64,000 nt of DNA, taken from contig JALTFO010000048.1 in assembly GCA_027007005.1 (NCBI GenBank), positions 3,342 to 67,341 of the forward strand. Direction: 5' to 3'. Below are positions 1 to 64,000 of the stretch, piece by piece (position 1 is the stretch's first letter; each line of letters starts with the position of its first letter). Under the pieces are notes generated by a model. It saw only the letters and a list, made by a program, of their open reading frames with translations, had not been told where the DNA came from and ran no database searches. This stretch comes from Candidatus Bipolaricaulota bacterium. Lineage in GTDB: Bacteria; Bipolaricaulota; Bipolaricaulia; UBA7950; UBA9294. Position numbers and translations under genes: made by a program.

Positions 1-1036
1 TCAGAGCTCCGGCGTGGATCAGTTGGCCACGCATGGCGAGCGTCCACATTCCGACGGCGGCAAGCTGAGAGAATGTGATCGTCCCCAACCGCGACACGGC
101 ATTTATCACCTTCTTCTCCAAGCCAGGAAGTTCCTTCACTCTGTGTAGCTGCTTCCCGATGGTGAGGAAGGCGCGCTGCCTACCCGTGGTCATAAAGTCG
201 TAGGTGATGTTCATAGGGAGGACGTTTGGATTGCGTGCCATCTTAACAATCCGGATGAGCCCTGCCTTGGCCTCCTCAAACTTGCCGTCCTTCTCCAGCC
301 CTCCTTCAGGAGCTATGTATAGGGGATCTCCTTCATCGAGCACCGCCGCGAAACGAGCTAGTGCATCCAACGTCTCTCTCACGTGCTGCGTGCGGAGCTT
401 CCGTCTGATTTCGGGGGCAAACACGGAGAACTCGCGCTCCCGATCGAGTGCCCGGTGATAGCGAAAGCGCAGCACGCCCGAGATGTGAGTGGTTGCCTTG
501 GCTCCGGGGATCATCTCCTGCACCGAACGCGAGAACAGATCTCCAACGGGCACGTTCCCTATTATCTCTAGAACTGTACGCAGATGTGCCTTTAGCTTGC
601 GCCCATGTAGGTACCCGATCGGATAAGCACGGATCGCCTTGAGTACCGCACTGAGGTTGGCCGGATAGATCAAGCGACGCAGCCACTGCGGCCGATGTAG
701 GACATAGTCTGATAGATAACCGGGCAGGAACATGCGCTCAGCAGCGACAAACGCGATCCCTTTCCCTGTCCCATTTCTTGCGCGATACAGCTTCGGCCCA
801 AGGATGATGATGTCGAAGTCGGTCTTGTGGTTCGCTACAACCAGTGTTCCATCTGGGTTGCTAAGATTCGGCCTTCCGCTCACCTCTAGGTCGAACATTA
901 TGTGCTGACCGATCGGGAACGCGGCAACGAGAAACTTTCTGATCAACCTTCCCCACCACGGCGTGTGCGGTGCGCGGACGCTCCTTGTCGCAACGGCTAT
1001 CATGGCCAGCGAAAGGTTCAATAGTTCATGATTCAT
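1..1036 (-). CDS. PlsC-like (lysophospholipid) acyltransferase, 3' end runs off the window
   Basis: Not in ORF track. Manual translation gives LVVANHKTDFDIII (NHX4D motif) and later YIAPEGG (PEG motif). ATG at 1036 follows an AGGTAGGAAG RBS-like stretch; alternative ATG at 1003. Confidence 0.75.
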   Translation of the reverse strand, partial: MNHELLNLSLAMIAVATRSVRAPHTPWWGRLIRKFLVAAFPIGQHIMFDLEVSGRPNLSNPDGTLVVANHKTDFDIIILGPKLYRARNGTGKGIAFVAAERMFLPGYLSDYVLHRPQWLRRLIYPANLSAVLKAIRAYPIGYLHGRKLKAHLRTVLEIIGNVPVGDLFSRSVQEMIPGAKATTHISGVLRFRYHRALDREREFSVFAPEIRRKLRTQHVRETLDALARFAAVLDEGDPLYIAPEGGLEKDGKFEEAKAGLIRIVKMARNPNVLPMNITYDFMTTGRQRAFLTIGKQLHRVKELPGLEKKVINAVSRLGTITFSQLAAVGMWTLAMRGQLIHAGAL

Positions 1037-1114
1037 CCATATTCTTCCTACCTTTGCTTGTATCGAGCGGTACCACTACCATAAAATACACCACTTGCCC
1101 GCAAAAGGAAAGCC

Positions 1115-2197
1115 ATGAACGAACATACTACCAAGAAAGTGTTGTTTGGAACGAGCTCGTGGGGACTGGGTCACGCCACCCGCGATCTGAATCTCATCCG
1201 TGGTCTGCTGTCACGTGGTTGCGATGTGACGCTCGTCTCGACGGGAAATGCACTACAGGTCCTCAAGGACGAACTGGGCGACTCCTGTCGTTACCTTGAT
1301 TGGCCAGATATCCCTTCCAGCGTAGCGCGGTCAAGTTTCTTGTTCTACATGAAGACAACAACCAACATTCCACGCATCATCTGGACTTGGCACAACGAGA
1401 AGCGCCTCGTTTCCAACCTGTTACGGAGGGAACACTTCGATCTTATTGTTACTGATCACCGCAATGGTCTCGTCCGTAGCGACGTTCCTTCGTACTTCAT
1501 CACCCACAGTCCACGCTACATTGCCCCGTGGCGTGATCCGTTCATGGAGGGAGTGATGGAATGGTTCTTGGCGCGCTGGTTTGCCCCGGTGAGAGGAATC
1601 CTCGTTCCCGACGACGAAGACGGTGGAATGAGCGGGGACATGAGCCACAAAATCAGGTTCACTCCTAGGGAGAAGATCACGTATCTTGGCATACTCTCAA
1701 GCGTACACCGTCGCGACCTACCGCAAGACATCGATTACTTCATCACCATTTCTGGCCCGGAGCCGCAGCGGACGATGTTTGCCGAGAAAGTTCTATCACA
1801 GGTCAAAGCTCTCAGCGGAAAGATCGTGATCGCTCTGGGAATACCGGGTGGTAGAGCACCGGAGCTGGGAAATGGGATCGAGGTCTATCCTTACCTGAAC
1901 CGAGAAAAACAGGAAGAAATGCTCAATCGCGCCAAACTAGTGGTCTGCCGTTCGGGGTACACCACATTGATGGAGCTAGCCGAGATCGGAAGGAGAGCGC
2001 TCCTCATCCCTACTCCCGGCCAATCAGAGCAGGAGTACCTGGCAAAGACACTGCGTGAACGGGGAGTGTTCTACAGTGTGAAGCAGACTAAGCTTGATCT
2101 GGTGCGCGATACGGACCTTGCTCGTAACTACCCGGGGTACACGCCGGAGCACCTGACGGAGAAATCCGTGGAGCGGTTCCTCCAAACTGTGCTCTAA
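1115..2197 (+). CDS. GT-B glycosyltransferase (MurG/GT28-like, MJ1255-type)
   Basis: N-terminal GLGHATR; C-terminal CRSGYTTLMEL and IPTPGQSEQ motifs. Confidence 0.8.
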   Translation: MNEHTTKKVLFGTSSWGLGHATRDLNLIRGLLSRGCDVTLVSTGNALQVLKDELGDSCRYLDWPDIPSSVARSSFLFYMKTTTNIPRIIWTWHNEKRLVSNLLRREHFDLIVTDHRNGLVRSDVPSYFITHSPRYIAPWRDPFMEGVMEWFLARWFAPVRGILVPDDEDGGMSGDMSHKIRFTPREKITYLGILSSVHRRDLPQDIDYFITISGPEPQRTMFAEKVLSQVKALSGKIVIALGIPGGRAPELGNGIEVYPYLNREKQEEMLNRAKLVVCRSGYTTLMELAEIGRRALLIPTPGQSEQEYLAKTLRERGVFYSVKQTKLDLVRDTDLARNYPGYTPEHLTEKSVERFLQTVL

Positions 2198-2497
2198 CTC
2201 CGAGAATAGGGATGGAATATCGGCATCAGCTCTTCTTGCTACGAGTCATCACTTGCCACAATGCTCGTAGGCACCTAGATCAGGGGCTGCTCCACAAGCG
2301 CGCAGAACGCCTTCCGGTTCCAAATCGGGGAGCTCAAGCCTCACAAATCGGAGTACCCACCGGCATGCACCTCCTCTCCCGATGAGCGTGCATCGCAATT
2401 TAAGACCAAGTTCCCTTCTCCACAACTAGCTTTAGATTCCGAGATCCGAGAGGCTACTTTGGCAGTTTATTGCATTTAGAACCACGCCCAGTCAATC

Positions 2498-2653
2498 TTA
2501 AAGGTACTTGCCCACTCTTCGGGATGAGCCTTCTGCCGATTTGGTGGTCGTTGGTTTTGCTACGCTGTAAGGCTCTCCTTTAATCGGCATCAAATCCATC
2601 TTCCAGGCTAGCGCTTCTTTGTAGAACTGCTTTGCTCTTTAAACGTCGATCAT
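2498..2653 (-). pseudogene. Remnant of VOC/glyoxalase-family gene
   Basis: Translates MIDV*RAKQFYKEALAWKMDLMP, resembling the D-VERAKxFY-x3-FGW VOC start, with TAA at 2639-2641 where GAA is expected. Confidence 0.45.
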
Positions 2654-2809
2654 CAAGATCTTGCACCAACTGAAGTCAGCGTGTGTCTCAAACATGCTCT
2701 TCATCCCAATCCTCCTCCGGCGCTTTCCATCATCATCACGCAAGATCACGCAGGCAAAGCATTGACGACAAGGCATGTCTGGCGTATCCTAAACACGGGT
2801 GATCTGCGG

Positions 2810-3181
2810 ATGACAAAATCGACAAGGGGTCAAGTGGATCGGTTCACGTGGGCTATTCTCCTGCTTATCTTCGGGGTGTTCCTCTTGATCAATCGTGAGT
2901 CGATCAACTGGATCGGTTTCTTAATCGCAGCCGGATTCCTCGTCGCTGCGGCCTTCTATAAGCAGTCCCGCGGATGGGGAAAAGACGTACTTGGACTGAT
3001 TTTCGGTATCGTCCTTGGAGCGCTGGGTGTGGGGAAGCACTATGCGGTTGATGTTCCATGGATTGCAATCGCGGCAATTGCTGTTGCGATCATGCTCTTG
3101 TTCGAGGTATTCAGGAAGGGCAAGCGAAAAGAAGGCGCAGGGCAAGTGATCAACGTTAGTCATCCAAAGTCAGAAGAGTAA
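2810..3181 (+). CDS. Small 4-TM membrane protein, unknown function
   Basis: Four hydrophobic segments. TTGACG-N17-TATCCT promoter-like element at 2762-2790 favours the ATG at 2810. Confidence 0.65.
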   Translation: MTKSTRGQVDRFTWAILLLIFGVFLLINRESINWIGFLIAAGFLVAAAFYKQSRGWGKDVLGLIFGIVLGALGVGKHYAVDVPWIAIAAIAVAIMLLFEVFRKGKRKEGAGQVINVSHPKSEE

Positions 3182-3207
3182 CGCTTTCAAGAAGGCATGA
3201 ACTGCCT

Positions 3208-3816
3208 TCACTTGCCTGCCCGCAAGAGGCCTACTATGATCGCTTTTGCCTCCATCAGATCGGCTGCCCTGAGATAGGGCACCCCCGCAGGGAGCAACTG
3301 GTGCATCCAAGGCTTGTCACCGACAAGGATGAACTCGGCAATCTCCGCTCGCTTGGCAGCGAGAAGGTCCAGGTGTGCATCTCCAATCGCGATTGCCTCA
3401 TCGGGACGGATCTTGAGCTTACCCAGTGCGGAGAGAAAAGCCTGCGGGTCGGGCTTGAGCGCAGTGTCATCACGGCTTGAGACAATGTCGAAGGAAAGGG
3501 GATGCTTTGCGAGAACACGCTCGACGCTCCGGCGAGAGTTATTAGTGATCAGTGCACACTTGACATGAGCCACATGCAGCAATTGCAATAACTCCCTCGT
3601 CCCAGGAGCAAGTGTTCCATTTTCGACCCCCAGTGCCTCATGGCGCTCCAGTATTCGAATGCCTCGGACGCGCTCCTGGGAGGACATGTCCATGAGCTGT
3701 TTGTAGATCGGCCGGCCGTCAACGGGAACGCCGATCTCCTGGCGCACAGCGAGCCAATCGATCGGTGCATCCCAGATCGTCCCATCCATATCGAATAACA
3801 CAGCACGAATTGTCAT
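3208..3816 (-). CDS. HAD-family hydrolase (phosphatase)
   Basis: FDMDGT, ITNN, KPDP and IGDAHLD motifs I-IV. Confidence 0.85.
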   Translation of the reverse strand: MTIRAVLFDMDGTIWDAPIDWLAVRQEIGVPVDGRPIYKQLMDMSSQERVRGIRILERHEALGVENGTLAPGTRELLQLLHVAHVKCALITNNSRRSVERVLAKHPLSFDIVSSRDDTALKPDPQAFLSALGKLKIRPDEAIAIGDAHLDLLAAKRAEIAEFILVGDKPWMHQLLPAGVPYLRAADLMEAKAIIVGLLRAGK

Positions 3817-3866
3817 AGAAGCGCTATATTACCCGAAAACACCACTCAGTGGGTGATCGGTTGGCA

Positions 3867-4904
3867 TTATTGTGTAGGCCCAGGCCTATCCGGGATGGGG
3901 AGGCCAAGAAGCTGACGGTAACTGTCGTAGTACGAGTCATCGATCTCAGTGACGGCGGTCCAACCGTAGAAGCCTTCTCCCCATAGTGCTTTCCCTTCTT
4001 TTGTGCCAAGCTGCTCCTCGACCGCGGCAACGATTCGGTCACTGACATCGGATGGGAAATCAGGACCGAATGCGAGACAGTCGTTCGGGATTGGCCCGAT
4101 CACAGCTAGTACCCCGATCCGTCTGATGACATCATCAAGGTCATAGATGTTCCTCACCGCTCGCCGTAGATCCATGCAAGTTCCGCGCAGCTCCTTACGG
4201 TAAGGAGCATTGTTCCAGCGGTCCCAGATCCACAGTTCCGGATCGTCTCCGGGTTTCCAAGCTGTATTGCTGCAACCGGACGGCGGTAGTGGTGGATTGC
4301 CATACCCCGTGCAGAAATCGCCCTGCCCTTCGAGCAGTGCAACCATGGAGTTGATGTGCCCGCCGCTTTCGACGGTATTACTGAAGCTAATCCCCAGTCT
4401 ATCGAAGAGCATCTTAGGCAGAACATAACCCGAGGTGGAGCCGCGATCGCTGTAGATCCACGTCTTGCCGTTCAGGTCTTGGAGCGAGTCAATCCCCGAA
4501 TCGCGGGGAACGTAAATCCGGGAGAAGTAGTAGGGATACCCATGGCGCACCGCCGCAAGGCGTGGTGTGACATCGCCCTTGGTCAATTGGTAGATGCGGA
4601 CGTATTGATCGGTGGTGACAAACCCGAACGTGTCTCCATCGGAGGAGGCGAACGCTTCGACCATTGCCGCGTAATCGGACTGCAGGCTCACCTCGATGTA
4701 AAGGCCGGTTTTATCATAGAGCGCTTCAGCGATTTGCTTGCCACGGATGGCAAGCTGGGAAGACTCGGTCGATGGGACGAGGAGCATGTAGATCGGCCGC
4801 TCTCTCGTACCTAGTTTCGCTCCAAACACGTAGCTCGAAATAGACAGTAAGGCTCCGATCACGATGAATGTCATAATTGATCTCTGCAAACTCCATGTTT
4901 TCAT
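3867..4904 (-). CDS. PhnD-like phosphate/phosphonate ABC substrate-binding protein (orphan)
   Basis: Signal-peptide-like N-terminus; DYAAMVEA, GSTSGYVLP, GGH and IPND motifs. Confidence 0.75.
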   Translation of the reverse strand: MKTWSLQRSIMTFIVIGALLSISSYVFGAKLGTRERPIYMLLVPSTESSQLAIRGKQIAEALYDKTGLYIEVSLQSDYAAMVEAFASSDGDTFGFVTTDQYVRIYQLTKGDVTPRLAAVRHGYPYYFSRIYVPRDSGIDSLQDLNGKTWIYSDRGSTSGYVLPKMLFDRLGISFSNTVESGGHINSMVALLEGQGDFCTGYGNPPLPPSGCSNTAWKPGDDPELWIWDRWNNAPYRKELRGTCMDLRRAVRNIYDLDDVIRRIGVLAVIGPIPNDCLAFGPDFPSDVSDRIVAAVEEQLGTKEGKALWGEGFYGWTAVTEIDDSYYDSYRQLLGLPIPDRPGPTQ

Positions 4905-4954
4905 GTCACATCCCCTATACAGATGGTTCTCACACGCTTCTCTTGCCTAGTACC

Positions 4955-6217
4955 CTAGAGCTTATCGATATCGGGAACCGTCCCATCAGCCAGTCGAAAG
5001 AGCATTTCTCCGGCGTGAGGAACAACCAGGATTCCCTCATCCTCCCGGTTCTCGTAGTCTCTTGGGTTAATCGTAGATGGGTCGATGTAGCCCAGGTTGA
5101 TCTCGCGGCATACGTCCTCTGGGATTCCAGTAGCTAGGATGACCTCCATCCGATCGTGTTCCACACCGTTGCGATAGGTCCCTATCCCCTTGACGTGCGT
5201 GGAATGGGCGAGGATGGCACGCGGCACATCCTTGAACTTATCCCACTGTCCGAGGAAATAGTCACGGGTGTGGTAGCCAACTTGGCGGATTAATTTACCG
5301 TGCGTTACGGAGATCTCGGACAAGCCGGGAGCGTAGATGATCACCCGTCCACCTTCTGCTACCACAGGTTCAAGTTTGTAGGTGCACTTTCCCGCAGTCC
5401 ACAACTCCCAGTACATCGGCGGGGCCATGGAGAGGACCGTGTTGAACGGATGCTCAACCCAGACGATGTTTTCCTTTGCCGAGAGATCCACTGCCGCCGA
5501 CCAACACTCGTTGACATCACCGACAAAGATCCCCTTCAAGTCGCTTCCGCGCATCACGATGGAGATCCCCACCTGCGGTGTTGTAACAAACGCTGCGGCA
5601 CGCTCAATCATCGCTCGCACCGGTGTCTCTTTGTGCCCAATCGTCTTTGGGCTAGTGATCAGCGCGCCCAACCAATGGGAGTGGTGCACCATCTCCGGGC
5701 CGGATACGCCGGGAAAGAAGTACTTGTGCCCAGCGGAGAATCCCACCACCTCGTGCGGGAAGACCGGTCCGAGGATGATCACCAGATCGTGCTCAAGAAC
5801 CGCTTTGTTTATCGTCACCGGGACTTCCTCGGATAGCTTACCTCCTGAGATTTCCTCCATCTCCACGCGGGTTATCGTTCCCACCTGAGAAAGCACTCTC
5901 GGATTATCCCACTCGTGCTGGAGGATGTGGATGTTTGCGAAATCGTTGAGCTTCGGGCCGAGGTGCACGCGCAGTTCATCCTCAGACAGCGGCGGATGTG
6001 TACCCAGGGCAACTAGAAAGGTCACAGCAACGGCGCGAGGAGAAAGGCTGGCGCTGATTGTTTCGAAGAATGTCGGCATGGGAAGGGTACGCGTGTTATC
6101 GGGAACGATGACCAGCACCTTCTTCCGGGTTACATCGACCTCTCGCAGCGCCTCTCCCAGGCGTTCTCCCGCCTCGCGTGTATCGATCGAGCGGCCGGGA
6201 GCGTATGATAGGATCAT
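4955..6217 (-). CDS. LarA-family (nickel-pincer-dependent) hydroxyacid racemase/epimerase
   Basis: VPDNTR, ALGTHPP and PHEVVGFSAGHKYFFPG motifs; start overlaps gnd stop (ATGA). Confidence 0.85.
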   Translation of the reverse strand: MILSYAPGRSIDTREAGERLGEALREVDVTRKKVLVIVPDNTRTLPMPTFFETISASLSPRAVAVTFLVALGTHPPLSEDELRVHLGPKLNDFANIHILQHEWDNPRVLSQVGTITRVEMEEISGGKLSEEVPVTINKAVLEHDLVIILGPVFPHEVVGFSAGHKYFFPGVSGPEMVHHSHWLGALITSPKTIGHKETPVRAMIERAAAFVTTPQVGISIVMRGSDLKGIFVGDVNECWSAAVDLSAKENIVWVEHPFNTVLSMAPPMYWELWTAGKCTYKLEPVVAEGGRVIIYAPGLSEISVTHGKLIRQVGYHTRDYFLGQWDKFKDVPRAILAHSTHVKGIGTYRNGVEHDRMEVILATGIPEDVCREINLGYIDPSTINPRDYENREDEGILVVPHAGEMLFRLADGTVPDIDKL

Positions 6218-7623
6218 CCTTCCTCCCACTTCGTGTGAAACACGCCATCTTTATCGATGCGCTTGTAAGTGTGTGCTCCGAAGAAGTCGCGCTGTGCCTG
6301 GATCATGTTTGCCGGAAGGCGTGCGCTGCGATAGGCGTCCAAGAAATCGATCGCCGAATCGATCGCCGGAATTGGAATGCCAGATGCGTGCGCCTGAGCG
6401 AGGACACGGCGCAGCCCGGATTGACCCTTATCCCAGACCTCCCTAAACGGAGTTGCTAGGAAGACGAGGGGAAGATCGGGTTCCTCACGGAACACCTGTG
6501 CCATCTGCGTAAGGGTGCGCGCCCGGATGATGCATCCCGCCATCCACACACGTGCTACCTCCGCCGAATCGAGGTTGTATCCTCGTTCCCGCGATGCATC
6601 CTGCAATTGGCGAAACCCTTGTGCGTATGCCGCGAGGACGGTAATCTTGACAGTGCCGAACAGATCCCGTAGGAATTCATCGCGGTCTGCGGAAATCTTG
6701 TTATCCGGTCCCGACAACACGTCCTGTGCTTCCACCCGCTCTTCTTTCAGCGCCGAGATGACGCGGGCAAATACTGACATGGCAATTGTCGGGGCAGGCG
6801 AGCCTATGTCGAGCGCCGACTGCGTTGACCACTTTCCCGTCCCCTTCTGCGCCGCCCGATCGAGGATCAGATCCACAAGCGGTTTTCCTGTGTCAGGGTC
6901 GACTCGACGAAGGATCTTTTCGGTGATTTCAAACAGGTAGGAGGAGAGATCTCCGTTGTTCCACTCCGCGAACACACTTGCCATCTTTTGCGCAGTCATC
7001 TTAAGGCCCCGCGACATCAGATCGTACGCCTCGGCGATCGTTTCCATGATTGCGTACTCGATCCCGTTGTGCACCATCTTCACGTAGTGGCCGGATGATC
7101 CCGGTCCGAAGTAGGCGCAACACGGGCCTTCTGGGCCAACAGCGGCGATCTTGACTAGAATCTCCTCGACCTGTTCGTACCCTTCTCTGTCGCCCCCCGC
7201 CATGATCGCCGGGCCGTGTAGTGCTCCGTCCTCGCCGCCGGAAATTCCGGTTCCCAGGTAGTGGATCCCGTGCTTTCCCGCTTGCTGTATACGCTTTTCA
7301 GTATCAGAGTAGTGCGCGTTCCCGCCATCGATCACGACATCACCCGACGATAGAAGCGGGAAGAGCTGCTCCAGGACCGCGTCGGTTGCTGGTCCAGCCT
7401 TCACCATCAGGATCATCTTTCTCGGAACGGAGAGCGCTTCCACGAACTCTTTCAACGAGTGTGTGGGAACGACTCTCTTGCCTTCACACTTGTCACGCAT
7501 GAACTCATCCGTGCGAAACCGCGTCCGGTTGTACACCGCCACCGTGTAGTCGCGGCTCTCCACATTCAACGCCAGGTTCTGGCCCATCACCGCCAGGCCG
7601 ATCACGCCAAAGTCAGCACTCAT
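6214..7623 (-). CDS. gnd: 6-phosphogluconate dehydrogenase, decarboxylating
   Basis: GLAVMG, YNRT, KMVHNGIEY, QKGTGKW and QAQRDFFGAH motifs. Confidence 0.95.
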   Translation of the reverse strand: MSADFGVIGLAVMGQNLALNVESRDYTVAVYNRTRFRTDEFMRDKCEGKRVVPTHSLKEFVEALSVPRKMILMVKAGPATDAVLEQLFPLLSSGDVVIDGGNAHYSDTEKRIQQAGKHGIHYLGTGISGGEDGALHGPAIMAGGDREGYEQVEEILVKIAAVGPEGPCCAYFGPGSSGHYVKMVHNGIEYAIMETIAEAYDLMSRGLKMTAQKMASVFAEWNNGDLSSYLFEITEKILRRVDPDTGKPLVDLILDRAAQKGTGKWSTQSALDIGSPAPTIAMSVFARVISALKEERVEAQDVLSGPDNKISADRDEFLRDLFGTVKITVLAAYAQGFRQLQDASRERGYNLDSAEVARVWMAGCIIRARTLTQMAQVFREEPDLPLVFLATPFREVWDKGQSGLRRVLAQAHASGIPIPAIDSAIDFLDAYRSARLPANMIQAQRDFFGAHTYKRIDKDGVFHTKWEEG

Positions 7624-8525
7624 CCATTCACCTCCCACGGTGGACGCTCGGGGAGCGCCCGCTCGAACCGTTCGATCAGCATCCCTTCGTACTCGCCGGC
7701 ATAGGTCCCGGAGAGGAACCGCTCCGTCGCTTCCTCGTAGAACAACTTCCAGGACGCGATCTCGTCTCCGGGAATAATCGGGTAGAAGAGAGCACCGTTC
7801 GCCCTGGCTGCCCGCATGTCACCCGGTGCGTCCCCGATCATGAGGACGTGCCCATCAGGGTAGCTCGAGGCGACCGCCGCGATCTGCTCGGTCTTCGTCC
7901 CCATCTCCTGCCCACAGATGAGCCCAGCGTAGCGCGCGATCCCATGCTCGGTCCACTCTCGCTCCAGCGCTTCCAGCGGAGTAGCCGAGACAACGACCAT
8001 GTCCGTCTTGTCATTCATAAGTTCCAAGGATTCACACACGTAGGGAAAGGGCGGGATTCCCTTCACGATCTCTTTCACCGCCCAGTTTACGCGCTCCGCC
8101 CACTCCAGCACGTGCGACAGTTCCTTTCTCTTCTCGACATCATTTGCTTCATTGATCGCCTGTTTCAATCCATCGTTTGAAAGGAGGCTCGCTGGATCAT
8201 CCACCCAGGCAAAGTAGTGCGGGAACTGCGGAACCTGAAATCCGCGCTCCTTGGTCTGCTGGTGACTCGGCAGCAGTTCTTTGAGGATGCGCTTGATCGT
8301 CACATGCCGGTTTGCCCCGCGCGTCTTCGAGTAAAGATCGGCGAACTCCTTACACTCGCGCGCCGCCTGTGCTACCGGCTGCAATCTGAAGTAGGCAATC
8401 ATCCACGGGCAGAAGCACTCCCTCTGTTTGATCCCCATTGTGTCGAACGCACAGCCATCAGAATCGATGCAGACAAGATAATCCTTGCTTGGCTTGAATT
8501 CCTCTAGTCGCTTACGATAATCCAT
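7620..8525 (-). CDS. HAD-family hydrolase
   Basis: IDSDGC motif I, VVSAT, MIGDAPGD; stop overlaps gnd start. Confidence 0.8.
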   Translation of the reverse strand: MDYRKRLEEFKPSKDYLVCIDSDGCAFDTMGIKQRECFCPWMIAYFRLQPVAQAARECKEFADLYSKTRGANRHVTIKRILKELLPSHQQTKERGFQVPQFPHYFAWVDDPASLLSNDGLKQAINEANDVEKRKELSHVLEWAERVNWAVKEIVKGIPPFPYVCESLELMNDKTDMVVVSATPLEALEREWTEHGIARYAGLICGQEMGTKTEQIAAVASSYPDGHVLMIGDAPGDMRAARANGALFYPIIPGDEIASWKLFYEEATERFLSGTYAGEYEGMLIERFERALPERPPWEVNG

Positions 8526-8630
8526 CTTCCCTCACTTTCAGAGTTTACATTCTTCTGTAGCGTCGTAGCTTGTCTGCGACGTTCCGTATCTCCGTGTCTC
8601 CGCGCCCCTCCAGCTCCAGCTCCCGTTTCT

Positions 8631-9917
8631 TCATCGATACCCTTCCGGGATGTACTCTTGACATTTCTTCTCGACGAAGATCTCTCTCAAGCGGGCGAAC
8701 CGCTGCAGCCCACCGACAAGCGGGATTCTAGGCCCAGATTCACCAATCAACGGGCGAGCATAATTCAGGAACTCATCGGTCACGTCGATCCCGCTCGGCG
8801 CGATCCATTCTGTGGGAAAGACCCGCTCAGAGTTTGCCATATCTTCAAGCCTTGCTTTGCCGTAAGAAACGTTGTACGTAGGTCCTGGAACGCGCACGAT
8901 CGTCGCCATGTAGCCCGTCCGTTCCTTGATCGCTATCTCTACTGCGTGGCGGCCGACGGAGTAGGCCTCTTCCAGGTCGACGATCGAAGAATAGGCGATC
9001 GCGTCGCGCTGATCTGTCCCCGGGATCTGCCCACGCGCACTCCCACGCACGACTAAGCCGCTTTGGTTCAAGTGATTGACCACGACCTGCATGACCGACG
9101 TCTCGCTTGCGCTGAACTGCGTGTGACCGAAGGAGTCCCTATTGTCTCCGAGGTCGCCGACATCAAACCCCTCACTCACCACGACGATCACCCGCCCACT
9201 GCCGCGAAGCTCATTGTTCACATTATCTGTAAGTTCATCGAGTGTACACTCGACCTCGGGAAGATAGATCTGCAGTGGCATCTCGCGGTACGGGTCGGCA
9301 AGGCGCGCCGCAGCGGGGATGAAACCGATCTTTCGCCCCATCGCTTGCACGACGAGCACCGGATCTGAGGGTGATGAACCACGGTTCTCCTCGTTTAGGT
9401 TCTGGATCATGTGCGCCCAGTAGCGCGCAGTCGATCCGTATCCCGGCGTATGGTCGATCAACCTGAACTCTTGATCGCCGAGGTCGTTATCGATCGTCTT
9501 TGGAACGCCGACACAAACGAGGTCCAACCCGTTTTGTTGCGCAAGCTCGCTCACCCTGTACGCTGTGTCCATGGAGTCGTTCCCTCCGATGTAGAAGAAA
9601 AAACCGACGTTCTGCGCACGGAAGATCTCGATGATCCGCTCCATGTCTTCTGTCTGTTCAGGGCGTATCTTGTAGCGACAGGTGCCGATTGCACCGGCGG
9701 CCGGTGTAGTGCGAAGAAGCTTTAGCTCTTCCTCGGGCTGGGCCGACAGGTCGAGAAGTTCCTCTTTTAGAACTCCCTCGATCCCATGATAGGCTGCGTA
9801 GATCTTCCCAAAGCGATCTGGGTAGCTCCGGCAGGCCTCCACAACCCCGAGTAGGGACGAATTGATCACCACGGTTGGGCCGCCCGACTGTGCTATGACG
9901 ACATTTCTTGCTTTCAT
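8631..9917 (-). CDS. PfkA-family kinase, predicted PPi-dependent
   Basis: QSGGPT, IGGNDS, PKTIDND and MGR motifs. Confidence 0.85.
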   Translation of the reverse strand: MKARNVVIAQSGGPTVVINSSLLGVVEACRSYPDRFGKIYAAYHGIEGVLKEELLDLSAQPEEELKLLRTTPAAGAIGTCRYKIRPEQTEDMERIIEIFRAQNVGFFFYIGGNDSMDTAYRVSELAQQNGLDLVCVGVPKTIDNDLGDQEFRLIDHTPGYGSTARYWAHMIQNLNEENRGSSPSDPVLVVQAMGRKIGFIPAAARLADPYREMPLQIYLPEVECTLDELTDNVNNELRGSGRVIVVVSEGFDVGDLGDNRDSFGHTQFSASETSVMQVVVNHLNQSGLVVRGSARGQIPGTDQRDAIAYSSIVDLEEAYSVGRHAVEIAIKERTGYMATIVRVPGPTYNVSYGKARLEDMANSERVFPTEWIAPSGIDVTDEFLNYARPLIGESGPRIPLVGGLQRFARLREIFVEKKCQEYIPEGYR

Positions 9918-10007
9918 CCCGAAAGCTCCTTTCCTAATGATCTACGTTTGGCCTGATCTATGGGCAGCTTCTTATCAATACTCATCACCGATCACTCATC
10001 ACGGCTT

Positions 10008-10814
10008 TCACACTCCTGAGTAAGCGGAGAAACCTCCGTCAATCGGGACGATGATGCCATTGACGAACTTTGCTTCATCCGATAACAACCAGTTAACCGT
10101 GCCTATCAGGTCTTCCGGCGTTCCAAACCGCCCCGTTGGCGTATGATCGATGATCTGCCTGCCACGCGAAGTGAGATCATCATTATCGTCTTTCAGGAGG
10201 AAACGGTTCTGCGCAGTGAGGAAGAACCCGGGAGCGATCGCGTTCACCCGGATATTGGGCGAGTACTCCTGCGCCATGTGCACCGCTAACCACTGGGTGA
10301 AGTTGGCCACTGCTGCCTTGGCCGCGGAGTAGGCCGGGATGCGAGTGAGCGGGCGGATTGCATTCATGGAGGCGATGTTGACGATCGCCCCGTTCTTCTG
10401 CTCGGCCAACACTTTGCCAAACGCCTGGCTAGTGAGGAATGTCCCCATGAAGTTCAGGTCAAAGGTGAACCTGATCGCGTCTTCTGGTAGATCGAAGAAC
10501 GGGACCTCTGCGCTCGTCGTCGCCTTGGGGTGATTCCCGCCAGCGCCGTTCACAAGGAAGTCGATATGTCCGAATTCATCGACCGTGCGTCTTGCCGCAT
10601 CGTTTAACTCATCGCGAGAGAGAACGCTCGTCTTGATAAACAGGCCGTCACTCCCCGCTGCACGCACGCGGGAGAGTGTCTCTTGCGCTCTTTTTTCATC
10701 GATATCAAGGAGAACGATCTTAGCTTGTTCTCGCGCCAACCCCACGGCGATCGCCGAGCAGAGGACGCCCGCGCCACCAGTTATCACAGCAACCTTTCCA
10801 TCAAACCTGTTCAT
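10008..10814 (-). CDS. SDR oxidoreductase, fructuronate reductase (UxuB-like)
   Basis: TGGAGVL, NGAGGNHPKATT, YSAAK and APGFF motifs; adjacent to uxaE. Confidence 0.8.
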   Translation of the reverse strand: MNRFDGKVAVITGGAGVLCSAIAVGLAREQAKIVLLDIDEKRAQETLSRVRAAGSDGLFIKTSVLSRDELNDAARRTVDEFGHIDFLVNGAGGNHPKATTSAEVPFFDLPEDAIRFTFDLNFMGTFLTSQAFGKVLAEQKNGAIVNIASMNAIRPLTRIPAYSAAKAAVANFTQWLAVHMAQEYSPNIRVNAIAPGFFLTAQNRFLLKDDNDDLTSRGRQIIDHTPTGRFGTPEDLIGTVNWLLSDEAKFVNGIIVPIDGGFSAYSGV

Positions 10815-12234
10815 CCTTCACCTCCAACCCCAGCAGGTGCCGTCCCAGATGCCGGGCCAGTCCTGCATAATGCTCCTCTTCGTGGCTTGCTAAGAATCTC
10901 TTCAACCTGTTTCCAAATTGGTCAAGAACAGAACCGTAGCCGACGTGCAGCACCTGCCGGCTATCGTGCTTCTCTACAAGTGTCGCAAGTTCATCATCTG
11001 GAACAGTGTCAATGGCTGGGATGCGTACCGGATCAGCGGAGATGTAGTAGCTCTTCTTAGCTGCATCAAACACCGAGAGCGAGAGATCCATGATCTCGCG
11101 GAAGAAGGATGGATCATCACGTGCCACCACCTCGAGTGCTACTAGGTAACTCGTCCCAGCGGTCTTCACGTGCCATTTGCCACGGGTCGCTTGGTGAATG
11201 AGCGGATAAAGGGTGAACTTGTCCGATCCGGAATGGAGACTCAGTCGATACGAACCAAACGAGCGGGCAATAGCAGCGTGGGCGTGAAGCTCCTCTTTGA
11301 ACTGATCTATGTCGCCCCTCCAGTCCACCCCCTTCTCCATCGCTCCAACGAAGCGCGGAGCAAGGCTCGTAAGCTTCACCCCTTTACGGTGCAGTTCACG
11401 AGCTACAAACAGGTGTTGTAGTGGGCTTGTCGGGAAATCGGTCTCATCGACAGAGACCTCGTAGTCAAACCCCTCTGGAAGACGCTCGCTGAGTGCACGG
11501 TACATCTTGGCGGCGTACTCAATGGCCTTGCCATACTTGACCGCGGCGCCAAAGAGGGCATCTTCTGTGAATCGCAGCTCTCCCAATTCTGGAATCAAGA
11601 ACGGACGATCGATGTACTCCTGTCGCAATTCATCGGCCTGGCTGAGGGCGGAGAATCGTTGTCGCAGTTCTTCTCCTGATATTTCCTCCGCTGCCACTAC
11701 GTGCTCTGACGGATCGCAGGTGAAGAACGTGTACCCGATATCCGCGGCCTCAAGCGCATCCTCAACGCGTTTTAGGTGATCGGCGTCCGCCCCGAATCCG
11801 CCCTTGTAGCCTTCCCGAAACGCGCCGAAGATCGCACTTGCCATTACTTCAGAAAACGTTCGTCCGGTACGAGCATTCTCCCGCACCGACTGCTGGGCGA
11901 GGATGGGAAAGACGTTCGTCTTTCCAAGGGCTCTGATGTGCCCTGGCGTGGCCGAACCAAGCCGGTCTCCGAATCCGAAACTGGGCCTATCGGAAGGAAT
12001 ACGTCGTGGCTTGAACCAGGGGACGACACGAGCGAGATCAAGGGCTACTTCAGTAGTTAGAGGATACAGGGCGCCATCGGCAAATGGATCACCTCCTGCA
12101 AAGGGAGATTCCCCATGGACATAGACTCTCTTCTCTCCATCGGAGCGCCTCACCAAGCAGAACAAGGTGTCTCTTCCCTTATAAAGTGATTGTTCAAAGA
12201 CCTCCCACCCTGTAGGAAGATTGCAAGTTGTCAA
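10801..12234 (-). CDS. uxaE: Tagaturonate/fructuronate epimerase
   Basis: GFGDRLG, AQQSVRE, GADADHLK, EVSVDET, SLHSGSDKF and HVKTAGTS motifs. Confidence 0.9.
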   Translation of the reverse strand: MTTCNLPTGWEVFEQSLYKGRDTLFCLVRRSDGEKRVYVHGESPFAGGDPFADGALYPLTTEVALDLARVVPWFKPRRIPSDRPSFGFGDRLGSATPGHIRALGKTNVFPILAQQSVRENARTGRTFSEVMASAIFGAFREGYKGGFGADADHLKRVEDALEAADIGYTFFTCDPSEHVVAAEEISGEELRQRFSALSQADELRQEYIDRPFLIPELGELRFTEDALFGAAVKYGKAIEYAAKMYRALSERLPEGFDYEVSVDETDFPTSPLQHLFVARELHRKGVKLTSLAPRFVGAMEKGVDWRGDIDQFKEELHAHAAIARSFGSYRLSLHSGSDKFTLYPLIHQATRGKWHVKTAGTSYLVALEVVARDDPSFFREIMDLSLSVFDAAKKSYYISADPVRIPAIDTVPDDELATLVEKHDSRQVLHVGYGSVLDQFGNRLKRFLASHEEEHYAGLARHLGRHLLGLEVKDEQV

Positions 12235-13019
12235 TTCTCTCCTCCTTTCAGCCTTTTGGGTACATTGAGAAGCGCATCGTAGTTTGGCTTGGGAAGCGGT
12301 TCGAGGACTAATGCCTGACGATAATCTATCGCATCAAGCGCGTCCCACACCTGCGCGAAATCAAGATGCCCATATCCTGGGATCCAGCGGTTGGAATCGG
12401 CAAGGTGTACGTGGAACAAGCGATGTCCCGCACTACTAAATGCTTCGCCGACATTTGTCTCTTCGATATTGGCGTGGAAGGTGTCGACGAGAAGGCCAAG
12501 GTTGTCTGCGCCAACACGCTTCACTACGTCGATCCCTTCTTCTACTGTATTCACTAGACGGGACTCATAGCGATTGAGCGGTTCGAGGGCGAGCTTGACT
12601 TGCGGAGCATGCTTCGCACACTCGCGTAGCGCCTCAGTGAGCAGTTCAATGTCACCGTCCGCACCACGCAGTGAACCAATGATCACCACTGCGCCAAACC
12701 TTGCAGCGAAGTCCATATGGGCCTCTATCCGGTCGATTGTGCGACGACGAATTTCCTCATCATCGCTTGTAAGGGAAAGCCCCTCCAGACCCGCTGCCTG
12801 CCCGGTGGTTATGGAAAGGAGGCGGAGGCCCTCAGATTCGAGGGCCTCCTTGGCTGTATCGGGATCTATATTGGTGGGATTGGTTATTGCTAGCTCTACC
12901 CCATCGTATCCTGCAGTCTTGACCCGTCTCAGTGCCTGCCGCCAGTCTACCGGCGCAAACGGTGAGAACGGAGTCGGATCCTGCAGAGGAACGATCATCC
13001 CCAATGGCCAGTCGTGCAT
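12231..13019 (-). CDS. iolO: Sugar isomerase/epimerase TIM barrel, IolO-like 5-keto-L-gluconate epimerase
   Basis: GYDGVELA, EPLNRYE, DTFHANIEE and HLADSNR motifs; position after iolM-iolN. Confidence 0.65.
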   Translation of the reverse strand: MHDWPLGMIVPLQDPTPFSPFAPVDWRQALRRVKTAGYDGVELAITNPTNIDPDTAKEALESEGLRLLSITTGQAAGLEGLSLTSDDEEIRRRTIDRIEAHMDFAARFGAVVIIGSLRGADGDIELLTEALRECAKHAPQVKLALEPLNRYESRLVNTVEEGIDVVKRVGADNLGLLVDTFHANIEETNVGEAFSSAGHRLFHVHLADSNRWIPGYGHLDFAQVWDALDAIDYRQALVLEPLPKPNYDALLNVPKRLKGGEN

Positions 13020-14114
13020 CTAGAACCCCCGGCGGGCCAGTGCATAGACTGGTTTCCATCCCGGGGAGCCGGGCTCCTTTAGGTAAGGCTCCATCTCCTC
13101 TTTCGTACGCGTCGTAATCTCCTCTACGGGGGGCAGCTTCCCTGGTGGGAACGCCTCGAGGATCTCATCGTGGACGAGGGTTAGGTAGCGAAGGATCGCG
13201 GCCGTTGGCCGTTTTGCCTTCTTCGGATCTGCGAGGGCTGGCTTTCCTACCGCCCCGTGCGGAACAGCGGCAAGCTCGATAGCGATATGTCCCTCTCCCT
13301 CAGACCATCTGTGTGGACGTCTGTACGGGTCAACGGAGGTGTCAAAGTGCCCGCCTGGCAAGTAACTCTTCCCCTCTCCACCGATTGCGTGGTCCATGTC
13401 GATCATCCCTTTCGGGAAGAGGAGGAGCCCAAGTGATGTCTCCGCCTCAGCAGAGTGGATGAAGTCCGTCTCCCAGCCGGTCCTTTCGCAAGGCACGAAG
13501 AACTCGCGCACGCAACGATGCCAGTCGAAGATCTGATAGATCCCAGGAAGCTGGTAGCGGTACATGAACTCGTGCAGCGCCGATTCGAGCATCCACAGTT
13601 GACCATGGTTGTTGATGATCAACTGCTTGCGGAACCCGTCGTTCCACAGTCCAAGCATAGTATTGATTAGTGTTTCCCGCACCACTTCCTCGGGCATGAT
13701 CACTGTTCCGGGCATCCCCACGTGATGGTAGGGGTGTCCACCGTAGTTAAGTGGGGAGTACACTAGGTTAACCGGCGCTCCCTTCTTTGCCGTATACCTG
13801 CGCACTCCTTCGATGAGCTGCGTCACCTGGAACAGGTCGTGCCCGGAACAGGAGTGATCGCCATGTCGCTCGGTAGAGGCAACGGGAATGATCACAATGT
13901 CATTCTTACGACGGTTCTGCTCCACCTTCGCGCGTGGAGTGGTCTGAATATACGATCCCGGCTTTACCATCTCAGAAGGGGCGGGAATGCCATATTCGGC
14001 TAGGATCTGATCGATCTGTTCTTCGGATGCGTCCCAAACTTCCTTCTTTAACCGCCCGACTTGTGAATCCTCAAACACAACCTGAGGAAGCTCTGTTGTA
14101 AGCCACTTGGCCAT
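13020..14114 (-). CDS. iolN: Creatininase-family 3-dehydro-scyllo-inosose hydrolase
   Basis: PVASTERHG, NNHGQ and HSAEAETS creatininase-like motifs; next to iolM. Confidence 0.8.
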   Translation of the reverse strand: MAKWLTTELPQVVFEDSQVGRLKKEVWDASEEQIDQILAEYGIPAPSEMVKPGSYIQTTPRAKVEQNRRKNDIVIIPVASTERHGDHSCSGHDLFQVTQLIEGVRRYTAKKGAPVNLVYSPLNYGGHPYHHVGMPGTVIMPEEVVRETLINTMLGLWNDGFRKQLIINNHGQLWMLESALHEFMYRYQLPGIYQIFDWHRCVREFFVPCERTGWETDFIHSAEAETSLGLLLFPKGMIDMDHAIGGEGKSYLPGGHFDTSVDPYRRPHRWSEGEGHIAIELAAVPHGAVGKPALADPKKAKRPTAAILRYLTLVHDEILEAFPPGKLPPVEEITTRTKEEMEPYLKEPGSPGWKPVYALARRGF

Positions 14115-14124
14115 TTTTCCTCCT

Positions 14125-15285
14125 TTACGGCTTGATAACGATCTTTCCATCTTCCCGTTTGCACGCCTTCTCGAGAGCGTCAAGCGCCTGATCGAGTGGG
14201 AAGGTGGAAGTGATGATCTTCGAGTTGTCGATAAGGCCAGAGCCCATCATCCGGATGACTGAGGGGAAGATAGCATGACCAGAGTGGCCCTGCGCACCGA
14301 ACAGTTGGCCACGGCGGACCTGAAAGTCCTCCAGGTACATCGGTACCCGCGTCGCCGCGCGACCAATCTGGGCGATCTTTCCGTTGATTGCCAAAGTCTT
14401 TTCCATCTCCGGGATTGTCTTGTCCGGCGCGCCAGCTGCTTCGACCGACATGTCGGCTCCGGCTCCACCGGTAAGATCCATCACCACCTCGGACGGCGAG
14501 ACTTCGAGCGGATTGTACACCGCGTCCGCTCCGACTTTCTTTGCCAATTCCCGCCGCGGCGCGGATACCTCAAAGGAGATCACCTTGGCTGCTCCAGACG
14601 CCTTGGAGAGCTGAATCGCCCCCAGACCGATTGGGCCGGCACCATAGACGACAACGTAGGCACCGGGACGGAATCCACCCGCTCGCTCGAAAATGCCATT
14701 GTAGGCGACACAGGTAGGCTCGGTCGTCGCGGCGACATTCCACGCCGTCTCTTCATCTGAATAGCGTTCAAAGATAGAGTCGATGCTCCAGCACAGTTTT
14801 GCTGGAACGACAATGTATTCCGCCATTGCTCCATCGATCGTAAATCCGATCTCTTCCAGATTAGCACAGTGATTGGGGAAACCATCGCGGCAAGCACGGC
14901 AATAACCGCACCATACCATCTCTTCTGCGGTAACTTTGTCCCCAACCTTGAATTGTTTCCCTTCGGGTCCAGGACCGATCTCTACAATCTCACCGGAGAA
15001 CTCGTGCCCGATAATCGCCGGAAACTTGGTTAGGCCCGGATAGAGAATGTAGTCGTCCGAATCATGCTCGTAGAAATGAATATCCGATCCACAGACCCCA
15101 CACGCGTGAATTTTGAGCAAGACCTCACCCTGGCCGGGTTGAGGCTGTGGAACGTCCTTCATCTCAAGCTTCGGATGACGCCAGACATTGAATCCCGCGA
15201 CCGCTTTTCCTGTTCTCTTCTCGAATTCTGAGACCTGATAACCCTGTCTTGGCTCCCACTGAGCCGAAAGTACTAGTCCCTTCAT
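14125..15285 (-). CDS. iolM: Zn-dependent scyllo-inosose 3-dehydrogenase
   Basis: CGVCGSD, GHEFSG, C-x2-C-x2-C-x7-C and GAGPIG motifs; cluster context. Confidence 0.8.
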   Translation of the reverse strand: MKGLVLSAQWEPRQGYQVSEFEKRTGKAVAGFNVWRHPKLEMKDVPQPQPGQGEVLLKIHACGVCGSDIHFYEHDSDDYILYPGLTKFPAIIGHEFSGEIVEIGPGPEGKQFKVGDKVTAEEMVWCGYCRACRDGFPNHCANLEEIGFTIDGAMAEYIVVPAKLCWSIDSIFERYSDEETAWNVAATTEPTCVAYNGIFERAGGFRPGAYVVVYGAGPIGLGAIQLSKASGAAKVISFEVSAPRRELAKKVGADAVYNPLEVSPSEVVMDLTGGAGADMSVEAAGAPDKTIPEMEKTLAINGKIAQIGRAATRVPMYLEDFQVRRGQLFGAQGHSGHAIFPSVIRMMGSGLIDNSKIITSTFPLDQALDALEKACKREDGKIVIKP

Positions 15286-15296
15286 TACTCCTCCTT

Positions 15297-15343
15297 TGCA
15301 AACGTTTGTATTGCGATTATAACAACACCTTCAGAAATATCAA
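15297..15343 (-). promoter_or_regulatory. sigma70-type promoter with LacI-type operator upstream of iolM
   Basis: TTGATA(15343-38)-N16-TATAAT(15321-16); near-palindrome TGCAAACGTTTGTA at 15297-15310, just before the AGGAGG RBS. Confidence 0.7.
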
Positions 15344-15360
15344 ACTCCTGTTACTCCCCT

Positions 15361-16176
15361 TCAGGATGCACCTTCCAATCGACGGAATTCGCGTATACTC
15401 CTATCCACCTCATTGACCGTCTGCTCGTACCAAGCATGTCCGTTCAAGGGGGTGAACGGATCGGGTCCAGGTGCGGTACACTCAACGATAATCGGGCCAG
15501 AGTAATCCACTTGTTCAAGCTCAGGTAATATACCTGAAAACGGGATGTGCCCGCGCCCGAGCGCGCGCCGGTTGGAGTCTGTCACATGGAACAAGAATAG
15601 CTTGTCACCGGCGGTCCGAATTGCGCCGACAAGATCCCTCCTCGATGTTCATGTGATAAGTATCAAGAAGGATTCCCACTGCCGAAGAGCCGACTTCGTC
15701 TACAAATGACCGCAACGCAGCAGCTGTATTCAGCAAGTGCGACTCGTAGCGGTTAAGCCCCTCCAGCGCGATGCGCAAGCCCAGTTCTTCTGCTTGTGCG
15801 GAGACAGTACGCTAACCTCTTCGGCCAGGAGGTGTTCCTCCTGCGCTTGCTCTGTAACAGCATGCATACGCCCTACCTCACCATGACAGCCAATCAAAGG
15901 AGATCCCATCTCGGTAGCATAGTCAAGGAGACGCAGGTAGTAATCGCGCGCCTTCTCTCTAATCCCAGTGTCCGGGTGAGCGAGATCGACATTGGTCGGA
16001 GTGAGAGAAAACACCGAGAGGCCGTGTTCTGATAGAACGCGATGCGCCACATGCGCCGGATAGCGCTCCCAATCGCCGAAGAGTTCGATCCCACTGTAGC
16101 CTAGCCCTGAAAGAAGCTCTGCAACCAGCAGCAGGGGAGTATCCCCAAGTATCCAACTGCATACTCCGTATCGCAC
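15361..16176 (-). pseudogene. Frameshifted sugar isomerase/epimerase (D-tagatose 3-epimerase-like)
   Basis: Three segments (GYSGIEL; EGLNRYE...DTYHMNIE; FHVTDSNR) separated by frameshifts near 15802 and 15638. Confidence 0.8.
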
Positions 16177-16187
16177 ATCGCCTCCTT

Positions 16188-17216
16188 CTACAGGTTGAGG
16201 TCCGGATCGATCTCCTCCAGACGCACGGGCCTGTTCTTGGCAAGGGAAAGCTTGGCTGCGTAACCCATGACCACGGGAATCTTGCCGTCACGTCCGCTGA
16301 CGAGGGGAGGCTCTCCCTTCTCAATCGAAAGAACGAACGCCTCCGCCTCAGCCACGTAGGCATCCATGTAGCGATCGGTGAAAAAGTGATAGAGAGCGGA
16401 TGAGCGATCACCCTCCGAACCGCTTAGCACCACGGTGTCGGGCTTGGGGTTGGAAACTACGATGGTCCCCTTCTCTCCAAAAACCTCCGCTCGCTGATCG
16501 TATCCATATACAGCTCGGCGGGAGTTGTCGATTACTCCTATCGCACCACTATTGAACCTCAGAGTAACTACAGCCGTATCAACATCTCCGAGCTCCCCGA
16601 TCCGCGGGTCAACCAGAACCGCACCCGATGCATAGACTTCCTCCACCTCGTCCTGCATCAGATAGCGCGCCATGTCAAAATCGTGGATCATCATGTCAAG
16701 GAATATGCCGCCCGACACCTTGACGTACTCCGGTGGGGGTGGTTCGGGATCGCGACTTGTTATCCGCAGGATATGCGGCCGTCCAATCTTTCCTTCCACT
16801 ACCAAATCGTGCGCGCGGCGGAAGTTCGGATCGAAGCGGCGATTGAACCCAATCTGTAGTAGCACGCCAGAGCGTTCGACAGTCTCCAACGCATGATCGA
16901 TCGTCGGAATATCAAGCGCGATCGGCTTTTCGCAGAATATGTTCTTCCCAGCCTCCGCTGCCTGTTCGATCAGCAAAGCATGGGTGTCCGTACTTGTACA
17001 GATGAAGACGGCATCAATCTGCGGATCGTCCAGTATTTGGCGAGGATCATCAAGCACGCTTGGGATCGATAATTCTTGAGCACATTGCTTCGCTGCCTCA
17101 GGAAAAACATCGGCAACCGCGGTTATCTTTACCCCACTAACACGGTACCTCAGATTTGCCGCGTGTAGTCGTCCGATACGTCCAGCACCAATCAGTCCAA
17201 TTTTAATAGCACCCAT
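16188..17216 (-). CDS. iolG: myo-inositol 2-dehydrogenase
   Basis: GAGRIG, CEKP, GFNRRFD, SRDP, DMMIHD and YGYDQR motifs. Confidence 0.92.
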   Translation of the reverse strand: MGAIKIGLIGAGRIGRLHAANLRYRVSGVKITAVADVFPEAAKQCAQELSIPSVLDDPRQILDDPQIDAVFICTSTDTHALLIEQAAEAGKNIFCEKPIALDIPTIDHALETVERSGVLLQIGFNRRFDPNFRRAHDLVVEGKIGRPHILRITSRDPEPPPPEYVKVSGGIFLDMMIHDFDMARYLMQDEVEEVYASGAVLVDPRIGELGDVDTAVVTLRFNSGAIGVIDNSRRAVYGYDQRAEVFGEKGTIVVSNPKPDTVVLSGSEGDRSSALYHFFTDRYMDAYVAEAEAFVLSIEKGEPPLVSGRDGKIPVVMGYAAKLSLAKNRPVRLEEIDPDLNL

Positions 17217-18035
17217 CTAAACCTCCTTGATGACAGTTGACAACAATTGATCTACCTTTCTAAACGCTTCCTTGGCAACTGTTGTTTGCTCGCCAGATTC
17301 GTACTTGGGATGAAAGGCCTCCACCGATAGGGGCCCAGCGTAACCCGTATCCAGGATCGCCTTCACATAGGCTGCGAGTGGCAATCCTCCTTCTCCGGGA
17401 AGAACACGATCACGATCAGTGATTTCAGCCAGTGTCTTCCCATCAGTCAGTGCGTCCGATAGGTGCACAAGGCCTATCTCGTCTGTGGAAAGCGCAACAA
17501 TGCGCTCTGGATCGGTACGGCTGACAGCAAGGTGAAACGTATCGAGAACAAGCGGGATTCCAGCCGTGGTAGCAACGGTGTGTGCTTCCTGAAGAGAGGA
17601 AAACGCGTGCGCGGGAAACCCGATGAATTCATACAATAGGCTGATGCGATATTCACGGCTTAGCTTACTCAGGTCCGCCAAGATCTCTTGCGCATCGGCG
17701 TGAGATGGACGCCCCTTCCCTGGAACGGCGATCACTTGATGCACGTTGAACCGCTTGGCAAGGGAGAAGACCTCCTCAGCTTGCGCGAATAAACGATCTG
17801 GCACAAGCTCGAACACACCTTCGATAGCATTTAGGGCAAGCCAAGAAAGGCCTGTATTATGAAGGCTAGCAAGCGCACGTTCTCGACAGCCACGCTCTTC
17901 GCAATCAACAAGAGCGGAAATACGTGGTTCATAGTATGAGAATCCGGCATCTCTTGCCGCGATCAAGCCCGATTCTAAGTTTGCTCGGGCGATGGTTGCT
18001 CCGTTCAACCCAAAAGGAAAACTCTTATGTGCCAT
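17217..18035 (-). CDS. Sugar phosphate isomerase/epimerase (IolI-like)
   Basis: YEFIGF, LDTFH, HLSD and DRVLPGEG motifs. Confidence 0.7.
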   Translation of the reverse strand: MAHKSFPFGLNGATIARANLESGLIAARDAGFSYYEPRISALVDCEERGCRERALASLHNTGLSWLALNAIEGVFELVPDRLFAQAEEVFSLAKRFNVHQVIAVPGKGRPSHADAQEILADLSKLSREYRISLLYEFIGFPAHAFSSLQEAHTVATTAGIPLVLDTFHLAVSRTDPERIVALSTDEIGLVHLSDALTDGKTLAEITDRDRVLPGEGGLPLAAYVKAILDTGYAGPLSVEAFHPKYESGEQTTVAKEAFRKVDQLLSTVIKEV

Positions 18036-18045
18036 TCTTGTACTC

Positions 18046-18828
18046 CTAAAGCAGTGCTTCAAGCTCGCTGATCTGAGCGATTATCGCATCAGCTCGCACC
18101 TGCAAATCAGACTTGCTATGCGCCATCGCTACTCCCAGTCCGGCTAGCTTGATCATCGATAGGTCGATCATCTGGTCCCCTACGGCTACTGTGCGTGCAA
18201 GTGGGATGTCCAGATACTCGCAGAGCCAAGCAAGTGCCGCTCCTTTCGATACTCCAGGAGGGAGGACTTCAACGTATTTCTTCTCCGAGCGCATGATGAC
18301 AAGTTCAGGAGCTACCGTACGCAACTTATCCTCAAGGGCGGGGAGCTCTTCCGGGTCACCGATGAACAGAAGTTTGATCGGCCCTGCCGCAAGAAGCGCT
18401 GTTTCGTCATCGATAAGCTTTTCTGATAATCCTTCTCGATTGAGAAATGTGCGAATAGGTGGCGTCATTTCTGACACGTAAACGTATGGATCATTGAGAG
18501 AGGGATATATCTGGGGATGAACCGGGAAACCGCGCGCTGCAACAAATACTTTGCGGGCAAGCTCACCGGGAATGTGTGCTTCATACAGCGATCGCTTTCC
18601 AAGGGTGTTGTACACAACTGCTCCATGATAGAGGACAGCCGGCGTCGTTATTTTCAGCTTATCGATCCACGGTCTGGCGGAGCTAATCGACCTTCCGGTG
18701 GCAAGCGTTACTCGATGGTGTTGAGAGAGCCGCGCGAGGAACTGCCTTGTCGATGAGGCGAGTGTCCCATCTCGTTCCAGCAGGGTTCCATCGACATCAA
18801 AGGCGAACAGCTCATAATCTGTATTCAT
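18046..18828 (-). CDS. Cof-type HAD-IIB phosphatase
   Basis: DVDGTLL, ATGR, VSKG and GDQMID motifs. Confidence 0.85.
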   Translation of the reverse strand: MNTDYELFAFDVDGTLLERDGTLASSTRQFLARLSQHHRVTLATGRSISSARPWIDKLKITTPAVLYHGAVVYNTLGKRSLYEAHIPGELARKVFVAARGFPVHPQIYPSLNDPYVYVSEMTPPIRTFLNREGLSEKLIDDETALLAAGPIKLLFIGDPEELPALEDKLRTVAPELVIMRSEKKYVEVLPPGVSKGAALAWLCEYLDIPLARTVAVGDQMIDLSMIKLAGLGVAMAHSKSDLQVRADAIIAQISELEALL

Positions 18829-18849
18829 TTGTCCATTGGGTGCCTTCCG

Positions 18850-19725
18850 CTAGAGCTTAGCCATGAGTTCAAGAACTTCAGAAAGATCCCGATGGAATGG
18901 GCCTGGCTCTTCCAATTTGAGGGTGGTGAGGGCAGCGGCAAAGCGCACTGCTTGCGCGGGAGAATCGCCCAGCAAACGCCGACCAAAGTAGGAAGAGAAG
19001 CAGCTATCTCCGCGTCCGGTTCGTCCGGCAAGCGATCGTGGACGGAACGGCGCTTCCACAACCTCATCGCCGATCTGCACCATGACCCCTTCTTGATGGG
19101 TAAGAACAACCTCTTTGGCTCCCCAATCGCGGAGGATCTTCGCTGCCTTGTAGCGATCCGTTTCTCCAGTCACCGTGGCCGCCTCGCGGTTATCTACCTT
19201 CAGGTAGTGTATCAAGGGAAGAACCTCTCGTGCCTGCTGCCAATGATCGCCGACGAGCTCTTTGTTTACCTCCTTACGCAGAAATCCTTGCGCATCAACG
19301 GCAAGTGGGCCGCGCGAAGCAATCTCCTTGAGGAACGGTAGATCGACCTCACCAGGGACGATCGTCCCCATATAGTAAACGCGTGCGTCGACTGCTGGGA
19401 TGTCTTCTACCGTGAACGTACCGGCAAATCCAAGCAAGTAGCAGGTTCGCCCATCGGAATTGCGGTCGGGGATGATGTTTTCTATCCCGGTCGTCTCTTC
19501 AGTAAATATGGGAAGGATTTCAGCACCGGCCTCCTTCAGATCATCCAGCAGTTCGATGTCTTGTTTGGCCACGCGCGTCAGCACAGCAATGTTGAGCCCG
19601 AGCTTGCGCAGGACCATGCCACCATAGTAGATTGCTCCTCCGGTGGCATCCGCTCGCTCACCCTCAACCACGATCCTGCCCTTGTCAATATGCCCGATGC
19701 ACAAAACATCCACTTGCTTGTTCAT
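18850..19725 (-). CDS. PfkB-family kinase, probable (PPi-dependent) inositol kinase
   Basis: GGAIYY, DAQG, LKVD and RTGRGD motifs; RBS AGGAGG. Confidence 0.75.
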   Translation of the reverse strand: MNKQVDVLCIGHIDKGRIVVEGERADATGGAIYYGGMVLRKLGLNIAVLTRVAKQDIELLDDLKEAGAEILPIFTEETTGIENIIPDRNSDGRTCYLLGFAGTFTVEDIPAVDARVYYMGTIVPGEVDLPFLKEIASRGPLAVDAQGFLRKEVNKELVGDHWQQAREVLPLIHYLKVDNREAATVTGETDRYKAAKILRDWGAKEVVLTHQEGVMVQIGDEVVEAPFRPRSLAGRTGRGDSCFSSYFGRRLLGDSPAQAVRFAAALTTLKLEEPGPFHRDLSEVLELMAKL

Positions 19726-19767
19726 CTGTCCTCCTAAGGTTGGGTTTCTACCACGCATCAGTTTCTT

Positions 19768-19809
19768 TGCTAACGTTTGCATTATAGACTGGAACAAAGC
19801 TGAGGTCAA
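19768..19809 (-). promoter_or_regulatory. sigma70-type promoter with LacI-type operator upstream of the PfkB kinase
   Basis: TTGACC(19809-04)-N17-TATAAT(19786-81), followed directly by TGCAAACGTTAGCA (19781-19768). Confidence 0.72.
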
Positions 19810-19814
19810 TCATC

Positions 19815-20816
19815 CTAGCCGGGACAAGTCGTGGTGCTACGCACGACAAGATGCGGATCGAGAACACGGTAGAGCGGAGGAGTATCCTCCTCACTAAGAA
19901 CAGAGAGAAGCCATTCAGTGGCAAGTTTTCCCATCTCGAACGTGGGCTGCGAAACAGTAGTTAGCTGAATGCGAGGAAGAGAGGCATAGGAGATGTCATC
20001 ATACCCAACAAGTGAAAGGTCCTTCGGAACAGAGAGGCTAAGCTCATCCGCTGCCTCAAGTACGCCGAGGGCGGTCACATCGTTGGCAGCGAAGATTGCC
20101 GTCGGGCGATTCTCAAGAGAAAGAATCCGCCGGCCGGCCTTGCGACCGGCAACCTGGGTGAAATCAGAATAGCAGACCCAAGCATCATCCGCAGAGAGGC
20201 CATGCTGGCGAAGAACCTTCCGATAGGTTGCCCTCCGATCGCGGCTCGACTGAACGTTCGCCGGCCCACCGATGAACCCTATCTTGCGATGCCCGAGTTC
20301 GATCAGGTGCTCCACCGCCAGACGTGCACCAGCGCGGTCATCGCCGATTACATAGGAGGTGTCCACATCTCGGCAGATGCGCGATACGAGGATGAACGGT
20401 GTCTCCGTCTTTGAAAGGCTCTTTGTAGATGGATCATTGAGGGTAGCCGTGGCCAGAACAAGCCCGTCCACCTGTTTACGGCGCAAGAGGCTGATGTAGC
20501 TTGCCTCGCGATCGATGGACCCGTTTGTATTACACAGGATAACTCCATAGCCGGCGGCATCCGCAACCTCACCCACGCCACGGGCGATATCTGCAAAGAA
20601 TGTATTGGTAATGTCTGGGATGATTAGCCCAATTGCCTCCGAAGAACCCTTCACCAGCGCCCGCGCAAGTTCGTTTCGCTCGTACCCCAAACGCTGCGCA
20701 GCCACACGAACCTTTTCTCCCGTCTCATCGCTGATAAGCGGGCTACCGCTCAGTGCACGGGATACGGTTGACGGTGACACCCCCACCTCACGCGCGATGT
20801 CCTTGATGGTGACCAT
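19815..20816 (-). CDS. LacI-family transcriptional regulator
   Basis: TIKDIAREVGVSPSTVSRAL HTH; VGYDD and LTTVSQP motifs. Confidence 0.93.
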   Translation of the reverse strand: MVTIKDIAREVGVSPSTVSRALSGSPLISDETGEKVRVAAQRLGYERNELARALVKGSSEAIGLIIPDITNTFFADIARGVGEVADAAGYGVILCNTNGSIDREASYISLLRRKQVDGLVLATATLNDPSTKSLSKTETPFILVSRICRDVDTSYVIGDDRAGARLAVEHLIELGHRKIGFIGGPANVQSSRDRRATYRKVLRQHGLSADDAWVCYSDFTQVAGRKAGRRILSLENRPTAIFAANDVTALGVLEAADELSLSVPKDLSLVGYDDISYASLPRIQLTTVSQPTFEMGKLATEWLLSVLSEEDTPPLYRVLDPHLVVRSTTTCPG

Positions 20817-20996
20817 TACTCGTCCTTTCTCCCTTCCTCTACGTTTCTGCAGCACACAAGCTAGGCAGCCCCTTTCGGCGTCAGAGCAACAATACACACC
20901 TGAGAAAAGAGTGCTTGGGCTTCAGCTCAACATCAGATACGCATTAAAGAAGAACGGAAAAGAGATCGGTACTCTGCAAGTGAAGCAATCAACTTC

Positions 20997-21908
20997 TCAG
21001 CCTTGCACCTGACGCGCTGATCCTCCTTCCTCTGTGTCAACTCGGTCTAACATGTTTCGCACATCTTTGAGACTATCCTTCAGTATACTGTATCCATTCT
21101 CGAAGAATCGCTCCTGAAGCTCGAGGATATAGATACCCTCATACCCCGCCATGATCCTGAAGACATCTTCGTACGGAATGTTTCCCCATCCAAGGGGAAG
21201 GTGCAGGTCTCCTATCCCCATCGGCATTGCCTCGATATACGGTGGCGCTGATTCAGGTTTTCCTTTCCCGAAATTGTCGTTGACATGAGCATGCCTGATG
21301 TACGGTTTAGCAGCTTGGATTGATCTTAAAAAATCATATCCGAGTTTCTTAGAATTTATATAGGAATGAGCAAAATCGTAACACATCTTAATGCTCTCTT
21401 CTCCAACGCCTTCCAACAACTTGATTAGGTGTGTAATGCTCGAGTGAATATTCTCGACGCAGACCGTCACTCCTTCCCTCTTTGCCAGTTTGCTAAGGTC
21501 GGCCAGCTCGTCTATCTCTATCTCGCGCGCCTCTTCCTGGGTCACATCACTGCCATTGCTCTTTAGCTTTCCTTGGTGATACACGAGAGTTTTGGCACCA
21601 ATGGCAGCGGTGAACTGAATGCTGGCCGCGAAGACCTTCCGTTGAACGTCAGGGTATTGAAAGTCCCTCAGATTCAGCCTGTCCGGTGCATGTACGGTGT
21701 ATTCTAGATCGAATCCATCTAGAATTTCTTTTACTTGTTTTGCTCTTCCCTCACGCAGATGCCCGTTCACCACCGCGTCGACACCGTGGACCGGTATTTC
21801 GGCCACATCGAAGCCTGCCGCCGCAATGGCACGGATATCTCGTTTCAACAGTTCGAGATCGCCGTTGATCCTTCCTGAGTGGATGTTAAGCCCTATTTTG
21901 TTTCGCAT
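20997..21908 (-). CDS. Xylose-isomerase-like TIM-barrel protein
   Basis: TVHAP, VEN, YDFAH, HVNDN and DLHLPLGWG motifs. Confidence 0.75.
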   Translation of the reverse strand: MRNKIGLNIHSGRINGDLELLKRDIRAIAAAGFDVAEIPVHGVDAVVNGHLREGRAKQVKEILDGFDLEYTVHAPDRLNLRDFQYPDVQRKVFAASIQFTAAIGAKTLVYHQGKLKSNGSDVTQEEAREIEIDELADLSKLAKREGVTVCVENIHSSITHLIKLLEGVGEESIKMCYDFAHSYINSKKLGYDFLRSIQAAKPYIRHAHVNDNFGKGKPESAPPYIEAMPMGIGDLHLPLGWGNIPYEDVFRIMAGYEGIYILELQERFFENGYSILKDSLKDVRNMLDRVDTEEGGSARQVQG

Positions 21909-22042
21909 GCTGCCCTCTCCTTAGACAGGATGATTTTTATGGCCCGAACTATACTACTTTTTGGGCACGTAAAACAATGGATTGTGTTCTATGGGCGAGT
22001 GTCCCACTTCCATCACGAATCACACCTTGACACCATCTTGTG

Positions 22043-23152
22043 CTACGAGCTTCCACCGTTATCGCTCCTTAAAACGGAAACTTTTGTCTCCGGGTTGAAC
22101 AGGTGCGTCTTCGCTTCGTCCAACTTAAGGCAGATCGTCTCGCTGATCTGCCCGTCGAAGGGAGCCGGGGTCAGTGCACGGATCTCCTCGTCGTCAAACC
22201 TGAAGGTAACCAAGTCCTCCCGCCCCAGGGGTTCTATCAGGTAAACCTCGGCCTTGAAATCCCCATCTCCTTCCGCCACGACGCTCACATCTTCAGGGCG
22301 AATACCCATGGTCACTCGTTGTGGAACGTCATTCTGTTTAGCCAGAACACCGCGTTCATCCGGAATGCGGATCTCTAGCGCCTGACTCTTGAGATAGAAG
22401 CCATCGTCCCGTTCCTCAAAGGTCATTTCGATGAAGTTCATCGGGGGAGCGCCGATGAATCCGGCCACAAATAAGGTATCCGGATCATCATACAGTTGAT
22501 TCGGCGCACCATAAGTTTGTAGCACACCATAGTTCATCACCGCAATCCGGCTGGCCATGGTCATCGCCTCGACCTGATCGTGGGTCACGTATACGGAGGT
22601 TACGCCCAGACTCTCCTGTAAACGCTTAATCTCCCCGCGCATCCGCAAGCGCAGCTTGGCATCCAGATTTGAGAGGGGTTCATCGAAGAGCAGGATCGCT
22701 GGTTCTTTGACCAGCGCCCGCGCCACAGCGACTCGCTGTTGCTGGCCACCGGAGAGTTCAGCAGGCTTGCGATCCAGGAGTTCGCCGATCCCCATCATAT
22801 CAGCCGTTGCCTGAACCCTCGTTTTCATTTCCCTTCTGTGGACCTTCTTCAACTTCAGCGGATAAGAGATGTTGTCAAATGCGCTCATATGTGGGTACAG
22901 GGCGTAGCTCTGAAAGACCATCCCGATATTGCGTTCTTTTGGGATAAGGTGGTTAACCACCTTATCACCAAAGCGGATGCTACCAGAAAAAGGCTTATAG
23001 ATCCCCGCAAGCATGAGCAAGGTGGTGGTCTTTCCACAACCTGACGGTCCCAGGAGGGCGACAAACTCTCCATCCCTGATCTCCAGATTGAGATTGTCAA
23101 CCGCTTTCACCTTTCCGAAGAGCTTGCATAAAGCCTCTATGGTGATCTTCAT
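22043..23152 (-). CDS. Sugar ABC transporter ATPase (MalK-like)
   Basis: GPSGCGKT, LSGGQQQR and DEPLSNLD motifs. Confidence 0.93.
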   Translation of the reverse strand: MKITIEALCKLFGKVKAVDNLNLEIRDGEFVALLGPSGCGKTTTLLMLAGIYKPFSGSIRFGDKVVNHLIPKERNIGMVFQSYALYPHMSAFDNISYPLKLKKVHRREMKTRVQATADMMGIGELLDRKPAELSGGQQQRVAVARALVKEPAILLFDEPLSNLDAKLRLRMRGEIKRLQESLGVTSVYVTHDQVEAMTMASRIAVMNYGVLQTYGAPNQLYDDPDTLFVAGFIGAPPMNFIEMTFEERDDGFYLKSQALEIRIPDERGVLAKQNDVPQRVTMGIRPEDVSVVAEGDGDFKAEVYLIEPLGREDLVTFRFDDEEIRALTPAPFDGQISETICLKLDEAKTHLFNPETKVSVLRSDNGGSS

Positions 23153-23189
23153 TACAGCGTTCTCCTCGAAGTGGACTTCGTTAGCCGGA

Positions 23190-24080
23190 TCATACTCCCC
23201 CCTTCTTTCCGCCACCGTAGATATTTAATAATGCCTCTTGAGTGAATAGGAAGAATATCACCACCGGGATCAACTGGAACAGCCCCACCGCCGCCACCGC
23301 GTTCCATTCAGTCATAGCAGATTCGCCTATGAAGTTCTGCAAATATAGGGACAGAACCGCTGATTTTCCAGAGCGCCCGGCCGTAAACGTAAGTGGAATT
23401 AAGTAAGCATTCCAAGCGGTGAGAAACGAGAACACAGACAATGCCGCGATCCCGGGCTTGATATTCGGCATGATTATCTGCCACCAGACCTTGAACCGAG
23501 AGGCTCCATCGATCAGGGCTGAACGCTCCATATCCCATGATATATTGTCGAAAAACCCCTTCATTATCCAAATACCGAATGGAAGTTGAAAGGCAACCAT
23601 AACTAAAGCTACACCACCTACCGTGTTATACCCAAAGCCTCCAAGGAGCGGAACACCCCGTCCGATGACAGGGATCTTCGTGATCCAGAGGAGCACGAAA
23701 TAGATGGGGATCAAGAGGGTAACACTGGGGAAAGCGTGCAGGATCAGTGTCAAGGAAAGGAAACTCTTCCGTCCGGGGAACTTCATTCGCGCGAGGGCAT
23801 AGCCGGTCATGGACGAGACCACCACTATGATCAGGGTCATGGTCAAAGACATCAACAGCGTATTGAGGGTTATCCGCCAGACGCTGGGATACCCGGGACC
23901 GAACGGCGATTCCCACAGGAACCGCCAGTTGTGTAAGGTCCATCCTAGCGATCTTAATCCCTCCGTCCTTGTCGAGAAGCTGGTAATCAGCAACCAGAGA
24001 ACACCGAGAAGGACGAGAGCACTCGGCACGATTAAAGCGAGATAAACAAGAACAGGTTTAAGCTTTGATCGTACTGTCAT
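23190..24080 (-). CDS. Carbohydrate ABC permease (MalG-like)
   Basis: Multi-TM protein with ERSALIDGAS EAA loop. Confidence 0.9.
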   Translation of the reverse strand: MTVRSKLKPVLVYLALIVPSALVLLGVLWLLITSFSTRTEGLRSLGWTLHNWRFLWESPFGPGYPSVWRITLNTLLMSLTMTLIIVVVSSMTGYALARMKFPGRKSFLSLTLILHAFPSVTLLIPIYFVLLWITKIPVIGRGVPLLGGFGYNTVGGVALVMVAFQLPFGIWIMKGFFDNISWDMERSALIDGASRFKVWWQIIMPNIKPGIAALSVFSFLTAWNAYLIPLTFTAGRSGKSAVLSLYLQNFIGESAMTEWNAVAAVGLFQLIPVVIFFLFTQEALLNIYGGGKKGGV

Positions 24081-24105
24081 ATTCTCATGCCTCTGTGTGT
24101 GTGCA

Positions 24106-25032
24106 TCATAATTGATCTATCTTCGGTTCTTCCACCAACTCTCCGAACTTGAACACGCGCAGGTAGATGATCGCCATCACGATACCGATAATCACCAGCA
24201 CCACCGACCATGCCGCGCCATACCCCCACTGGGTATTCCCAAAATAGCTGGTGAACGCACGATGGTAAGCGGTCAACGCCCAGACTTCGGTCTGATAAAG
24301 ACCGGGACCTCCATCGGTGAGGAGCATGATCTGCTGAAAGGATGTTAGCAGGGAGAGGGTTTGATAGGTGGTGACGAAAAGAAGTGGCCATTTGAGCATG
24401 GGAAGTTCGACGTAACGGATCGTCTGCCAGGTTGTTGCCCCATCTACCTTGGAGGCCGTAAGGTAGTCCTTGGGAATCGCTTCGATAGCCGAAGAGAAGA
24501 GAATCATGCCGAACGAGGCACCGATGAAACCGTTGGCCAGGATGATGAAGATCCAAGGGTTAGTGTTGAGCAGGTATTTTCCACTACCGATGCCTAAAGG
24601 GCCCAATATACTATTTATGATTCCCATTGGTGCGGGTCCGGCGAGGGCCTTCCACATCATGATGTAAACGACCACCGGGGTGATACGCGGGAGGAACCAC
24701 AACACTCGAAAAGCGAAACCGGCTCGCCGATTGATGTGCGTCGTTATCAAGGCGATGAGCAAAGCCATCCCTACGTTGAACACAGTTAGAGTCACAACCA
24801 CATACATGATTGTGTTGCCGAGGATCTTTGAGAAGAACCTGTTGGTAAAGATCTTTACATAATTATCCAAACTCCAGTTTGCCGGGCTCCACCACGCAAG
24901 AATACCGAAGTTGGTCATGTCTAGTTTAGTGAAGGCTAATATGAAAACGATTACAAGTGGAATAAAGAAGAATAAAGTCACTAAAACAAGCGTGGGGGAA
25001 AGAAATAGGTAAGGAGCAAGTTGACTGCGCAT
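24106..25032 (-). CDS. Carbohydrate ABC permease (MalF-like); start uncertain (25032/25095/25119)
   Basis: Multi-TM protein with ASKVDGAT EAA loop. Confidence 0.85.
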   Translation of the reverse strand: MRSQLAPYLFLSPTLVLVTLFFFIPLVIVFILAFTKLDMTNFGILAWWSPANWSLDNYVKIFTNRFFSKILGNTIMYVVVTLTVFNVGMALLIALITTHINRRAGFAFRVLWFLPRITPVVVYIMMWKALAGPAPMGIINSILGPLGIGSGKYLLNTNPWIFIILANGFIGASFGMILFSSAIEAIPKDYLTASKVDGATTWQTIRYVELPMLKWPLLFVTTYQTLSLLTSFQQIMLLTDGGPGLYQTEVWALTAYHRAFTSYFGNTQWGYGAAWSVVLVIIGIVMAIIYLRVFKFGELVEEPKIDQL

Positions 25033-25067
25033 CCGAGAAAACCTGACGTTTCTCGTTCCTGATAAAG

Positions 25068-25094
25068 TGGGGAGGGGGGGCTTCCCCCTCTCCA
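25068..25094 (-). terminator. Stem-loop after the substrate-binding protein gene (attenuator or mRNA stabiliser)
   Basis: TGGAGAGGGGG-AAGCC-CCCCCTCCCCA followed by CTTT. Confidence 0.5.
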
Positions 25095-25115
25095 TTATTT
25101 GTTCCGTTCTTCGTT

Positions 25116-26483
25116 TCACCGGATGATTACTTTGTCACCCAGCTCACGTTGAAGCCCATCGACCACGAAATCCACCGCCGCCTGCGGGGTGAAAGTGCCT
25201 CCTACCACCGCTGCCAGGGCCTCGTAGGTGATGCTGGAATAGGGTCCCCAATTGGGATTGTTGGGGAGGAAAGTGGTGTAGTCCAGCATGTAGAGTGCCT
25301 CGCTCAGAAGATGGGAGGCCTTATAGAACTTGTACTCCGTTTGCCCTTTCAGGATGCCGAGATGCGTGCTGGCGATCGCGTGACGGGTGTTGGGCCCGTA
25401 GTTGGTGACCTTATCGATCAGAGCCAACGCCAGTTCTGGGTGCTTGCACTGGGAGCTGATGAGGTAGGCTAGCGGGTGGGTAAGGGTGTTCGGCCGGCCG
25501 CCCTTATCCGCAGCGGGGATCAACGCGAAGCCGAAGTTCTTCCACAGATAGTCCTCGCCGCCTTGGTCCTTAACGTATATGTTGGCCCATTCAGCCCATT
25601 GCCACGTTCCCGCAACCCAAAACAGCCTATTTTCAGTCCCGATAGAATCGTTCCAAGCTGGCCAACCTATACCAAGGCACTTCATGGAGCCGTAACTGTG
25701 TACGGCATCGTAGAAGAACTTGTAGTACTTCAGGCCAGCCTCTTTGTCGAAGACCAGCTTGCCGGTTGCGGCATCGATCGTATCTCCACCGAAGGCGTAG
25801 TAGAAGGCAGTGAAATCAGGGCCGTTCTTCGGACGCGTCCAGAAACCGTTGCCATCAGGAACGATTCCCTTATCTACAGCTTCTTTGGCAGTTTCCAGCA
25901 TGTCATAGAGGGTGAATTCGCCCTTCTCGATCTTATCTGGCAGAGCCGCGATCTTGTCCGCAGACCAACCCAGCTTGCCTAACAGAGTCTTGTTGAAGTA
26001 GAGGGGGCGTGCCTCAGCATCTTGGGGAATCCCCCAGATTTTGCCCTTGTAACTCACGCTGTCCCACAGGTTATCGATAACATTGTTGAACCCGGGAAAC
26101 TCCTTCATCAGTCCGTCCAAAGCGATGATCCGACCCGCCTCGGCCTGAACCCCAATGTACTCGTGCCCGGTGAGCCAGATATCAGGCGACTCATCCGCGC
26201 CGTACCCCAGCACGAATTCCGTTACATAATCGCCCCACTCGATGTTGTCCTGATTGATCACCACTTCTACGCGTCTAGGATCACCTGCGGCCTCCAGATC
26301 GGCGTTGAGTTCCTTGGCCGCGAGAATGAAGTTGTTGCCACGCCAGTTTTCCATCGGCGGTTTCGCCCGACAACGAATGGTGATTGTGATAGTCTCCGTC
26401 TTCTGCGTATTCTGCGCCAGGGCAACCAGCCCTCCAGCCACCATAAAACACCCAATAAGCATTAACGCAAGCAAACGTTTCAT
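25116..26483 (-). CDS. Sugar ABC substrate-binding protein (inositol/inositol-phosphate, InoE-like)
   Basis: Signal peptide; PDIW and WGIPQDAEARPLY motifs; inositol cluster context. Confidence 0.8.
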   Translation of the reverse strand: MKRLLALMLIGCFMVAGGLVALAQNTQKTETITITIRCRAKPPMENWRGNNFILAAKELNADLEAAGDPRRVEVVINQDNIEWGDYVTEFVLGYGADESPDIWLTGHEYIGVQAEAGRIIALDGLMKEFPGFNNVIDNLWDSVSYKGKIWGIPQDAEARPLYFNKTLLGKLGWSADKIAALPDKIEKGEFTLYDMLETAKEAVDKGIVPDGNGFWTRPKNGPDFTAFYYAFGGDTIDAATGKLVFDKEAGLKYYKFFYDAVHSYGSMKCLGIGWPAWNDSIGTENRLFWVAGTWQWAEWANIYVKDQGGEDYLWKNFGFALIPAADKGGRPNTLTHPLAYLISSQCKHPELALALIDKVTNYGPNTRHAIASTHLGILKGQTEYKFYKASHLLSEALYMLDYTTFLPNNPNWGPYSSITYEALAAVVGGTFTPQAAVDFVVDGLQRELGDKVIIR

Positions 26484-26781
26484 GTTCCCTCCTCCTTGTT
26501 GTGGGCCCTACGGTATTACGTTCTTACTACAGCGTATTGTCTCGTGAATCACCTCCTGTAACAGAGATAGCGTGCATAGTATGCGGTGTCCAAGAAGTAC
26601 CTGTGGGGGTTAGATCTGATCTCAGGCCTAGGAGCGGTCGCTTCGGCGATGAGATGTACCCCGGCCAGGCTTCACTCCTCAAGTGTATCATTAACTTAGA
26701 CCTGATAGAAAGACTAGACGGCCCTTTTCTTGAATCCAAGATGTCTCATCGTAATCCCTGATGGCTTTCATAGGGAGATCA

Positions 26782-26815
26782 TGCAAACGATACCACAAAA
26801 ACGCGCCTTTGTCAA
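26782..26815 (-). promoter_or_regulatory. Promoter with overlapping LacI-type operator for the ABC operon
   Basis: TTGACA(26815-10)-N17-TATCGT(26792-87), overlapped by TGGTATCGTTTGCA (26795-26782). Confidence 0.6.
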
Positions 26816-27059
26816 TAGGGAAGATTCAAACCTCGCTCCAATACGGTTCCTCACGGCTAGGCAAGGTAACCCAGAGAAAGACTCAACAGATGAGTCTCTC
26901 TCTGAGAGGCAAATAATGACGGGAAACGGCACCTGTTTGTAACAGGGGCGTAGGAAAGATTTCTTGTTGATGCTGCAGTGTCGGCCTGCGTCTGAAGGAC
27001 AGGCAGGCAGCAAACAGCTCTAGAGAAAGGGGAATGGTTTTACATGGAATGGTGCCTCG

Positions 27060-27226
27060 GTCCTTATTTCACAGGAGTGCCTCTTGTAGCCATTCCTTAC
27101 CTTCGCACTGTACTTACGAATCATTTTCTTGGCATGACCCGTATCTCGATGGATCGCTTCCACCGACTGTCATTTACGTAGTCTGTAGATGATCTCTTGT
27201 ATGTCATTCATGTGTACCCGCTCCAT
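27060..27226 (-). mobile_element. Degenerate IS21-family IstA N-terminal fragment
   Basis: MERVHMNDIQEIIYRLRK*QSVEAIHRDTGHAKKMIRKY, then frameshifted EGKEWL; resembles the IstA HTH start; TGA at 27170-27172. Confidence 0.55.
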
Positions 27227-27264
27227 GCATACCCCCATGTTTGCTCACCATGAAGGATATTTAA

Positions 27265-27669
27265 GTGATCTTGGGCGGAGATACTAGGCGACCAGTGACA
27301 CTACGAGAGCGCCATGTTGGATTGCTGCAGGGCGAGCTATCTTCCGTTGCCCATGAGAAGTACGCCAGTGTTTTTCTTGAGCTTGAACAGAACGGTCCGA
27401 GATATGCCTTCCCGGGAGGGGGGGAGAACGGAACTCAGATCGAGGAACGGATCGCATCATTTCTTAACATGATCAGCATAGAGTGCCTGGGAAAAACAGT
27501 CGTTGCCGTCAGTCACGGAGCAGCATTGTGCGTCCTTTTGTGGCACATCCTGAAGTTTCCCTATAACGCTATTTCGCGCTTGCGGTGTGACAATGCGTGC
27601 ATCAGCTCTTCAATCTTCTCTGATGGTGAGTGGATTTTGGAGTTCTGGAACGATACCGCACACTTGTGA
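27265..27669 (+). pseudogene. 5'-truncated histidine phosphatase (PGM family)
   Basis: LRERHVG, GGE, VSHG, DNA and WNDTAHL present, but no N-terminal RHG motif. Confidence 0.7.
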
Positions 27670-27687
27670 GATAACGGGGGCTGCACC

Positions 27688-29751
27688 CTATTCTGATGCG
27701 GCTTCGGCAAACTGCAGAGCGTGCAAGGCAGCGTACAGCCCATTGAGTGAGATAAGCTGCTCGTGTGTCCCTTGTTCCACGATTTTCCCGTTGTGCAACA
27801 CGATGATCTTGTCTGATTTGCGAATTGTGGAGAGGCGGTGGGCGATGACGATCGATGTGCGTCCCTTCATGATTTTCGCAAGTGAGCTTTGGATCACATT
27901 TTCCGTCTGTGAGTCGATGCTTGCCGTAGCTTCGTCAAGAACTAAGATCTGCGGCTTGAATGCCACCGCGCGGGCAAATGAGAGGAGTTGTCGCTCTCCC
28001 ACCGATAGTGTCACCCCACGCTCTTTGACCTCGGTCTGGTACCCGTTCGGCAATTCTTCGACGAAGGAAGCATTGGCGAAGCGTGCTGCCTCGACGGCCT
28101 CTTGTTCGGGGATCTCCGAGTATAAGCGGATGTTCTCCATGATATCTCCCGAGAAGAGGAAAACCTCCTGCAACACGACAGCCATGCGCGAACGAAGGAA
28201 TGCAAGATCGAGCTTGTCTATGGGGACGCCGTCCAGCAGGATCTCTCCCTTTTGGATCTGGTACATGCGCAGCAATAACCGGATGATTGTTGTCTTCCCT
28301 GATCCGGTCGGGCCTACAATCGCTACACTCGATCCAGGCTGGGCGGTGAAGGATACGTCCTTTAGCACCCAGTCCTGGTCATTGTAGGCAAACCACACAT
28401 GGCGAAACTCGATCTTTCCTTGCAGGTCGTTGATTCTCTCTCCACCGCCGCGATCCTCCTCTTGCTCGTCGAGGAGGATGAAGATCCTTTCTGCTGCGGC
28501 CATCGCTCCCTGCAGGACGTTGTACCCCTGCGACAGCTCGAGGATCGGTTCGAAGAGCATCCGCACGTACTGAATGAATGCTGTAAGCGCACCGAGGGAG
28601 AGGCTCCCTTGTAGAACGTTTCGACCGCCATACCAGATGACGAGCGCGACGGCGAATGAGCTGAGGAAGCTCATCAGTGGTCGGAAGACGGCGAACGTCA
28701 GGAGCTGGCGCATGCTAGCGCTGTACTTGTCGACGTTGATTTTCTGGAAGCGTTCGTTCGCCTTGATCTCCTGCACGAATACCTGAATGATCCGCATTCC
28801 CGAAATTGATTCCTGCAGATTGGCGTTGAGCCGAGCGATCTGCCGGCGTACTTCACGGTAGGCGGAGCGGACTCGGCGCCGGAATTCGAACGCCGCGAGC
28901 ACGATGAATGGAAACAGAGCCAGGATTACGAGCGCGACCTTCCACTCTAGGTGGAACATGATCCCAATCACGGCAAGGATCAAGAACGCGTCGCGGAACA
29001 GGTTGACGAGCATTGAGGTGAACATCTCGTTGATCGCGGCGACGTCGTTCGTCACGCGCGTGACGAGACGGCCAACCGGTGTGCGATCGAAGTACGATAG
29101 CGGCAGGCGAAGAACGTGGGCGAAGATCTGGCGCCGCATGTCGTACATCACCTTCTGTCCAGTCAGCTGCAACAGGTAGACCTGTGCCACTCCGAACAGA
29201 AAGCGAATGATGAGGGCTATTGCAAACAGAATGGCCAGCTTGATGACACCGGTGACTGCTCCCTGACGCAGCGCAATCGTGTCCGCGGCAGGAAGCGTAC
29301 GCAGTTCCTCCTCTGAGGCGAACGAACCACCGGGAGCGGGGGTGAACACCTTCGGGTAGCGATCGACCACCGCCTCCTGCGCGCTCCCCTGTGGCACGAA
29401 CAGGTAGCGCTGTGCAGAGAGTGCGCCGGATGAGTCCCAGCTCTTGCGCATATCGGATGGAACCTCGTTTATCCGTATTAGGTAGCGACCATCAGCAAGA
29501 GCGATCGGCTCGCCGACAGATGGAGCATGATCCAACGTGACGATCGCCCATGGAAGGGTAAGGAAGTCATCGATCGCGATTTTGGTGATATAAGGAAGCA
29601 CGGTCTGGATCCCGGTGAGAACGAGGATCAGTAACACGCAAACGGAGAACATCTTCCAGTAGGGTTTAAGGAAGTGAATGAGTCGGCGCATCAGGCGTGC
29701 GTCGAATGCCTTACCCATTACTTTATCATCGCGCGTGCTATGCTGATTCAC
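27688..29751 (-). CDS. ABC exporter half-transporter (MdlB-like)
   Basis: TMD plus GPTGSGKT, LSVGERQ and DEATAS. Confidence 0.9.
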   Translation of the reverse strand: MNQHSTRDDKVMGKAFDARLMRRLIHFLKPYWKMFSVCVLLILVLTGIQTVLPYITKIAIDDFLTLPWAIVTLDHAPSVGEPIALADGRYLIRINEVPSDMRKSWDSSGALSAQRYLFVPQGSAQEAVVDRYPKVFTPAPGGSFASEEELRTLPAADTIALRQGAVTGVIKLAILFAIALIIRFLFGVAQVYLLQLTGQKVMYDMRRQIFAHVLRLPLSYFDRTPVGRLVTRVTNDVAAINEMFTSMLVNLFRDAFLILAVIGIMFHLEWKVALVILALFPFIVLAAFEFRRRVRSAYREVRRQIARLNANLQESISGMRIIQVFVQEIKANERFQKINVDKYSASMRQLLTFAVFRPLMSFLSSFAVALVIWYGGRNVLQGSLSLGALTAFIQYVRMLFEPILELSQGYNVLQGAMAAAERIFILLDEQEEDRGGGERINDLQGKIEFRHVWFAYNDQDWVLKDVSFTAQPGSSVAIVGPTGSGKTTIIRLLLRMYQIQKGEILLDGVPIDKLDLAFLRSRMAVVLQEVFLFSGDIMENIRLYSEIPEQEAVEAARFANASFVEELPNGYQTEVKERGVTLSVGERQLLSFARAVAFKPQILVLDEATASIDSQTENVIQSSLAKIMKGRTSIVIAHRLSTIRKSDKIIVLHNGKIVEQGTHEQLISLNGLYAALHALQFAEAASE

Positions 29752-31471
29752 CGTTCACCTCCTTCTCCGCCTGTTGCAGGTCCCAGATCCTTCGATAGAT
29801 TCCACCTTGGGTGAGGAGCTCTGCATGCGTTCCACGTTCTACGATCTGCCCCTTGTCCAACACCACGATCCGATCCGCGTGCATCACGGCCGAGAGGCGA
29901 TGGGCGATGAGAATGGCTGTTCTTCCGCGGAAGAACTCGCGCAGGTTGCGCAGGATGAACGCCTCACGTTCGGCATCGACTGCGGAAAGGGGGTCATCGA
30001 AGATGAGGATCTGCGGGACGAGCAAGAGCGCCCGCGCAATCGCCACCCGCTGTTTCTGGCCGCCGGAGAGGGCGATACCACGCTCCCCCACGCGCGTTTC
30101 GTACCCCTTCGGGAAGGCGACGATCTCATCGTGAATCCCAGCCAATCGCGCCGCCTGCTCCACCTGCTCTGTACTTGCCTCGGGGTTTCCGAAGGCGATG
30201 TTCTCAGCTATTGAAGCAGAGAATAGGAACGGATCTTGCGGGACAAACCCGATCATCTCCCGCAGCTTGGCAAGGCTCAGATCGCGCACGTCTTCCCCTC
30301 CCAGGTGAACGCACCCTGGCGGAGGGTCAAAGATGCGCGGGATTGTGCGCACAAGTGTGCTCTTCCCTGCGCCGGTCAAGCCGACGAGGCCCAGCGTTGT
30401 CCCCTCCTCGATCTTAAGATCGACGTTTGAGAGAGCAGGCGCGTTTACATCGCGCGATGGATAGGAGAAGGTAAGATTCTTGATCTCGATCTTAGATCCA
30501 TGGGCAGTACGCGTATGCGGGGGATCGACGATCTCCGGTGTAGCCACAAGCAACCGGTTGATGCGCCCAAGTGACGCCCTCCCTCGCTGGATGATGTTCA
30601 CCGCCCAGCCAAGCGAAATCATTGGCCAGGTGAGCATCATCAGGTACTGGCTGAATGCAACGAAGTCTCCAAGTGATATTGATCCGCTGATTACGCTTAT
30701 ACCGCCGACCCACAGGACGATTGCCATTGTTGCCCCACCGAGAAGCTCGATCAGCGGCTCGAATACACCCCACACACGGACCAAGGCCATGTTCTTGTCG
30801 ATGAATGCACTGTTGGTAGCGGCGAAATCGCGCTCGGTCCCCTCCTCCTGTACGAACGACTTCACCACGCGGATCCCGGCGACGTTCTCCCGCACCTTCT
30901 CCATCAGGCCGGAGAATGCTGCCTGGACTACTTCGAAACGCTGGTGGATTACCTTGCCGAATCCAAGCATGAACACGGTGAGTATCGGGAGTGGAATGAT
31001 GGCATACAGGGTCAGTCGCGGGTCGATGGAGAGCATGATTCCCACTGCTACCGGAATCATAAATATTGGATCGGCTATCGTCAGGACACCGAACCCGCAG
31101 GCGCGACTGACGGCATCGATGTCGTTTGTTGCGTGCGCCATCAAATCGCCCGTCTTGTGTTCGTTGTAGAACGATGCCGAGAGAGAAAGCAGGTGTTGGT
31201 AAAGCTTGCTGCGCAGGTCACGTTCGATCTGGCGCGCGCTTCCGATGAGAAAGTACCGCCACAGGAAACGAAATAACATCACAATAGTGGCCAGGCCAAC
31301 AATGTACAGCCCGCTTCTTAGAACCCCTCCCTCGCCACTAGCGAGGCGATCGATTGCTCCCCTTATCACAAGTGGCACGAGGAGCCCCGCTCCGTCGACC
31401 ACCAAAAGAGAGAGGAATCCAAATAGCACTCGCTTGCGATATTGCCAGAGCCAACCAGTCAGTCGATCCAT
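29738..31471 (-). CDS. ABC exporter half-transporter (MdlA-like)
   Basis: TMD plus GLTGAGKS, LSGGQKQR and DDPLSAVD (degenerate site); heterodimer partner. Confidence 0.9.
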   Translation of the reverse strand: MDRLTGWLWQYRKRVLFGFLSLLVVDGAGLLVPLVIRGAIDRLASGEGGVLRSGLYIVGLATIVMLFRFLWRYFLIGSARQIERDLRSKLYQHLLSLSASFYNEHKTGDLMAHATNDIDAVSRACGFGVLTIADPIFMIPVAVGIMLSIDPRLTLYAIIPLPILTVFMLGFGKVIHQRFEVVQAAFSGLMEKVRENVAGIRVVKSFVQEEGTERDFAATNSAFIDKNMALVRVWGVFEPLIELLGGATMAIVLWVGGISVISGSISLGDFVAFSQYLMMLTWPMISLGWAVNIIQRGRASLGRINRLLVATPEIVDPPHTRTAHGSKIEIKNLTFSYPSRDVNAPALSNVDLKIEEGTTLGLVGLTGAGKSTLVRTIPRIFDPPPGCVHLGGEDVRDLSLAKLREMIGFVPQDPFLFSASIAENIAFGNPEASTEQVEQAARLAGIHDEIVAFPKGYETRVGERGIALSGGQKQRVAIARALLLVPQILIFDDPLSAVDAEREAFILRNLREFFRGRTAILIAHRLSAVMHADRIVVLDKGQIVERGTHAELLTQGGIYRRIWDLQQAEKEVNGESA

Positions 31472-31722
31472 GGGTAGAGATCGTACCGTGAAAAGGAAAA
31501 GACGCAACCAAATAGCACATTTGTCCAACAGGTGACGGCTTGATCAAGGCGAGCCGCTCGCGGCTCTTGGTCTTCTTAGGCACAATGTGTCCGTGCATGG
31601 ACGAAGCTGCTTCTTAAGTGGGGGCGTGCTTATTAACCCTGCGTACACGGGCTTAGTTTGTCGATAGAGATAGGCGCGGTATAATCGGTCGACACCGTGT
31701 CTATGTACTCAAGGAGGAGCGC

Positions 31723-32748
31723 ATGATTCATGCCCGCCGTTTGGCAATTCTTTTCATCGTAATCACCGTATTACTCTCGGTCCTGGTTAGCGCAGGACCT
31801 CTTCCAAAGCTGCGTATCAGCCTGCCACCTGTCATGGGTTGCCTTCCGATTGCCTTTGCTAATGGGTGGGACCTATTCAGACAGAATGGCCTTGATGTGA
31901 ACGTTGTTGGCCTCAGCGACAACCAGTCGCGCACGCTTGCCCTCATGGCCGGAGACATCGATGGGATGATCTGCGATGTTTCCACTGCGATACTGCTGAT
32001 CACGAGCGGAACCGACATCGTGATTACGAGCACTGCTTACCAGCCTACGCAAACGGGGAGCCTTGCACTGCTTACGCAGAGCTACTTTCACATCAACTCG
32101 ATTGACGATCTCCTCAAGCGCACGGAAACTGGGAGCACTCTTAAGTCTATCGCCATTACGGAGATGAGTGACATCGAATACGAGACCGACTCTCTGCTTA
32201 CAAGCTTGGGATACACGGTGAACCCGGACAAGGATTACTCCTACTGGCATGACATGCTGCAGCTATCGATGTTCCTCAACCTCGGATCTGTCTACGCTGC
32301 TGTCCTGCCGGAACCCTACATCACTTACCTCAGCAAATATCCCCCAATCAAGCCGGGGAGCAAGCTCATCCAACTTTCCGACTTTGCAGGGATCGATCTT
32401 CTGCCAAGTGTTGTTGTGTTTCGCAGAGATGTGGTGGAGAAATCGCCCGACACCATCGCCAAGTTCTACGACGTTTACCGGGAAGCGGTCGATAGAGTCA
32501 ATAGCATTCCGAGGGAACAGTTGATGACAAAAGGAATCGACATTGCCCTCTCGCTCTTCTTCCCCGGATTGACCAAGGATTCTGTCCCAAAAGGGATACT
32601 CGACAATTTCGTGATTCCAACCTTCTCATACCCGGCAATGCTTCCCAAGCAAAAGTTTGAAGATGTAGTTACGTGGACAAACAAGAAGGGTTATACGTGG
32701 AAACATCCTGTATACGAGGATGTGACTACCAATCAATTCATAAAATGA
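31723..32748 (+). CDS. NitT/TauT/SsuA-type ABC substrate-binding protein
   Basis: Signal peptide; AGDIDG and LPEPY motifs; operon with ATPase and permease. Confidence 0.75.
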   Translation: MIHARRLAILFIVITVLLSVLVSAGPLPKLRISLPPVMGCLPIAFANGWDLFRQNGLDVNVVGLSDNQSRTLALMAGDIDGMICDVSTAILLITSGTDIVITSTAYQPTQTGSLALLTQSYFHINSIDDLLKRTETGSTLKSIAITEMSDIEYETDSLLTSLGYTVNPDKDYSYWHDMLQLSMFLNLGSVYAAVLPEPYITYLSKYPPIKPGSKLIQLSDFAGIDLLPSVVVFRRDVVEKSPDTIAKFYDVYREAVDRVNSIPREQLMTKGIDIALSLFFPGLTKDSVPKGILDNFVIPTFSYPAMLPKQKFEDVVTWTNKKGYTWKHPVYEDVTTNQFIK

Positions 32749-33476
32749 TTGATGTAAATGCTGTAACAATCGACTACGGACAAGGCGAGCAGACGGTGCG
32801 TGCCGTAGAGAATGTGTCATTCCACTTGGAGAAGGGGAAGAGCCTGGCTCTCATCGGCCCTTCCGGCTGTGGAAAGACATCGCTGTTATTTGCTCTCTCT
32901 GGTCTTCTCCACCCGCGCTCTGGCAAGATAATGATGGACAGTGAAGATGTAGATGCTCCTCGTCGCGATATGGCTCTCATCTTGCAGAACGCCGGGCTCC
33001 TTCCGTGGAAGACAGTGTGGCAAAACGCCAATCTGTCGTTATTGTTGAACGGAGAGTTTCCGCAGCAGAACGCGGCCGAAGTTCTCGCACACTTGGGACT
33101 GGATAACGTGATGTCGCGTTTCCCCGCCGAGTTATCCGAGGGGATGAAGCGACGTGTGGGGATTGCTCGTGCACTTTCTACCTCTCCATCCGTTCTGTTG
33201 ATGGATGAACCGTTAGCATCGCTGGACACACTGACGCGGGAGAAGATCCAAGATCTGTTTCTCAACCTATGGCACGAACACGGCTTCTCCATGATCCTCG
33301 TGACGCACAACATCGAAGAGGCGGCCTTCCTCGGACAGCGGATCATCGTGTTCACCGATCGCCCGGCGCGGATAAGTACGATAGTCGATAACCTGCAGAT
33401 GGGATCGCTCGACTACCGCGATAACCCAGCGTTCCATGAAGTGATGTCGCAGCTTCGGGAGGCGTTGGAAGCATGA
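32745..33476 (+). CDS. NitT/TauT ABC ATPase
   Basis: GPSGCGKT, LSEGMKRR, MDEP and THNIEEA motifs. Confidence 0.88.
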   Translation: MIDVNAVTIDYGQGEQTVRAVENVSFHLEKGKSLALIGPSGCGKTSLLFALSGLLHPRSGKIMMDSEDVDAPRRDMALILQNAGLLPWKTVWQNANLSLLLNGEFPQQNAAEVLAHLGLDNVMSRFPAELSEGMKRRVGIARALSTSPSVLLMDEPLASLDTLTREKIQDLFLNLWHEHGFSMILVTHNIEEAAFLGQRIIVFTDRPARISTIVDNLQMGSLDYRDNPAFHEVMSQLREALEA

Positions 33477-34237
33477 AACGAGTTCTCACGTACGTGATCA
33501 GCATTGCCGCGCTTCTCTTTATTTGGGAAATGGCGAGCATTGCGGTTAATCTAATTAACCACGCAGCGATCCTCCCGGGCCCGTTTGACGCTCTGTCGCA
33601 GGTGGTGAAGAATGCAGCGGAGCTGCAGCGCAACTTCGCGGCGAGTGCGTGGCGTCTCATCCTGGCGATACTTATTTCCCTGGCAACCGCCATGCCTCTT
33701 GGACTGATGATCGGTCGCGAGCCGACGCTCGACCGCTATTTCTCACCGATCATCTACATCACCTATCCCATTCCGCAGGTTGCCCTTATCCTCTTTTTGT
33801 TCGTCGTCTTCGGGACGGGGAGCGCGACTAAAGTGACAATGGTCGCCCTTGCCCTCTTCTTTCAGATCCTCGTCTCGGCGCGCGGTGCGGCGAAGAATAT
33901 CGATGAGGAATACGTGATAAGCGTCCTTTCAGCAGGGGCAACGCGTTGGCAGGTGTACTGGCACGTTGTTCTTCCTGCCACCCTTCCGCAGATCTTGACA
34001 AGCGTGCGCGTAAGCATCGGGCTCGGGATCGCTTTCCTGTACATCGCCGAGACGCAAGCAGCACAGGGAACAGGACTGGGATCGTTCATCAACAAGTATA
34101 TGCTGTTCAGGAGGGACAGAGCATTTGCCGGCATTGTCGCCATGGCCGTCCTCGGCCTCCTCCTATACATTACCGTGGACGTCATTGAACGGATCGTGTG
34201 TCGCTGGAAGTACGTTAAGAGGAGGCCCCTCAAATGA
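33473..34237 (+). CDS. NitT/TauT ABC permease
   Basis: Multi-TM protein; SAGATRWQ...LPATLP; GLG motif. Confidence 0.85.
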   Translation: MKRVLTYVISIAALLFIWEMASIAVNLINHAAILPGPFDALSQVVKNAAELQRNFAASAWRLILAILISLATAMPLGLMIGREPTLDRYFSPIIYITYPIPQVALILFLFVVFGTGSATKVTMVALALFFQILVSARGAAKNIDEEYVISVLSAGATRWQVYWHVVLPATLPQILTSVRVSIGLGIAFLYIAETQAAQGTGLGSFINKYMLFRRDRAFAGIVAMAVLGLLLYITVDVIERIVCRWKYVKRRPLK

Positions 34238-34258
34238 TAATTATTATGAGGACAGGAT

Positions 34259-35089
34259 ATGAAGATTAGCAAGATCTACATCGTCGCCAACACGAGCAAA
34301 GAAGGGTCACTGCGTACCTTAGCTGTGCTTAAAGCATGGGCGCAACTGAAGCGGATTGAGACGGTGCTCATCGATCCCAACCGACCGAGCTTCTCCGAGG
34401 AAGAGGGAGCGCTCGTTGTCGCTCTAGGCGGAGATGGGACAGTCCTTCGCGCTGCCTCGGTCTTTGCCAATTCAGCGATCCCAATCTTGGGAGCGAACCT
34501 GGGGAGCCTCGGTTTCCTCACACAGGTGAAGGCACCATTGCTAACTTCTGTGTTAGAAGGAGTATTGCGCGATTCTTTTGTCATCGAGGAGAGGATGCGC
34601 CTGTCTTACGCGTCTCAGGCTGGGAGTGGAACGGTGTTGAACGACGTGGTGATCACCGGAACATCTGCTCTTCGCTTCTGCGAGCTAGAGCTCATGTGGA
34701 GCGATGGCGTGGTGGCAAGCTACCCAGGCGACGGGTTGATCCTGTCCACGGCGACTGGGTCAACTGCGTACAGCCTATCTTCCGGTGGACCGGTAGTCGT
34801 CCCACCGGCAGCGTGCATCATGGCAAGCCCGTTAGCGGTGCACAAGCTGGGGATTCTCCCGGTCATCTTCCCAGCAGAGGAGGTCCTTCTTGTGCGCACG
34901 CACACACAAGTGAGTCTTTATGCTGATGGAGACTTTGCCTTCGATCTGCCCGCGGACACGAAGATAACCATAAAGCGTGCCGATACGCCAACCCGGCTTG
35001 TAAGGATGGCGGATGCTCCCTCCTTCTTCCACGTATTGAGGGAGAAGCTGAACTGGGGGGATGAATCGAAGCGTGAGCCGAAGCGCTAA
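34259..35089 (+). CDS. nadK: NAD kinase
   Basis: GGDGT, GSLGFL, ND and GDGLILSTATGSTAYSLSSGGP motifs. Confidence 0.92.
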   Translation: MKISKIYIVANTSKEGSLRTLAVLKAWAQLKRIETVLIDPNRPSFSEEEGALVVALGGDGTVLRAASVFANSAIPILGANLGSLGFLTQVKAPLLTSVLEGVLRDSFVIEERMRLSYASQAGSGTVLNDVVITGTSALRFCELELMWSDGVVASYPGDGLILSTATGSTAYSLSSGGPVVVPPAACIMASPLAVHKLGILPVIFPAEEVLLVRTHTQVSLYADGDFAFDLPADTKITIKRADTPTRLVRMADAPSFFHVLREKLNWGDESKREPKR

Positions 35090-35117
35090 TGATGGATAAG
35101 ATCTGGAAGGAGCGATA

Positions 35118-36032
35118 TTGAGCGCAAAGACATTGAACCTTGCTGGCATCTACCCTCCGATTCCAACCCCTTTCGATTCAGGTGGCAAGATCTCAGAGAC
35201 AGCTCTCACAGAGAACCTGCGTGTATGGAATAAGTACAAGTTGCGCGGTTACGCTGTCCTCGGTTCTAATGGTGAGCTTGTCTTGCTGAACAAACAGGAA
35301 AGGCTGGTCGTGCTTCGGATCGCCCGCGATGCGATCCCTTCCGACAAGCTGATGATCGCCGGCACGGGTTGTCAATCAACTGGGCAGACCGTTGAGTTAA
35401 CAAAGAGTGCCGCTGCGATCGGAGCGGATGCAGCGCTAGTGGTTACCCCTTCGTACTATCGTGGGTTGATGACAAGAGATGCCTTGCGCGAGCACTTCCG
35501 GGCAGTAGCTGAGGAATCCCCGATTCCGATCATCCTCTACAACATCCCATCATGCACGGGGATCGACCTCGATGCCGAGACGGTGGCAGCACTGGCGGAG
35601 CACGAAAATATAATAGGCATTAAGGATTCCGGCGGGAACATAGTTAAGATAGCGGAGATCAATCGCCTGACCGACGCCAACTTTCAGGTGCTGGCCGGCT
35701 CGGCAAGCTTCCTTCTCCCTGCGCTCTCTGTGGGTGCAGTTGGCGGGATCTTGGCCCTAGCCAACATCGCCCCCTTGCAGTGCCTAGCGATCCGGAGACA
35801 CTTTCTGGATCGTCAGTGGGAGAGGGCACGCGAGGTGCAACTAAGCATGATCCCGGTAAACATGGCCATAACACGCAGATGGGGAGTGCCCGCGGTGAAG
35901 GCGGCCTTGGACATGCTCGGGATGTATGGCGGCCCGGCCCGATCACCTCTCCTCCCCTTATCTAGTGAAAAGAAAGATAAACTGCGTGTTATCCTGAACC
36001 AGTCAGGCATCTTGCCTGAGATTACACGGTAG
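35118..36032 (+). CDS. DapA-family aldolase, 4-hydroxy-2-oxoglutarate aldolase-like
   Basis: GSNGE (not GTTGE), YNIP and GIKDSGG motifs. Confidence 0.75.
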   Translation: MSAKTLNLAGIYPPIPTPFDSGGKISETALTENLRVWNKYKLRGYAVLGSNGELVLLNKQERLVVLRIARDAIPSDKLMIAGTGCQSTGQTVELTKSAAAIGADAALVVTPSYYRGLMTRDALREHFRAVAEESPIPIILYNIPSCTGIDLDAETVAALAEHENIIGIKDSGGNIVKIAEINRLTDANFQVLAGSASFLLPALSVGAVGGILALANIAPLQCLAIRRHFLDRQWERAREVQLSMIPVNMAITRRWGVPAVKAALDMLGMYGGPARSPLLPLSSEKKDKLRVILNQSGILPEITR

Positions 36033-36065
36033 GAGGACAGAGATGTCCCATCAGAATAGGAGGGT

Positions 36066-37235
36066 GTGATGCGAGATAGAGCATTGCTGATGATCCCTGG
36101 GCCAATTGAGTTTGAGCCGGAGGTGCTGCAGGCACTTGGTGCTCCCACCACGAGTCATGTTTCGCCGGAATTCATCGAGATATTCGGAGAGTCTCTGGAG
36201 ATGATGCGAGATGTGTGGCTTTGTCCCTCTGGACAGCCTTTCGTTGTTGCGGGATCGGGGATGCTCGCCCTGGAGATGGCCGTTGTGAACTTGATCGAGC
36301 CAGGAGACAAAGTGCTCGTGCTTAATACCGGGGTATTCGGCGATCGCTACGCAGATCTCTTGCGCCGCTACCACGTTGATGTGAGCGTTCTGCGCGCCCC
36401 GCTTGGGGAGACGATCTCACCTCAACAGGTGGAGGATGAGCTTAAGAAACAGAGATACAAGCTGATGACAATCACGCACGTGGATACATCGACCGGTGTT
36501 CGCACTGATGCTAAATTGTTGGCCACCATCGCGCGAAAGTACAACGTGCTAAGCGTACTTGACGGCGTCTGCTCGGTAGCCGGGGAGGAGCTTCGCCAGG
36601 AAGAATGGGGTATCGATGTGGCACTCACCGCCTCACAAAAAGCGATCGGTGTTCCCCCTGGCCTTGCGTTGATGGTCGCTGGTCCCCGCGCGATTGAAAC
36701 GTGGCGTGGTAGAAAGATGCCAGTGAGTAACTACTACGCCGATTGGGAAAACTGGCTGCCGATCATGGAAGCTTACGAAGCGCGGAAAGCAAGCTACTTC
36801 GCCACGCCTCCGGTGAACCTGATTTACGCTCTCAACGTCAGCCTAAAGAGAATACTAGAAGAGGGAATGGAAGAGCGTTTCAAACGCCACCAGAGATTCG
36901 GAAGGGCGTGCAAGGAAGCAATACAGGCACTGGGACTGGATCAAGTCCCAACCGATTTAGCACATTCTGCGGCGACACTCACCGCACCCTATTACCCGAG
37001 AGGGGTTATTGGATCAGAGTTTCTTCCTAAGGTTAGAAATGCTGGCGTGATTCTGGCTGGTGGACTGCACTCGGAGATCAAGGATGAGTACTTCCGCATT
37101 GGACACATGGGAGGAGAGACCTCAGGTGACCTACTGGCGACGATCGGTGCCATCGAGGCTGGGCTCAAGGGGTGCGGCTACGAGTTCGAATTGGGAGCTG
37201 GAGTTAGTGTGGCTCAACGCGTTCTGCGTAGCTAA
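36066..37235 (+). CDS. Class V aminotransferase (alanine/serine-glyoxylate type)
   Basis: LMIPGP, HVDTSTG, DGVCS, ASQKA and RIGHMG motifs. Confidence 0.9.
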   Translation: MMRDRALLMIPGPIEFEPEVLQALGAPTTSHVSPEFIEIFGESLEMMRDVWLCPSGQPFVVAGSGMLALEMAVVNLIEPGDKVLVLNTGVFGDRYADLLRRYHVDVSVLRAPLGETISPQQVEDELKKQRYKLMTITHVDTSTGVRTDAKLLATIARKYNVLSVLDGVCSVAGEELRQEEWGIDVALTASQKAIGVPPGLALMVAGPRAIETWRGRKMPVSNYYADWENWLPIMEAYEARKASYFATPPVNLIYALNVSLKRILEEGMEERFKRHQRFGRACKEAIQALGLDQVPTDLAHSAATLTAPYYPRGVIGSEFLPKVRNAGVILAGGLHSEIKDEYFRIGHMGGETSGDLLATIGAIEAGLKGCGYEFELGAGVSVAQRVLRS

Positions 37236-37280
37236 AGATGCGTTGACTTGCAGTGGGTCAGGAGCGAACCGGAGAGTCCG

Positions 37281-37760
37281 ATGACTACACGCGGGATCGA
37301 GTACCTCAACAAGCGCGGTATCTCCTACCAGGTACTGAGCTACCAGCACGAGACAAAGGGAGCGAGGTACGCTGCACAAGCCCTTGATCTTCCGCAAGAG
37401 ATCGTGATCAAGAGCCTCGTCTTCCGCGCCGACGATGGTTCGTTCCTCTTCGCCCTAATGAGCGCAGATGGGAGCGTGAGCGAAAAGAAGCTCGCTCGCG
37501 CTAGCCACCACAAACGCGTCGCCCCAGCCAGCCCGCACGATGCGGAGCGTATCACCGCATATCAGGTGGGAGGAATCAGCCCCCTGGGTGCGAAGAGAGC
37601 GCTTCCCGTCTTCCTTGATTCTGCAGTTGCCGCACATCCAGAAGTAGTGATCAACGCCGGAGCGCGAGGAACGATGCTCCGCCTGAGAACAGCAGATCTT
37701 GTCTTCATCACCGGAGCCCTGATTGTAGACATTCGAAAAGCTGAGCATAGAGACATCTGA
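37281..37760 (+). CDS. ybaK: YbaK/EbsC aminoacyl-tRNA deacylase
   Basis: IKSLV, YQVGGISPLG and NAGARG motifs. Confidence 0.85.
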   Translation: MTTRGIEYLNKRGISYQVLSYQHETKGARYAAQALDLPQEIVIKSLVFRADDGSFLFALMSADGSVSEKKLARASHHKRVAPASPHDAERITAYQVGGISPLGAKRALPVFLDSAVAAHPEVVINAGARGTMLRLRTADLVFITGALIVDIRKAEHRDI

Positions 37761-37802
37761 AGGGCATCAAAACCGGCCTTGATTGCTGTGCTACAAGCGT
37801 GA

Positions 37803-38120
37803 CTAGGAAGTGCTTGAGTATCTAACCCGATCTTCCCAATCAGGCAAGTAGACGGACATCAAGCTCCTGAAAAGCTTCCCATGATTCTGAACCCTTAGAT
37901 GCAGTAGCTCATGCACGATTACGTATTCCTGGAACTCCCGGCGTTGCCTAAGGAGCCCCTCGCTGAAGGTTACAGTCCTATTTGGAGAACACGAAGCCCA
38001 CTTGTTCTTCATCTTCTGCACCCGAATCTGAGCCGGTTTGACATTGAGTGTGTCCGCCCAGTCGCGAACGGCTTTCTTGAAGGTGTTCTTGTTGGAGAAT
38101 CCGCTTTCTTGCTTGGTCAT
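37803..38120 (-). CDS. Short YgjP/DUF45-like zinc metallohydrolase
   Basis: KWASCS and EYVIVHELLHLRVQNHG (HExxH); typical position after hsdR. Confidence 0.8.
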   Translation of the reverse strand: MTKQESGFSNKNTFKKAVRDWADTLNVKPAQIRVQKMKNKWASCSPNRTVTFSEGLLRQRREFQEYVIVHELLHLRVQNHGKLFRSLMSVYLPDWEDRVRYSSTS

Positions 38121-38181
38121 GGCATGGAACAGATCGGGTAACGCAGAACAACTGATGGATGTACATAGAATACCACGATAG

Positions 38182-41097
38182 TCACCTGCTTTCCACACGG
38201 AGCATCGCATCAGCCAGTAGTACCATGCGATCCTTCCCCACCAGAGGGAGCAGCATCCTGTAAATCTCGGCCTTGAGCTGACGGAGTTCTGCCGCATTCT
38301 CTCTATAGTTCGGGAATCGCTCAAAGATACCTTTCATCGTTGCCGCAATGCTATCCGATTCCGCCACCCCTTCCTTCTTGAGTACCCAGTAGAGGGAGAA
38401 CGTGGTTACATCGAACCCCATCTCCGATTGCTGACGGCGTGCCTCTACGATCTCTCGAATCACAAGCTCGATTCTCCGCAAGGAGTCTTCCGTCGTTATC
38501 TGGCGGTTATCGAAGGCTTCAAGGATTGCCTCGGCCCGGTCACCGATCGGCTTAAGGTATGGGCTTGAATCCTCCTCTTCGATGACGGCCCTTCGAATGC
38601 TGTTAACCAGGTTGATTACCTTCGCTTTGTCCGACCCACCAAAGTCCTTGATTGCCCGAAGTGTGTTCTCGTCGATCTTCACCGCGGGGAGTGTCATGTC
38701 AAGTCCGTAGCTCTCGGCCTTCTCCCTGACCAGTTGCCGGGTCTTGCGGGCGACATCGCTGTATAGGGTCGACCTTTTTCTGAAGGCATTTTGAATGATC
38801 CGATACAAGATAGAGAGAGAACCGAAATCGTCAATGGAGTCCCGCAGATCAGGCGAAGGCGAGAGGATCTCATAGAGCGTTTCGATCTGCTTGTAGAGGT
38901 GATAGAAGGCCTCCCGCTTGTCTTGATCGGTGAACGCCTCGATCGCTTCTTCAATCCCTCTATCGTCCAGCAATTCTCTGCTCAGGATGATGTATTCTCG
39001 TGCCGGACCCGCCATCATCTCCTTGAACTTATTCAGGAGAAGATCGAGATCCTCGATGACGCCACTGACAACATCGGAATCAAACGCCAGCGCTTTCTCA
39101 AGTTTCTCAAAGATCCCTATGAAATCGACTACGAGCCCGCAAGGCTTGCGGCTCTCTTGGCCCCATTCATAGGGACGATTGACCCGCGCGATGGCCTGGA
39201 GGAGCACATGATCCCGCATCGGCTTGTCGAGGTACATGCAGTAGAGAATGGGCGCATCGAAGCCGGTGAGGAGCTTGTCGGTGACGATGAAGATCTTCGG
39301 CAGCGTATCTGGCTTCGGAAACAGCTTACGCGCCTTCTTTTCCGCATCCGGGCTCACCTGATGACGATACACGAGAGGGTACTTCTCGCTGTCGTGCTGC
39401 GCGGATGTGTAAATCGGAAGGGAGTATTCAGGAGGGAGAACCTTGTCCAGCGCCTCCTTATACAGCGCGCAGGCCTCACGATCCACCGCCACCAAAAACG
39501 CCTTGTATCCAAGGGGTTCAATGTTCTCTTGAAAGTGTTTCGCCACGAATGCTGCAACCTTCTCGACTCGATCCCGCGACTTGAGGAACGTCTTCAGGCG
39601 CATCGCATGATCTAGGATCCTGTTCAACTCGTCTACGTCGCTGATCCCCTCGGCCTCCGCCAGATTCAGGAACTCCTCTTCAAGTTGTTGGCGTGGGACT
39701 CTGATCTCATTTGGCGCAAGGACGTATTTTAGTGGGACAGTCGTACCATCTTCGATCGACTCCACAATCGAATACTTGTCTAGATACCCTTGCTCATCTT
39801 CCTTGCCGAAGATCTTGAACGTTCCCTTGCCGTATGCCGTCTTGTCGATCGGCGTACCGGTGAACCCGATCAATGTGGCGTTCGGGAGGGCGCCAACGAG
39901 GTAATTGCCGAGATCGCCACCTGTTGTTCTGTGTGCTTCGTCAATTAGGACGAAGATGTTCTCACGGGTGTTGATGCCCTTCGGAATTCCGTCAAACTTG
40001 TGAATCATCGAAATAATCAACCCGCGAAAGTCCGAGGCAAGGAGTTCGCGCAGATGCTTCTTGCTAGTGGCCTGCTCGATCTTGATATCGTGCGAATGCA
40101 TTTCGCCAAGCAATCGCTCAACCCAACCTCCAAGCTGTCCCTCCAATTCATTCCGGTCGATCATTAGAATTACGGTGGCCTTACCAAACGTCCCTTTGTC
40201 CTGAAGGATCATCCGGGCCGCCGTGATCATGGTGAATGTCTTGCCTGACCCTTGAGTGTGCCAAATCAGGCCGGTTGCTTTCGCCTTGTCGGCGCATCGA
40301 TCGAGGATCTTCTCCACCGCCCGGGTTTGGTGTTGGCGCAGGATCGTCTTCTGCAGTTCATCTTCCTTGTAGAAGAAGAGGACCCATTCCTTGAGCATGG
40401 TCAAAAACCGCTGACGGTCGAAGAACCGTTTGACCTTGTTCTCGTAGTTCCCGGATTCCTCGTTTCGCCAGTTGAACAGGTTCTTCCGATCCAGGTTCCA
40501 CGTAGCCCCGTAGTAGAAATCGAGAAGGTTAGTGATGTCGAACACCTGCGGAGCGGTCAACATCTCAGGCGTCTCGTGGTGGTACTCCCGGATTTGAGTC
40601 ATCGGCTTTTCGATTCCCTTTGGTCTCTGTGCACTCTTAGTCTCTACGATAGCGACCGGAATCCCATTGATCAGGAACATCACATCTGCTCGGTTGGTCT
40701 CCTGGCCATTCGTGTACTGCCACTCGTCGGTTACGTGGAAGACGTTGCGCTCAGAATTGGCGAAGTCGACCAGTATCACATTCCGCTCCCGCTTCTCGTT
40801 TTGGTCATAGATGCTCTTCTCTCCACGGAGCCACGCGAGGATCTCCGCGTTCCCCTCAATCGTATTAGGGACGGACTCGATACTGCGGACGATCGCATCG
40901 ACGTTTTCGACCGTGATTAGTTGTGGATTTAGCTCAATGAGCCTCTCTTCTAGTACACGCCTGAACAGCATTCCTCCTACGCCTTTCCGCAACGAAAGAG
41001 CTTCCGACGTAGGGACATACGTCCAACCGATCTCCTCCGCGTAGCGGATGAGGGGGTTCTGAACCGTATCGTTTTCTGTTCCTGGGTGGGTTGCCAT
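38182..41097 (-). CDS. hsdR: Type I restriction endonuclease subunit R
   Basis: ADVMFLINGIPVAIVETK nuclease motif; HTQGSGKT, DEAH, GFTGTP, LLTGFDAP and QAIARVNR; RBS GAGGAG before ATG 41097. Confidence 0.95.
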   Translation of the reverse strand: MATHPGTENDTVQNPLIRYAEEIGWTYVPTSEALSLRKGVGGMLFRRVLEERLIELNPQLITVENVDAIVRSIESVPNTIEGNAEILAWLRGEKSIYDQNEKRERNVILVDFANSERNVFHVTDEWQYTNGQETNRADVMFLINGIPVAIVETKSAQRPKGIEKPMTQIREYHHETPEMLTAPQVFDITNLLDFYYGATWNLDRKNLFNWRNEESGNYENKVKRFFDRQRFLTMLKEWVLFFYKEDELQKTILRQHQTRAVEKILDRCADKAKATGLIWHTQGSGKTFTMITAARMILQDKGTFGKATVILMIDRNELEGQLGGWVERLLGEMHSHDIKIEQATSKKHLRELLASDFRGLIISMIHKFDGIPKGINTRENIFVLIDEAHRTTGGDLGNYLVGALPNATLIGFTGTPIDKTAYGKGTFKIFGKEDEQGYLDKYSIVESIEDGTTVPLKYVLAPNEIRVPRQQLEEEFLNLAEAEGISDVDELNRILDHAMRLKTFLKSRDRVEKVAAFVAKHFQENIEPLGYKAFLVAVDREACALYKEALDKVLPPEYSLPIYTSAQHDSEKYPLVYRHQVSPDAEKKARKLFPKPDTLPKIFIVTDKLLTGFDAPILYCMYLDKPMRDHVLLQAIARVNRPYEWGQESRKPCGLVVDFIGIFEKLEKALAFDSDVVSGVIEDLDLLLNKFKEMMAGPAREYIILSRELLDDRGIEEAIEAFTDQDKREAFYHLYKQIETLYEILSPSPDLRDSIDDFGSLSILYRIIQNAFRKRSTLYSDVARKTRQLVREKAESYGLDMTLPAVKIDENTLRAIKDFGGSDKAKVINLVNSIRRAVIEEEDSSPYLKPIGDRAEAILEAFDNRQITTEDSLRRIELVIREIVEARRQQSEMGFDVTTFSLYWVLKKEGVAESDSIAATMKGIFERFPNYRENAAELRQLKAEIYRMLLPLVGKDRMVLLADAMLRVESR

Positions 41098-41116
41098 TGT
41101 CTCCTCTTTTGCATAC

Positions 41117-41575
41117 CTAATCGTTATACCCCTTGTCTTTGTTGTCCATAGGGTGCTCCTGGTTGCTGCCACACCACTTACCTGTGGCAAGCCAGATTTC
41201 GTAGTGCAACAACCAAAGGGACGTCCACGGCACAATTGTTCTGGCAATGGGCATTGTGGAATCCCATTCGTTGTACTTGTATCGGAACAAGCACAGTTCC
41301 TTGGCGGAAAACACGTGAGGAATCCTGCTGCCATTCCTGGATACAATCTCGGGCGAAACTACCGACACCACCGGTCTCTGTTTCAAGCGGTATTTGATCT
41401 TCACAGTGTATTTCTCACTCAATGGACTTGGCTTCAATTGACCTACCCATGTTAGTACGATATGCTTATTGAACGTGACGTCTGAGTCTGGAAATACACG
41501 TTTCAACCCCGCTGCTTGCACAGCAAGTGGCAGTGTCTTCAGTCTTTTTCGCAGGTATGACTTCTTATTTCCCAT
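41117..41575 (-). CDS. Prokaryotic E2-like protein of short type II CBASS
   Basis: IPHVF...LCLF...EW...TIVPWTSLWLLHYEIWLATGKWCG pattern; overlaps CD-NTase stop. Confidence 0.72.
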   Translation of the reverse strand: MGNKKSYLRKRLKTLPLAVQAAGLKRVFPDSDVTFNKHIVLTWVGQLKPSPLSEKYTVKIKYRLKQRPVVSVVSPEIVSRNGSRIPHVFSAKELCLFRYKYNEWDSTMPIARTIVPWTSLWLLHYEIWLATGKWCGSNQEHPMDNKDKGYND

Positions 41576-42737
41576 ACCAAGTGTTCGGTTTTACTGTGGC
41601 TCCGACAGTTCCTAAGAGACCAGTCTTCGGGGCCATCCGCAGCTGACCGTCCCGTTGTTGCTTATCCATAACGTTTCCGTATTTCTCGAAAGCGTGCCTA
41701 GCAATTTCTGCTCCTAGCGCGAGAGACAGACTATCCGAGATCTTTTGCAGACCAGTCTCCTTGATCGCGCTTGAGAAGTCTGTCTCAACTTGCTGGAGCC
41801 ATTCAAAGAAACGCTTGGCTCTCTGAGATTCTTTTTTCCACTTGTCAGCAAAGTTCTCCTTTGGGTTAATCGGGTTTGGCACCCAGTATTCGCCATTTCT
41901 GGTCTTGATACCGTCACGTAGCTTTGCCGTTAGGGCTATCAACGCCTCAAGGATGTCGGTTTCGCCGTTGTATGCGTTTGCAGCAAGCGTTGTGGTGATT
42001 ATGGAAATTGGTTTATCGTCGCGATTCCCTTGATAGTGTACGTCGCGATGGCGTTTCAAGATCTGAATAGCTCTTCGAAGAGGAGTAGGCACGCGCTCTA
42101 GGGGAATCTCTTCTACGTGAACCTCCACAGCCTTTGCCATCATTTCTCGGCGTTCCAACAGCAGCGTCTTTTGCTGATCGTTGAACCAGTTGGCGTACCC
42201 TTTGGGGTTACTGTGTTGCCACTTCGGGAGTTCCGTATCTGTGATGATAAGTGCATCATCGAGATCCCGGAGGTTGTACTCAGCAGCCTTATCGTCTGGG
42301 AGCGCAGGCAGGACGTCCATATGGAACTGCCCCTTGTAGTCCAGTGTCCAACATCGGCGACCAGGAACAAGCTCTGGAACTTCACTACCCTCGGCAGCTA
42401 GACGTTGAAGATAGCGCTTCAGCTGGTCCTCTAAGTCAGCTTTCAATTCTTCCTGAGCCGTGCTCTCTTTCTGAATCTCGCGACGATAGACAAGGTCTAC
42501 GTCGTATGCATCTTCATCTTTTACGGGCCGAACAGCGGTACCTAGTCTCAGAGACCCCTGAGGATAGATCTCCGCATCAGACTGGTAGTGTTCGAGATGG
42601 TCTTCCTTCAACCAGTCACCCAGATCCATGTACTTTCTTCGGACCTCTCGATAGACATCCTCAGGAATATCGAGTTCCTCCCCAACATAACCAATGATGT
42701 CCGCTAACTGCATTCCTTTCTGCTGATCAACATCCAT
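41565..42737 (-). CDS. CD-NTase (cGAS/DncV-like cyclase), probably clade G
   Basis: YPQGSLRLGTAVRP..YDVDLV, FHMDVLPA, SNPKGY, LKRHRD, PISIIITT and NPINPKENFADKW motifs; ends NTWYGK. Confidence 0.9.
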   Translation of the reverse strand: MDVDQQKGMQLADIIGYVGEELDIPEDVYREVRRKYMDLGDWLKEDHLEHYQSDAEIYPQGSLRLGTAVRPVKDEDAYDVDLVYRREIQKESTAQEELKADLEDQLKRYLQRLAAEGSEVPELVPGRRCWTLDYKGQFHMDVLPALPDDKAAEYNLRDLDDALIITDTELPKWQHSNPKGYANWFNDQQKTLLLERREMMAKAVEVHVEEIPLERVPTPLRRAIQILKRHRDVHYQGNRDDKPISIITTTLAANAYNGETDILEALIALTAKLRDGIKTRNGEYWVPNPINPKENFADKWKKESQRAKRFFEWLQQVETDFSSAIKETGLQKISDSLSLALGAEIARHAFEKYGNVMDKQQRDGQLRMAPKTGLLGTVGATVKPNTWYGK

Positions 42738-42750
42738 TTTCCTACCCCCT

Positions 42751-43728
42751 CTACTTATCATTTTCCTGGTCTGTTTCATCCGTCAAGGTATAGATGGGCT
42801 CGTATGGCGATGCCTTATGACTCAGAAACATGTTACTAACCTCATTCACGGCGTTCCGCGCTTCCGTTCTTCCTATGCCTTCCAGTTCGAGGGACATCTT
42901 GTCGAGCGCATAGTGCCCGCCCAGAATGGGATTGATTCGGAGGAAGCGTTCCTTCCCGAGAATGTGAAGGCACTGATTCTCAGCAGCACAGCTTTGACCA
43001 GCCATCATGAACTCCAGCACCTTGCTCCGCCATGTCCACAGTCCTCCGGTGATGTGCTTACTCATTGAGGTAATGGCTTGCCGAGTCGTACCGATACTGA
43101 ACATCGCTATTGACCCTTGACTTTGGTTTAAGTAACCAAGCGCCTCAGCTAGAGCCACCATTGAAGGGTTGTTTGCCCACACGCCGCCGTCGATGAGGCG
43201 TACACCTGTGTCACTTATCGATGCAGGGAAGTACGTTGGCGCGGACGCGGTTGCGAGAGCAATGTTCATTGCCAGCTCCTTGTAGTCCGTCTTGAGTCGC
43301 TCGTGATGAGGAGTCTTGTATAAATGGACATCACCCCTGACGGAGTCATAAGAGGGAATGATCAAACGCTTTGTGCTTTCGCCGAGCCGTCTGTCTCCGA
43401 AGTAGTCCTGAAGAGCTTGGCGAAGGGGCTCTGCCGGGTACTTGCGCCGAAAGACCCACTTCACGCTGCCTAGAGCCCGAGTCCATCGACTCTGTGCCGG
43501 GAAGATGTCCTTGCCTCGTTCCTTGTAGAAGCCCAATATCTCCTTGGGGCTGAAGCCTAGTCCCAGAGCTATTGCTATGATACCCCCTGCAGAGGTGCCG
43601 GCGATCAGATCAAAATGGTCCACGATCCTCTTGCGTGTATTTTCTTCCAGTGCAGCCAGGAAGGAAGCCGTGAATATCCCCTTCAGTCCGCCGCCATCGA
43701 GAGAGAGAATTTGAAAGCGCTCGGTCAT
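42751..43728 (-). CDS. capV: Patatin-like phospholipase CBASS effector
   Basis: DGGGLKG, GTSAG, SAPTYF and DGGVWANNP motifs; adjacent to CD-NTase. Confidence 0.88.
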   Translation of the reverse strand: MTERFQILSLDGGGLKGIFTASFLAALEENTRKRIVDHFDLIAGTSAGGIIAIALGLGFSPKEILGFYKERGKDIFPAQSRWTRALGSVKWVFRRKYPAEPLRQALQDYFGDRRLGESTKRLIIPSYDSVRGDVHLYKTPHHERLKTDYKELAMNIALATASAPTYFPASISDTGVRLIDGGVWANNPSMVALAEALGYLNQSQGSIAMFSIGTTRQAITSMSKHITGGLWTWRSKVLEFMMAGQSCAAENQCLHILGKERFLRINPILGGHYALDKMSLELEGIGRTEARNAVNEVSNMFLSHKASPYEPIYTLTDETDQENDK

Positions 43729-44993
43729 AATTCCACCTCGCTCACATCGATGTCGAGATCAACTGTGCGAATCTCACCGGTCATCAGCTTGTCCAACGTC
43801 GTTTTGAAGAGGTCTTGAAGACCGGATTTCTTGGATTCGTGGAAACTTAGCTTTGCATCGACTGTGTCCAAGGAGCAGGCGATCTCCTCCTGTTCTTTCT
43901 TTGTGCTTGGGACAGGGAATTCCAGCGGATCCACATTCTTCTTGTTGAGCTGTGGTGTTGGACCCAGGTCCTGCAACATCGTGAGGTCGAAAGTCAGGAA
44001 CCAATAGTAAAGGTAAGGTAGTACGATCGAATCATTGGGGACCACAGCAATCAGGTTTGGATCGAGCAGCGTCCATTGCGTCGTTACGCGTTTCTTGTTT
44101 GTCGCGATTGCAGCTCCCCTCTTTGGGAAGATAACCGAGTTAGGTGGCACAGCCTTCTTTTGAGCGACCACCTTTGGTAGCCTGATTTCGATGTTTGAAC
44201 AGAGGATGTCGCGATCATTGCCGGCAAGATTCATGTCCGAGACCTTGATCGCATGAACCAAAACATCTTCTTTGCTTCCAGTATTCCTCGCTTCCAGATC
44301 ACGAAATGCGACTGTTGAGCTCCGGACCTGGGAACAGGACCGAATAGTTATGACCTTCCAACTCTCCGGAATCTCGCCGATCTCGGTCATCTTTGTCTTT
44401 TCGCCACGGGTGCCGTGGGTGAAGAGGTACTGCATAGTAGATTTCTTGAGGTCACGGAGTGACTGAATGATATTCTCCTGCATCTCAACTGCCTGTTGGA
44501 TCTTCAACAATACCGCTGCGATCCTCTTTTGTTCCAAAAGTGGGGGAAGAGCGATCTCCTGTTTTAGGACATCTTTGTCGGTAACAGCAGGATAGCTCGC
44601 ACCGTGCTGTGAGTCAGCGATAGCCTTGTTTATTCCATCTGAGAGGAGAAGGAAGTACAGAAATTCAGGCACTGCCATCTTCCTGTTGGCACGGACAACG
44701 CAGAATGCAGTGGATGCGATGTGATCATCGTATTCTGGAGGGACTAGCGCTATTCTCTGGAGTGTCGGTCGAATGGTTGCATAGAGCACATCTCTCGCAT
44801 GAACGATCTTCCTTGCCCTCCCAGGCGCGGTCGTTCCAGTCACTACTTGCGGAGAAGTGATCTTGAAAAGATCGTTTGATACAGCCGAGACATCGATATA
44901 GTAGAAATTGCCCCGTGGCTCTGACCGCGGCTTCCACTGGCTCGTCTTCAGACAGGCGTTCCTCAATGCCATGTTTTTCCACTCGTTCTTCAT
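43725..44993 (-). CDS. hsdS: Type I RM specificity subunit
   Basis: Two TRDs, each followed by a conserved helix (LPPLLEQKRIA; VPSTKKEQEEIA); central IGEIPESW; ends KLMTGEIR. Confidence 0.9.
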   Translation of the reverse strand: MKNEWKNMALRNACLKTSQWKPRSEPRGNFYYIDVSAVSNDLFKITSPQVVTGTTAPGRARKIVHARDVLYATIRPTLQRIALVPPEYDDHIASTAFCVVRANRKMAVPEFLYFLLLSDGINKAIADSQHGASYPAVTDKDVLKQEIALPPLLEQKRIAAVLLKIQQAVEMQENIIQSLRDLKKSTMQYLFTHGTRGEKTKMTEIGEIPESWKVITIRSCSQVRSSTVAFRDLEARNTGSKEDVLVHAIKVSDMNLAGNDRDILCSNIEIRLPKVVAQKKAVPPNSVIFPKRGAAIATNKKRVTTQWTLLDPNLIAVVPNDSIVLPYLYYWFLTFDLTMLQDLGPTPQLNKKNVDPLEFPVPSTKKEQEEIACSLDTVDAKLSFHESKKSGLQDLFKTTLDKLMTGEIRTVDLDIDVSEVEL

Positions 44994-45027
44994 CTTCTCA
45001 AATCTCTCTGTGCCCTCCGCAATTTCA

Positions 45028-45654
45028 TCACGGCTTCTTCCTTCGATAGTCGTTCGGATCGATACAGGTATCATAGGTGGCGCGATCGACGCGAATCCAA
45101 TCTGTTCTGTTGATGCCACGGCGATTGCGGGATGTCGGACTGAACGGAAAAGCGCATCCCACTTTGATCCAACGATCATCTCTCCGAGCGATCTTCCGGA
45201 TTTCGTCGGCCACTTCGCTCAGGTCCTGATCCTGGCTGAAGATCACGGCAACGTCATACTGGTTCTCCAAGGCACCGCGCACCACATCAAGGGCAAGGCG
45301 AATGTCAATTCCTTTCTCTCTGCCGACCAATGCTGTTGTTAGTGTGCCGTCAGAGGCTTTTATTGACTGGTTTGAGTAGCGTAAAGGGCGGGAATAGGTG
45401 TGGATATTGCGCGTTCCCATAGCGGAGAGCTTGGCAACCCAAAAATGATTCCGTTTTGGATCAATATCCGGATTAGGAATCCCGGTATAGAAGCAAATAC
45501 CGGTCAAGTCCCAGCTCTGCTGAACACAGATGGTCTCGGCTAGTTGTCGGATGTTGTAGTTCGGATAGGGATAACCGAACGCTTCCTTGACGGCGTTAAA
45601 CAAGTTCTGTCCATCAATGTAAGCGATTGTGCGTTTGGAGGTGGGCTCTTTCAT
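45028..45654 (-). CDS. NYN-domain (PIN-like, LabA/DUF88) RNase
   Basis: YIDGQNL, EKGIDIRLALD and SQDQDL acidic motifs; RBS AGGAGG. Confidence 0.88.
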   Translation of the reverse strand: MKEPTSKRTIAYIDGQNLFNAVKEAFGYPYPNYNIRQLAETICVQQSWDLTGICFYTGIPNPDIDPKRNHFWVAKLSAMGTRNIHTYSRPLRYSNQSIKASDGTLTTALVGREKGIDIRLALDVVRGALENQYDVAVIFSQDQDLSEVADEIRKIARRDDRWIKVGCAFPFSPTSRNRRGINRTDWIRVDRATYDTCIDPNDYRRKKP

Positions 45655-45671
45655 AGCTCCACCTCCTGCGA

Positions 45672-45725
45672 ACAAAGAATAACCCCGCCAGAGGTCCGAA
45701 AACTGATCCAGCGGGGAGCAATTAC
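45672..45725 (-). ncRNA. Putative short structured leader/sRNA ending in an intrinsic terminator, upstream of NYN
   Basis: CCCCGCTGGA-TCAG-TTTT-CGGA-CC-TCTGGCGGGG followed by TTATTCTTT, directly downstream of a consensus promoter. Confidence 0.45.
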
Positions 45726-45731
45726 ATCGCT

Positions 45732-45760
45732 ATAATACAACGAGACGTCACAGGTGTCAA
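45732..45760 (-). promoter_or_regulatory. Internal sigma70 promoter between hsdM and NYN
   Basis: TTGACA(45760-55)-N17-TATTAT(45737-32). Confidence 0.7.
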
Positions 45761-45778
45761 CAGCCAAAGTCCATTGTC

Positions 45779-47620
45779 TCATTCCGTTTCCTCTCCGAAA
45801 CCAAGCTTGTTGAAGACTTTTCGCAGTTCGACATCGATCTCCTCGGCTTTCTTCTCAAGACCATCAGGACCCCAAAGCTCATCTAGAATCTCGGGAATTG
45901 GCCGGTAAACCTCCTTCTCGCTTGTGTCCACGTAGCCTGAGGGAGAGAGGTTGTAGTCGTTCTCCGCTGCCTCTTCGTTAGTGATGACCTTGACAAACCG
46001 TTCGATGTCCTGCCCTTTGATGAATCCCTGAACGATCTTTTGAATATTCTCGTCGGGGATGTAGTTCTTCGGACGTCCCTTCTTAAATTCGCGGCTTGCG
46101 TTCACGAGCACAATCTTATCTTTACGCTGCGGAAGCTTGTTCCGATTGAGCAGGATGATGATCCCAGCGGCGCTAGTGTTGTAGAATAGGTTGTCCGGCA
46201 GAAGAATGACGCCCTCAATGAGGTCATGGTCGACGAACCATTTACGGATAATCTTCTCCTTATCCTCGTTCTGGCTTCCGCTCCCCCTAGTGACAGCCCC
46301 AGTGTCCAAGACAACAGCCGCTCGTCCCGTAGGCTTGAGCGAGGCGAGAGTATGCTGAATCCAGGCCCAGTCTGCTTTGCCAGATGTTATTCCACCATGT
46401 TCCTCAAACCGTCCGAATTCATCACTCTCGTAGATCGCTCGATTGTAGGCTTGGTTCCACATGGGATTCGCAACGACGATGTCAAACTTTCTGAGGCTTG
46501 TGTCTGAATCCCGAAACTTCGGGTTGGTCATCGAATTGCCGCGCACGATCTTGCCTTCCATGTCGTGAATGACCATATTCATCCGAGCGATGGCGTAGCT
46601 TGAACCGTTTATCTCTTGCCCGTAAAGCTTAAGCGGGCGATTGACCTTCAGCTCGCGTTCCTGAAGGGCCAGTTCGCACTTGATCAATAATCCTGCCGAC
46701 CCACACGCATAGTCATATACTTCTTCACCCTGAGCCGGCCGAACCATATGGGCCATGAGCCAACCGACTTCGGTTGGCGTGAAAAATTCACCGGCGCTCT
46801 GTCCCTGCCCTTCGGCAAACTTTCGGAGCAGGTACTCATAACAGCGTCCGAGGAAGTCCGGCTCCACGTCGTAGAGCCCGAGTCGGTAGCGGGGATCAGA
46901 GAGTGCCTCCATCACCCCTGCCAGTGCCGAGTCGCTGATCTCTCGCTCCCCAGTGCGGGTTTCGTTGAAGTCTACGGTGTCGATGACCCCGCTGAGATCT
47001 TTGGAACGATCCCCGGCGTTGGCTTTAACGATGGCTCTCATCGTGAGGGTGAGCTGCTCGCCAAGTGTCTTCGGCCTCTGTCCTTCGTGCCAATCAAATA
47101 CCTCCCGGCCGCTGACAACCGGCCACCGCGCCTCGGGCGGAATGTAGAACCGCACCAGGCTCTTGTCGGCTTCAATGATCTCGAGAGCCGTCTCACGGTC
47201 GCCGTATGTCTCGGCAAGGCGTTCGACTTCATCCTCAAAGACATCCGAGAGGCGTTTGACGAAAAGAAGAGGCAGGATGTAGTCCTTGAACTTAGGGGCA
47301 TCCTTCTCGCCCCGGATCGAGCAGGCGGCACTCCAGAGCATCTGCTCCATCAACTTCGTGGTGAGCACATCTTTTCTCAAGACCCTGTGACGACGCTTGG
47401 GGATACCAAGATCGAGAGCTGGTCTCCGTTCTTTAAGGCCAACATCTGCAACAAGCTCGCTGATCGCCTGCTTGGCCCTGCCTCGTGGTGTAGTTCGCCC
47501 GTTCTCCCAGCGATTCAATGTGGAGAAAGCTACGCCAAGCCTAGCGGCAAGTTCTTCCTGGCTTAGCTCAAGCTTATCTCTTAATTGTTTTAGAATCTCA
47601 GGGATGTCTCTATCGTCCAT
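45779..47620 (-). CDS. hsdM: Type I RM methyltransferase with N-terminal XRE HTH fusion
   Basis: LSQEELAARLGVAFSTLNRWENG HTH; then LWSAAC, GEFFTP, DYACGSAG, YGQE, ANPMW and NLFYNT. Confidence 0.93.
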   Translation of the reverse strand: MDDRDIPEILKQLRDKLELSQEELAARLGVAFSTLNRWENGRTTPRGRAKQAISELVADVGLKERRPALDLGIPKRRHRVLRKDVLTTKLMEQMLWSAACSIRGEKDAPKFKDYILPLLFVKRLSDVFEDEVERLAETYGDRETALEIIEADKSLVRFYIPPEARWPVVSGREVFDWHEGQRPKTLGEQLTLTMRAIVKANAGDRSKDLSGVIDTVDFNETRTGEREISDSALAGVMEALSDPRYRLGLYDVEPDFLGRCYEYLLRKFAEGQGQSAGEFFTPTEVGWLMAHMVRPAQGEEVYDYACGSAGLLIKCELALQERELKVNRPLKLYGQEINGSSYAIARMNMVIHDMEGKIVRGNSMTNPKFRDSDTSLRKFDIVVANPMWNQAYNRAIYESDEFGRFEEHGGITSGKADWAWIQHTLASLKPTGRAAVVLDTGAVTRGSGSQNEDKEKIIRKWFVDHDLIEGVILLPDNLFYNTSAAGIIILLNRNKLPQRKDKIVLVNASREFKKGRPKNYIPDENIQKIVQGFIKGQDIERFVKVITNEEAAENDYNLSPSGYVDTSEKEVYRPIPEILDELWGPDGLEKKAEEIDVELRKVFNKLGFGEETE

Positions 47621-47644
47621 GATCTCCTTTGGAACATAACGCTA

Positions 47645-47675
47645 TAATGCTATAGCATTACAATCACATTGTCAA
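47645..47675 (-). promoter_or_regulatory. hsdM promoter with a perfect 16-bp palindrome over the -10
   Basis: TTGACA(47675-70)-N17-TAGCAT(47652-47); palindrome TAATGCTATAGCATTA at 47645-47660. Confidence 0.65.
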
Positions 47676-47782
47676 GCTCAATAATATCGTACGCCGCAAC
47701 TTCTCACGTTGCAATTCTTCCAGAGGCTCCCGTAGCGCCGTGCAACCAGAGATGGACGTACCTTCTTCGAGAGTCGCTGAGA

Positions 47783-49576
47783 TTAGGAAGTCTCCGATCC
47801 TTTCAACTCCGACAGCTCATCGATCATCCCCTGCAGGACGTCGAAGCCTCCCTGCCAGAATTCTGATGAGACGATGTCGATCCCGGCCTCGGCAAGGATC
47901 TCCTGCGGGCTCTTCGATCCGCCGTAGGCGAGGATCTTGAGGAACTTGGGGACGAACGTTTTTCCCTCTTTCTTGTAGCGCTTGTACAGCGCTAGCACGA
48001 GCAGCTGCCCGAAGCTGTATGCGTAGCAGTAGAAGGGAGTGCTGTAGATGTGGGGGATGGAGACCCACTCGTAGCGGAATTCGTCGCTTAGCTCTACGGC
48101 GTCACCGAACTGGTCATTCAGGTTTGCTAGGTATCTCTCAGAGAGAGCGTCGATCGTCGCTCCAGCCTTGATCAGTGCATGGGCCTCACGCTCGAACAGG
48201 ACGAAGTACGCTTGCCTGGCAACCGTGGCGTAGGTTCCATCGACGAAGCGGGCGAGCATCTCTCGCCTTAGCCCGGGCTCCGATTCGCTTTCAAGCTGAT
48301 GCTCAAGAAGGAGGATCTCGGAGAAGACGGACGCTGTCTCCGCCAGGGGAAGGGAGGAATGGAACGTAAGCGGCGAGTGATCTGCGGCCATGAGGGCGTG
48401 CACGGCGTGCCCCAGCTCGTGGGCGAGTGTAGAGACGTCGTCGATCTTGCCGTTGTAGCTCGTCAGCACCCACGGAGTGAGCCCAGGCAGGACGCCGTAG
48501 CAGAAGGCACCGCCGTACTTGCCGGTGCGGACCTCAGAGTCGAGATGCCCCTCGTTGAGGACTCGCTTAGCGTGCGAAGCCAGAGTCGGCGAGAATGCGT
48601 TCAAGCTTGAAAAGACGGTGCTTATCGCCTCATTGAACGGGTAAGTCTCTTCCGATGATCCAACCGGAGCGTAGATGTCGTAGCGCCGCAAATGATCCAT
48701 CCCAAGCCAGCCAGCCTTTAACCGAAAGTAGTCCTGGAACATGCTTACATTGTCGCGGCAGACATCAAGGAGGACATCGACCGCGGCGTCTGGAATGTCG
48801 TTTCTCAGGTTGCGCGAGGCGATCGGGGAGGAGAAGCCACGCAGATCGACCTGTTCATCAGCCCAGTCGCGCACGATGTGTTGATAAATCTGCCCGAGGA
48901 CTGTGCTGTTCTCACCGTAGACGCGGTACAGCTCTTTGTACGCGCGTTGACGCAGCTCTGGGCGTGAATCGCGAGCGTAGGTCATCAACTGCGAACGCGT
49001 GAGCGATTTCACCTCGCCATCGACCTCGATCTCAAAGGTGAAGCCGCTCGTCAGCATCTCATACAGGGTGACAAGCGCCTCCACTCCGTTTAGGTCCTTG
49101 ATGTTGATCACCTGCTCCACCTGCTCGGAGAGGGTGTAGGGTTTGTATCGACGCAGTGAGTTCAGGTAGTAGGAGAGATCCCCGCTTACGGCGATGAGAC
49201 GCTCTGCCGCTGTGTCGTCCAACCCCTTCCACCATAGCTCGAAGAAGAGAGTTCGATTATGCGCATCGGCAAGTACACTCTCTACGCGGCCACGGAAGGA
49301 GAGAGCGTCCTGATTGGCCGTATCCTCGGCAAACCAGAGTTGGCCATACGCTCCCAGGCGTCGCATGAGCGAACCAATGCGCTCGACGATAGCAAGGATT
49401 TCGCTGAAGTCATCGGTGCTGATATTCGGTGAGAGTATCGTTCGCTTACCCTCAAGATCGCTGAGCGCACTCTCAAGTTGATCCAGATACTCACTGCCGA
49501 TATCCTCGGGCCGATCAGCGCTTGGGATCAGGTCGGCAAGCGACCAGCGCCCCTGCTTGTAGACACGTTCGTTCAT
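47783..49576 (-). CDS. pepF: Oligoendopeptidase F (M3B)
   Basis: GKYGGAFC, HELGHAVH, AETASVFSE and IPHIY..PFYCYAY motifs. Confidence 0.9.
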   Translation of the reverse strand: MNERVYKQGRWSLADLIPSADRPEDIGSEYLDQLESALSDLEGKRTILSPNISTDDFSEILAIVERIGSLMRRLGAYGQLWFAEDTANQDALSFRGRVESVLADAHNRTLFFELWWKGLDDTAAERLIAVSGDLSYYLNSLRRYKPYTLSEQVEQVINIKDLNGVEALVTLYEMLTSGFTFEIEVDGEVKSLTRSQLMTYARDSRPELRQRAYKELYRVYGENSTVLGQIYQHIVRDWADEQVDLRGFSSPIASRNLRNDIPDAAVDVLLDVCRDNVSMFQDYFRLKAGWLGMDHLRRYDIYAPVGSSEETYPFNEAISTVFSSLNAFSPTLASHAKRVLNEGHLDSEVRTGKYGGAFCYGVLPGLTPWVLTSYNGKIDDVSTLAHELGHAVHALMAADHSPLTFHSSLPLAETASVFSEILLLEHQLESESEPGLRREMLARFVDGTYATVARQAYFVLFEREAHALIKAGATIDALSERYLANLNDQFGDAVELSDEFRYEWVSIPHIYSTPFYCYAYSFGQLLVLALYKRYKKEGKTFVPKFLKILAYGGSKSPQEILAEAGIDIVSSEFWQGGFDVLQGMIDELSELKGSETS

Positions 49577-49609
49577 CTCATTCCTCCTAAGTAGCGTCCG
49601 TGACACCTA

Positions 49610-50200
49610 TTATGCTGAACTAACACCGCTACCGGCAAGTCCGATCTCCGAGGCCACCTCGCGCATCCCCATGATTACGTCTTCAAACAGGTCTTTGAGT
49701 TCCATTCCGAGCATCCGGGCCCCGTTTGCGATCACCTCGCGGTCCACACCGGCGGCGAAGCTCTTATCCTTCCACTTCTTAGTGACCGACTTCACCTTCA
49801 TGTCGAGGACACTCTTTGACGGGCGCACCAGGGCGACGGCAGTGACTAAGCCGGTCAATTCGTCGATCGTGTATAGAACCTTCTCCATCTCCAATTGCGG
49901 TTCGACGTCGGTGACGAGGCCCCACCCGTGCGACATAATTGCGCGGATGTAGTCCTCTGGCCAGCCACGCTCCTCCAGGATCTCCCTTGTCTTCTTGCAA
50001 TGCTGCTCTGGGTAGCGCTCGTAATCTAGATCGTGCACAAGGCCGATGATCCCCCATTTCTCCTCATCCTCACCGCGCTTACGCGCCATGTAGCGCATCA
50101 CCCCTTCGACGGAGAGGCCGTGTTTGATCAGGCTCTCACTCTTATTGAACTCCTTGAGAAGCGCCAGTGCTTCTTCGCGTGTCGGTATGTGTGTTTCCAT
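49610..50200 (-). CDS. HD(IG)-domain hydrolase
   Basis: H..VE, LVHDLDYE, DELTG and FAAGVDR motifs. Confidence 0.8.
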   Translation of the reverse strand: METHIPTREEALALLKEFNKSESLIKHGLSVEGVMRYMARKRGEDEEKWGIIGLVHDLDYERYPEQHCKKTREILEERGWPEDYIRAIMSHGWGLVTDVEPQLEMEKVLYTIDELTGLVTAVALVRPSKSVLDMKVKSVTKKWKDKSFAAGVDREVIANGARMLGMELKDLFEDVIMGMREVASEIGLAGSGVSSA

Positions 50201-50376
50201 CTTACCTCCTTGTCATTGGTGTCAATCATGACTGTATTACGCAATTGGCTCGATTTCCAGTGACGGATGAATGACTGAGCGCGCCAACATACGGACACAC
50301 TCCTGCTGCAAAGCAAGTGTAATTCTTACAAGCGATTGAGTATATTAAAAGCAGACTCTAGCCAGAAAGGACTCTT

Positions 50377-51156
50377 GTGCATTTCGAGATTGGTACATTC
50401 TTAATCCTGTTCTTCAGCGCAATTGCCATCGGCGGCTTTGCCAGCCTCCTCGGCGTAGGGGGAGGGATTTTCATGGTCCCACTCCTCCTTCTAGGCCGGT
50501 TCGTCCCCACGATGCATCAAGCTGCCGGGACAAGTATCGCCGGAGTCGTGTTCACCAGTCTGTCCGGGACGATCGTCTATTGGTTACGCCGCGCGATCAA
50601 CTTTCGCATTGGGCTTCTTCTCATGCCGCTCGCGATCCTCGGCGCGTGGACCGGCGCGTGGCTCAGCGGGCTGATCGATGCGCGCTGGCTGGAGGTAGGG
50701 TTTGCAGCGCTCCTGCTCTATCCAGCAGGGATGATGCTTCTCGGTAAACAACCCAAGGAGATACCACTTTCTTTGCAGGGCAATGTACGCGGAACTCGCT
50801 TCTACGCCACAACAGCGATCGTTGGGATCATCGCGGGTGCGGCATCCGGAATGTTCGGTATCGGTGGAGGGACGGTGATGGTCCCAGCATTGGCCGTCTT
50901 CCTTGGCCTCGACATCGTCACCGCAGTGGCAACAAGCCTGTTTGTAATGATTCCATCGGCGATGATCGGTTCCTATCAACACTGGGTTCAAGGCGACCTC
51001 CGCCTGGAACTTGCGATTCCACTCATCTTAGGATTGATAATTGGAGCACAGCTTGGACCGCGCTTGGGCTCGCGCGTTCCCAAACGCCGACTGCGCCAAC
51101 TATTCGGAATCGTTCTCGTGTACGCCGTAGTCAACATGATCCTCAAGGCGACGTGA
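50377..51156 (+). CDS. TauE/SafE-family (sulfite exporter-like) membrane protein
   Basis: Two GxGGG..VP repeats; multi-TM. Confidence 0.85.
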   Translation: MHFEIGTFLILFFSAIAIGGFASLLGVGGGIFMVPLLLLGRFVPTMHQAAGTSIAGVVFTSLSGTIVYWLRRAINFRIGLLLMPLAILGAWTGAWLSGLIDARWLEVGFAALLLYPAGMMLLGKQPKEIPLSLQGNVRGTRFYATTAIVGIIAGAASGMFGIGGGTVMVPALAVFLGLDIVTAVATSLFVMIPSAMIGSYQHWVQGDLRLELAIPLILGLIIGAQLGPRLGSRVPKRRLRQLFGIVLVYAVVNMILKAT

Positions 51157-51251
51157 CGCAGATCTTGCTGGGCCGGGCCGGTTCCTCTATCATGATTTGA
51201 CGATCGTGTTCCTATGGGAAAGTACTTTGTAGATTGAGGGAGGATTACCAC

Positions 51252-51818
51252 ATGCGGCATAAAGACGTTCATGGCGTAGAGCGTGTTACCTTGTGGCAGA
51301 TCTTCTTCGTTTTCTTTAAGATAGGGCTTCTCACCTTTGGCGGCGGGTTCGCCATGCTTCCTGTCTTAAATTATGAGCTTTATACCAAACGAAAATGGAT
51401 CGATCAAGAAACGCTGACCGATATCGTGTCCCTCGCGACAGTCTTTCCAGGTGCAATTGCCGTAAATTCAGCATTTCTGCAAGGTCTGCGCATGCGCGGT
51501 GTTCTCGGTGTAATAGTTGCCGTGACTGGGATTGTAACCCCATCGATCATTGTCATCTTGCTCATCGGTATTTTCCTTTTTCGGTTCACAAGCGTGCATA
51601 TTGTTCAAGCGTTTTTTAAGGGTGCGGGAGCAGCGATCACCGGACAGATCGCCTACGCGGTGTACGTGTTTGGCCGAGGCACGACGCTTAACCTGCGTAC
51701 GATTGGACTAACACTAGGTATCCTCGCAATCTTGTTTGCATTCAAGATTCATCCAATTGTGGCAATTCTCATCTCTGGAACGGTGGGTATGTTCATCGTT
51801 CCAAAGAGGAAATCATGA
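51252..51818 (+). CDS. chrA: Short-chain chromate transporter, first half
   Basis: FFKIGLLTFGGG and PGAIAVN motifs. Confidence 0.8.
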   Translation: MRHKDVHGVERVTLWQIFFVFFKIGLLTFGGGFAMLPVLNYELYTKRKWIDQETLTDIVSLATVFPGAIAVNSAFLQGLRMRGVLGVIVAVTGIVTPSIIVILLIGIFLFRFTSVHIVQAFFKGAGAAITGQIAYAVYVFGRGTTLNLRTIGLTLGILAILFAFKIHPIVAILISGTVGMFIVPKRKS

Positions 51819-52348
51819 TAGGAATTCTGCTTGAGATCTATGCAAGTTTCTTTCTGATAGGAATAAGTGCCTACGGCGGTGGGATTGCCACGATTGCACT
51901 TATACAGTACGAGATTGTATTTGCTCATGGCTGGCTAACTGCTGCACAGATGCGCGACGTGATCACCTTAGCCCAGATGACGCCGGGATCGATCGCGATT
52001 AACTCTGCTACATTGACTGGTTACAAGATTGGCGGGATAAGTGGCGCGCTTGTCGCGTCGCTTGCTGTGATTACACCAGGCATTCTGCTGCTGACTGCGT
52101 ACACACTCGCTGTCTCACATCTGAGGTCAAGGGATGGCCTTAACCGTGTGAAATTGGCTCTCCAGCCTGGAATACTTGCCCTTATTATCTTTGCAGTATA
52201 CACTTTTGGCTCAATCTCCATCGATGGGGTCATCACCGGAGGGATCGCTGCAGCCGCATTCTTTGGCATCCTGTTTGCTGGCCGAAGGGTGCACCCGGTG
52301 CTTATCATTCTTGCTGCTGGGCTACTTGGGATAGCTATATTCCGCTGA
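51815..52348 (+). CDS. chrA: Short-chain chromate transporter, second half
   Basis: AYGGG and QMTPGSIAINSAT motifs. Confidence 0.8.
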   Translation: MIGILLEIYASFFLIGISAYGGGIATIALIQYEIVFAHGWLTAAQMRDVITLAQMTPGSIAINSATLTGYKIGGISGALVASLAVITPGILLLTAYTLAVSHLRSRDGLNRVKLALQPGILALIIFAVYTFGSISIDGVITGGIAAAAFFGILFAGRRVHPVLIILAAGLLGIAIFR

Positions 52349-52398
52349 TTTAGACACACGTTGACCTCTCGAACCTAACGGAGGATAATCAACTGGCA

Positions 52399-52899
52399 AT
52401 GCAACTAACGATTCTTACCACCGGCGGCACGATTGAGAAGACGTACAACGAGCGTGATGGCTCGCTTAGAAACTACCACACTATCCTCCCCGAGATGCTC
52501 ACCGGGCTGCGCCTGCCCGATATCAACGTCAGCTATGAGCAAGTCGTGTTCAAGGATTCACTTGAGATGACAGAAGATGATCGTCAGCGGATCCTTGCCG
52601 CAACCAAGCGAGCGATTCCTCAATCGGATGCGATCATCATCCTGCACGGCACGGACACGATGTCCGAGACAGGTGAACTCCTGAATAAGGAGCTGGGCGA
52701 TCTGCGTATCCCGGTGATCCTGACCGGGGCGATGCGGCCGTACGAGTTTCGTGACACGGACGCCCTGCAGAACGTGACCGAATCGCTCCTTGCAGCGAGG
52801 CTTGTCTCCCCCGGTGTGTACGTGGTGATGCACAACCGCGTCCTGCGCTTCCCAGGAGTGGTCAAGGATCGTGAGAACCTCACGTTTGCCAAGGCGTGA
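52399..52899 (+). CDS. Short asparaginase (N-terminal domain only)
   Basis: TTGGTIEK, HGTDTM and TGAMRP motifs. Confidence 0.85.
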   Translation: MQLTILTTGGTIEKTYNERDGSLRNYHTILPEMLTGLRLPDINVSYEQVVFKDSLEMTEDDRQRILAATKRAIPQSDAIIILHGTDTMSETGELLNKELGDLRIPVILTGAMRPYEFRDTDALQNVTESLLAARLVSPGVYVVMHNRVLRFPGVVKDRENLTFAKA

Positions 52900-53049
52900 T
52901 CTTTCGTCCCGACGTTTTAGGTAGACTCATTGGGTAACGCTTTCTACTGCTAAGTGAAAATAACTGATAGGTCCGACGATCGAATGGTCAGCATGCTAAG
53001 GTATACAATGAGTTGCGCAATCGCTCACTTAATTAGATGTATTGTACTC

Positions 53050-53301
53050 TCAGGCGTGATTCCACGAATCGAGGATCTTCGCCTTTTCGTTTTCTCCTAT
53101 ATCATGTCCGTAGATACGGCAGAACATCTGTTTTCGTAGCTCATAAGGATCCATCAGATCGTGCCCTTCCTTGATCCCAGCACAAACTAGAGCTTTCGCG
53201 GTGGCGAACATCCCGCAGGCCATAGTCAGACGATCTTGTGGTGATCTTGCCATGATCATCTTCCGAAAACGATCTTCGATATCTATAGGTTTATCGTTCA
53301 T
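53050..53301 (-). CDS. Small helical protein coupled to upstream nucleotidyltransferase
   Basis: 83 aa; ATG overlaps the NTase stop (ATGA). Confidence 0.6.
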   Translation of the reverse strand: MNDKPIDIEDRFRKMIMARSPQDRLTMACGMFATAKALVCAGIKEGHDLMDPYELRKQMFCRIYGHDIGENEKAKILDSWNHA

Positions 53302-53846
53302 TGCTTCTTCGCCTGATCGAGCAAGAGGGACACCCTCAGTCTCCGCGCCCACACCTTCAGGTAGTTCCAATCAAGATCTGTGACCACTTCTATAAGCACT
53401 TGGACATCCCTCTGCTGGAGCGGCGAACTTGAGTCCTTAGACCACTCAAGCTTGGACAGAATGAGGTCTTCCGGCGCAACAACCCAGATTGGAGTGTCGT
53501 CGACCTCAAAGCGTTTCCTTCGCTTAAACTCCAGCTTCCTATACTCTTCATCCCCGCGCACTATGAAGTCAGCCTTGACCATCCATTCGTTGTGAATGAT
53601 GTTAAACATGGATCGTCTGATAACTGCGCTTCGGATGCTGTCCTCATTTACATAGCAATCAGCCTCAAAGAGCCGCGCAATCTTTGCTGAATCCTCCAGG
53701 TGATACTCGATAACCAAGTCTATATCTCGCGTCATGCGTGGTACTGCGTAGATTGCCATCGCCATCGAACCGGTCAGCATATACCGAATATTGGCTGCAT
53801 CCAGTCGCTCTGCTATCTGCTTTACGAACTCCAGTTGTTCGTTCAT
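53298..53846 (-). CDS. Pol-beta-like nucleotidyltransferase (DUF6036/AbiEii-like)
   Basis: YMLTGSMA...PRMTRDIDL, KADF and PEDLILSKL motifs. Confidence 0.75.
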   Translation of the reverse strand: MNEQLEFVKQIAERLDAANIRYMLTGSMAMAIYAVPRMTRDIDLVIEYHLEDSAKIARLFEADCYVNEDSIRSAVIRRSMFNIIHNEWMVKADFIVRGDEEYRKLEFKRRKRFEVDDTPIWVVAPEDLILSKLEWSKDSSSPLQQRDVQVLIEVVTDLDWNYLKVWARRLRVSLLLDQAKKQ

Positions 53847-53874
53847 CGCAGACCAAGTTTACCATCAATGACTC

Positions 53875-54023
53875 ATTGAACACACATTTGCAAGCGGACA
53901 GCCGGAATGTGCTTCACGGTCTCACGCCATAGTCGATACTGGGGCGTGTTCAACGGAGAGGAACGTGCCATGATGCTCCAGCGTGTAGGGCGCTTCAGTC
54001 TCAATCATCGTTTCCTTCATCAT
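53875..54023 (-). pseudogene. YgiT-type zinc-finger (MqsA-like antitoxin) remnant
   Basis: MMKETMIETEAPYTLEHHGTFLSVEHAP, then a stop and frameshifted ETVKHIP. Confidence 0.4.
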
Positions 54024-54045
54024 GGCCCCTTGTCAATCTGTCCAT

Positions 54046-54122
54046 GCCCGACGTCAGTCCTCAGATGCTTCGACGACCCGTTCGGCGTAGATTCCGAAGC
54101 CGTCTGCAGGACATTGTTGGGT
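54046..54122 (-). mobile_element. Integron attC-like recombination site
   Basis: R'' ACCCAAC ... R' GTCGGGC; arms GTCCT(G)CAGA / TCTGAGGAC with one extrahelical base; inner GCTTCG/CGAAGC; 77 bp, at the end of the GNAT gene. Confidence 0.65.
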
Positions 54123-54755
54123 GCTAAGGCGGTAGCCCAAGCCTTCGGGGTGAACGGCCAATCGAGCTTCTGGCATACCTCACGCCACAGGCCAATTGCA
54201 TCGCCGCTCTCTAAGTATTGGGAGGAAGCCAAGTTTCAGGTAGGTCTTGATCGCGGGTAACCGGTAGTACTCCGTGCGCAGGCCGATCTTCCGGTATCCT
54301 GCTTCGATGAAACGGCTTGTCACCGCGGCGGACAATGCAAGTCCTAGCCCTCTCCCCGTATGCGCAGGATCACAGGCCAGCCATCCAAGATCGCCCCAGA
54401 ACGGTAGGCTCCTGGTGTGATTTTGCAAACACATCGCCGTCCCGACACGGTTTTAGACTGTTCCTCCACTGCCATGAACCATCCGTTGGGAATGATACGG
54501 GAGATAGTAATCAAGCCTCTTGGCATCCCATCCGGGCCAACCGGCTAAACGCATCACTTCATAGAAACGTTGCTCATCGCCCGGCTTGTAATTACGGATC
54601 TCGTATCCGCCAGGAATCTCTACTTCAGGAGGTTGGCTGATCAGTTGCTGGGGCCATACCATTCGGAGCTGAGGTTTCTCGATATCGTGCACTGTAATAC
54701 CTGCTAGTAACTGTTCACTCTCCTGACAGCATAAATTAGACACAAAAGAGGCCAT
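54123..54755 (-). pseudogene. Multiply frameshifted GNAT acetyltransferase
   Basis: Fragments GYEIRNYKPGDE / GWFMAVE / LGWLACDPAHTGRGLG...AIKTYLKLGF / WREVCQKL lie in different frames. Confidence 0.7.
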
Positions 54756-54774
54756 ACCGCCAAGCGGTGCGCTA

Positions 54775-55245
54775 TTACTCGTTTTTCGCATCAAGTTGTT
54801 CTGCTTCTTTGAGTTTCTCGACATCTATTTTGTCCTGCGGCCTTCCGCTAGCTTCCTTTGCCCTGATCAGGTCAGATCGAGAGATGAACGAAATCTTCAG
54901 ATCATCCAATTTCACCACCTCACGCTTTTCCCATGCCTCTTCAAACTTGACTCCTGAAATCGACATCATGATGTCAATGCGTAAGGGAGGCCTTCCCATT
55001 TGATAGAAGTAGGCCTGATGGGTGAAGTCATCCGCGGTAAGATTTGCCAGCGGCGCACCAAATTCCTTCAATGCTGCGTATACAGCGTCTGCGTTTTCTG
55101 GGTCAGTGGCTATCCAGACATCAAGATCCTTAGTGAATCGCGGCTCACTGTACTTCATTACCGCATAGCCACCTACAATGAGATAGCGAATTCTATGTTT
55201 TTCGAAAAGACTCAACAGTTCTTTGAAGTCGGAACTCGTCAGCAT
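54775..55245 (-). CDS. Pol-beta-like nucleotidyltransferase (DUF6036-like)
   Basis: YLIVGGYAV..PRFTKDLD, RIDI and LIRAKEASGRPQDKID motifs. Confidence 0.78.
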   Translation of the reverse strand: MLTSSDFKELLSLFEKHRIRYLIVGGYAVMKYSEPRFTKDLDVWIATDPENADAVYAALKEFGAPLANLTADDFTHQAYFYQMGRPPLRIDIMMSISGVKFEEAWEKREVVKLDDLKISFISRSDLIRAKEASGRPQDKIDVEKLKEAEQLDAKNE

Positions 55246-55390
55246 CTTTACCTCGAATTAAGAAGTAGTCATGCAGCATCTCCAGCACTGCTTCAAAAAT
55301 GGCGCGATCGCCCTGAGATTGCCAGAAGCAAATGTCAAATGAGCGCCGATCATCGGCAATGCGCTGGTAGTTCTCTTCGATTAATCTCAT
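55193..55390 (-). CDS. Small protein overlapping downstream NTase (putative partner/antitoxin)
   Basis: 65 aa; RBS GGAG; overlaps the NTase start. Confidence 0.55.
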   Translation of the reverse strand: MRLIEENYQRIADDRRSFDICFWQSQGDRAIFEAVLEMLHDYFLIRGKDADEFRLQRTVESFRKT

Positions 55391-55479
55391 CTTTTTCTCC
55401 CGTCCAGCGGCACATGCTGATCAAGCCTCTGACTGCACGTGGCTATTGCCTCGCATGCACCCGTATTTTTCTTGTCTTT

Positions 55480-55795
55480 CACGCGATCCTTTCCCTCCTT
55501 TAGATTGTACCGCACTGGCCAGGCTCATCCAAAATGCCTCCGATAGCCCGAAATATAACGACAGTCACAGAGCCGTGTCGGAGCTGATCGTCCGCGCGCC
55601 ACGCACAATTCAGTTGATCCGCTGCGCCGGGACACTGATGTTCTTTGCCAAGCGGTATTGGTTGATCCCTATCGCCTTAAGGAACTCATCCAAGAGTATC
55701 TTGCCAGGATGAATCGACGTTAGCTCTTGCTCAGTTGTTTTTTGCTCTCGATAGTCCGCCATCTCCACCTGGTAGGCATTTCTCACTTCGCCACG
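55480..55795 (-). pseudogene. higBA toxin-antitoxin relic
   Basis: HigB-like C-terminus NAYQVEMADY runs into IHPGKILLDEFL...QYRLAKNISVPAQRIN*IVRGARTISSDTAL*LSLYFGLSEAFWM; stops at 55610 and 55565. Confidence 0.75.
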
Positions 55796-55831
55796 CATTT
55801 GCCATCTATCATCGGGACGGACTATTGGGAT

Positions 55832-57064
55832 CTAGTGGATCTCCTGATCCTCGAAGTGCATCAGCGCGGGGAATAGAAGACCGGCCACAGCAAGGAGGAT
55901 GCAGACGATGCCACCGATCCGGTACCAGAACTGGACCCCCAGCAGGTCGCTGATGGGACCGGCCATGGCCAATCCAATCGGCGTTGTCAGCGTGAGCAGA
56001 CTGCCGAGTGACGCCATGACACGCCCCTGCATGTGTGAGGGTATTCTAGCCTGTAAGATTGCAGTGTAAGGAGCATTGGCAATAGCCATCATCCCCCCCA
56101 GCAGCGCAGCTCCAACGAGCGCCATCCAGAAGCGCTCAGTCGAGGAAAACCCCACGATTACTGCACCGAGGCCCATTCCGCCGAAACCCAACAAAATCGT
56201 CAGAATACGCCGTTTGAAACCGCCCCATACGCTGACCAGAAAGCCTCCTCCAATGGTGCCAGCCCCGATGAGCGCCTGATACAAGGCAAGGCTTGATGCG
56301 TCACGCCCGAAGTTCTTGAGGATCAGCACCGGAGTTAACGAAAACGCCGGCATCATCATGATCTTCATCACTAACACCAACCCGACGAGGGCAAGAAGCC
56401 CGGGCCAGTGGAGGATGAACCGGAGCCCCTCACGTGTGTTGGAAAGAACTGATGCTGCGCGAATGGCATGGACATGCTCTGGCGGTGGTTGCGGAATCGA
56501 CAGGAAGAAGAGGGGGACGATGGCGAAAAGGGCGGTGATCACGTCGATCATCATCACCCCAGATAGCGGCAGAAGGGCGAGGGAAAGCGCCCCGAGCGGC
56601 GGGGCGGATACCGATAGGACACCGGAAATCGTTTGGTTGAGCCCCTCCATTCGCGTGTAGTGCTTACTTGGTACCATCAATGTAGTCGATGCGCGAAAGG
56701 CCGGGCTTTGAAATGCCCCGCCTGCTGAACGAGCCAACATCACAACGTAGACGTGCCACACCTGCATCGTTCCCGTCCAGAACAGATACGCGAGCCACAG
56801 GGATACCAGGGCGACAAACGAGTCGGAGATCATCATGATCTTTTGACGATTCCACCGATCGACAAGGGCACCGATCACAGGGCCCAAGAGAATCCTGGGT
56901 AGTAACGCGACCATCGTTGCCGTCGCCAAAACCGTTGCTGATCCCGTCTTCTCGGTGACCCACCAGACGAGAGCGAACTGTGCAATGCGGCTGCCGATCA
57001 GCGAAAGCTGTTGTCCAGTCCAGACCGTGAAGAACCGTGTCTTCCACGCCTGCGTCTCGTTCAT
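55832..57064 (-). CDS. MFS transporter (DHA3/MefA-like)
   Basis: WTGQQLSLIGS, GALVDRWNRQKIM and MQGRV motifs; multi-TM. Confidence 0.88.
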   Translation of the reverse strand: MNETQAWKTRFFTVWTGQQLSLIGSRIAQFALVWWVTEKTGSATVLATATMVALLPRILLGPVIGALVDRWNRQKIMMISDSFVALVSLWLAYLFWTGTMQVWHVYVVMLARSAGGAFQSPAFRASTTLMVPSKHYTRMEGLNQTISGVLSVSAPPLGALSLALLPLSGVMMIDVITALFAIVPLFFLSIPQPPPEHVHAIRAASVLSNTREGLRFILHWPGLLALVGLVLVMKIMMMPAFSLTPVLILKNFGRDASSLALYQALIGAGTIGGGFLVSVWGGFKRRILTILLGFGGMGLGAVIVGFSSTERFWMALVGAALLGGMMAIANAPYTAILQARIPSHMQGRVMASLGSLLTLTTPIGLAMAGPISDLLGVQFWYRIGGIVCILLAVAGLLFPALMHFEDQEIH

Positions 57065-57219
57065 GCGCCCCCAGTTTCCACGTAAGTCAACCTCTTCCCT
57101 TATTAAATATTATTCTGATTTAGAGACATTATCCAGCAGTGCACTCTTCGAGCTCTTGAGGAATGGATGCGAAGCGCTGAATATCCGCAGTAGCAGGGAA
57201 GAGACTGAAATCTTCTTCC

Positions 57220-57274
57220 TTGACTAATGAGCCTCTTGAGCCTATAATTAGCAATTGATGTATGAGACTGCTAA
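57220..57274 (+). promoter_or_regulatory. sigma70 promoter plus CIRCE (HrcA) element
   Basis: TTGACT-N17-TATAAT (57220-57248); TTAGCAATT-N9-GACTGCTAA (57248-57274) versus consensus TTAGCACTC-N9-GAGTGCTAA. Confidence 0.75.
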
Positions 57275-57289
57275 TTTGAGGTGATCGCC

Positions 57290-59521
57290 ATGATCCGTTT
57301 TGATAGATTGACTGAAGGAGCACAGGAGCTATTCCACGAGGCGCAGGACCTGCTGACGCGCTACAAACACAATCAGCTCGATGTCGAGCACATCTTTACC
57401 GTCCTGGTAACCAAGGAGGGTGTGGGACGAAACATCCTGCAGGAGATGGGGGTGAACCTGACCGGGCTGGCCAAGGATCTCGATGTTCTGCTGAAGGATA
57501 AACCGACTGTGTCCGGGCCGATCGGGACGCAGATCTACATCACTCCGCGTTTGGACACTGTGGTGAATGGCGCACAGATGGAAGCGGAGCGGCTACACGA
57601 TGAGTACATCGGGGTCGACCACCTCCTCCTGTCGATCGCGCGCACGACCGACCCAAAGTTGAAGAGGGTTCTCGATCGCCACCGCATCACGCCGGAGGCG
57701 ATCTACACCGCCCTGCGCGACGTGCGCGGGGAGCAGCGGGTGACCGATCGCGACTCCGAGGATCGTTACCAGATCCTTAAGAAGTACTCCACGAACTTGA
57801 CTGAGATGGCCAAGCGCGGTGAACTCGACCCAGTGATCGGCCGCGACGAGGAGATACGTCGCATGGAGCAGATCCTCTCCCGCCGCCGCAAGAACAACCC
57901 CGTACTCATCGGCGAACCTGGCGTGGGAAAGACGGCGGTCGTCGAGGGGCTCGCCCAGAGGATCGCCAGCGGCGACGTGCCCGATTCCCTCAAGGGTAAG
58001 GAGATCATTTCCCTCGACATCGCGGCGATGGTCGCCGGTTCCAAGTTCCGCGGGGAGTTCGAGGACCGGCTGAAGGCGGTGATCAAGGAGATCGAGGCCG
58101 CCGCCGGGAAGATGATCGTGTTCATCGATGAGATCCACATGATCGTCGGCGCCGGTGGGGCGGAAGGAGCGATCGACGCCTCCAACATGCTGAAGGAGCC
58201 ACTCTCCCGCGGGAAGTTCCAGCTTATCGGAGCGACAACCTTAAACGAGTACCGCGAGCACATCGAGAAGGACTCCGCCCTCGAACGCCGCTTCCAGCGC
58301 GTGTACGTGGGAGAACCGTCGATCGATGAGACGGTGGAGATCCTCACCGGGTTGCGCGAGAAGCTGGAGGAGCATCACCATGTGAAGATCACCGACGAGG
58401 CGATCGAGGCGGCGGCGAAGCTCTCGGAGCGCTACATCTCCGACCGCTTCCTCCCGGACAAGGCGATCGACCTGCTCGACGAGGCGGCCAGCCGCATCCG
58501 CGTCGAGGGGAGCGGCGAACAAGTGACGCAGGAGCAGATCGCGGGGATTGTCTCCCAGTGGACGGGGATCCCGGCCGAGCGAATGCTCACCGAGGAGCGA
58601 ACGCGTCTATCGAAAATGGAAGATCTCCTCCATGAGCGCATCATCGATCAGGAAGAGGGGGTACATGCAATCGCCGAGGCAGTGCGTCATTCCCGCGCCG
58701 GCCTGTCCGATCCGCGCAAACCGATCGGTACCTTTCTCTTCCTCGGACCAACCGGGGTGGGGAAGACCGAGCTCGCCAAATCCCTCGCCGCGTTCCTGTT
58801 TGGAAGTGACAACGCGCTGTTGCGGATCGACATGTCCGAGTACATGGAGCAGCACACCACCGCACGATTGATTGGCTCTCCGCCGGGTTACGTCGGCTAC
58901 GAGGAAGGCGGGCAGCTCACCGAAGCGGTGCGGCGGCGCCCGTACCAGGTGGTGCTGTTCGATGAGGTGGAAAAGGCCCATCCGCAGGTGATGAACCTGC
59001 TTCTGCAGCTTCTGGATGAGGGGCGGCTCACGGATGGCCACGGCCGCACGGTCGATTTCCGGCACACGATCATCATCATGACCTCGAACGTGGGCAGCGA
59101 GTACTTCACCGAGGAGCTCTCGGAGAAGGACGTGTGGGCAAAGATCGATGAGGAACTGAAGCGCACCTTCCGCCCAGAGTTCTTAAACCGGATCGATGAA
59201 ACGATCATCTTCCACCCGCTGAGCGAGGAAGCGATCGCCAAGATCGTCGATCTGAAGGTCGAGATGCTCAACAAGCGCCTCGCTGAGCAGGGGATCACCC
59301 TGACGCTGACCGATGAGGCGAAGAAGGTCCTCGCCAAAAAAGGGTACGATCGCCACTACGGAGCGCGTCCGCTGGAACGTGCGCTAAAACGTCTAGTGGA
59401 GAACCCGTTGGCGACGAAAATCGTCTCTGGCGAGGTGAGTCAGGGAGATCACGTCACGGTCGATGCTGCGGCGATGTCCGATGTTCTCCTGATCCGTACG
59501 CAAGAGCAACCGCAGAAATAG
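57290..59521 (+). CDS. ClpB-like Hsp100 AAA+ ATPase lacking the middle domain
   Basis: Clp N-domain; [14 protein letters not shown]; [16 protein letters not shown]; [14 protein letters not shown]; RPEFLNRID; GARPL; 743 aa. Confidence 0.88.
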
Positions 59522-59560
59522 ATCAAGTCGCGTTGTTAACGTATAGAGCACGCAAACAGG

Positions 59561-59593
59561 CCTACAAGCTGCCGCATTACGACAGCTTGTAGG
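59561..59593. terminator. Stem-loop between convergent genes
   Basis: CCTACAAGCTG-N11-CAGCTTGTAGG, perfect 11-bp stem. Confidence 0.65.
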
Positions 59594-59626
59594 TTATACT
59601 ACCAGGAAAGAGTTACTTTCCTAGTT

Positions 59627-59797
59627 CTAGTCCTTCTGCTCTTCTTCGTTCAGGTAATCAAGGATCGCTTCAACCGCGAGATAGCTGACTGAGCGGTCAT
59701 GCTTATCCGCAAGCCTCGCTAATCGCTCGATAGGGCGATCCCCAATCTTGTTCTTGGGAACGTAGATCGAAACCTTATCCATTGTCTGTTTTTGCAC
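59627..59797 (-). CDS. 56-aa ribbon-helix-helix (CopG/Arc-like) protein
   Basis: Below ORF-track cutoff. AAGGAGG RBS then GTG; KVSIYVP...IERLARLADKHDRSVSYLAVEAILDYL. Confidence 0.72.
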   Translation of the reverse strand: MQKQTMDKVSIYVPKNKIGDRPIERLARLADKHDRSVSYLAVEAILDYLNEEEQKD

Positions 59798-60031
59798 GAG
59801 AGCCTCCTTTCAATGTAAATGACGGGCGTATTATACACGCTTGGAGGTAGATTATCAGTGCCGTGCATCACACCAGTTCACACCACAGGGAACCCCTATT
59901 CGCTGACTGCAGCGTCAAATCATCTTATCAGTGAGCAACGTAGCATTGAGCCGAACTCGTTACTTAAGATTTCTGGTAATTCCATTGACCCCCTCTTGAC
60001 CAGTAAAAAAATTTCACTATACTGTAAAGCC

Positions 60032-60613
60032 ATGGACAAAGAAATCGGGCGGAGTTTACGTACCATACGGCAACGCAAGGGTTGGACATTGGAAGAGTTG
60101 TCTTCTCGTTGTAATCTTTCCATCGGTTTTCTTTCTCAAGTTGAACGTGGGCTGTCGTCTCTCTCTATCACCTCTCTTCACGCCATCTGTGAAGCGCTAG
60201 AGGTCCCTCTCACACATTTCTTCGCGGCAATGCCGTCTGATGGACCAATAGTGGTAAGGGCGGGCAAACCGCGCAGCCGGATCAAGATCGACGATTCGCA
60301 GGTGGTCTATAATCTGTTATCCGACTCAACTCCTGATCGGGTACTAGAGGCACTAATTGCTGAATATCCACCTCATTACAAGCCCCTCCCGATGGCTCAT
60401 GCAGGCGAGGAGTTCGGTTACGTGTTGGAAGGGAAGATCCTCCTGCTGGTAGAGGACAAAGAAGAGACTCTCGAGTCTGGGGACAGCTTCCACATATTCT
60501 CAACAAGGCCTCACACCATACAGAATCTAGGTGACACCACCGCAAGGATCTTGTGGATACTAACCATGAAACTCTTGGAAGGGGGAGAACCTACAAAATG
60601 GCAAGAAGACTAG
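60032..60613 (+). CDS. XRE-HTH plus cupin transcriptional regulator
   Basis: TLEELS..LSIGFLSQVERG and HAGEEFGYVLEG..GDSF..H motifs; TTGACC-N16-TATACT ends 8 nt before the ATG (possibly leaderless). Confidence 0.88.
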   Translation: MDKEIGRSLRTIRQRKGWTLEELSSRCNLSIGFLSQVERGLSSLSITSLHAICEALEVPLTHFFAAMPSDGPIVVRAGKPRSRIKIDDSQVVYNLLSDSTPDRVLEALIAEYPPHYKPLPMAHAGEEFGYVLEGKILLLVEDKEETLESGDSFHIFSTRPHTIQNLGDTTARILWILTMKLLEGGEPTKWQED

Positions 60614-60822
60614 CCATCGACATCGGTAGGACATTCACTGATCTCGTTTCCTTGGAAGAGATAATGGGTGATGTTATATTAGAGAAGAATCGCATAACTC
60701 CAAGTAATTTTGCCGATGGTGTTATGCGATCGCTCTGGAATCTTGTTCGAGCGCAAACTATCAATGGACCTTCGTTAGGCTGTGGTGAGGAAGTATCTAT
60801 ATTGGTAGGGTGTTGTGAGTAG
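60598..60822 (+). pseudogene. N-terminal fragment of a hydantoinase A/oxoprolinase paralogue
   Basis: MARRLAIDIGRTFTDLV...EK..ITPSNFADGV, then similarity is lost. Confidence 0.6.
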
Positions 60823-60880
60823 GCGGGTGCTTGGTTCAAGTTTCGCGGAACTTAGGGAGAGGAAGGTGATGGTTCCTTAG

Positions 60881-62926
60881 ATGTTACTAGGTATTGATAT
60901 CGGCGGGACATTCACCGACATTGTCATCAGCGGTGAGGGGCATCTTCGATTGTTCAAGGTTCCTTCAACACCACGTGATCCAGCCAAAGGAGTTATTGAG
61001 GCTCTGTCGGACCTTGTCCAACAGGGTCTGATTATCCCAGATCAGGTGGAACTGATCAGGCATGGATCGACCGTGGCGACGAACGCGCTTCTCGAGGGGA
61101 AGTGGGCAAGAACTGCGCTTGTGACGACGCGTGGATTTCGTGATGTATTGGAGATCGGCCGGCAGAATCGCCCAAAGCTGTACGATCTCTTCTTCGATCG
61201 CCTTGCCCCAATCGTGCCACGCGATCTGCGCTACGAGGTGACGCAACGCTTGGACTACCGCGGTAACGTCATCCAGCCGCTTGCCGAGGATGACGTAAAG
61301 AAACTCATTCCTATTCTGCGTGAGCAGGGTGTAGAGACGGTTGCCGTGGTTTTCCTGTTCTCCTACCTTGATCCGTCACATGAGCGTGCGGTGCGCGACA
61401 CCATTGTTTCTGCTCTTAACGTACCGGTGACTGTTTCCAGCGATGTCTTACCCGAGTTTCGCGAGTTCGAGCGAACATCGACCACGGTTGTGAGTGCCGC
61501 CCTTCGCCCGGTCATTGGTGACTACCTCACATCGCTTGAATCTGGCGCACGCGAGAATGGCCTGCACACTCGTTGGCAGATTATGCAGTCGAACGGGGCG
61601 CTCACCCGTGCCCACTACGCCCAGACGAACCCGGCGCGCATCCTTCTCTCCGGTCCGGCAGCGGGTGTTGAGGGAGCGCGAGTGATAGGGAAGTTGACCG
61701 GATTTTCCGATCTGATCACGCTCGATATGGGAGGGACAAGCTGCGATGTCTCGCTCATCCAGGATGGTATGCTCAATCAGACGACGGCTGGGCAGGTCGG
61801 CGATTATCCAGTAGCCTTTCCGATGGTTGACATCCACACAATCGGTGCAGGAGGGGGAAGTATCGCTTGGATCGACCGCGGTGGGGCCCTGCGTGTTGGC
61901 CCACAGAGTGCCGGCGCCGATCCCGGTCCGGCCTGCTACGGCCACGGAGGTACTGAGCCGACCGTTACCGACGCTCATCTCGTGCTGGGGCACCTCCTCA
62001 CCAATCATCCCTTGGGTGGGCTCGATAGTCTTGATCTTGAAGCGGCAAGGATAGCGACGGAGCGGATCGCCGGTCGGCTCGGTATTGGTGTAGAACATGC
62101 GGCGTTAGGGATACTTGAGATCGAGGATGCCGCCATGGAGCGAGCAATCCGGGTAATCTCGATCGAACGTGGTTACGACCCACGGCAGTTCTGGCTTCTT
62201 GCCTTCGGTGGTGCCGGGCCGTTACACGCTGTTTCAGTTGCCCATAGACTCGGCATTCACAGGGTGATCGTTCCGGCGGCGGCTGGTGTCCTGTCGGCGT
62301 TCGGCCTCGTCGCCGCTGACATTGGACACGACTTCAGCCAGGGAGTCGTGCGGTCGTTGAAAGAAATCGAGGCTAGGACAATTGCGGATATCTTGTCAAC
62401 CCTGCGTAATCGCGCACGTGAAGAGCTCTTGGCAGAAGGTGTGGACAAGAAGGCGGTCCGCTTTCATATCTCTGCCGATCTGCGCTATCTTGGGCAATCT
62501 CACGAGCTTAACGTAGCGCTCTTCAACACGGATGATGCTGCGGATTGGGCGATCGACACGGAGTTTGTACGCAATATGGCATCGAAATTTCACGCCAAGC
62601 ATCTGCGCAGGTACGCTCACGCGGAAGATGAGCAATCAGTAGAGCTTGTCGCCCTGCGCTTGCGTGCAATGGGCCCTCCATCGCGGCCACCGCGCACGCG
62701 AATATTCAGTGAGAATGCATCCGCACACGAGGATGTTGTGGGGGAGGCGTGGTTTGCAAAGGATGGTCCTGTAAATACACGGATTCTGAGACGCAGCGAA
62801 CTCTCTGTGGATGACAGCCTCGAAGGTCCCGCGATCGTGTACGGTGATGACGCGACGACCCTCATTCCGCCAGGGGTGATGGGACGCATCGACAAATACG
62901 GTGACCTGATCCTGGAGATCTCATGA
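60881..62926 (+). CDS. Hydantoinase A / 5-oxoprolinase alpha subunit
   Basis: DIGGTFTD, HGSTVATN, SGPAAG, DMGGTS, GAGGGS and AFGGAGPLH motifs. Confidence 0.92.
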   Translation: MLLGIDIGGTFTDIVISGEGHLRLFKVPSTPRDPAKGVIEALSDLVQQGLIIPDQVELIRHGSTVATNALLEGKWARTALVTTRGFRDVLEIGRQNRPKLYDLFFDRLAPIVPRDLRYEVTQRLDYRGNVIQPLAEDDVKKLIPILREQGVETVAVVFLFSYLDPSHERAVRDTIVSALNVPVTVSSDVLPEFREFERTSTTVVSAALRPVIGDYLTSLESGARENGLHTRWQIMQSNGALTRAHYAQTNPARILLSGPAAGVEGARVIGKLTGFSDLITLDMGGTSCDVSLIQDGMLNQTTAGQVGDYPVAFPMVDIHTIGAGGGSIAWIDRGGALRVGPQSAGADPGPACYGHGGTEPTVTDAHLVLGHLLTNHPLGGLDSLDLEAARIATERIAGRLGIGVEHAALGILEIEDAAMERAIRVISIERGYDPRQFWLLAFGGAGPLHAVSVAHRLGIHRVIVPAAAGVLSAFGLVAADIGHDFSQGVVRSLKEIEARTIADILSTLRNRAREELLAEGVDKKAVRFHISADLRYLGQSHELNVALFNTDDAADWAIDTEFVRNMASKFHAKHLRRYAHAEDEQSVELVALRLRAMGPPSRPPRTRIFSENASAHEDVVGEAWFAKDGPVNTRILRRSELSVDDSLEGPAIVYGDDATTLIPPGVMGRIDKYGDLILEIS

Positions 62927-64000
62927 CAAGAGAGAAGCTGATTGTCGATCCGATCACGCTTGAGGTGCTGCGGCACGCCCTCGCCGCTGTCGCGGAGGAA
63001 ATGAATGCAAACCTGATTCGCTCTGCGTACAGCCCGAATATCAAAGAGCGTCACGATTGCTCTTGTGCGGTCTTCGACCAGAATGGGAGAATGGTCGCCC
63101 AGGCCGAATCGATCCCCGTGCACCTCGGGGCGATGCCCTTCTCCGTTGCGGCAGCGATCTCCAAGACGGATACATTTCACTCCGGTGATGTAATCGTTCT
63201 AAACGACCCCTACTACGGTGGCGCGCACCTGCCCGATATCACATTCATCGCCCCTGTCTTTGTTGATAGCAAGCTGTGCGCGTTCGTCGCCAGCCGCGCG
63301 CATCACGCCGATGTCGGCGGTAAGGAGCCAGGGAGCGTGGCCGGAGACACGACGGAGATTTACCAGGAAGGGCTGCGTATCCCGCCGATCCGTCTATGGA
63401 GGGAGGGGCATCTCGATCAGGACCTTGTCGATCTCATCCTGCTGAACGTGCGTACTCCGGCGGAGCGACTGGGCGACCTGCGCGCGCAACACGCAGCCTG
63501 TGAGACGGGGATCGCGCGGGTGCAGGCACTTGCCGGTCGCTTCGGGGCCGATCTGCTGGCGAGTGGCATGGAGGCAGTCATGGACTACTCCGAGCGGCGA
63601 ATGCGTGCGCAGATAGGAAAGCTCCCCGACGGGACAGCCACCTACGAGGATCACCTCGATGGGGATGGAATCACCGACGATCCGGTCCCGATCATGGCCA
63701 GTGTGACGATCGCTGGCGAAACGATGAGGGTCGACTTCACCGGTACATCTCCATCTGTTGCCGGTCCTGTGAACGCGGTCTACGCTGTGACAGCCTCGGC
63801 GACGTACTTCACTATCCGCGCGCTCACCGATCCAGACATCCCACCGAACGCCGGTTGCTATCGCCCGATTGATATCCTTGCCCCACAAGGGAGCGTGGTC
63901 AATGCCGATCCGCCCTCGCCGGTCGTTGGGGGCAACCTGGAGACCTCGCAGCGGATCGTCGACGTGATCCTCGGTGCGTTCTCCAAGCTCTGTCCGGAGC
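62923..64000 (+). CDS. Hydantoinase B / oxoprolinase beta subunit, runs off the window
   Basis: DPITLEVL...EEM...SAYSPNIKERHD, PVHLG, NDPYYGGAHLPD, HHADVGG and EIYQEG; ATG overlaps the A-subunit stop. Confidence 0.9.
   Translation, partial: MTREKLIVDPITLEVLRHALAAVAEEMNANLIRSAYSPNIKERHDCSCAVFDQNGRMVAQAESIPVHLGAMPFSVAAAISKTDTFHSGDVIVLNDPYYGGAHLPDITFIAPVFVDSKLCAFVASRAHHADVGGKEPGSVAGDTTEIYQEGLRIPPIRLWREGHLDQDLVDLILLNVRTPAERLGDLRAQHAACETGIARVQALAGRFGADLLASGMEAVMDYSERRMRAQIGKLPDGTATYEDHLDGDGITDDPVPIMASVTIAGETMRVDFTGTSPSVAGPVNAVYAVTASATYFTIRALTDPDIPPNAGCYRPIDILAPQGSVVNADPPSPVVGGNLETSQRIVDVILGAFSKLCPE

Follow-up and report, generated by a model that had tools for sequence, protein, structure and literature searches.

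A CBASS cassette nested between hsdS and hsdR of a type I restriction-modification operon from Candidatus Bipolaricaulota

What is a CBASS doing inside the operon of a type I restriction-modification (RM) enzyme? The question is raised by a locus in the window analysed here, a 64,000-nucleotide stretch of contig JALTFO010000048.1 from a Candidatus Bipolaricaulota genome, in which three CBASS genes (capV, CD-NTase and E2) are nested in, and translationally chained to, a type I RM operon. Pfam and PADLOC profiles bear out the gene order proposed in an earlier note on this DNA—HTH-hsdM, NYN, hsdS, capV, CD-NTase, E2, hsdR and a YgjP-like gene, on the minus strand throughout—and the CBASS has the placing of embedded cargo, lying between hsd genes and on the strand of the system that flanks it. 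We do not regard the architecture as an assembly artefact, since the independent assemblies of loci L015 and L118 also show the order hsdS-capV-CD-NTase-E2-hsdR, which is partly seen in L114, L115 and L016 as well.

Following the operon in the direction of transcription (all features given below are on the minus strand), we find first an hsdM with an N-terminal XRE-type HTH (45779–47620, 613 aa; Pfam HTH_3 3e-12, HsdM_N 6e-22, N6_Mtase 1e-90; PADLOC MTase_I 1e-151). The slot between hsdM and hsdS carries a 208-aa NYN-domain protein as cargo (45028–45654; Pfam NYN 4.5e-9; PADLOC HEC-09 4e-14), 88% identical to its counterpart in G010, a genome of the same genus. The hsdS gene (43725–44993, 422 aa; two stretches of Pfam Methylase_S; PADLOC Specificity_I 3e-47) has its true start at the ATG at 44993, in frame with a longer ORF in which profile matches begin only at about residue 62. 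Beyond the CBASS lies hsdR (38182–41097, 971 aa; Pfam HSDR_N 4e-27, SWI2_SNF2 5.5e-58, ResIII and T1R_D3-like; PADLOC REase_I 9e-97), so that the type I set is full length—HsdM, an HsdS with two target-recognition halves, and an HsdR with both nuclease and SF2 motor—and is predicted to be active. The last gene encodes a short YgjP-like metallopeptidase (37803–38324; Pfam YgjP-like 6e-28) that matches the C-terminal half of the profile only (positions 113–201 of 207); its start is uncertain, the longest ORF overlapping the 3′ end of hsdR. A YgjP-family gene follows hsdR in related loci, whether CBASS is present or not.

The cassette itself opens with capV (42751–43728), which encodes a patatin-like phospholipase effector of 325 aa (PADLOC effector PDLC00757, 2.8e-104), matched by solved cGAMP-activated CapV/patatin chains in the PDB at 1e-40 to 3e-28. 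It contains GGGLKG, GTSAG and DGG, which we take to be the patatin motifs. The CD-NTase (41565–42737, 390 aa; PADLOC cyclase PDLC00780 4.4e-123; Pfam DncV-like_NTFase and SMODS) has three matched solved relatives, among them 9woo_A (1.7e-61) and SmCdnG (8hsb_A, 1.8e-36), and its catalytic residues G61, S62, D79, D81 and D141 are invariant across 39 homologues. At its C-terminus (...NTWYGK) a near-terminal glycine, G389, is shared by at least 90% of the same 39 proteins; this fits linkage to E2, and a covalent bond between the two is predicted. The third gene (41117–41575) encodes an E2-only CBASS accessory protein of 152 aa (PADLOC E2 PDLC00876 3e-47; SmE2 8hsb_B 6e-20), whose alignment with SmE2 spans IPH...LCLF and retains the E2 Cys and His. 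No further gene, be it E1 or JAB, fits on the minus strand between hsdS and hsdR, because the successive junctions measure –4, 13, –11 and 19 nt. By its sequence, then, the cassette is an intact E2-type (‘type II-short’) CBASS, comprising cyclase, nucleotide-activated effector and E2 but neither E1 nor JAB.

Such completeness bears directly on the suggestion that the CBASS is a non-functional remnant riding on a working RM system, or that both are inactive. There is a precedent of sorts in the relative L014, whose decay is plain: capV has lost its N-terminal part, hsdM and hsdS are gone, and housekeeping genes lie upstream. In the window, by contrast, all three CBASS genes are full length, with catalytic residues, patatin motifs and the aligned E2 Cys/His intact, the hsd genes are likewise full length, and the cyclase folds confidently in an AF2 model (mean pLDDT 90.9); decay is, to our minds, hardly credible here. 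The same model contains no segment of three or more residues below pLDDT 50, the lowest internal 10-residue blocks scoring 82–84, and thus no sign of a large disordered ‘protease-tripwire’ loop (pLDDT being a mere proxy for disorder). Protease-sensing CD-NTases of clades A, G and part of D are described as carrying a surface-exposed disordered activation loop of ~30 aa (PMC12991175), and clade G is given as 73.65% of E2-CBASS cyclases in PMC12948482.

How tightly is the cassette tied to its host operon? Re-reading the junctions in the sequence, we recover each one claimed: the capV ATG (43728–43726) and hsdS TGA (43727–43725) share an ATGA; the capV TAG (42753–42751) is followed after 13 nt by the CD-NTase ATG at 42737, with GGGGG ahead of it as ribosome-binding site; the E2 ATG at 41575 lies upstream of the CD-NTase TAA (41567–41565), giving an 11-nt overlap; and 19 nt separate the E2 TAG (41119–41117) from the hsdR ATG at 41097, which is preceded by GAGGAG. 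The assertion that neither CBASS nor hsdR has intergenic room for a promoter of its own is therefore true of the gaps, although promoters could still lie within coding sequence. The two best promoter-like sites of the minus strand fall in the only two real gaps of the locus. P1, upstream of HTH-hsdM (47647–47675; TTGACA-17-TAGCAT, 10/12 matches), is a putative promoter whose –10 hexamer is overlapped by the palindrome ATGCTATAGCAT (47647–47658), present once in the window; the TTGACA hexamer and GCTATAGCAT of the palindrome (10/12 bases) are kept in both G010 and G015, and the full 12-base palindrome in G010. P2, in the hsdM-NYN gap (45732–45760; sigma-70-like TTGACA-17-TATTAT, 11/12), is the best candidate of the region, and the 124-nt gap around it is 93% identical to that of G010, as against about 83% in the flanking genes. 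Between P2 and NYN, a hairpin (CCCCGC...GCGGGG) followed by a T-rich run (45683–45716), with stems invariant in G010 and a folding energy that is not unusual (z = –0.57), could act as a transcription terminator or attenuator.

Weak 9/12 promoter matches also occur ahead of capV and ahead of the CD-NTase, as might be expected had the cassette simply landed in a recombination hotspot, with its promoters hidden in upstream coding sequence and its position devoid of regulatory meaning. These internal matches are, however, at chance level, the region as a whole yielding 7 promoter-like matches where 7.2 are expected. Also in favour of such passive hitch-hiking is what occupies the slot elsewhere. 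Unrelated cargo in homologous hsd loci had been named in the earlier note as something that would count against its own proposal, and it is what we see in the closest loci, whose HsdM and HsdR are 87–89% identical to those of the window. In G010 the chromosomal locus is the same but the cargo of the slot is unrelated: synteny with the window covers positions 50188–45006 and 41082–36056 at 83% DNA identity, and homology stops exactly at the hsdS stop (43725) and restarts 15 nt into hsdR. The 5′ end of hsdR recurs as a 44-nt copy within the G010 cargo, and remnants of hsdR residues 6–41 are detectable at the protein level in both G010 and G015. The slot contains a HEC-01-like ATPase pair and a SWIM/DUF6880 gene in G010, a Schlafen/AlbA_2 gene and a SWIM/DUF6880 gene in G015, and a 249-aa protein of no known family in G030, whilst the hsdM-hsdS slot varies just as much (NYN, PDDEXK_3, RhuM, KilA-N, DUF1016/YhcG, ORF6N). 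Taken together, these breakpoints show a hsdS-hsdR slot that is exchangeable through recombination in the conserved 3′ end of hsdS and 5′ end of hsdR, in keeping with the term ‘potential recombination hotspot’ applied to this site in the RptR paper (PMC12255303). Set against hitch-hiking, composites of independent origin repeatedly show start-stop overlaps with hsd genes, which would be unexpected of cargo that had retained expression signals of its own, and 96.7% of embedded genes point the same way as their host system, a figure that suggests co-regulation (Payne et al. preprint). On balance we think it unlikely that the position of the cassette is without regulatory meaning.

Those composites prove to be widespread, occurring in many bacterial phyla. 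The nearest CBASS homologues might have been free-standing, an outcome named beforehand as adverse to the idea of a layered system, but L114, L115, L015, L016 and L118 are all hsd-nested. In these loci the cassette and its hsd genes diverge together: identity to the window falls from 83/78/85% for HsdR/CD-NTase/CapV in L114, through 70/62% for HsdR/CD-NTase in both L015 and L014, to 61/53% in L118; L014–L016 bear the labels Kiritimatiellia, Lentisphaerota and Phycisphaerales. The PepM3 housekeeping neighbour of our locus is 85% identical to Candidatus Bipolaricaulota proteins, and SMODS is found in just 6 of 184 genomes of this phylum. Such comparisons reveal a hsd+CBASS composite that is old and moves between phyla as a unit, similar composites having arisen repeatedly among other families of type I RM. 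Amongst the loci of the nearest CD-NTases, same-strand hsd genes are joined to CBASS in 24/80 from genomes and 22/80 from metagenomes, and are absent from 51/80 and 56/80 respectively; 30 of the genome loci lack any hsd gene despite flanks of at least 5 kb on either side. The linked loci span at least 11 HsdR clusters, with at least 14 state changes (gains or losses of hsd linkage) on the CD-NTase tree; nesting occupies both the hsdM-hsdS and hsdS-hsdR slots, and most of the hsd-CBASS junctions overlap. In an unselected sample of 78 SMODS loci (30 E2-type and 48 other), 7 are nested in hsd operons, and adjacency to hsd is commoner in the E2-type (11/30 versus 6/48, Fisher p = 0.022); for nesting only, the contrast between the same two groups is not significant (5/30 versus 2/48, p = 0.10).

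Does the cyclase then keep watch over the enzyme that surrounds it? PrrC, the back-up of EcoprrI, sits in the hsdS-hsdR slot, and by analogy the CBASS had been proposed to guard the RM complex: CD-NTase/E2 would be silenced by, or monitor, HsdMSR and fire upon anti-restriction inhibition or a restriction signal, as a dedicated second line for the RM system. The tight translational chaining to hsdS and hsdR, retention of the composite down to 61% HsdR identity, recurrence of nesting across many hsd families and the E2-type bias in hsd adjacency are all of the kind that such a guard would leave. So too is the company it keeps, PrrC being embedded in a type IC locus (PMC12707154) and the abortive-infection cargo DarTG2 lying between hsdS and hsdR (PMC12255303). 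Yet the guard finds no support. In the locus itself, Pfam and PADLOC profiles detect neither a PrrC-like ATPase nor an anticodon-nuclease domain in any gene, and thus no PrrC homology. The majority of cyclase-clade relatives without same-strand hsd genes contrasts with PrrC, almost always embedded according to the Payne preprint; the nearest hsd loci manage without CBASS; the identities of HsdR and CD-NTase across linked loci correlate weakly (Spearman 0.18, with 83 of 2000 permutations as high); and the nested-only contrast falls short of significance. Furthermore, a related E2-CBASS, SmCdnG/SmE2, protects E. coli B against T4 on its own (PMC12948482). We consider a PrrC-like guard very improbable.

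A broader version of the same thought, in which an E2-type CBASS is wired to type I RM such that cyclase and E2 read the state of the Hsd proteins (anti-restriction inhibition, or something that restriction or translocation produces) and turn it into a cyclic-nucleotide death signal, we likewise regard as distinctly doubtful. Were it true, the locus would be a signalling analogue of PrrC, and the repeated capture of CBASS—many state changes and HsdR clusters, both slots, overlapping codons—would be explained.

What we consider probable is that the cassette is a co-transcribed and co-transferred second layer of defence in the hsdS-hsdR slot, independent of RM sensing; such independence is plausible because most relatives lack same-strand hsd genes and SmCdnG/SmE2 works alone. 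In this arrangement, a single polycistronic message would most likely run NYN-hsdS-capV-cdn-E2-hsdR-ygjP, starting at the conserved promoter-like P2, with read-through from the hsdM promoter perhaps adding to it and translation presumably coupled through the overlapping start and stop codons. Going by the families involved, the RM enzyme would attack incoming unmodified DNA as an early layer, with the CBASS as a later and separate one: the CD-NTase, handled by E2 at its C-terminal glycine, would synthesize a cyclic nucleotide, and this would switch on the CapV phospholipase, leading to death of the infected cell. Two features weigh against this view of the expression: promoter-like matches in the region are overall no commoner than chance, and the hairpin between P2 and NYN might stop or attenuate the message. 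Of the earlier proposal, the layered RM+CBASS system with a co-expressed cyclase accordingly keeps its footing in the complete CBASS, the chaining and the retention of the composite in other phyla, co-expression being plausible. Nesting would bring co-regulation and co-transfer of two complementary layers, and no sensing link follows from it. That said, the recurrence (at least 14 state changes, at least 11 HsdR clusters and the E2-type bias) is high enough to hint at more than passive linkage, and the explanation that we favour covers it solely if co-regulation and co-transfer have been selected for.

Neither E2-CBASS nor the presence of defence genes within type I RM operons is new in itself. 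To these the locus adds a clean natural cassette exchange between two congeneric genomes, with breakpoints at the hsdS stop and hsdR start resolved to the base, and a hsd+CBASS composite that different phyla have kept over the long term. The hsd-linked share of the nearest relatives, about 1 in 4, suggests that CBASS, above all of the E2-type, is often resident in type I RM operons of environmental phyla. If upheld by a phylogenetically corrected census, this frequency would provide a test case for selected, operon-level fusion of an early DNA-targeting and a late abortive layer, and would also ask whether RM and CBASS cross-talk; RM context may be one trigger hypothesis for E2-CBASS cyclases without a reported protease-sensing loop.

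Among known systems, the closest in composition is SmCdnG-SmE2 of Serratia marcescens (PMC12948482), which similarly pairs a CD-NTase with a stand-alone E2 lacking E1/JAB, has a near-terminal glycine (WYGK here) and uses a nucleotide-activated effector; its two proteins are among the best solved relatives of ours. Our locus, whose effector is CapV, differs in its 390-aa cyclase with no large low-confidence loop in the AF2 model, and in lying inside an hsd operon with no promoter space of its own. PrrC in the type IC locus EcoprrI is likewise an abortive-infection module set within a type I RM operon, to which the notion of a second line also applies, but it has no sequence or domain kinship to this CBASS and fires when its RM partner is inhibited; it is also almost exclusively embedded, where the CBASS clade is mostly free-standing (PMC12707154 and the Payne preprint). 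The type I RM operon with RptR and DarTG2 (PMC12255303) matches ours in slot, in strand and in placing a toxin-type second system inside type I RM. It is headed by an HTH regulator that binds palindromic repeats at the promoter, recalling the HTH-HsdM fusion and the palindrome over the –10 hexamer described above; however, the cargo family is different, and the regulator is a separate 9-kDa protein rather than a fused domain, regulation in our locus being conjectural. TgvAB, in the type I RM cluster of Vibrio cholerae VPI-2 (PMC11411939), and BrxU in BREX are also embedded second defences, covering phages that the host system misses, but are type IV restriction enzymes acting against modified DNA and neither signalling nor abortive-infection systems. 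Most generally, the survey of Payne et al. (bioRxiv 10.1101/2024.01.29.577857), whose main text contains no occurrence of ‘CBASS’, describes, as a general rule, same-strand defence genes embedded in operons of the type I RM, BREX, DISARM and Hma kinds, in agreement with the earlier statement that defence genes embedded in RM loci are known; our NYN protein is a match to its HEC-09, and the cargo of related loci matches HEC-01, PDC-S02, PDC-S05, PDC-S22 and PDC-S62.

Reading the operon from its upstream end, we see that the eight-gene row on the minus strand of the window (37803–47675; assigned from Pfam/PADLOC profile matches together with a reading of the sequence) opens with a 613-aa HsdM carrying an XRE-type HTH at its N-terminus (HTH_3, 3e-12; HsdM_N; N6_Mtase, 1e-90), followed by a 208-aa NYN protein (45654..45028; PADLOC HEC-09, 4e-14) and by HsdS, whose start we now place at the ATG at 44993, a refinement over the earlier note. 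The CBASS cassette lies beyond this: the patatin phospholipase gene capV (42751–43728; CBASS effector model PDLC00757, 2.8e-104), a CD-NTase or cyclase (cdn; PDLC00780, 4.4e-123) and a 152-aa E2 protein (PDLC00876, 3e-47). The row is completed by a 971-aa HsdR (HSDR_N, SWI2_SNF2 and ResIII) and a short YgjP-like gene of at most 173 aa (37803–38324), whose Pfam match is confined to the C-terminal half of the profile. Genes for a peptidase M3 (PepM3) and an HD-domain protein flank the locus upstream, and plus-strand genes begin downstream. The earlier note had described a complete CBASS translationally chained between hsdS and hsdR, and direct reading bears out its gene order and junctions: the hsdS TGA is overlapped by the capV ATG (ATGA), 13 nt separate capV from the cyclase gene, the E2 ATG sits 11 nt inside the cyclase gene and 19 nt lie between E2 and hsdR; that description is therefore correct. 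Good ribosome-binding sites precede both the cyclase gene and hsdR.

As an E2 is present with neither E1 nor JAB, the cassette falls into the E2-CBASS (‘type II-short’) class described in PMC12948482. The cyclase matches solved relatives (9woo_A, 1.7e-61; SmCdnG, 1.8e-36), as does the E2 protein (SmE2, 6e-20), with its IPH...LCLF stretch kept in the alignment. Residues G61, S62, D79, D81 and D141 of the cyclase are invariant across 39 homologues, its C-terminus reads WYGK with G389 nearly invariant, and the GGGLKG, GTSAG and DGG motifs are all present in CapV. In clade A and clade G enzymes, according to a 2026 preprint (PMC12991175), phage prohead proteases cut disordered loops that serve as ‘tripwires’; no large disordered loop of this kind is seen in our confident AlphaFold2 model of the cyclase (pLDDT 90.9, pTM 0.90) and, by this proxy, the window cyclase would appear to lack a protease tripwire.

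The locus contains just two real gaps, one upstream of hsdM and one of 124 nt between hsdM and the NYN gene. The two best sigma-70-like sites on the minus strand coincide with them (47675–47647, 10/12; 45760–45732, 11/12), promoter-like matches across the region as a whole being at chance (7 found versus 7.2 expected). In the congeneric genome G010 the hsdM–NYN gap is 93% identical, as against ~83% for the surrounding genes, a degree of conservation that favours a functional promoter or leader. We infer that CBASS is co-transcribed with the hsd operon. A hairpin in the same leader was considered as a structured element and rejected; its folding energy is ordinary (z = -0.57; 58/200 shuffles fold equally well) and the differences from G010 are confined to the loop, hence there is no covariation.

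The promoter-like site of hsdM has its -10 overlapped by a perfect palindrome, ATGCTATAGCAT (47647–47658, minus strand), found whole upstream of hsdM in G010 and kept as GCTATAGCAT in G015, a genome of another genus. In addition, each promoter-like site has a copy of the 9-mer ATTATAGCG (the second copy at 45728–45736, minus strand), and these two are its only exact occurrences in the window. As a shared operator the 9-mer was set aside: its copy in the hsdM–NYN gap is not conserved in G010 and, when one mismatch is allowed, its count is at chance (6 found versus 7.6 expected). HsdM carries a fused HTH and, by analogy with RptR or C proteins, the arrangement may represent an autoregulatory operator.

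A search for HsdR in 41 related genomes returned two close loci, in G010 and G015. The G010 operon occupies the same chromosomal neighbourhood (HD, PepM3, hsdM 89%, NYN 88%, hsdS, hsdR 88%, YgjP), with different cargo between hsdS and hsdR: a HEC-01-like AAA_21 ATPase and a small partner, then a 597-aa SWIM/DUF6880 protein (PDC-S62). The DNA of the two loci aligns at ~83% over window positions 50188–45006 and 41082–36056; homology is lost precisely at the stop codon of hsdS (43725) and picks up again 15 nt inside hsdR. A duplicate of the hsdR 5' end, 44 nt long, also lies within the G010 cargo (L011:10845–10888); the same remnant recurs in G015 (L012:12654–12752), preceded there by a Schlafen/AlbA_2 protein. 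In both genomes this copy (aa 6–41) sits directly upstream of the same SWIM/DUF6880 gene, and probably marks where a cassette was inserted through recombination at the start of hsdR.

The genome G030 (HsdR 47%) holds a 249-aa protein of no recognised family in the hsdS–hsdR interval. Cargo thus differs across G010, G015 and G030; unrelated genes in homologous hsd loci being one of the observations that the earlier note had named as telling against its layered RM–CBASS system. Such variation fits the view of the hsdS–hsdR site as a recombination hotspot put forward in PMC12255303. The hsdM–hsdS interval is a second variable slot, occupied by the HEC-09-like NYN gene in the window (45028–45654) and in G010, by PDDEXK_3 and a RhuM fragment in G015, by RhuM and KilA-N in G030, and by DUF1016/YhcG and ORF6N, respectively, in L015 and L016, two loci with related cyclases.

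The earlier note had likewise counted free-standing closest homologues against its system, and here the result goes the other way: the nearest relatives of the CD-NTase, in L114, L115, L015, L118 and L016, are all hsd-nested rather than free-standing. In the metagenome contig L114 the identities to the window are CapV 85%, cyclase 78%, E2 72% and HsdR 83%; L115 reads hsdS-capV-cdn-E2 before its contig ends. The synteny proposed for a search, with effector, CD-NTase and E2 between hsdS and hsdR, is found in L015 (labelled Lentisphaerota) and L118, which have the full order hsdM ... hsdS-capV-cdn-E2-hsdR-YgjP; L016 (Phycisphaerales) shows the same order up to its contig end. L014 (Kiritimatiellia; 9208–15144) is a decayed version of this composite, in which capV is without its first ~60 codons and hsdM and hsdS are absent, with peptidase M16 and AsmA-like genes upstream; cdn, E2, hsdR and YgjP are still open. 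As a separate observation, the SWIM/DUF6880 gene of the G010 and G015 cargo is also present in L114, between E2 and hsdR.

Identities of HsdR and cyclase to the window fall in step (83/78, 70/62, 70/62 and 61/53%) and an SMODS match is found in only 6/184 genomes of the window's phylum, so that CBASS looks to be long-standing cargo of this hsd family, one that would have moved between phyla with the operon; the PepM3 neighbour in the window is 85% identical to Candidatus Bipolaricaulota proteins. In G010 and G015 this cargo has been replaced. CapV identity to the window is 81–85% for L114 and L115 and drops to 45% for L015, L016 and L118 (where the cyclases are at 53–62%), a divergence that suggests effector replacement inside the conserved composite. 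HsdR and CD-NTase, which the earlier note proposed to compare, co-diverge only within the window's own hsd family; across all linked loci the correlation with cyclase identity is weak for HsdR (Spearman 0.18; 83/2000 permutations as high) and for HsdM (0.15; 123/2000), and strict co-phylogeny of hsd and CBASS is rejected at that scale.

The recurrence of CBASS within hsd operons is the most interesting of our results. We annotated the best 80 of 571 genome loci and the best 80 of 552 metagenome loci encoding relatives of the cyclase, using HMMs grown from the window's proteins and one rule for all loci. In the genome set, 24 loci have same-strand hsd genes beside the CBASS: 5 upstream only, 3 downstream only and 16 on both sides, the last figure including L026, which really reads hsdR-M-S-CBASS and then a second system, and L039, which has no more than a piece of hsdS at its contig edge. 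A further 5 have hsd genes on the opposite strand only and 51 have none (21 of these on short contigs). The corresponding metagenome counts are 22 (12 on both sides, 2 upstream only, 8 downstream only), 2 and 56. Linked cassettes represent complete E2-type CBASS; the effector is either CapV or an HNH-SAVED nuclease, and the E2 is 150 aa, 250 aa or fused. The cassettes occupy the hsdM–hsdS interval, the hsdS–hsdR interval or the position immediately after an hsdR-hsdM-hsdS set, and their junctions with hsd genes mostly overlap. For the 60 informative rows of the cyclase tree we count at least 14 gains or losses of linkage, and the HsdR proteins form 11 clusters at 38% identity.

One such cluster has 22 members (L028, L033, L034, L048, L050, L054, L063, L067, L091, L139, L143, L147, L159, L190, L195, L204, L206, L209, L216, L239, L246 and L248), and its RM family is one of the main hosts of embedded cargo, including E2-CBASS, PD-Lambda-3_B/Hypoth_Ymh and a 1260-aa PD-Lambda-4_A-like protein, amongst others. 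Where its flanks are covered, a single-TRD half-HsdS gene precedes hsdM and a full-length YgjP gene follows hsdR; YgjP is 232–263 aa here and short in the window's hsd family. In L195 a lone 433-aa SMODS + AGS_C protein lies between hsdS and hsdR (4831–6132), with no separate effector gene recognised in the annotated locus; at the equivalent place in L216 (9777–11078) is an open frame of 433 aa whose SMODS match is similarly strong, and free-standing proteins comparable in length and SMODS score occur in L215 and L217.

As an unbiased control, a Pfam SMODS search was run over 401 genomes each of Planctomycetota, Thermodesulfobacteriota and Bacteroidota (the phyla of three linked loci), and 78 regions were read; the three seeds' own matches and six low-scoring Bacteroidota matches were excluded, and three second matches fell inside regions already taken (Planctomycetota 1, Bacteroidota 2). 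Nesting between hsd genes is seen in 7/78 loci (0/18, 3/21 and 4/39, respectively). E2-type loci are not significantly enriched in nesting over other SMODS loci (5/30 versus 2/48; Fisher p = 0.10). By a looser measure, any hsd gene within the ~10-kb flanks, E2-type CBASS lies beside hsd more often (11/30 versus 6/48, p = 0.022), a contrast that is suggestive only, since kin are not independent and the classes rest on manual reading together with HMMs derived from the first set of loci.

Our preferred reading of the locus is of a type I RM operon with an exchangeable cargo slot, filled here by an E2-CBASS cassette. The cassette would be expressed, and transferred, together with the hsd operon; RM would then provide an early, DNA-targeting layer and CBASS a late, abortive one. 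Gene content, junctions, cassette exchange and conservation of the composite are seen directly; that the CBASS is active and senses independently of RM we infer. The alternative raised in the earlier note, that the cassette guards the RM complex in the manner of PrrC, for which a role as RM guardian is described (PMC12707154), is unlikely, with nothing specific in its favour. CBASS is not mentioned in the main text of the preprint on embedded defence genes by Payne et al. (bioRxiv 10.1101/2024.01.29.577857), and a full-text search of the open-access literature turned up no account of a CBASS within an hsd operon. That type I RM loci can harbour embedded defence genes is itself established, from the preprint of Payne et al., from TgvAB as an embedded defence (PMC11411939) and from DarTG2, which lies between hsdS and hsdR with its RptR repressor (PMC12255303).
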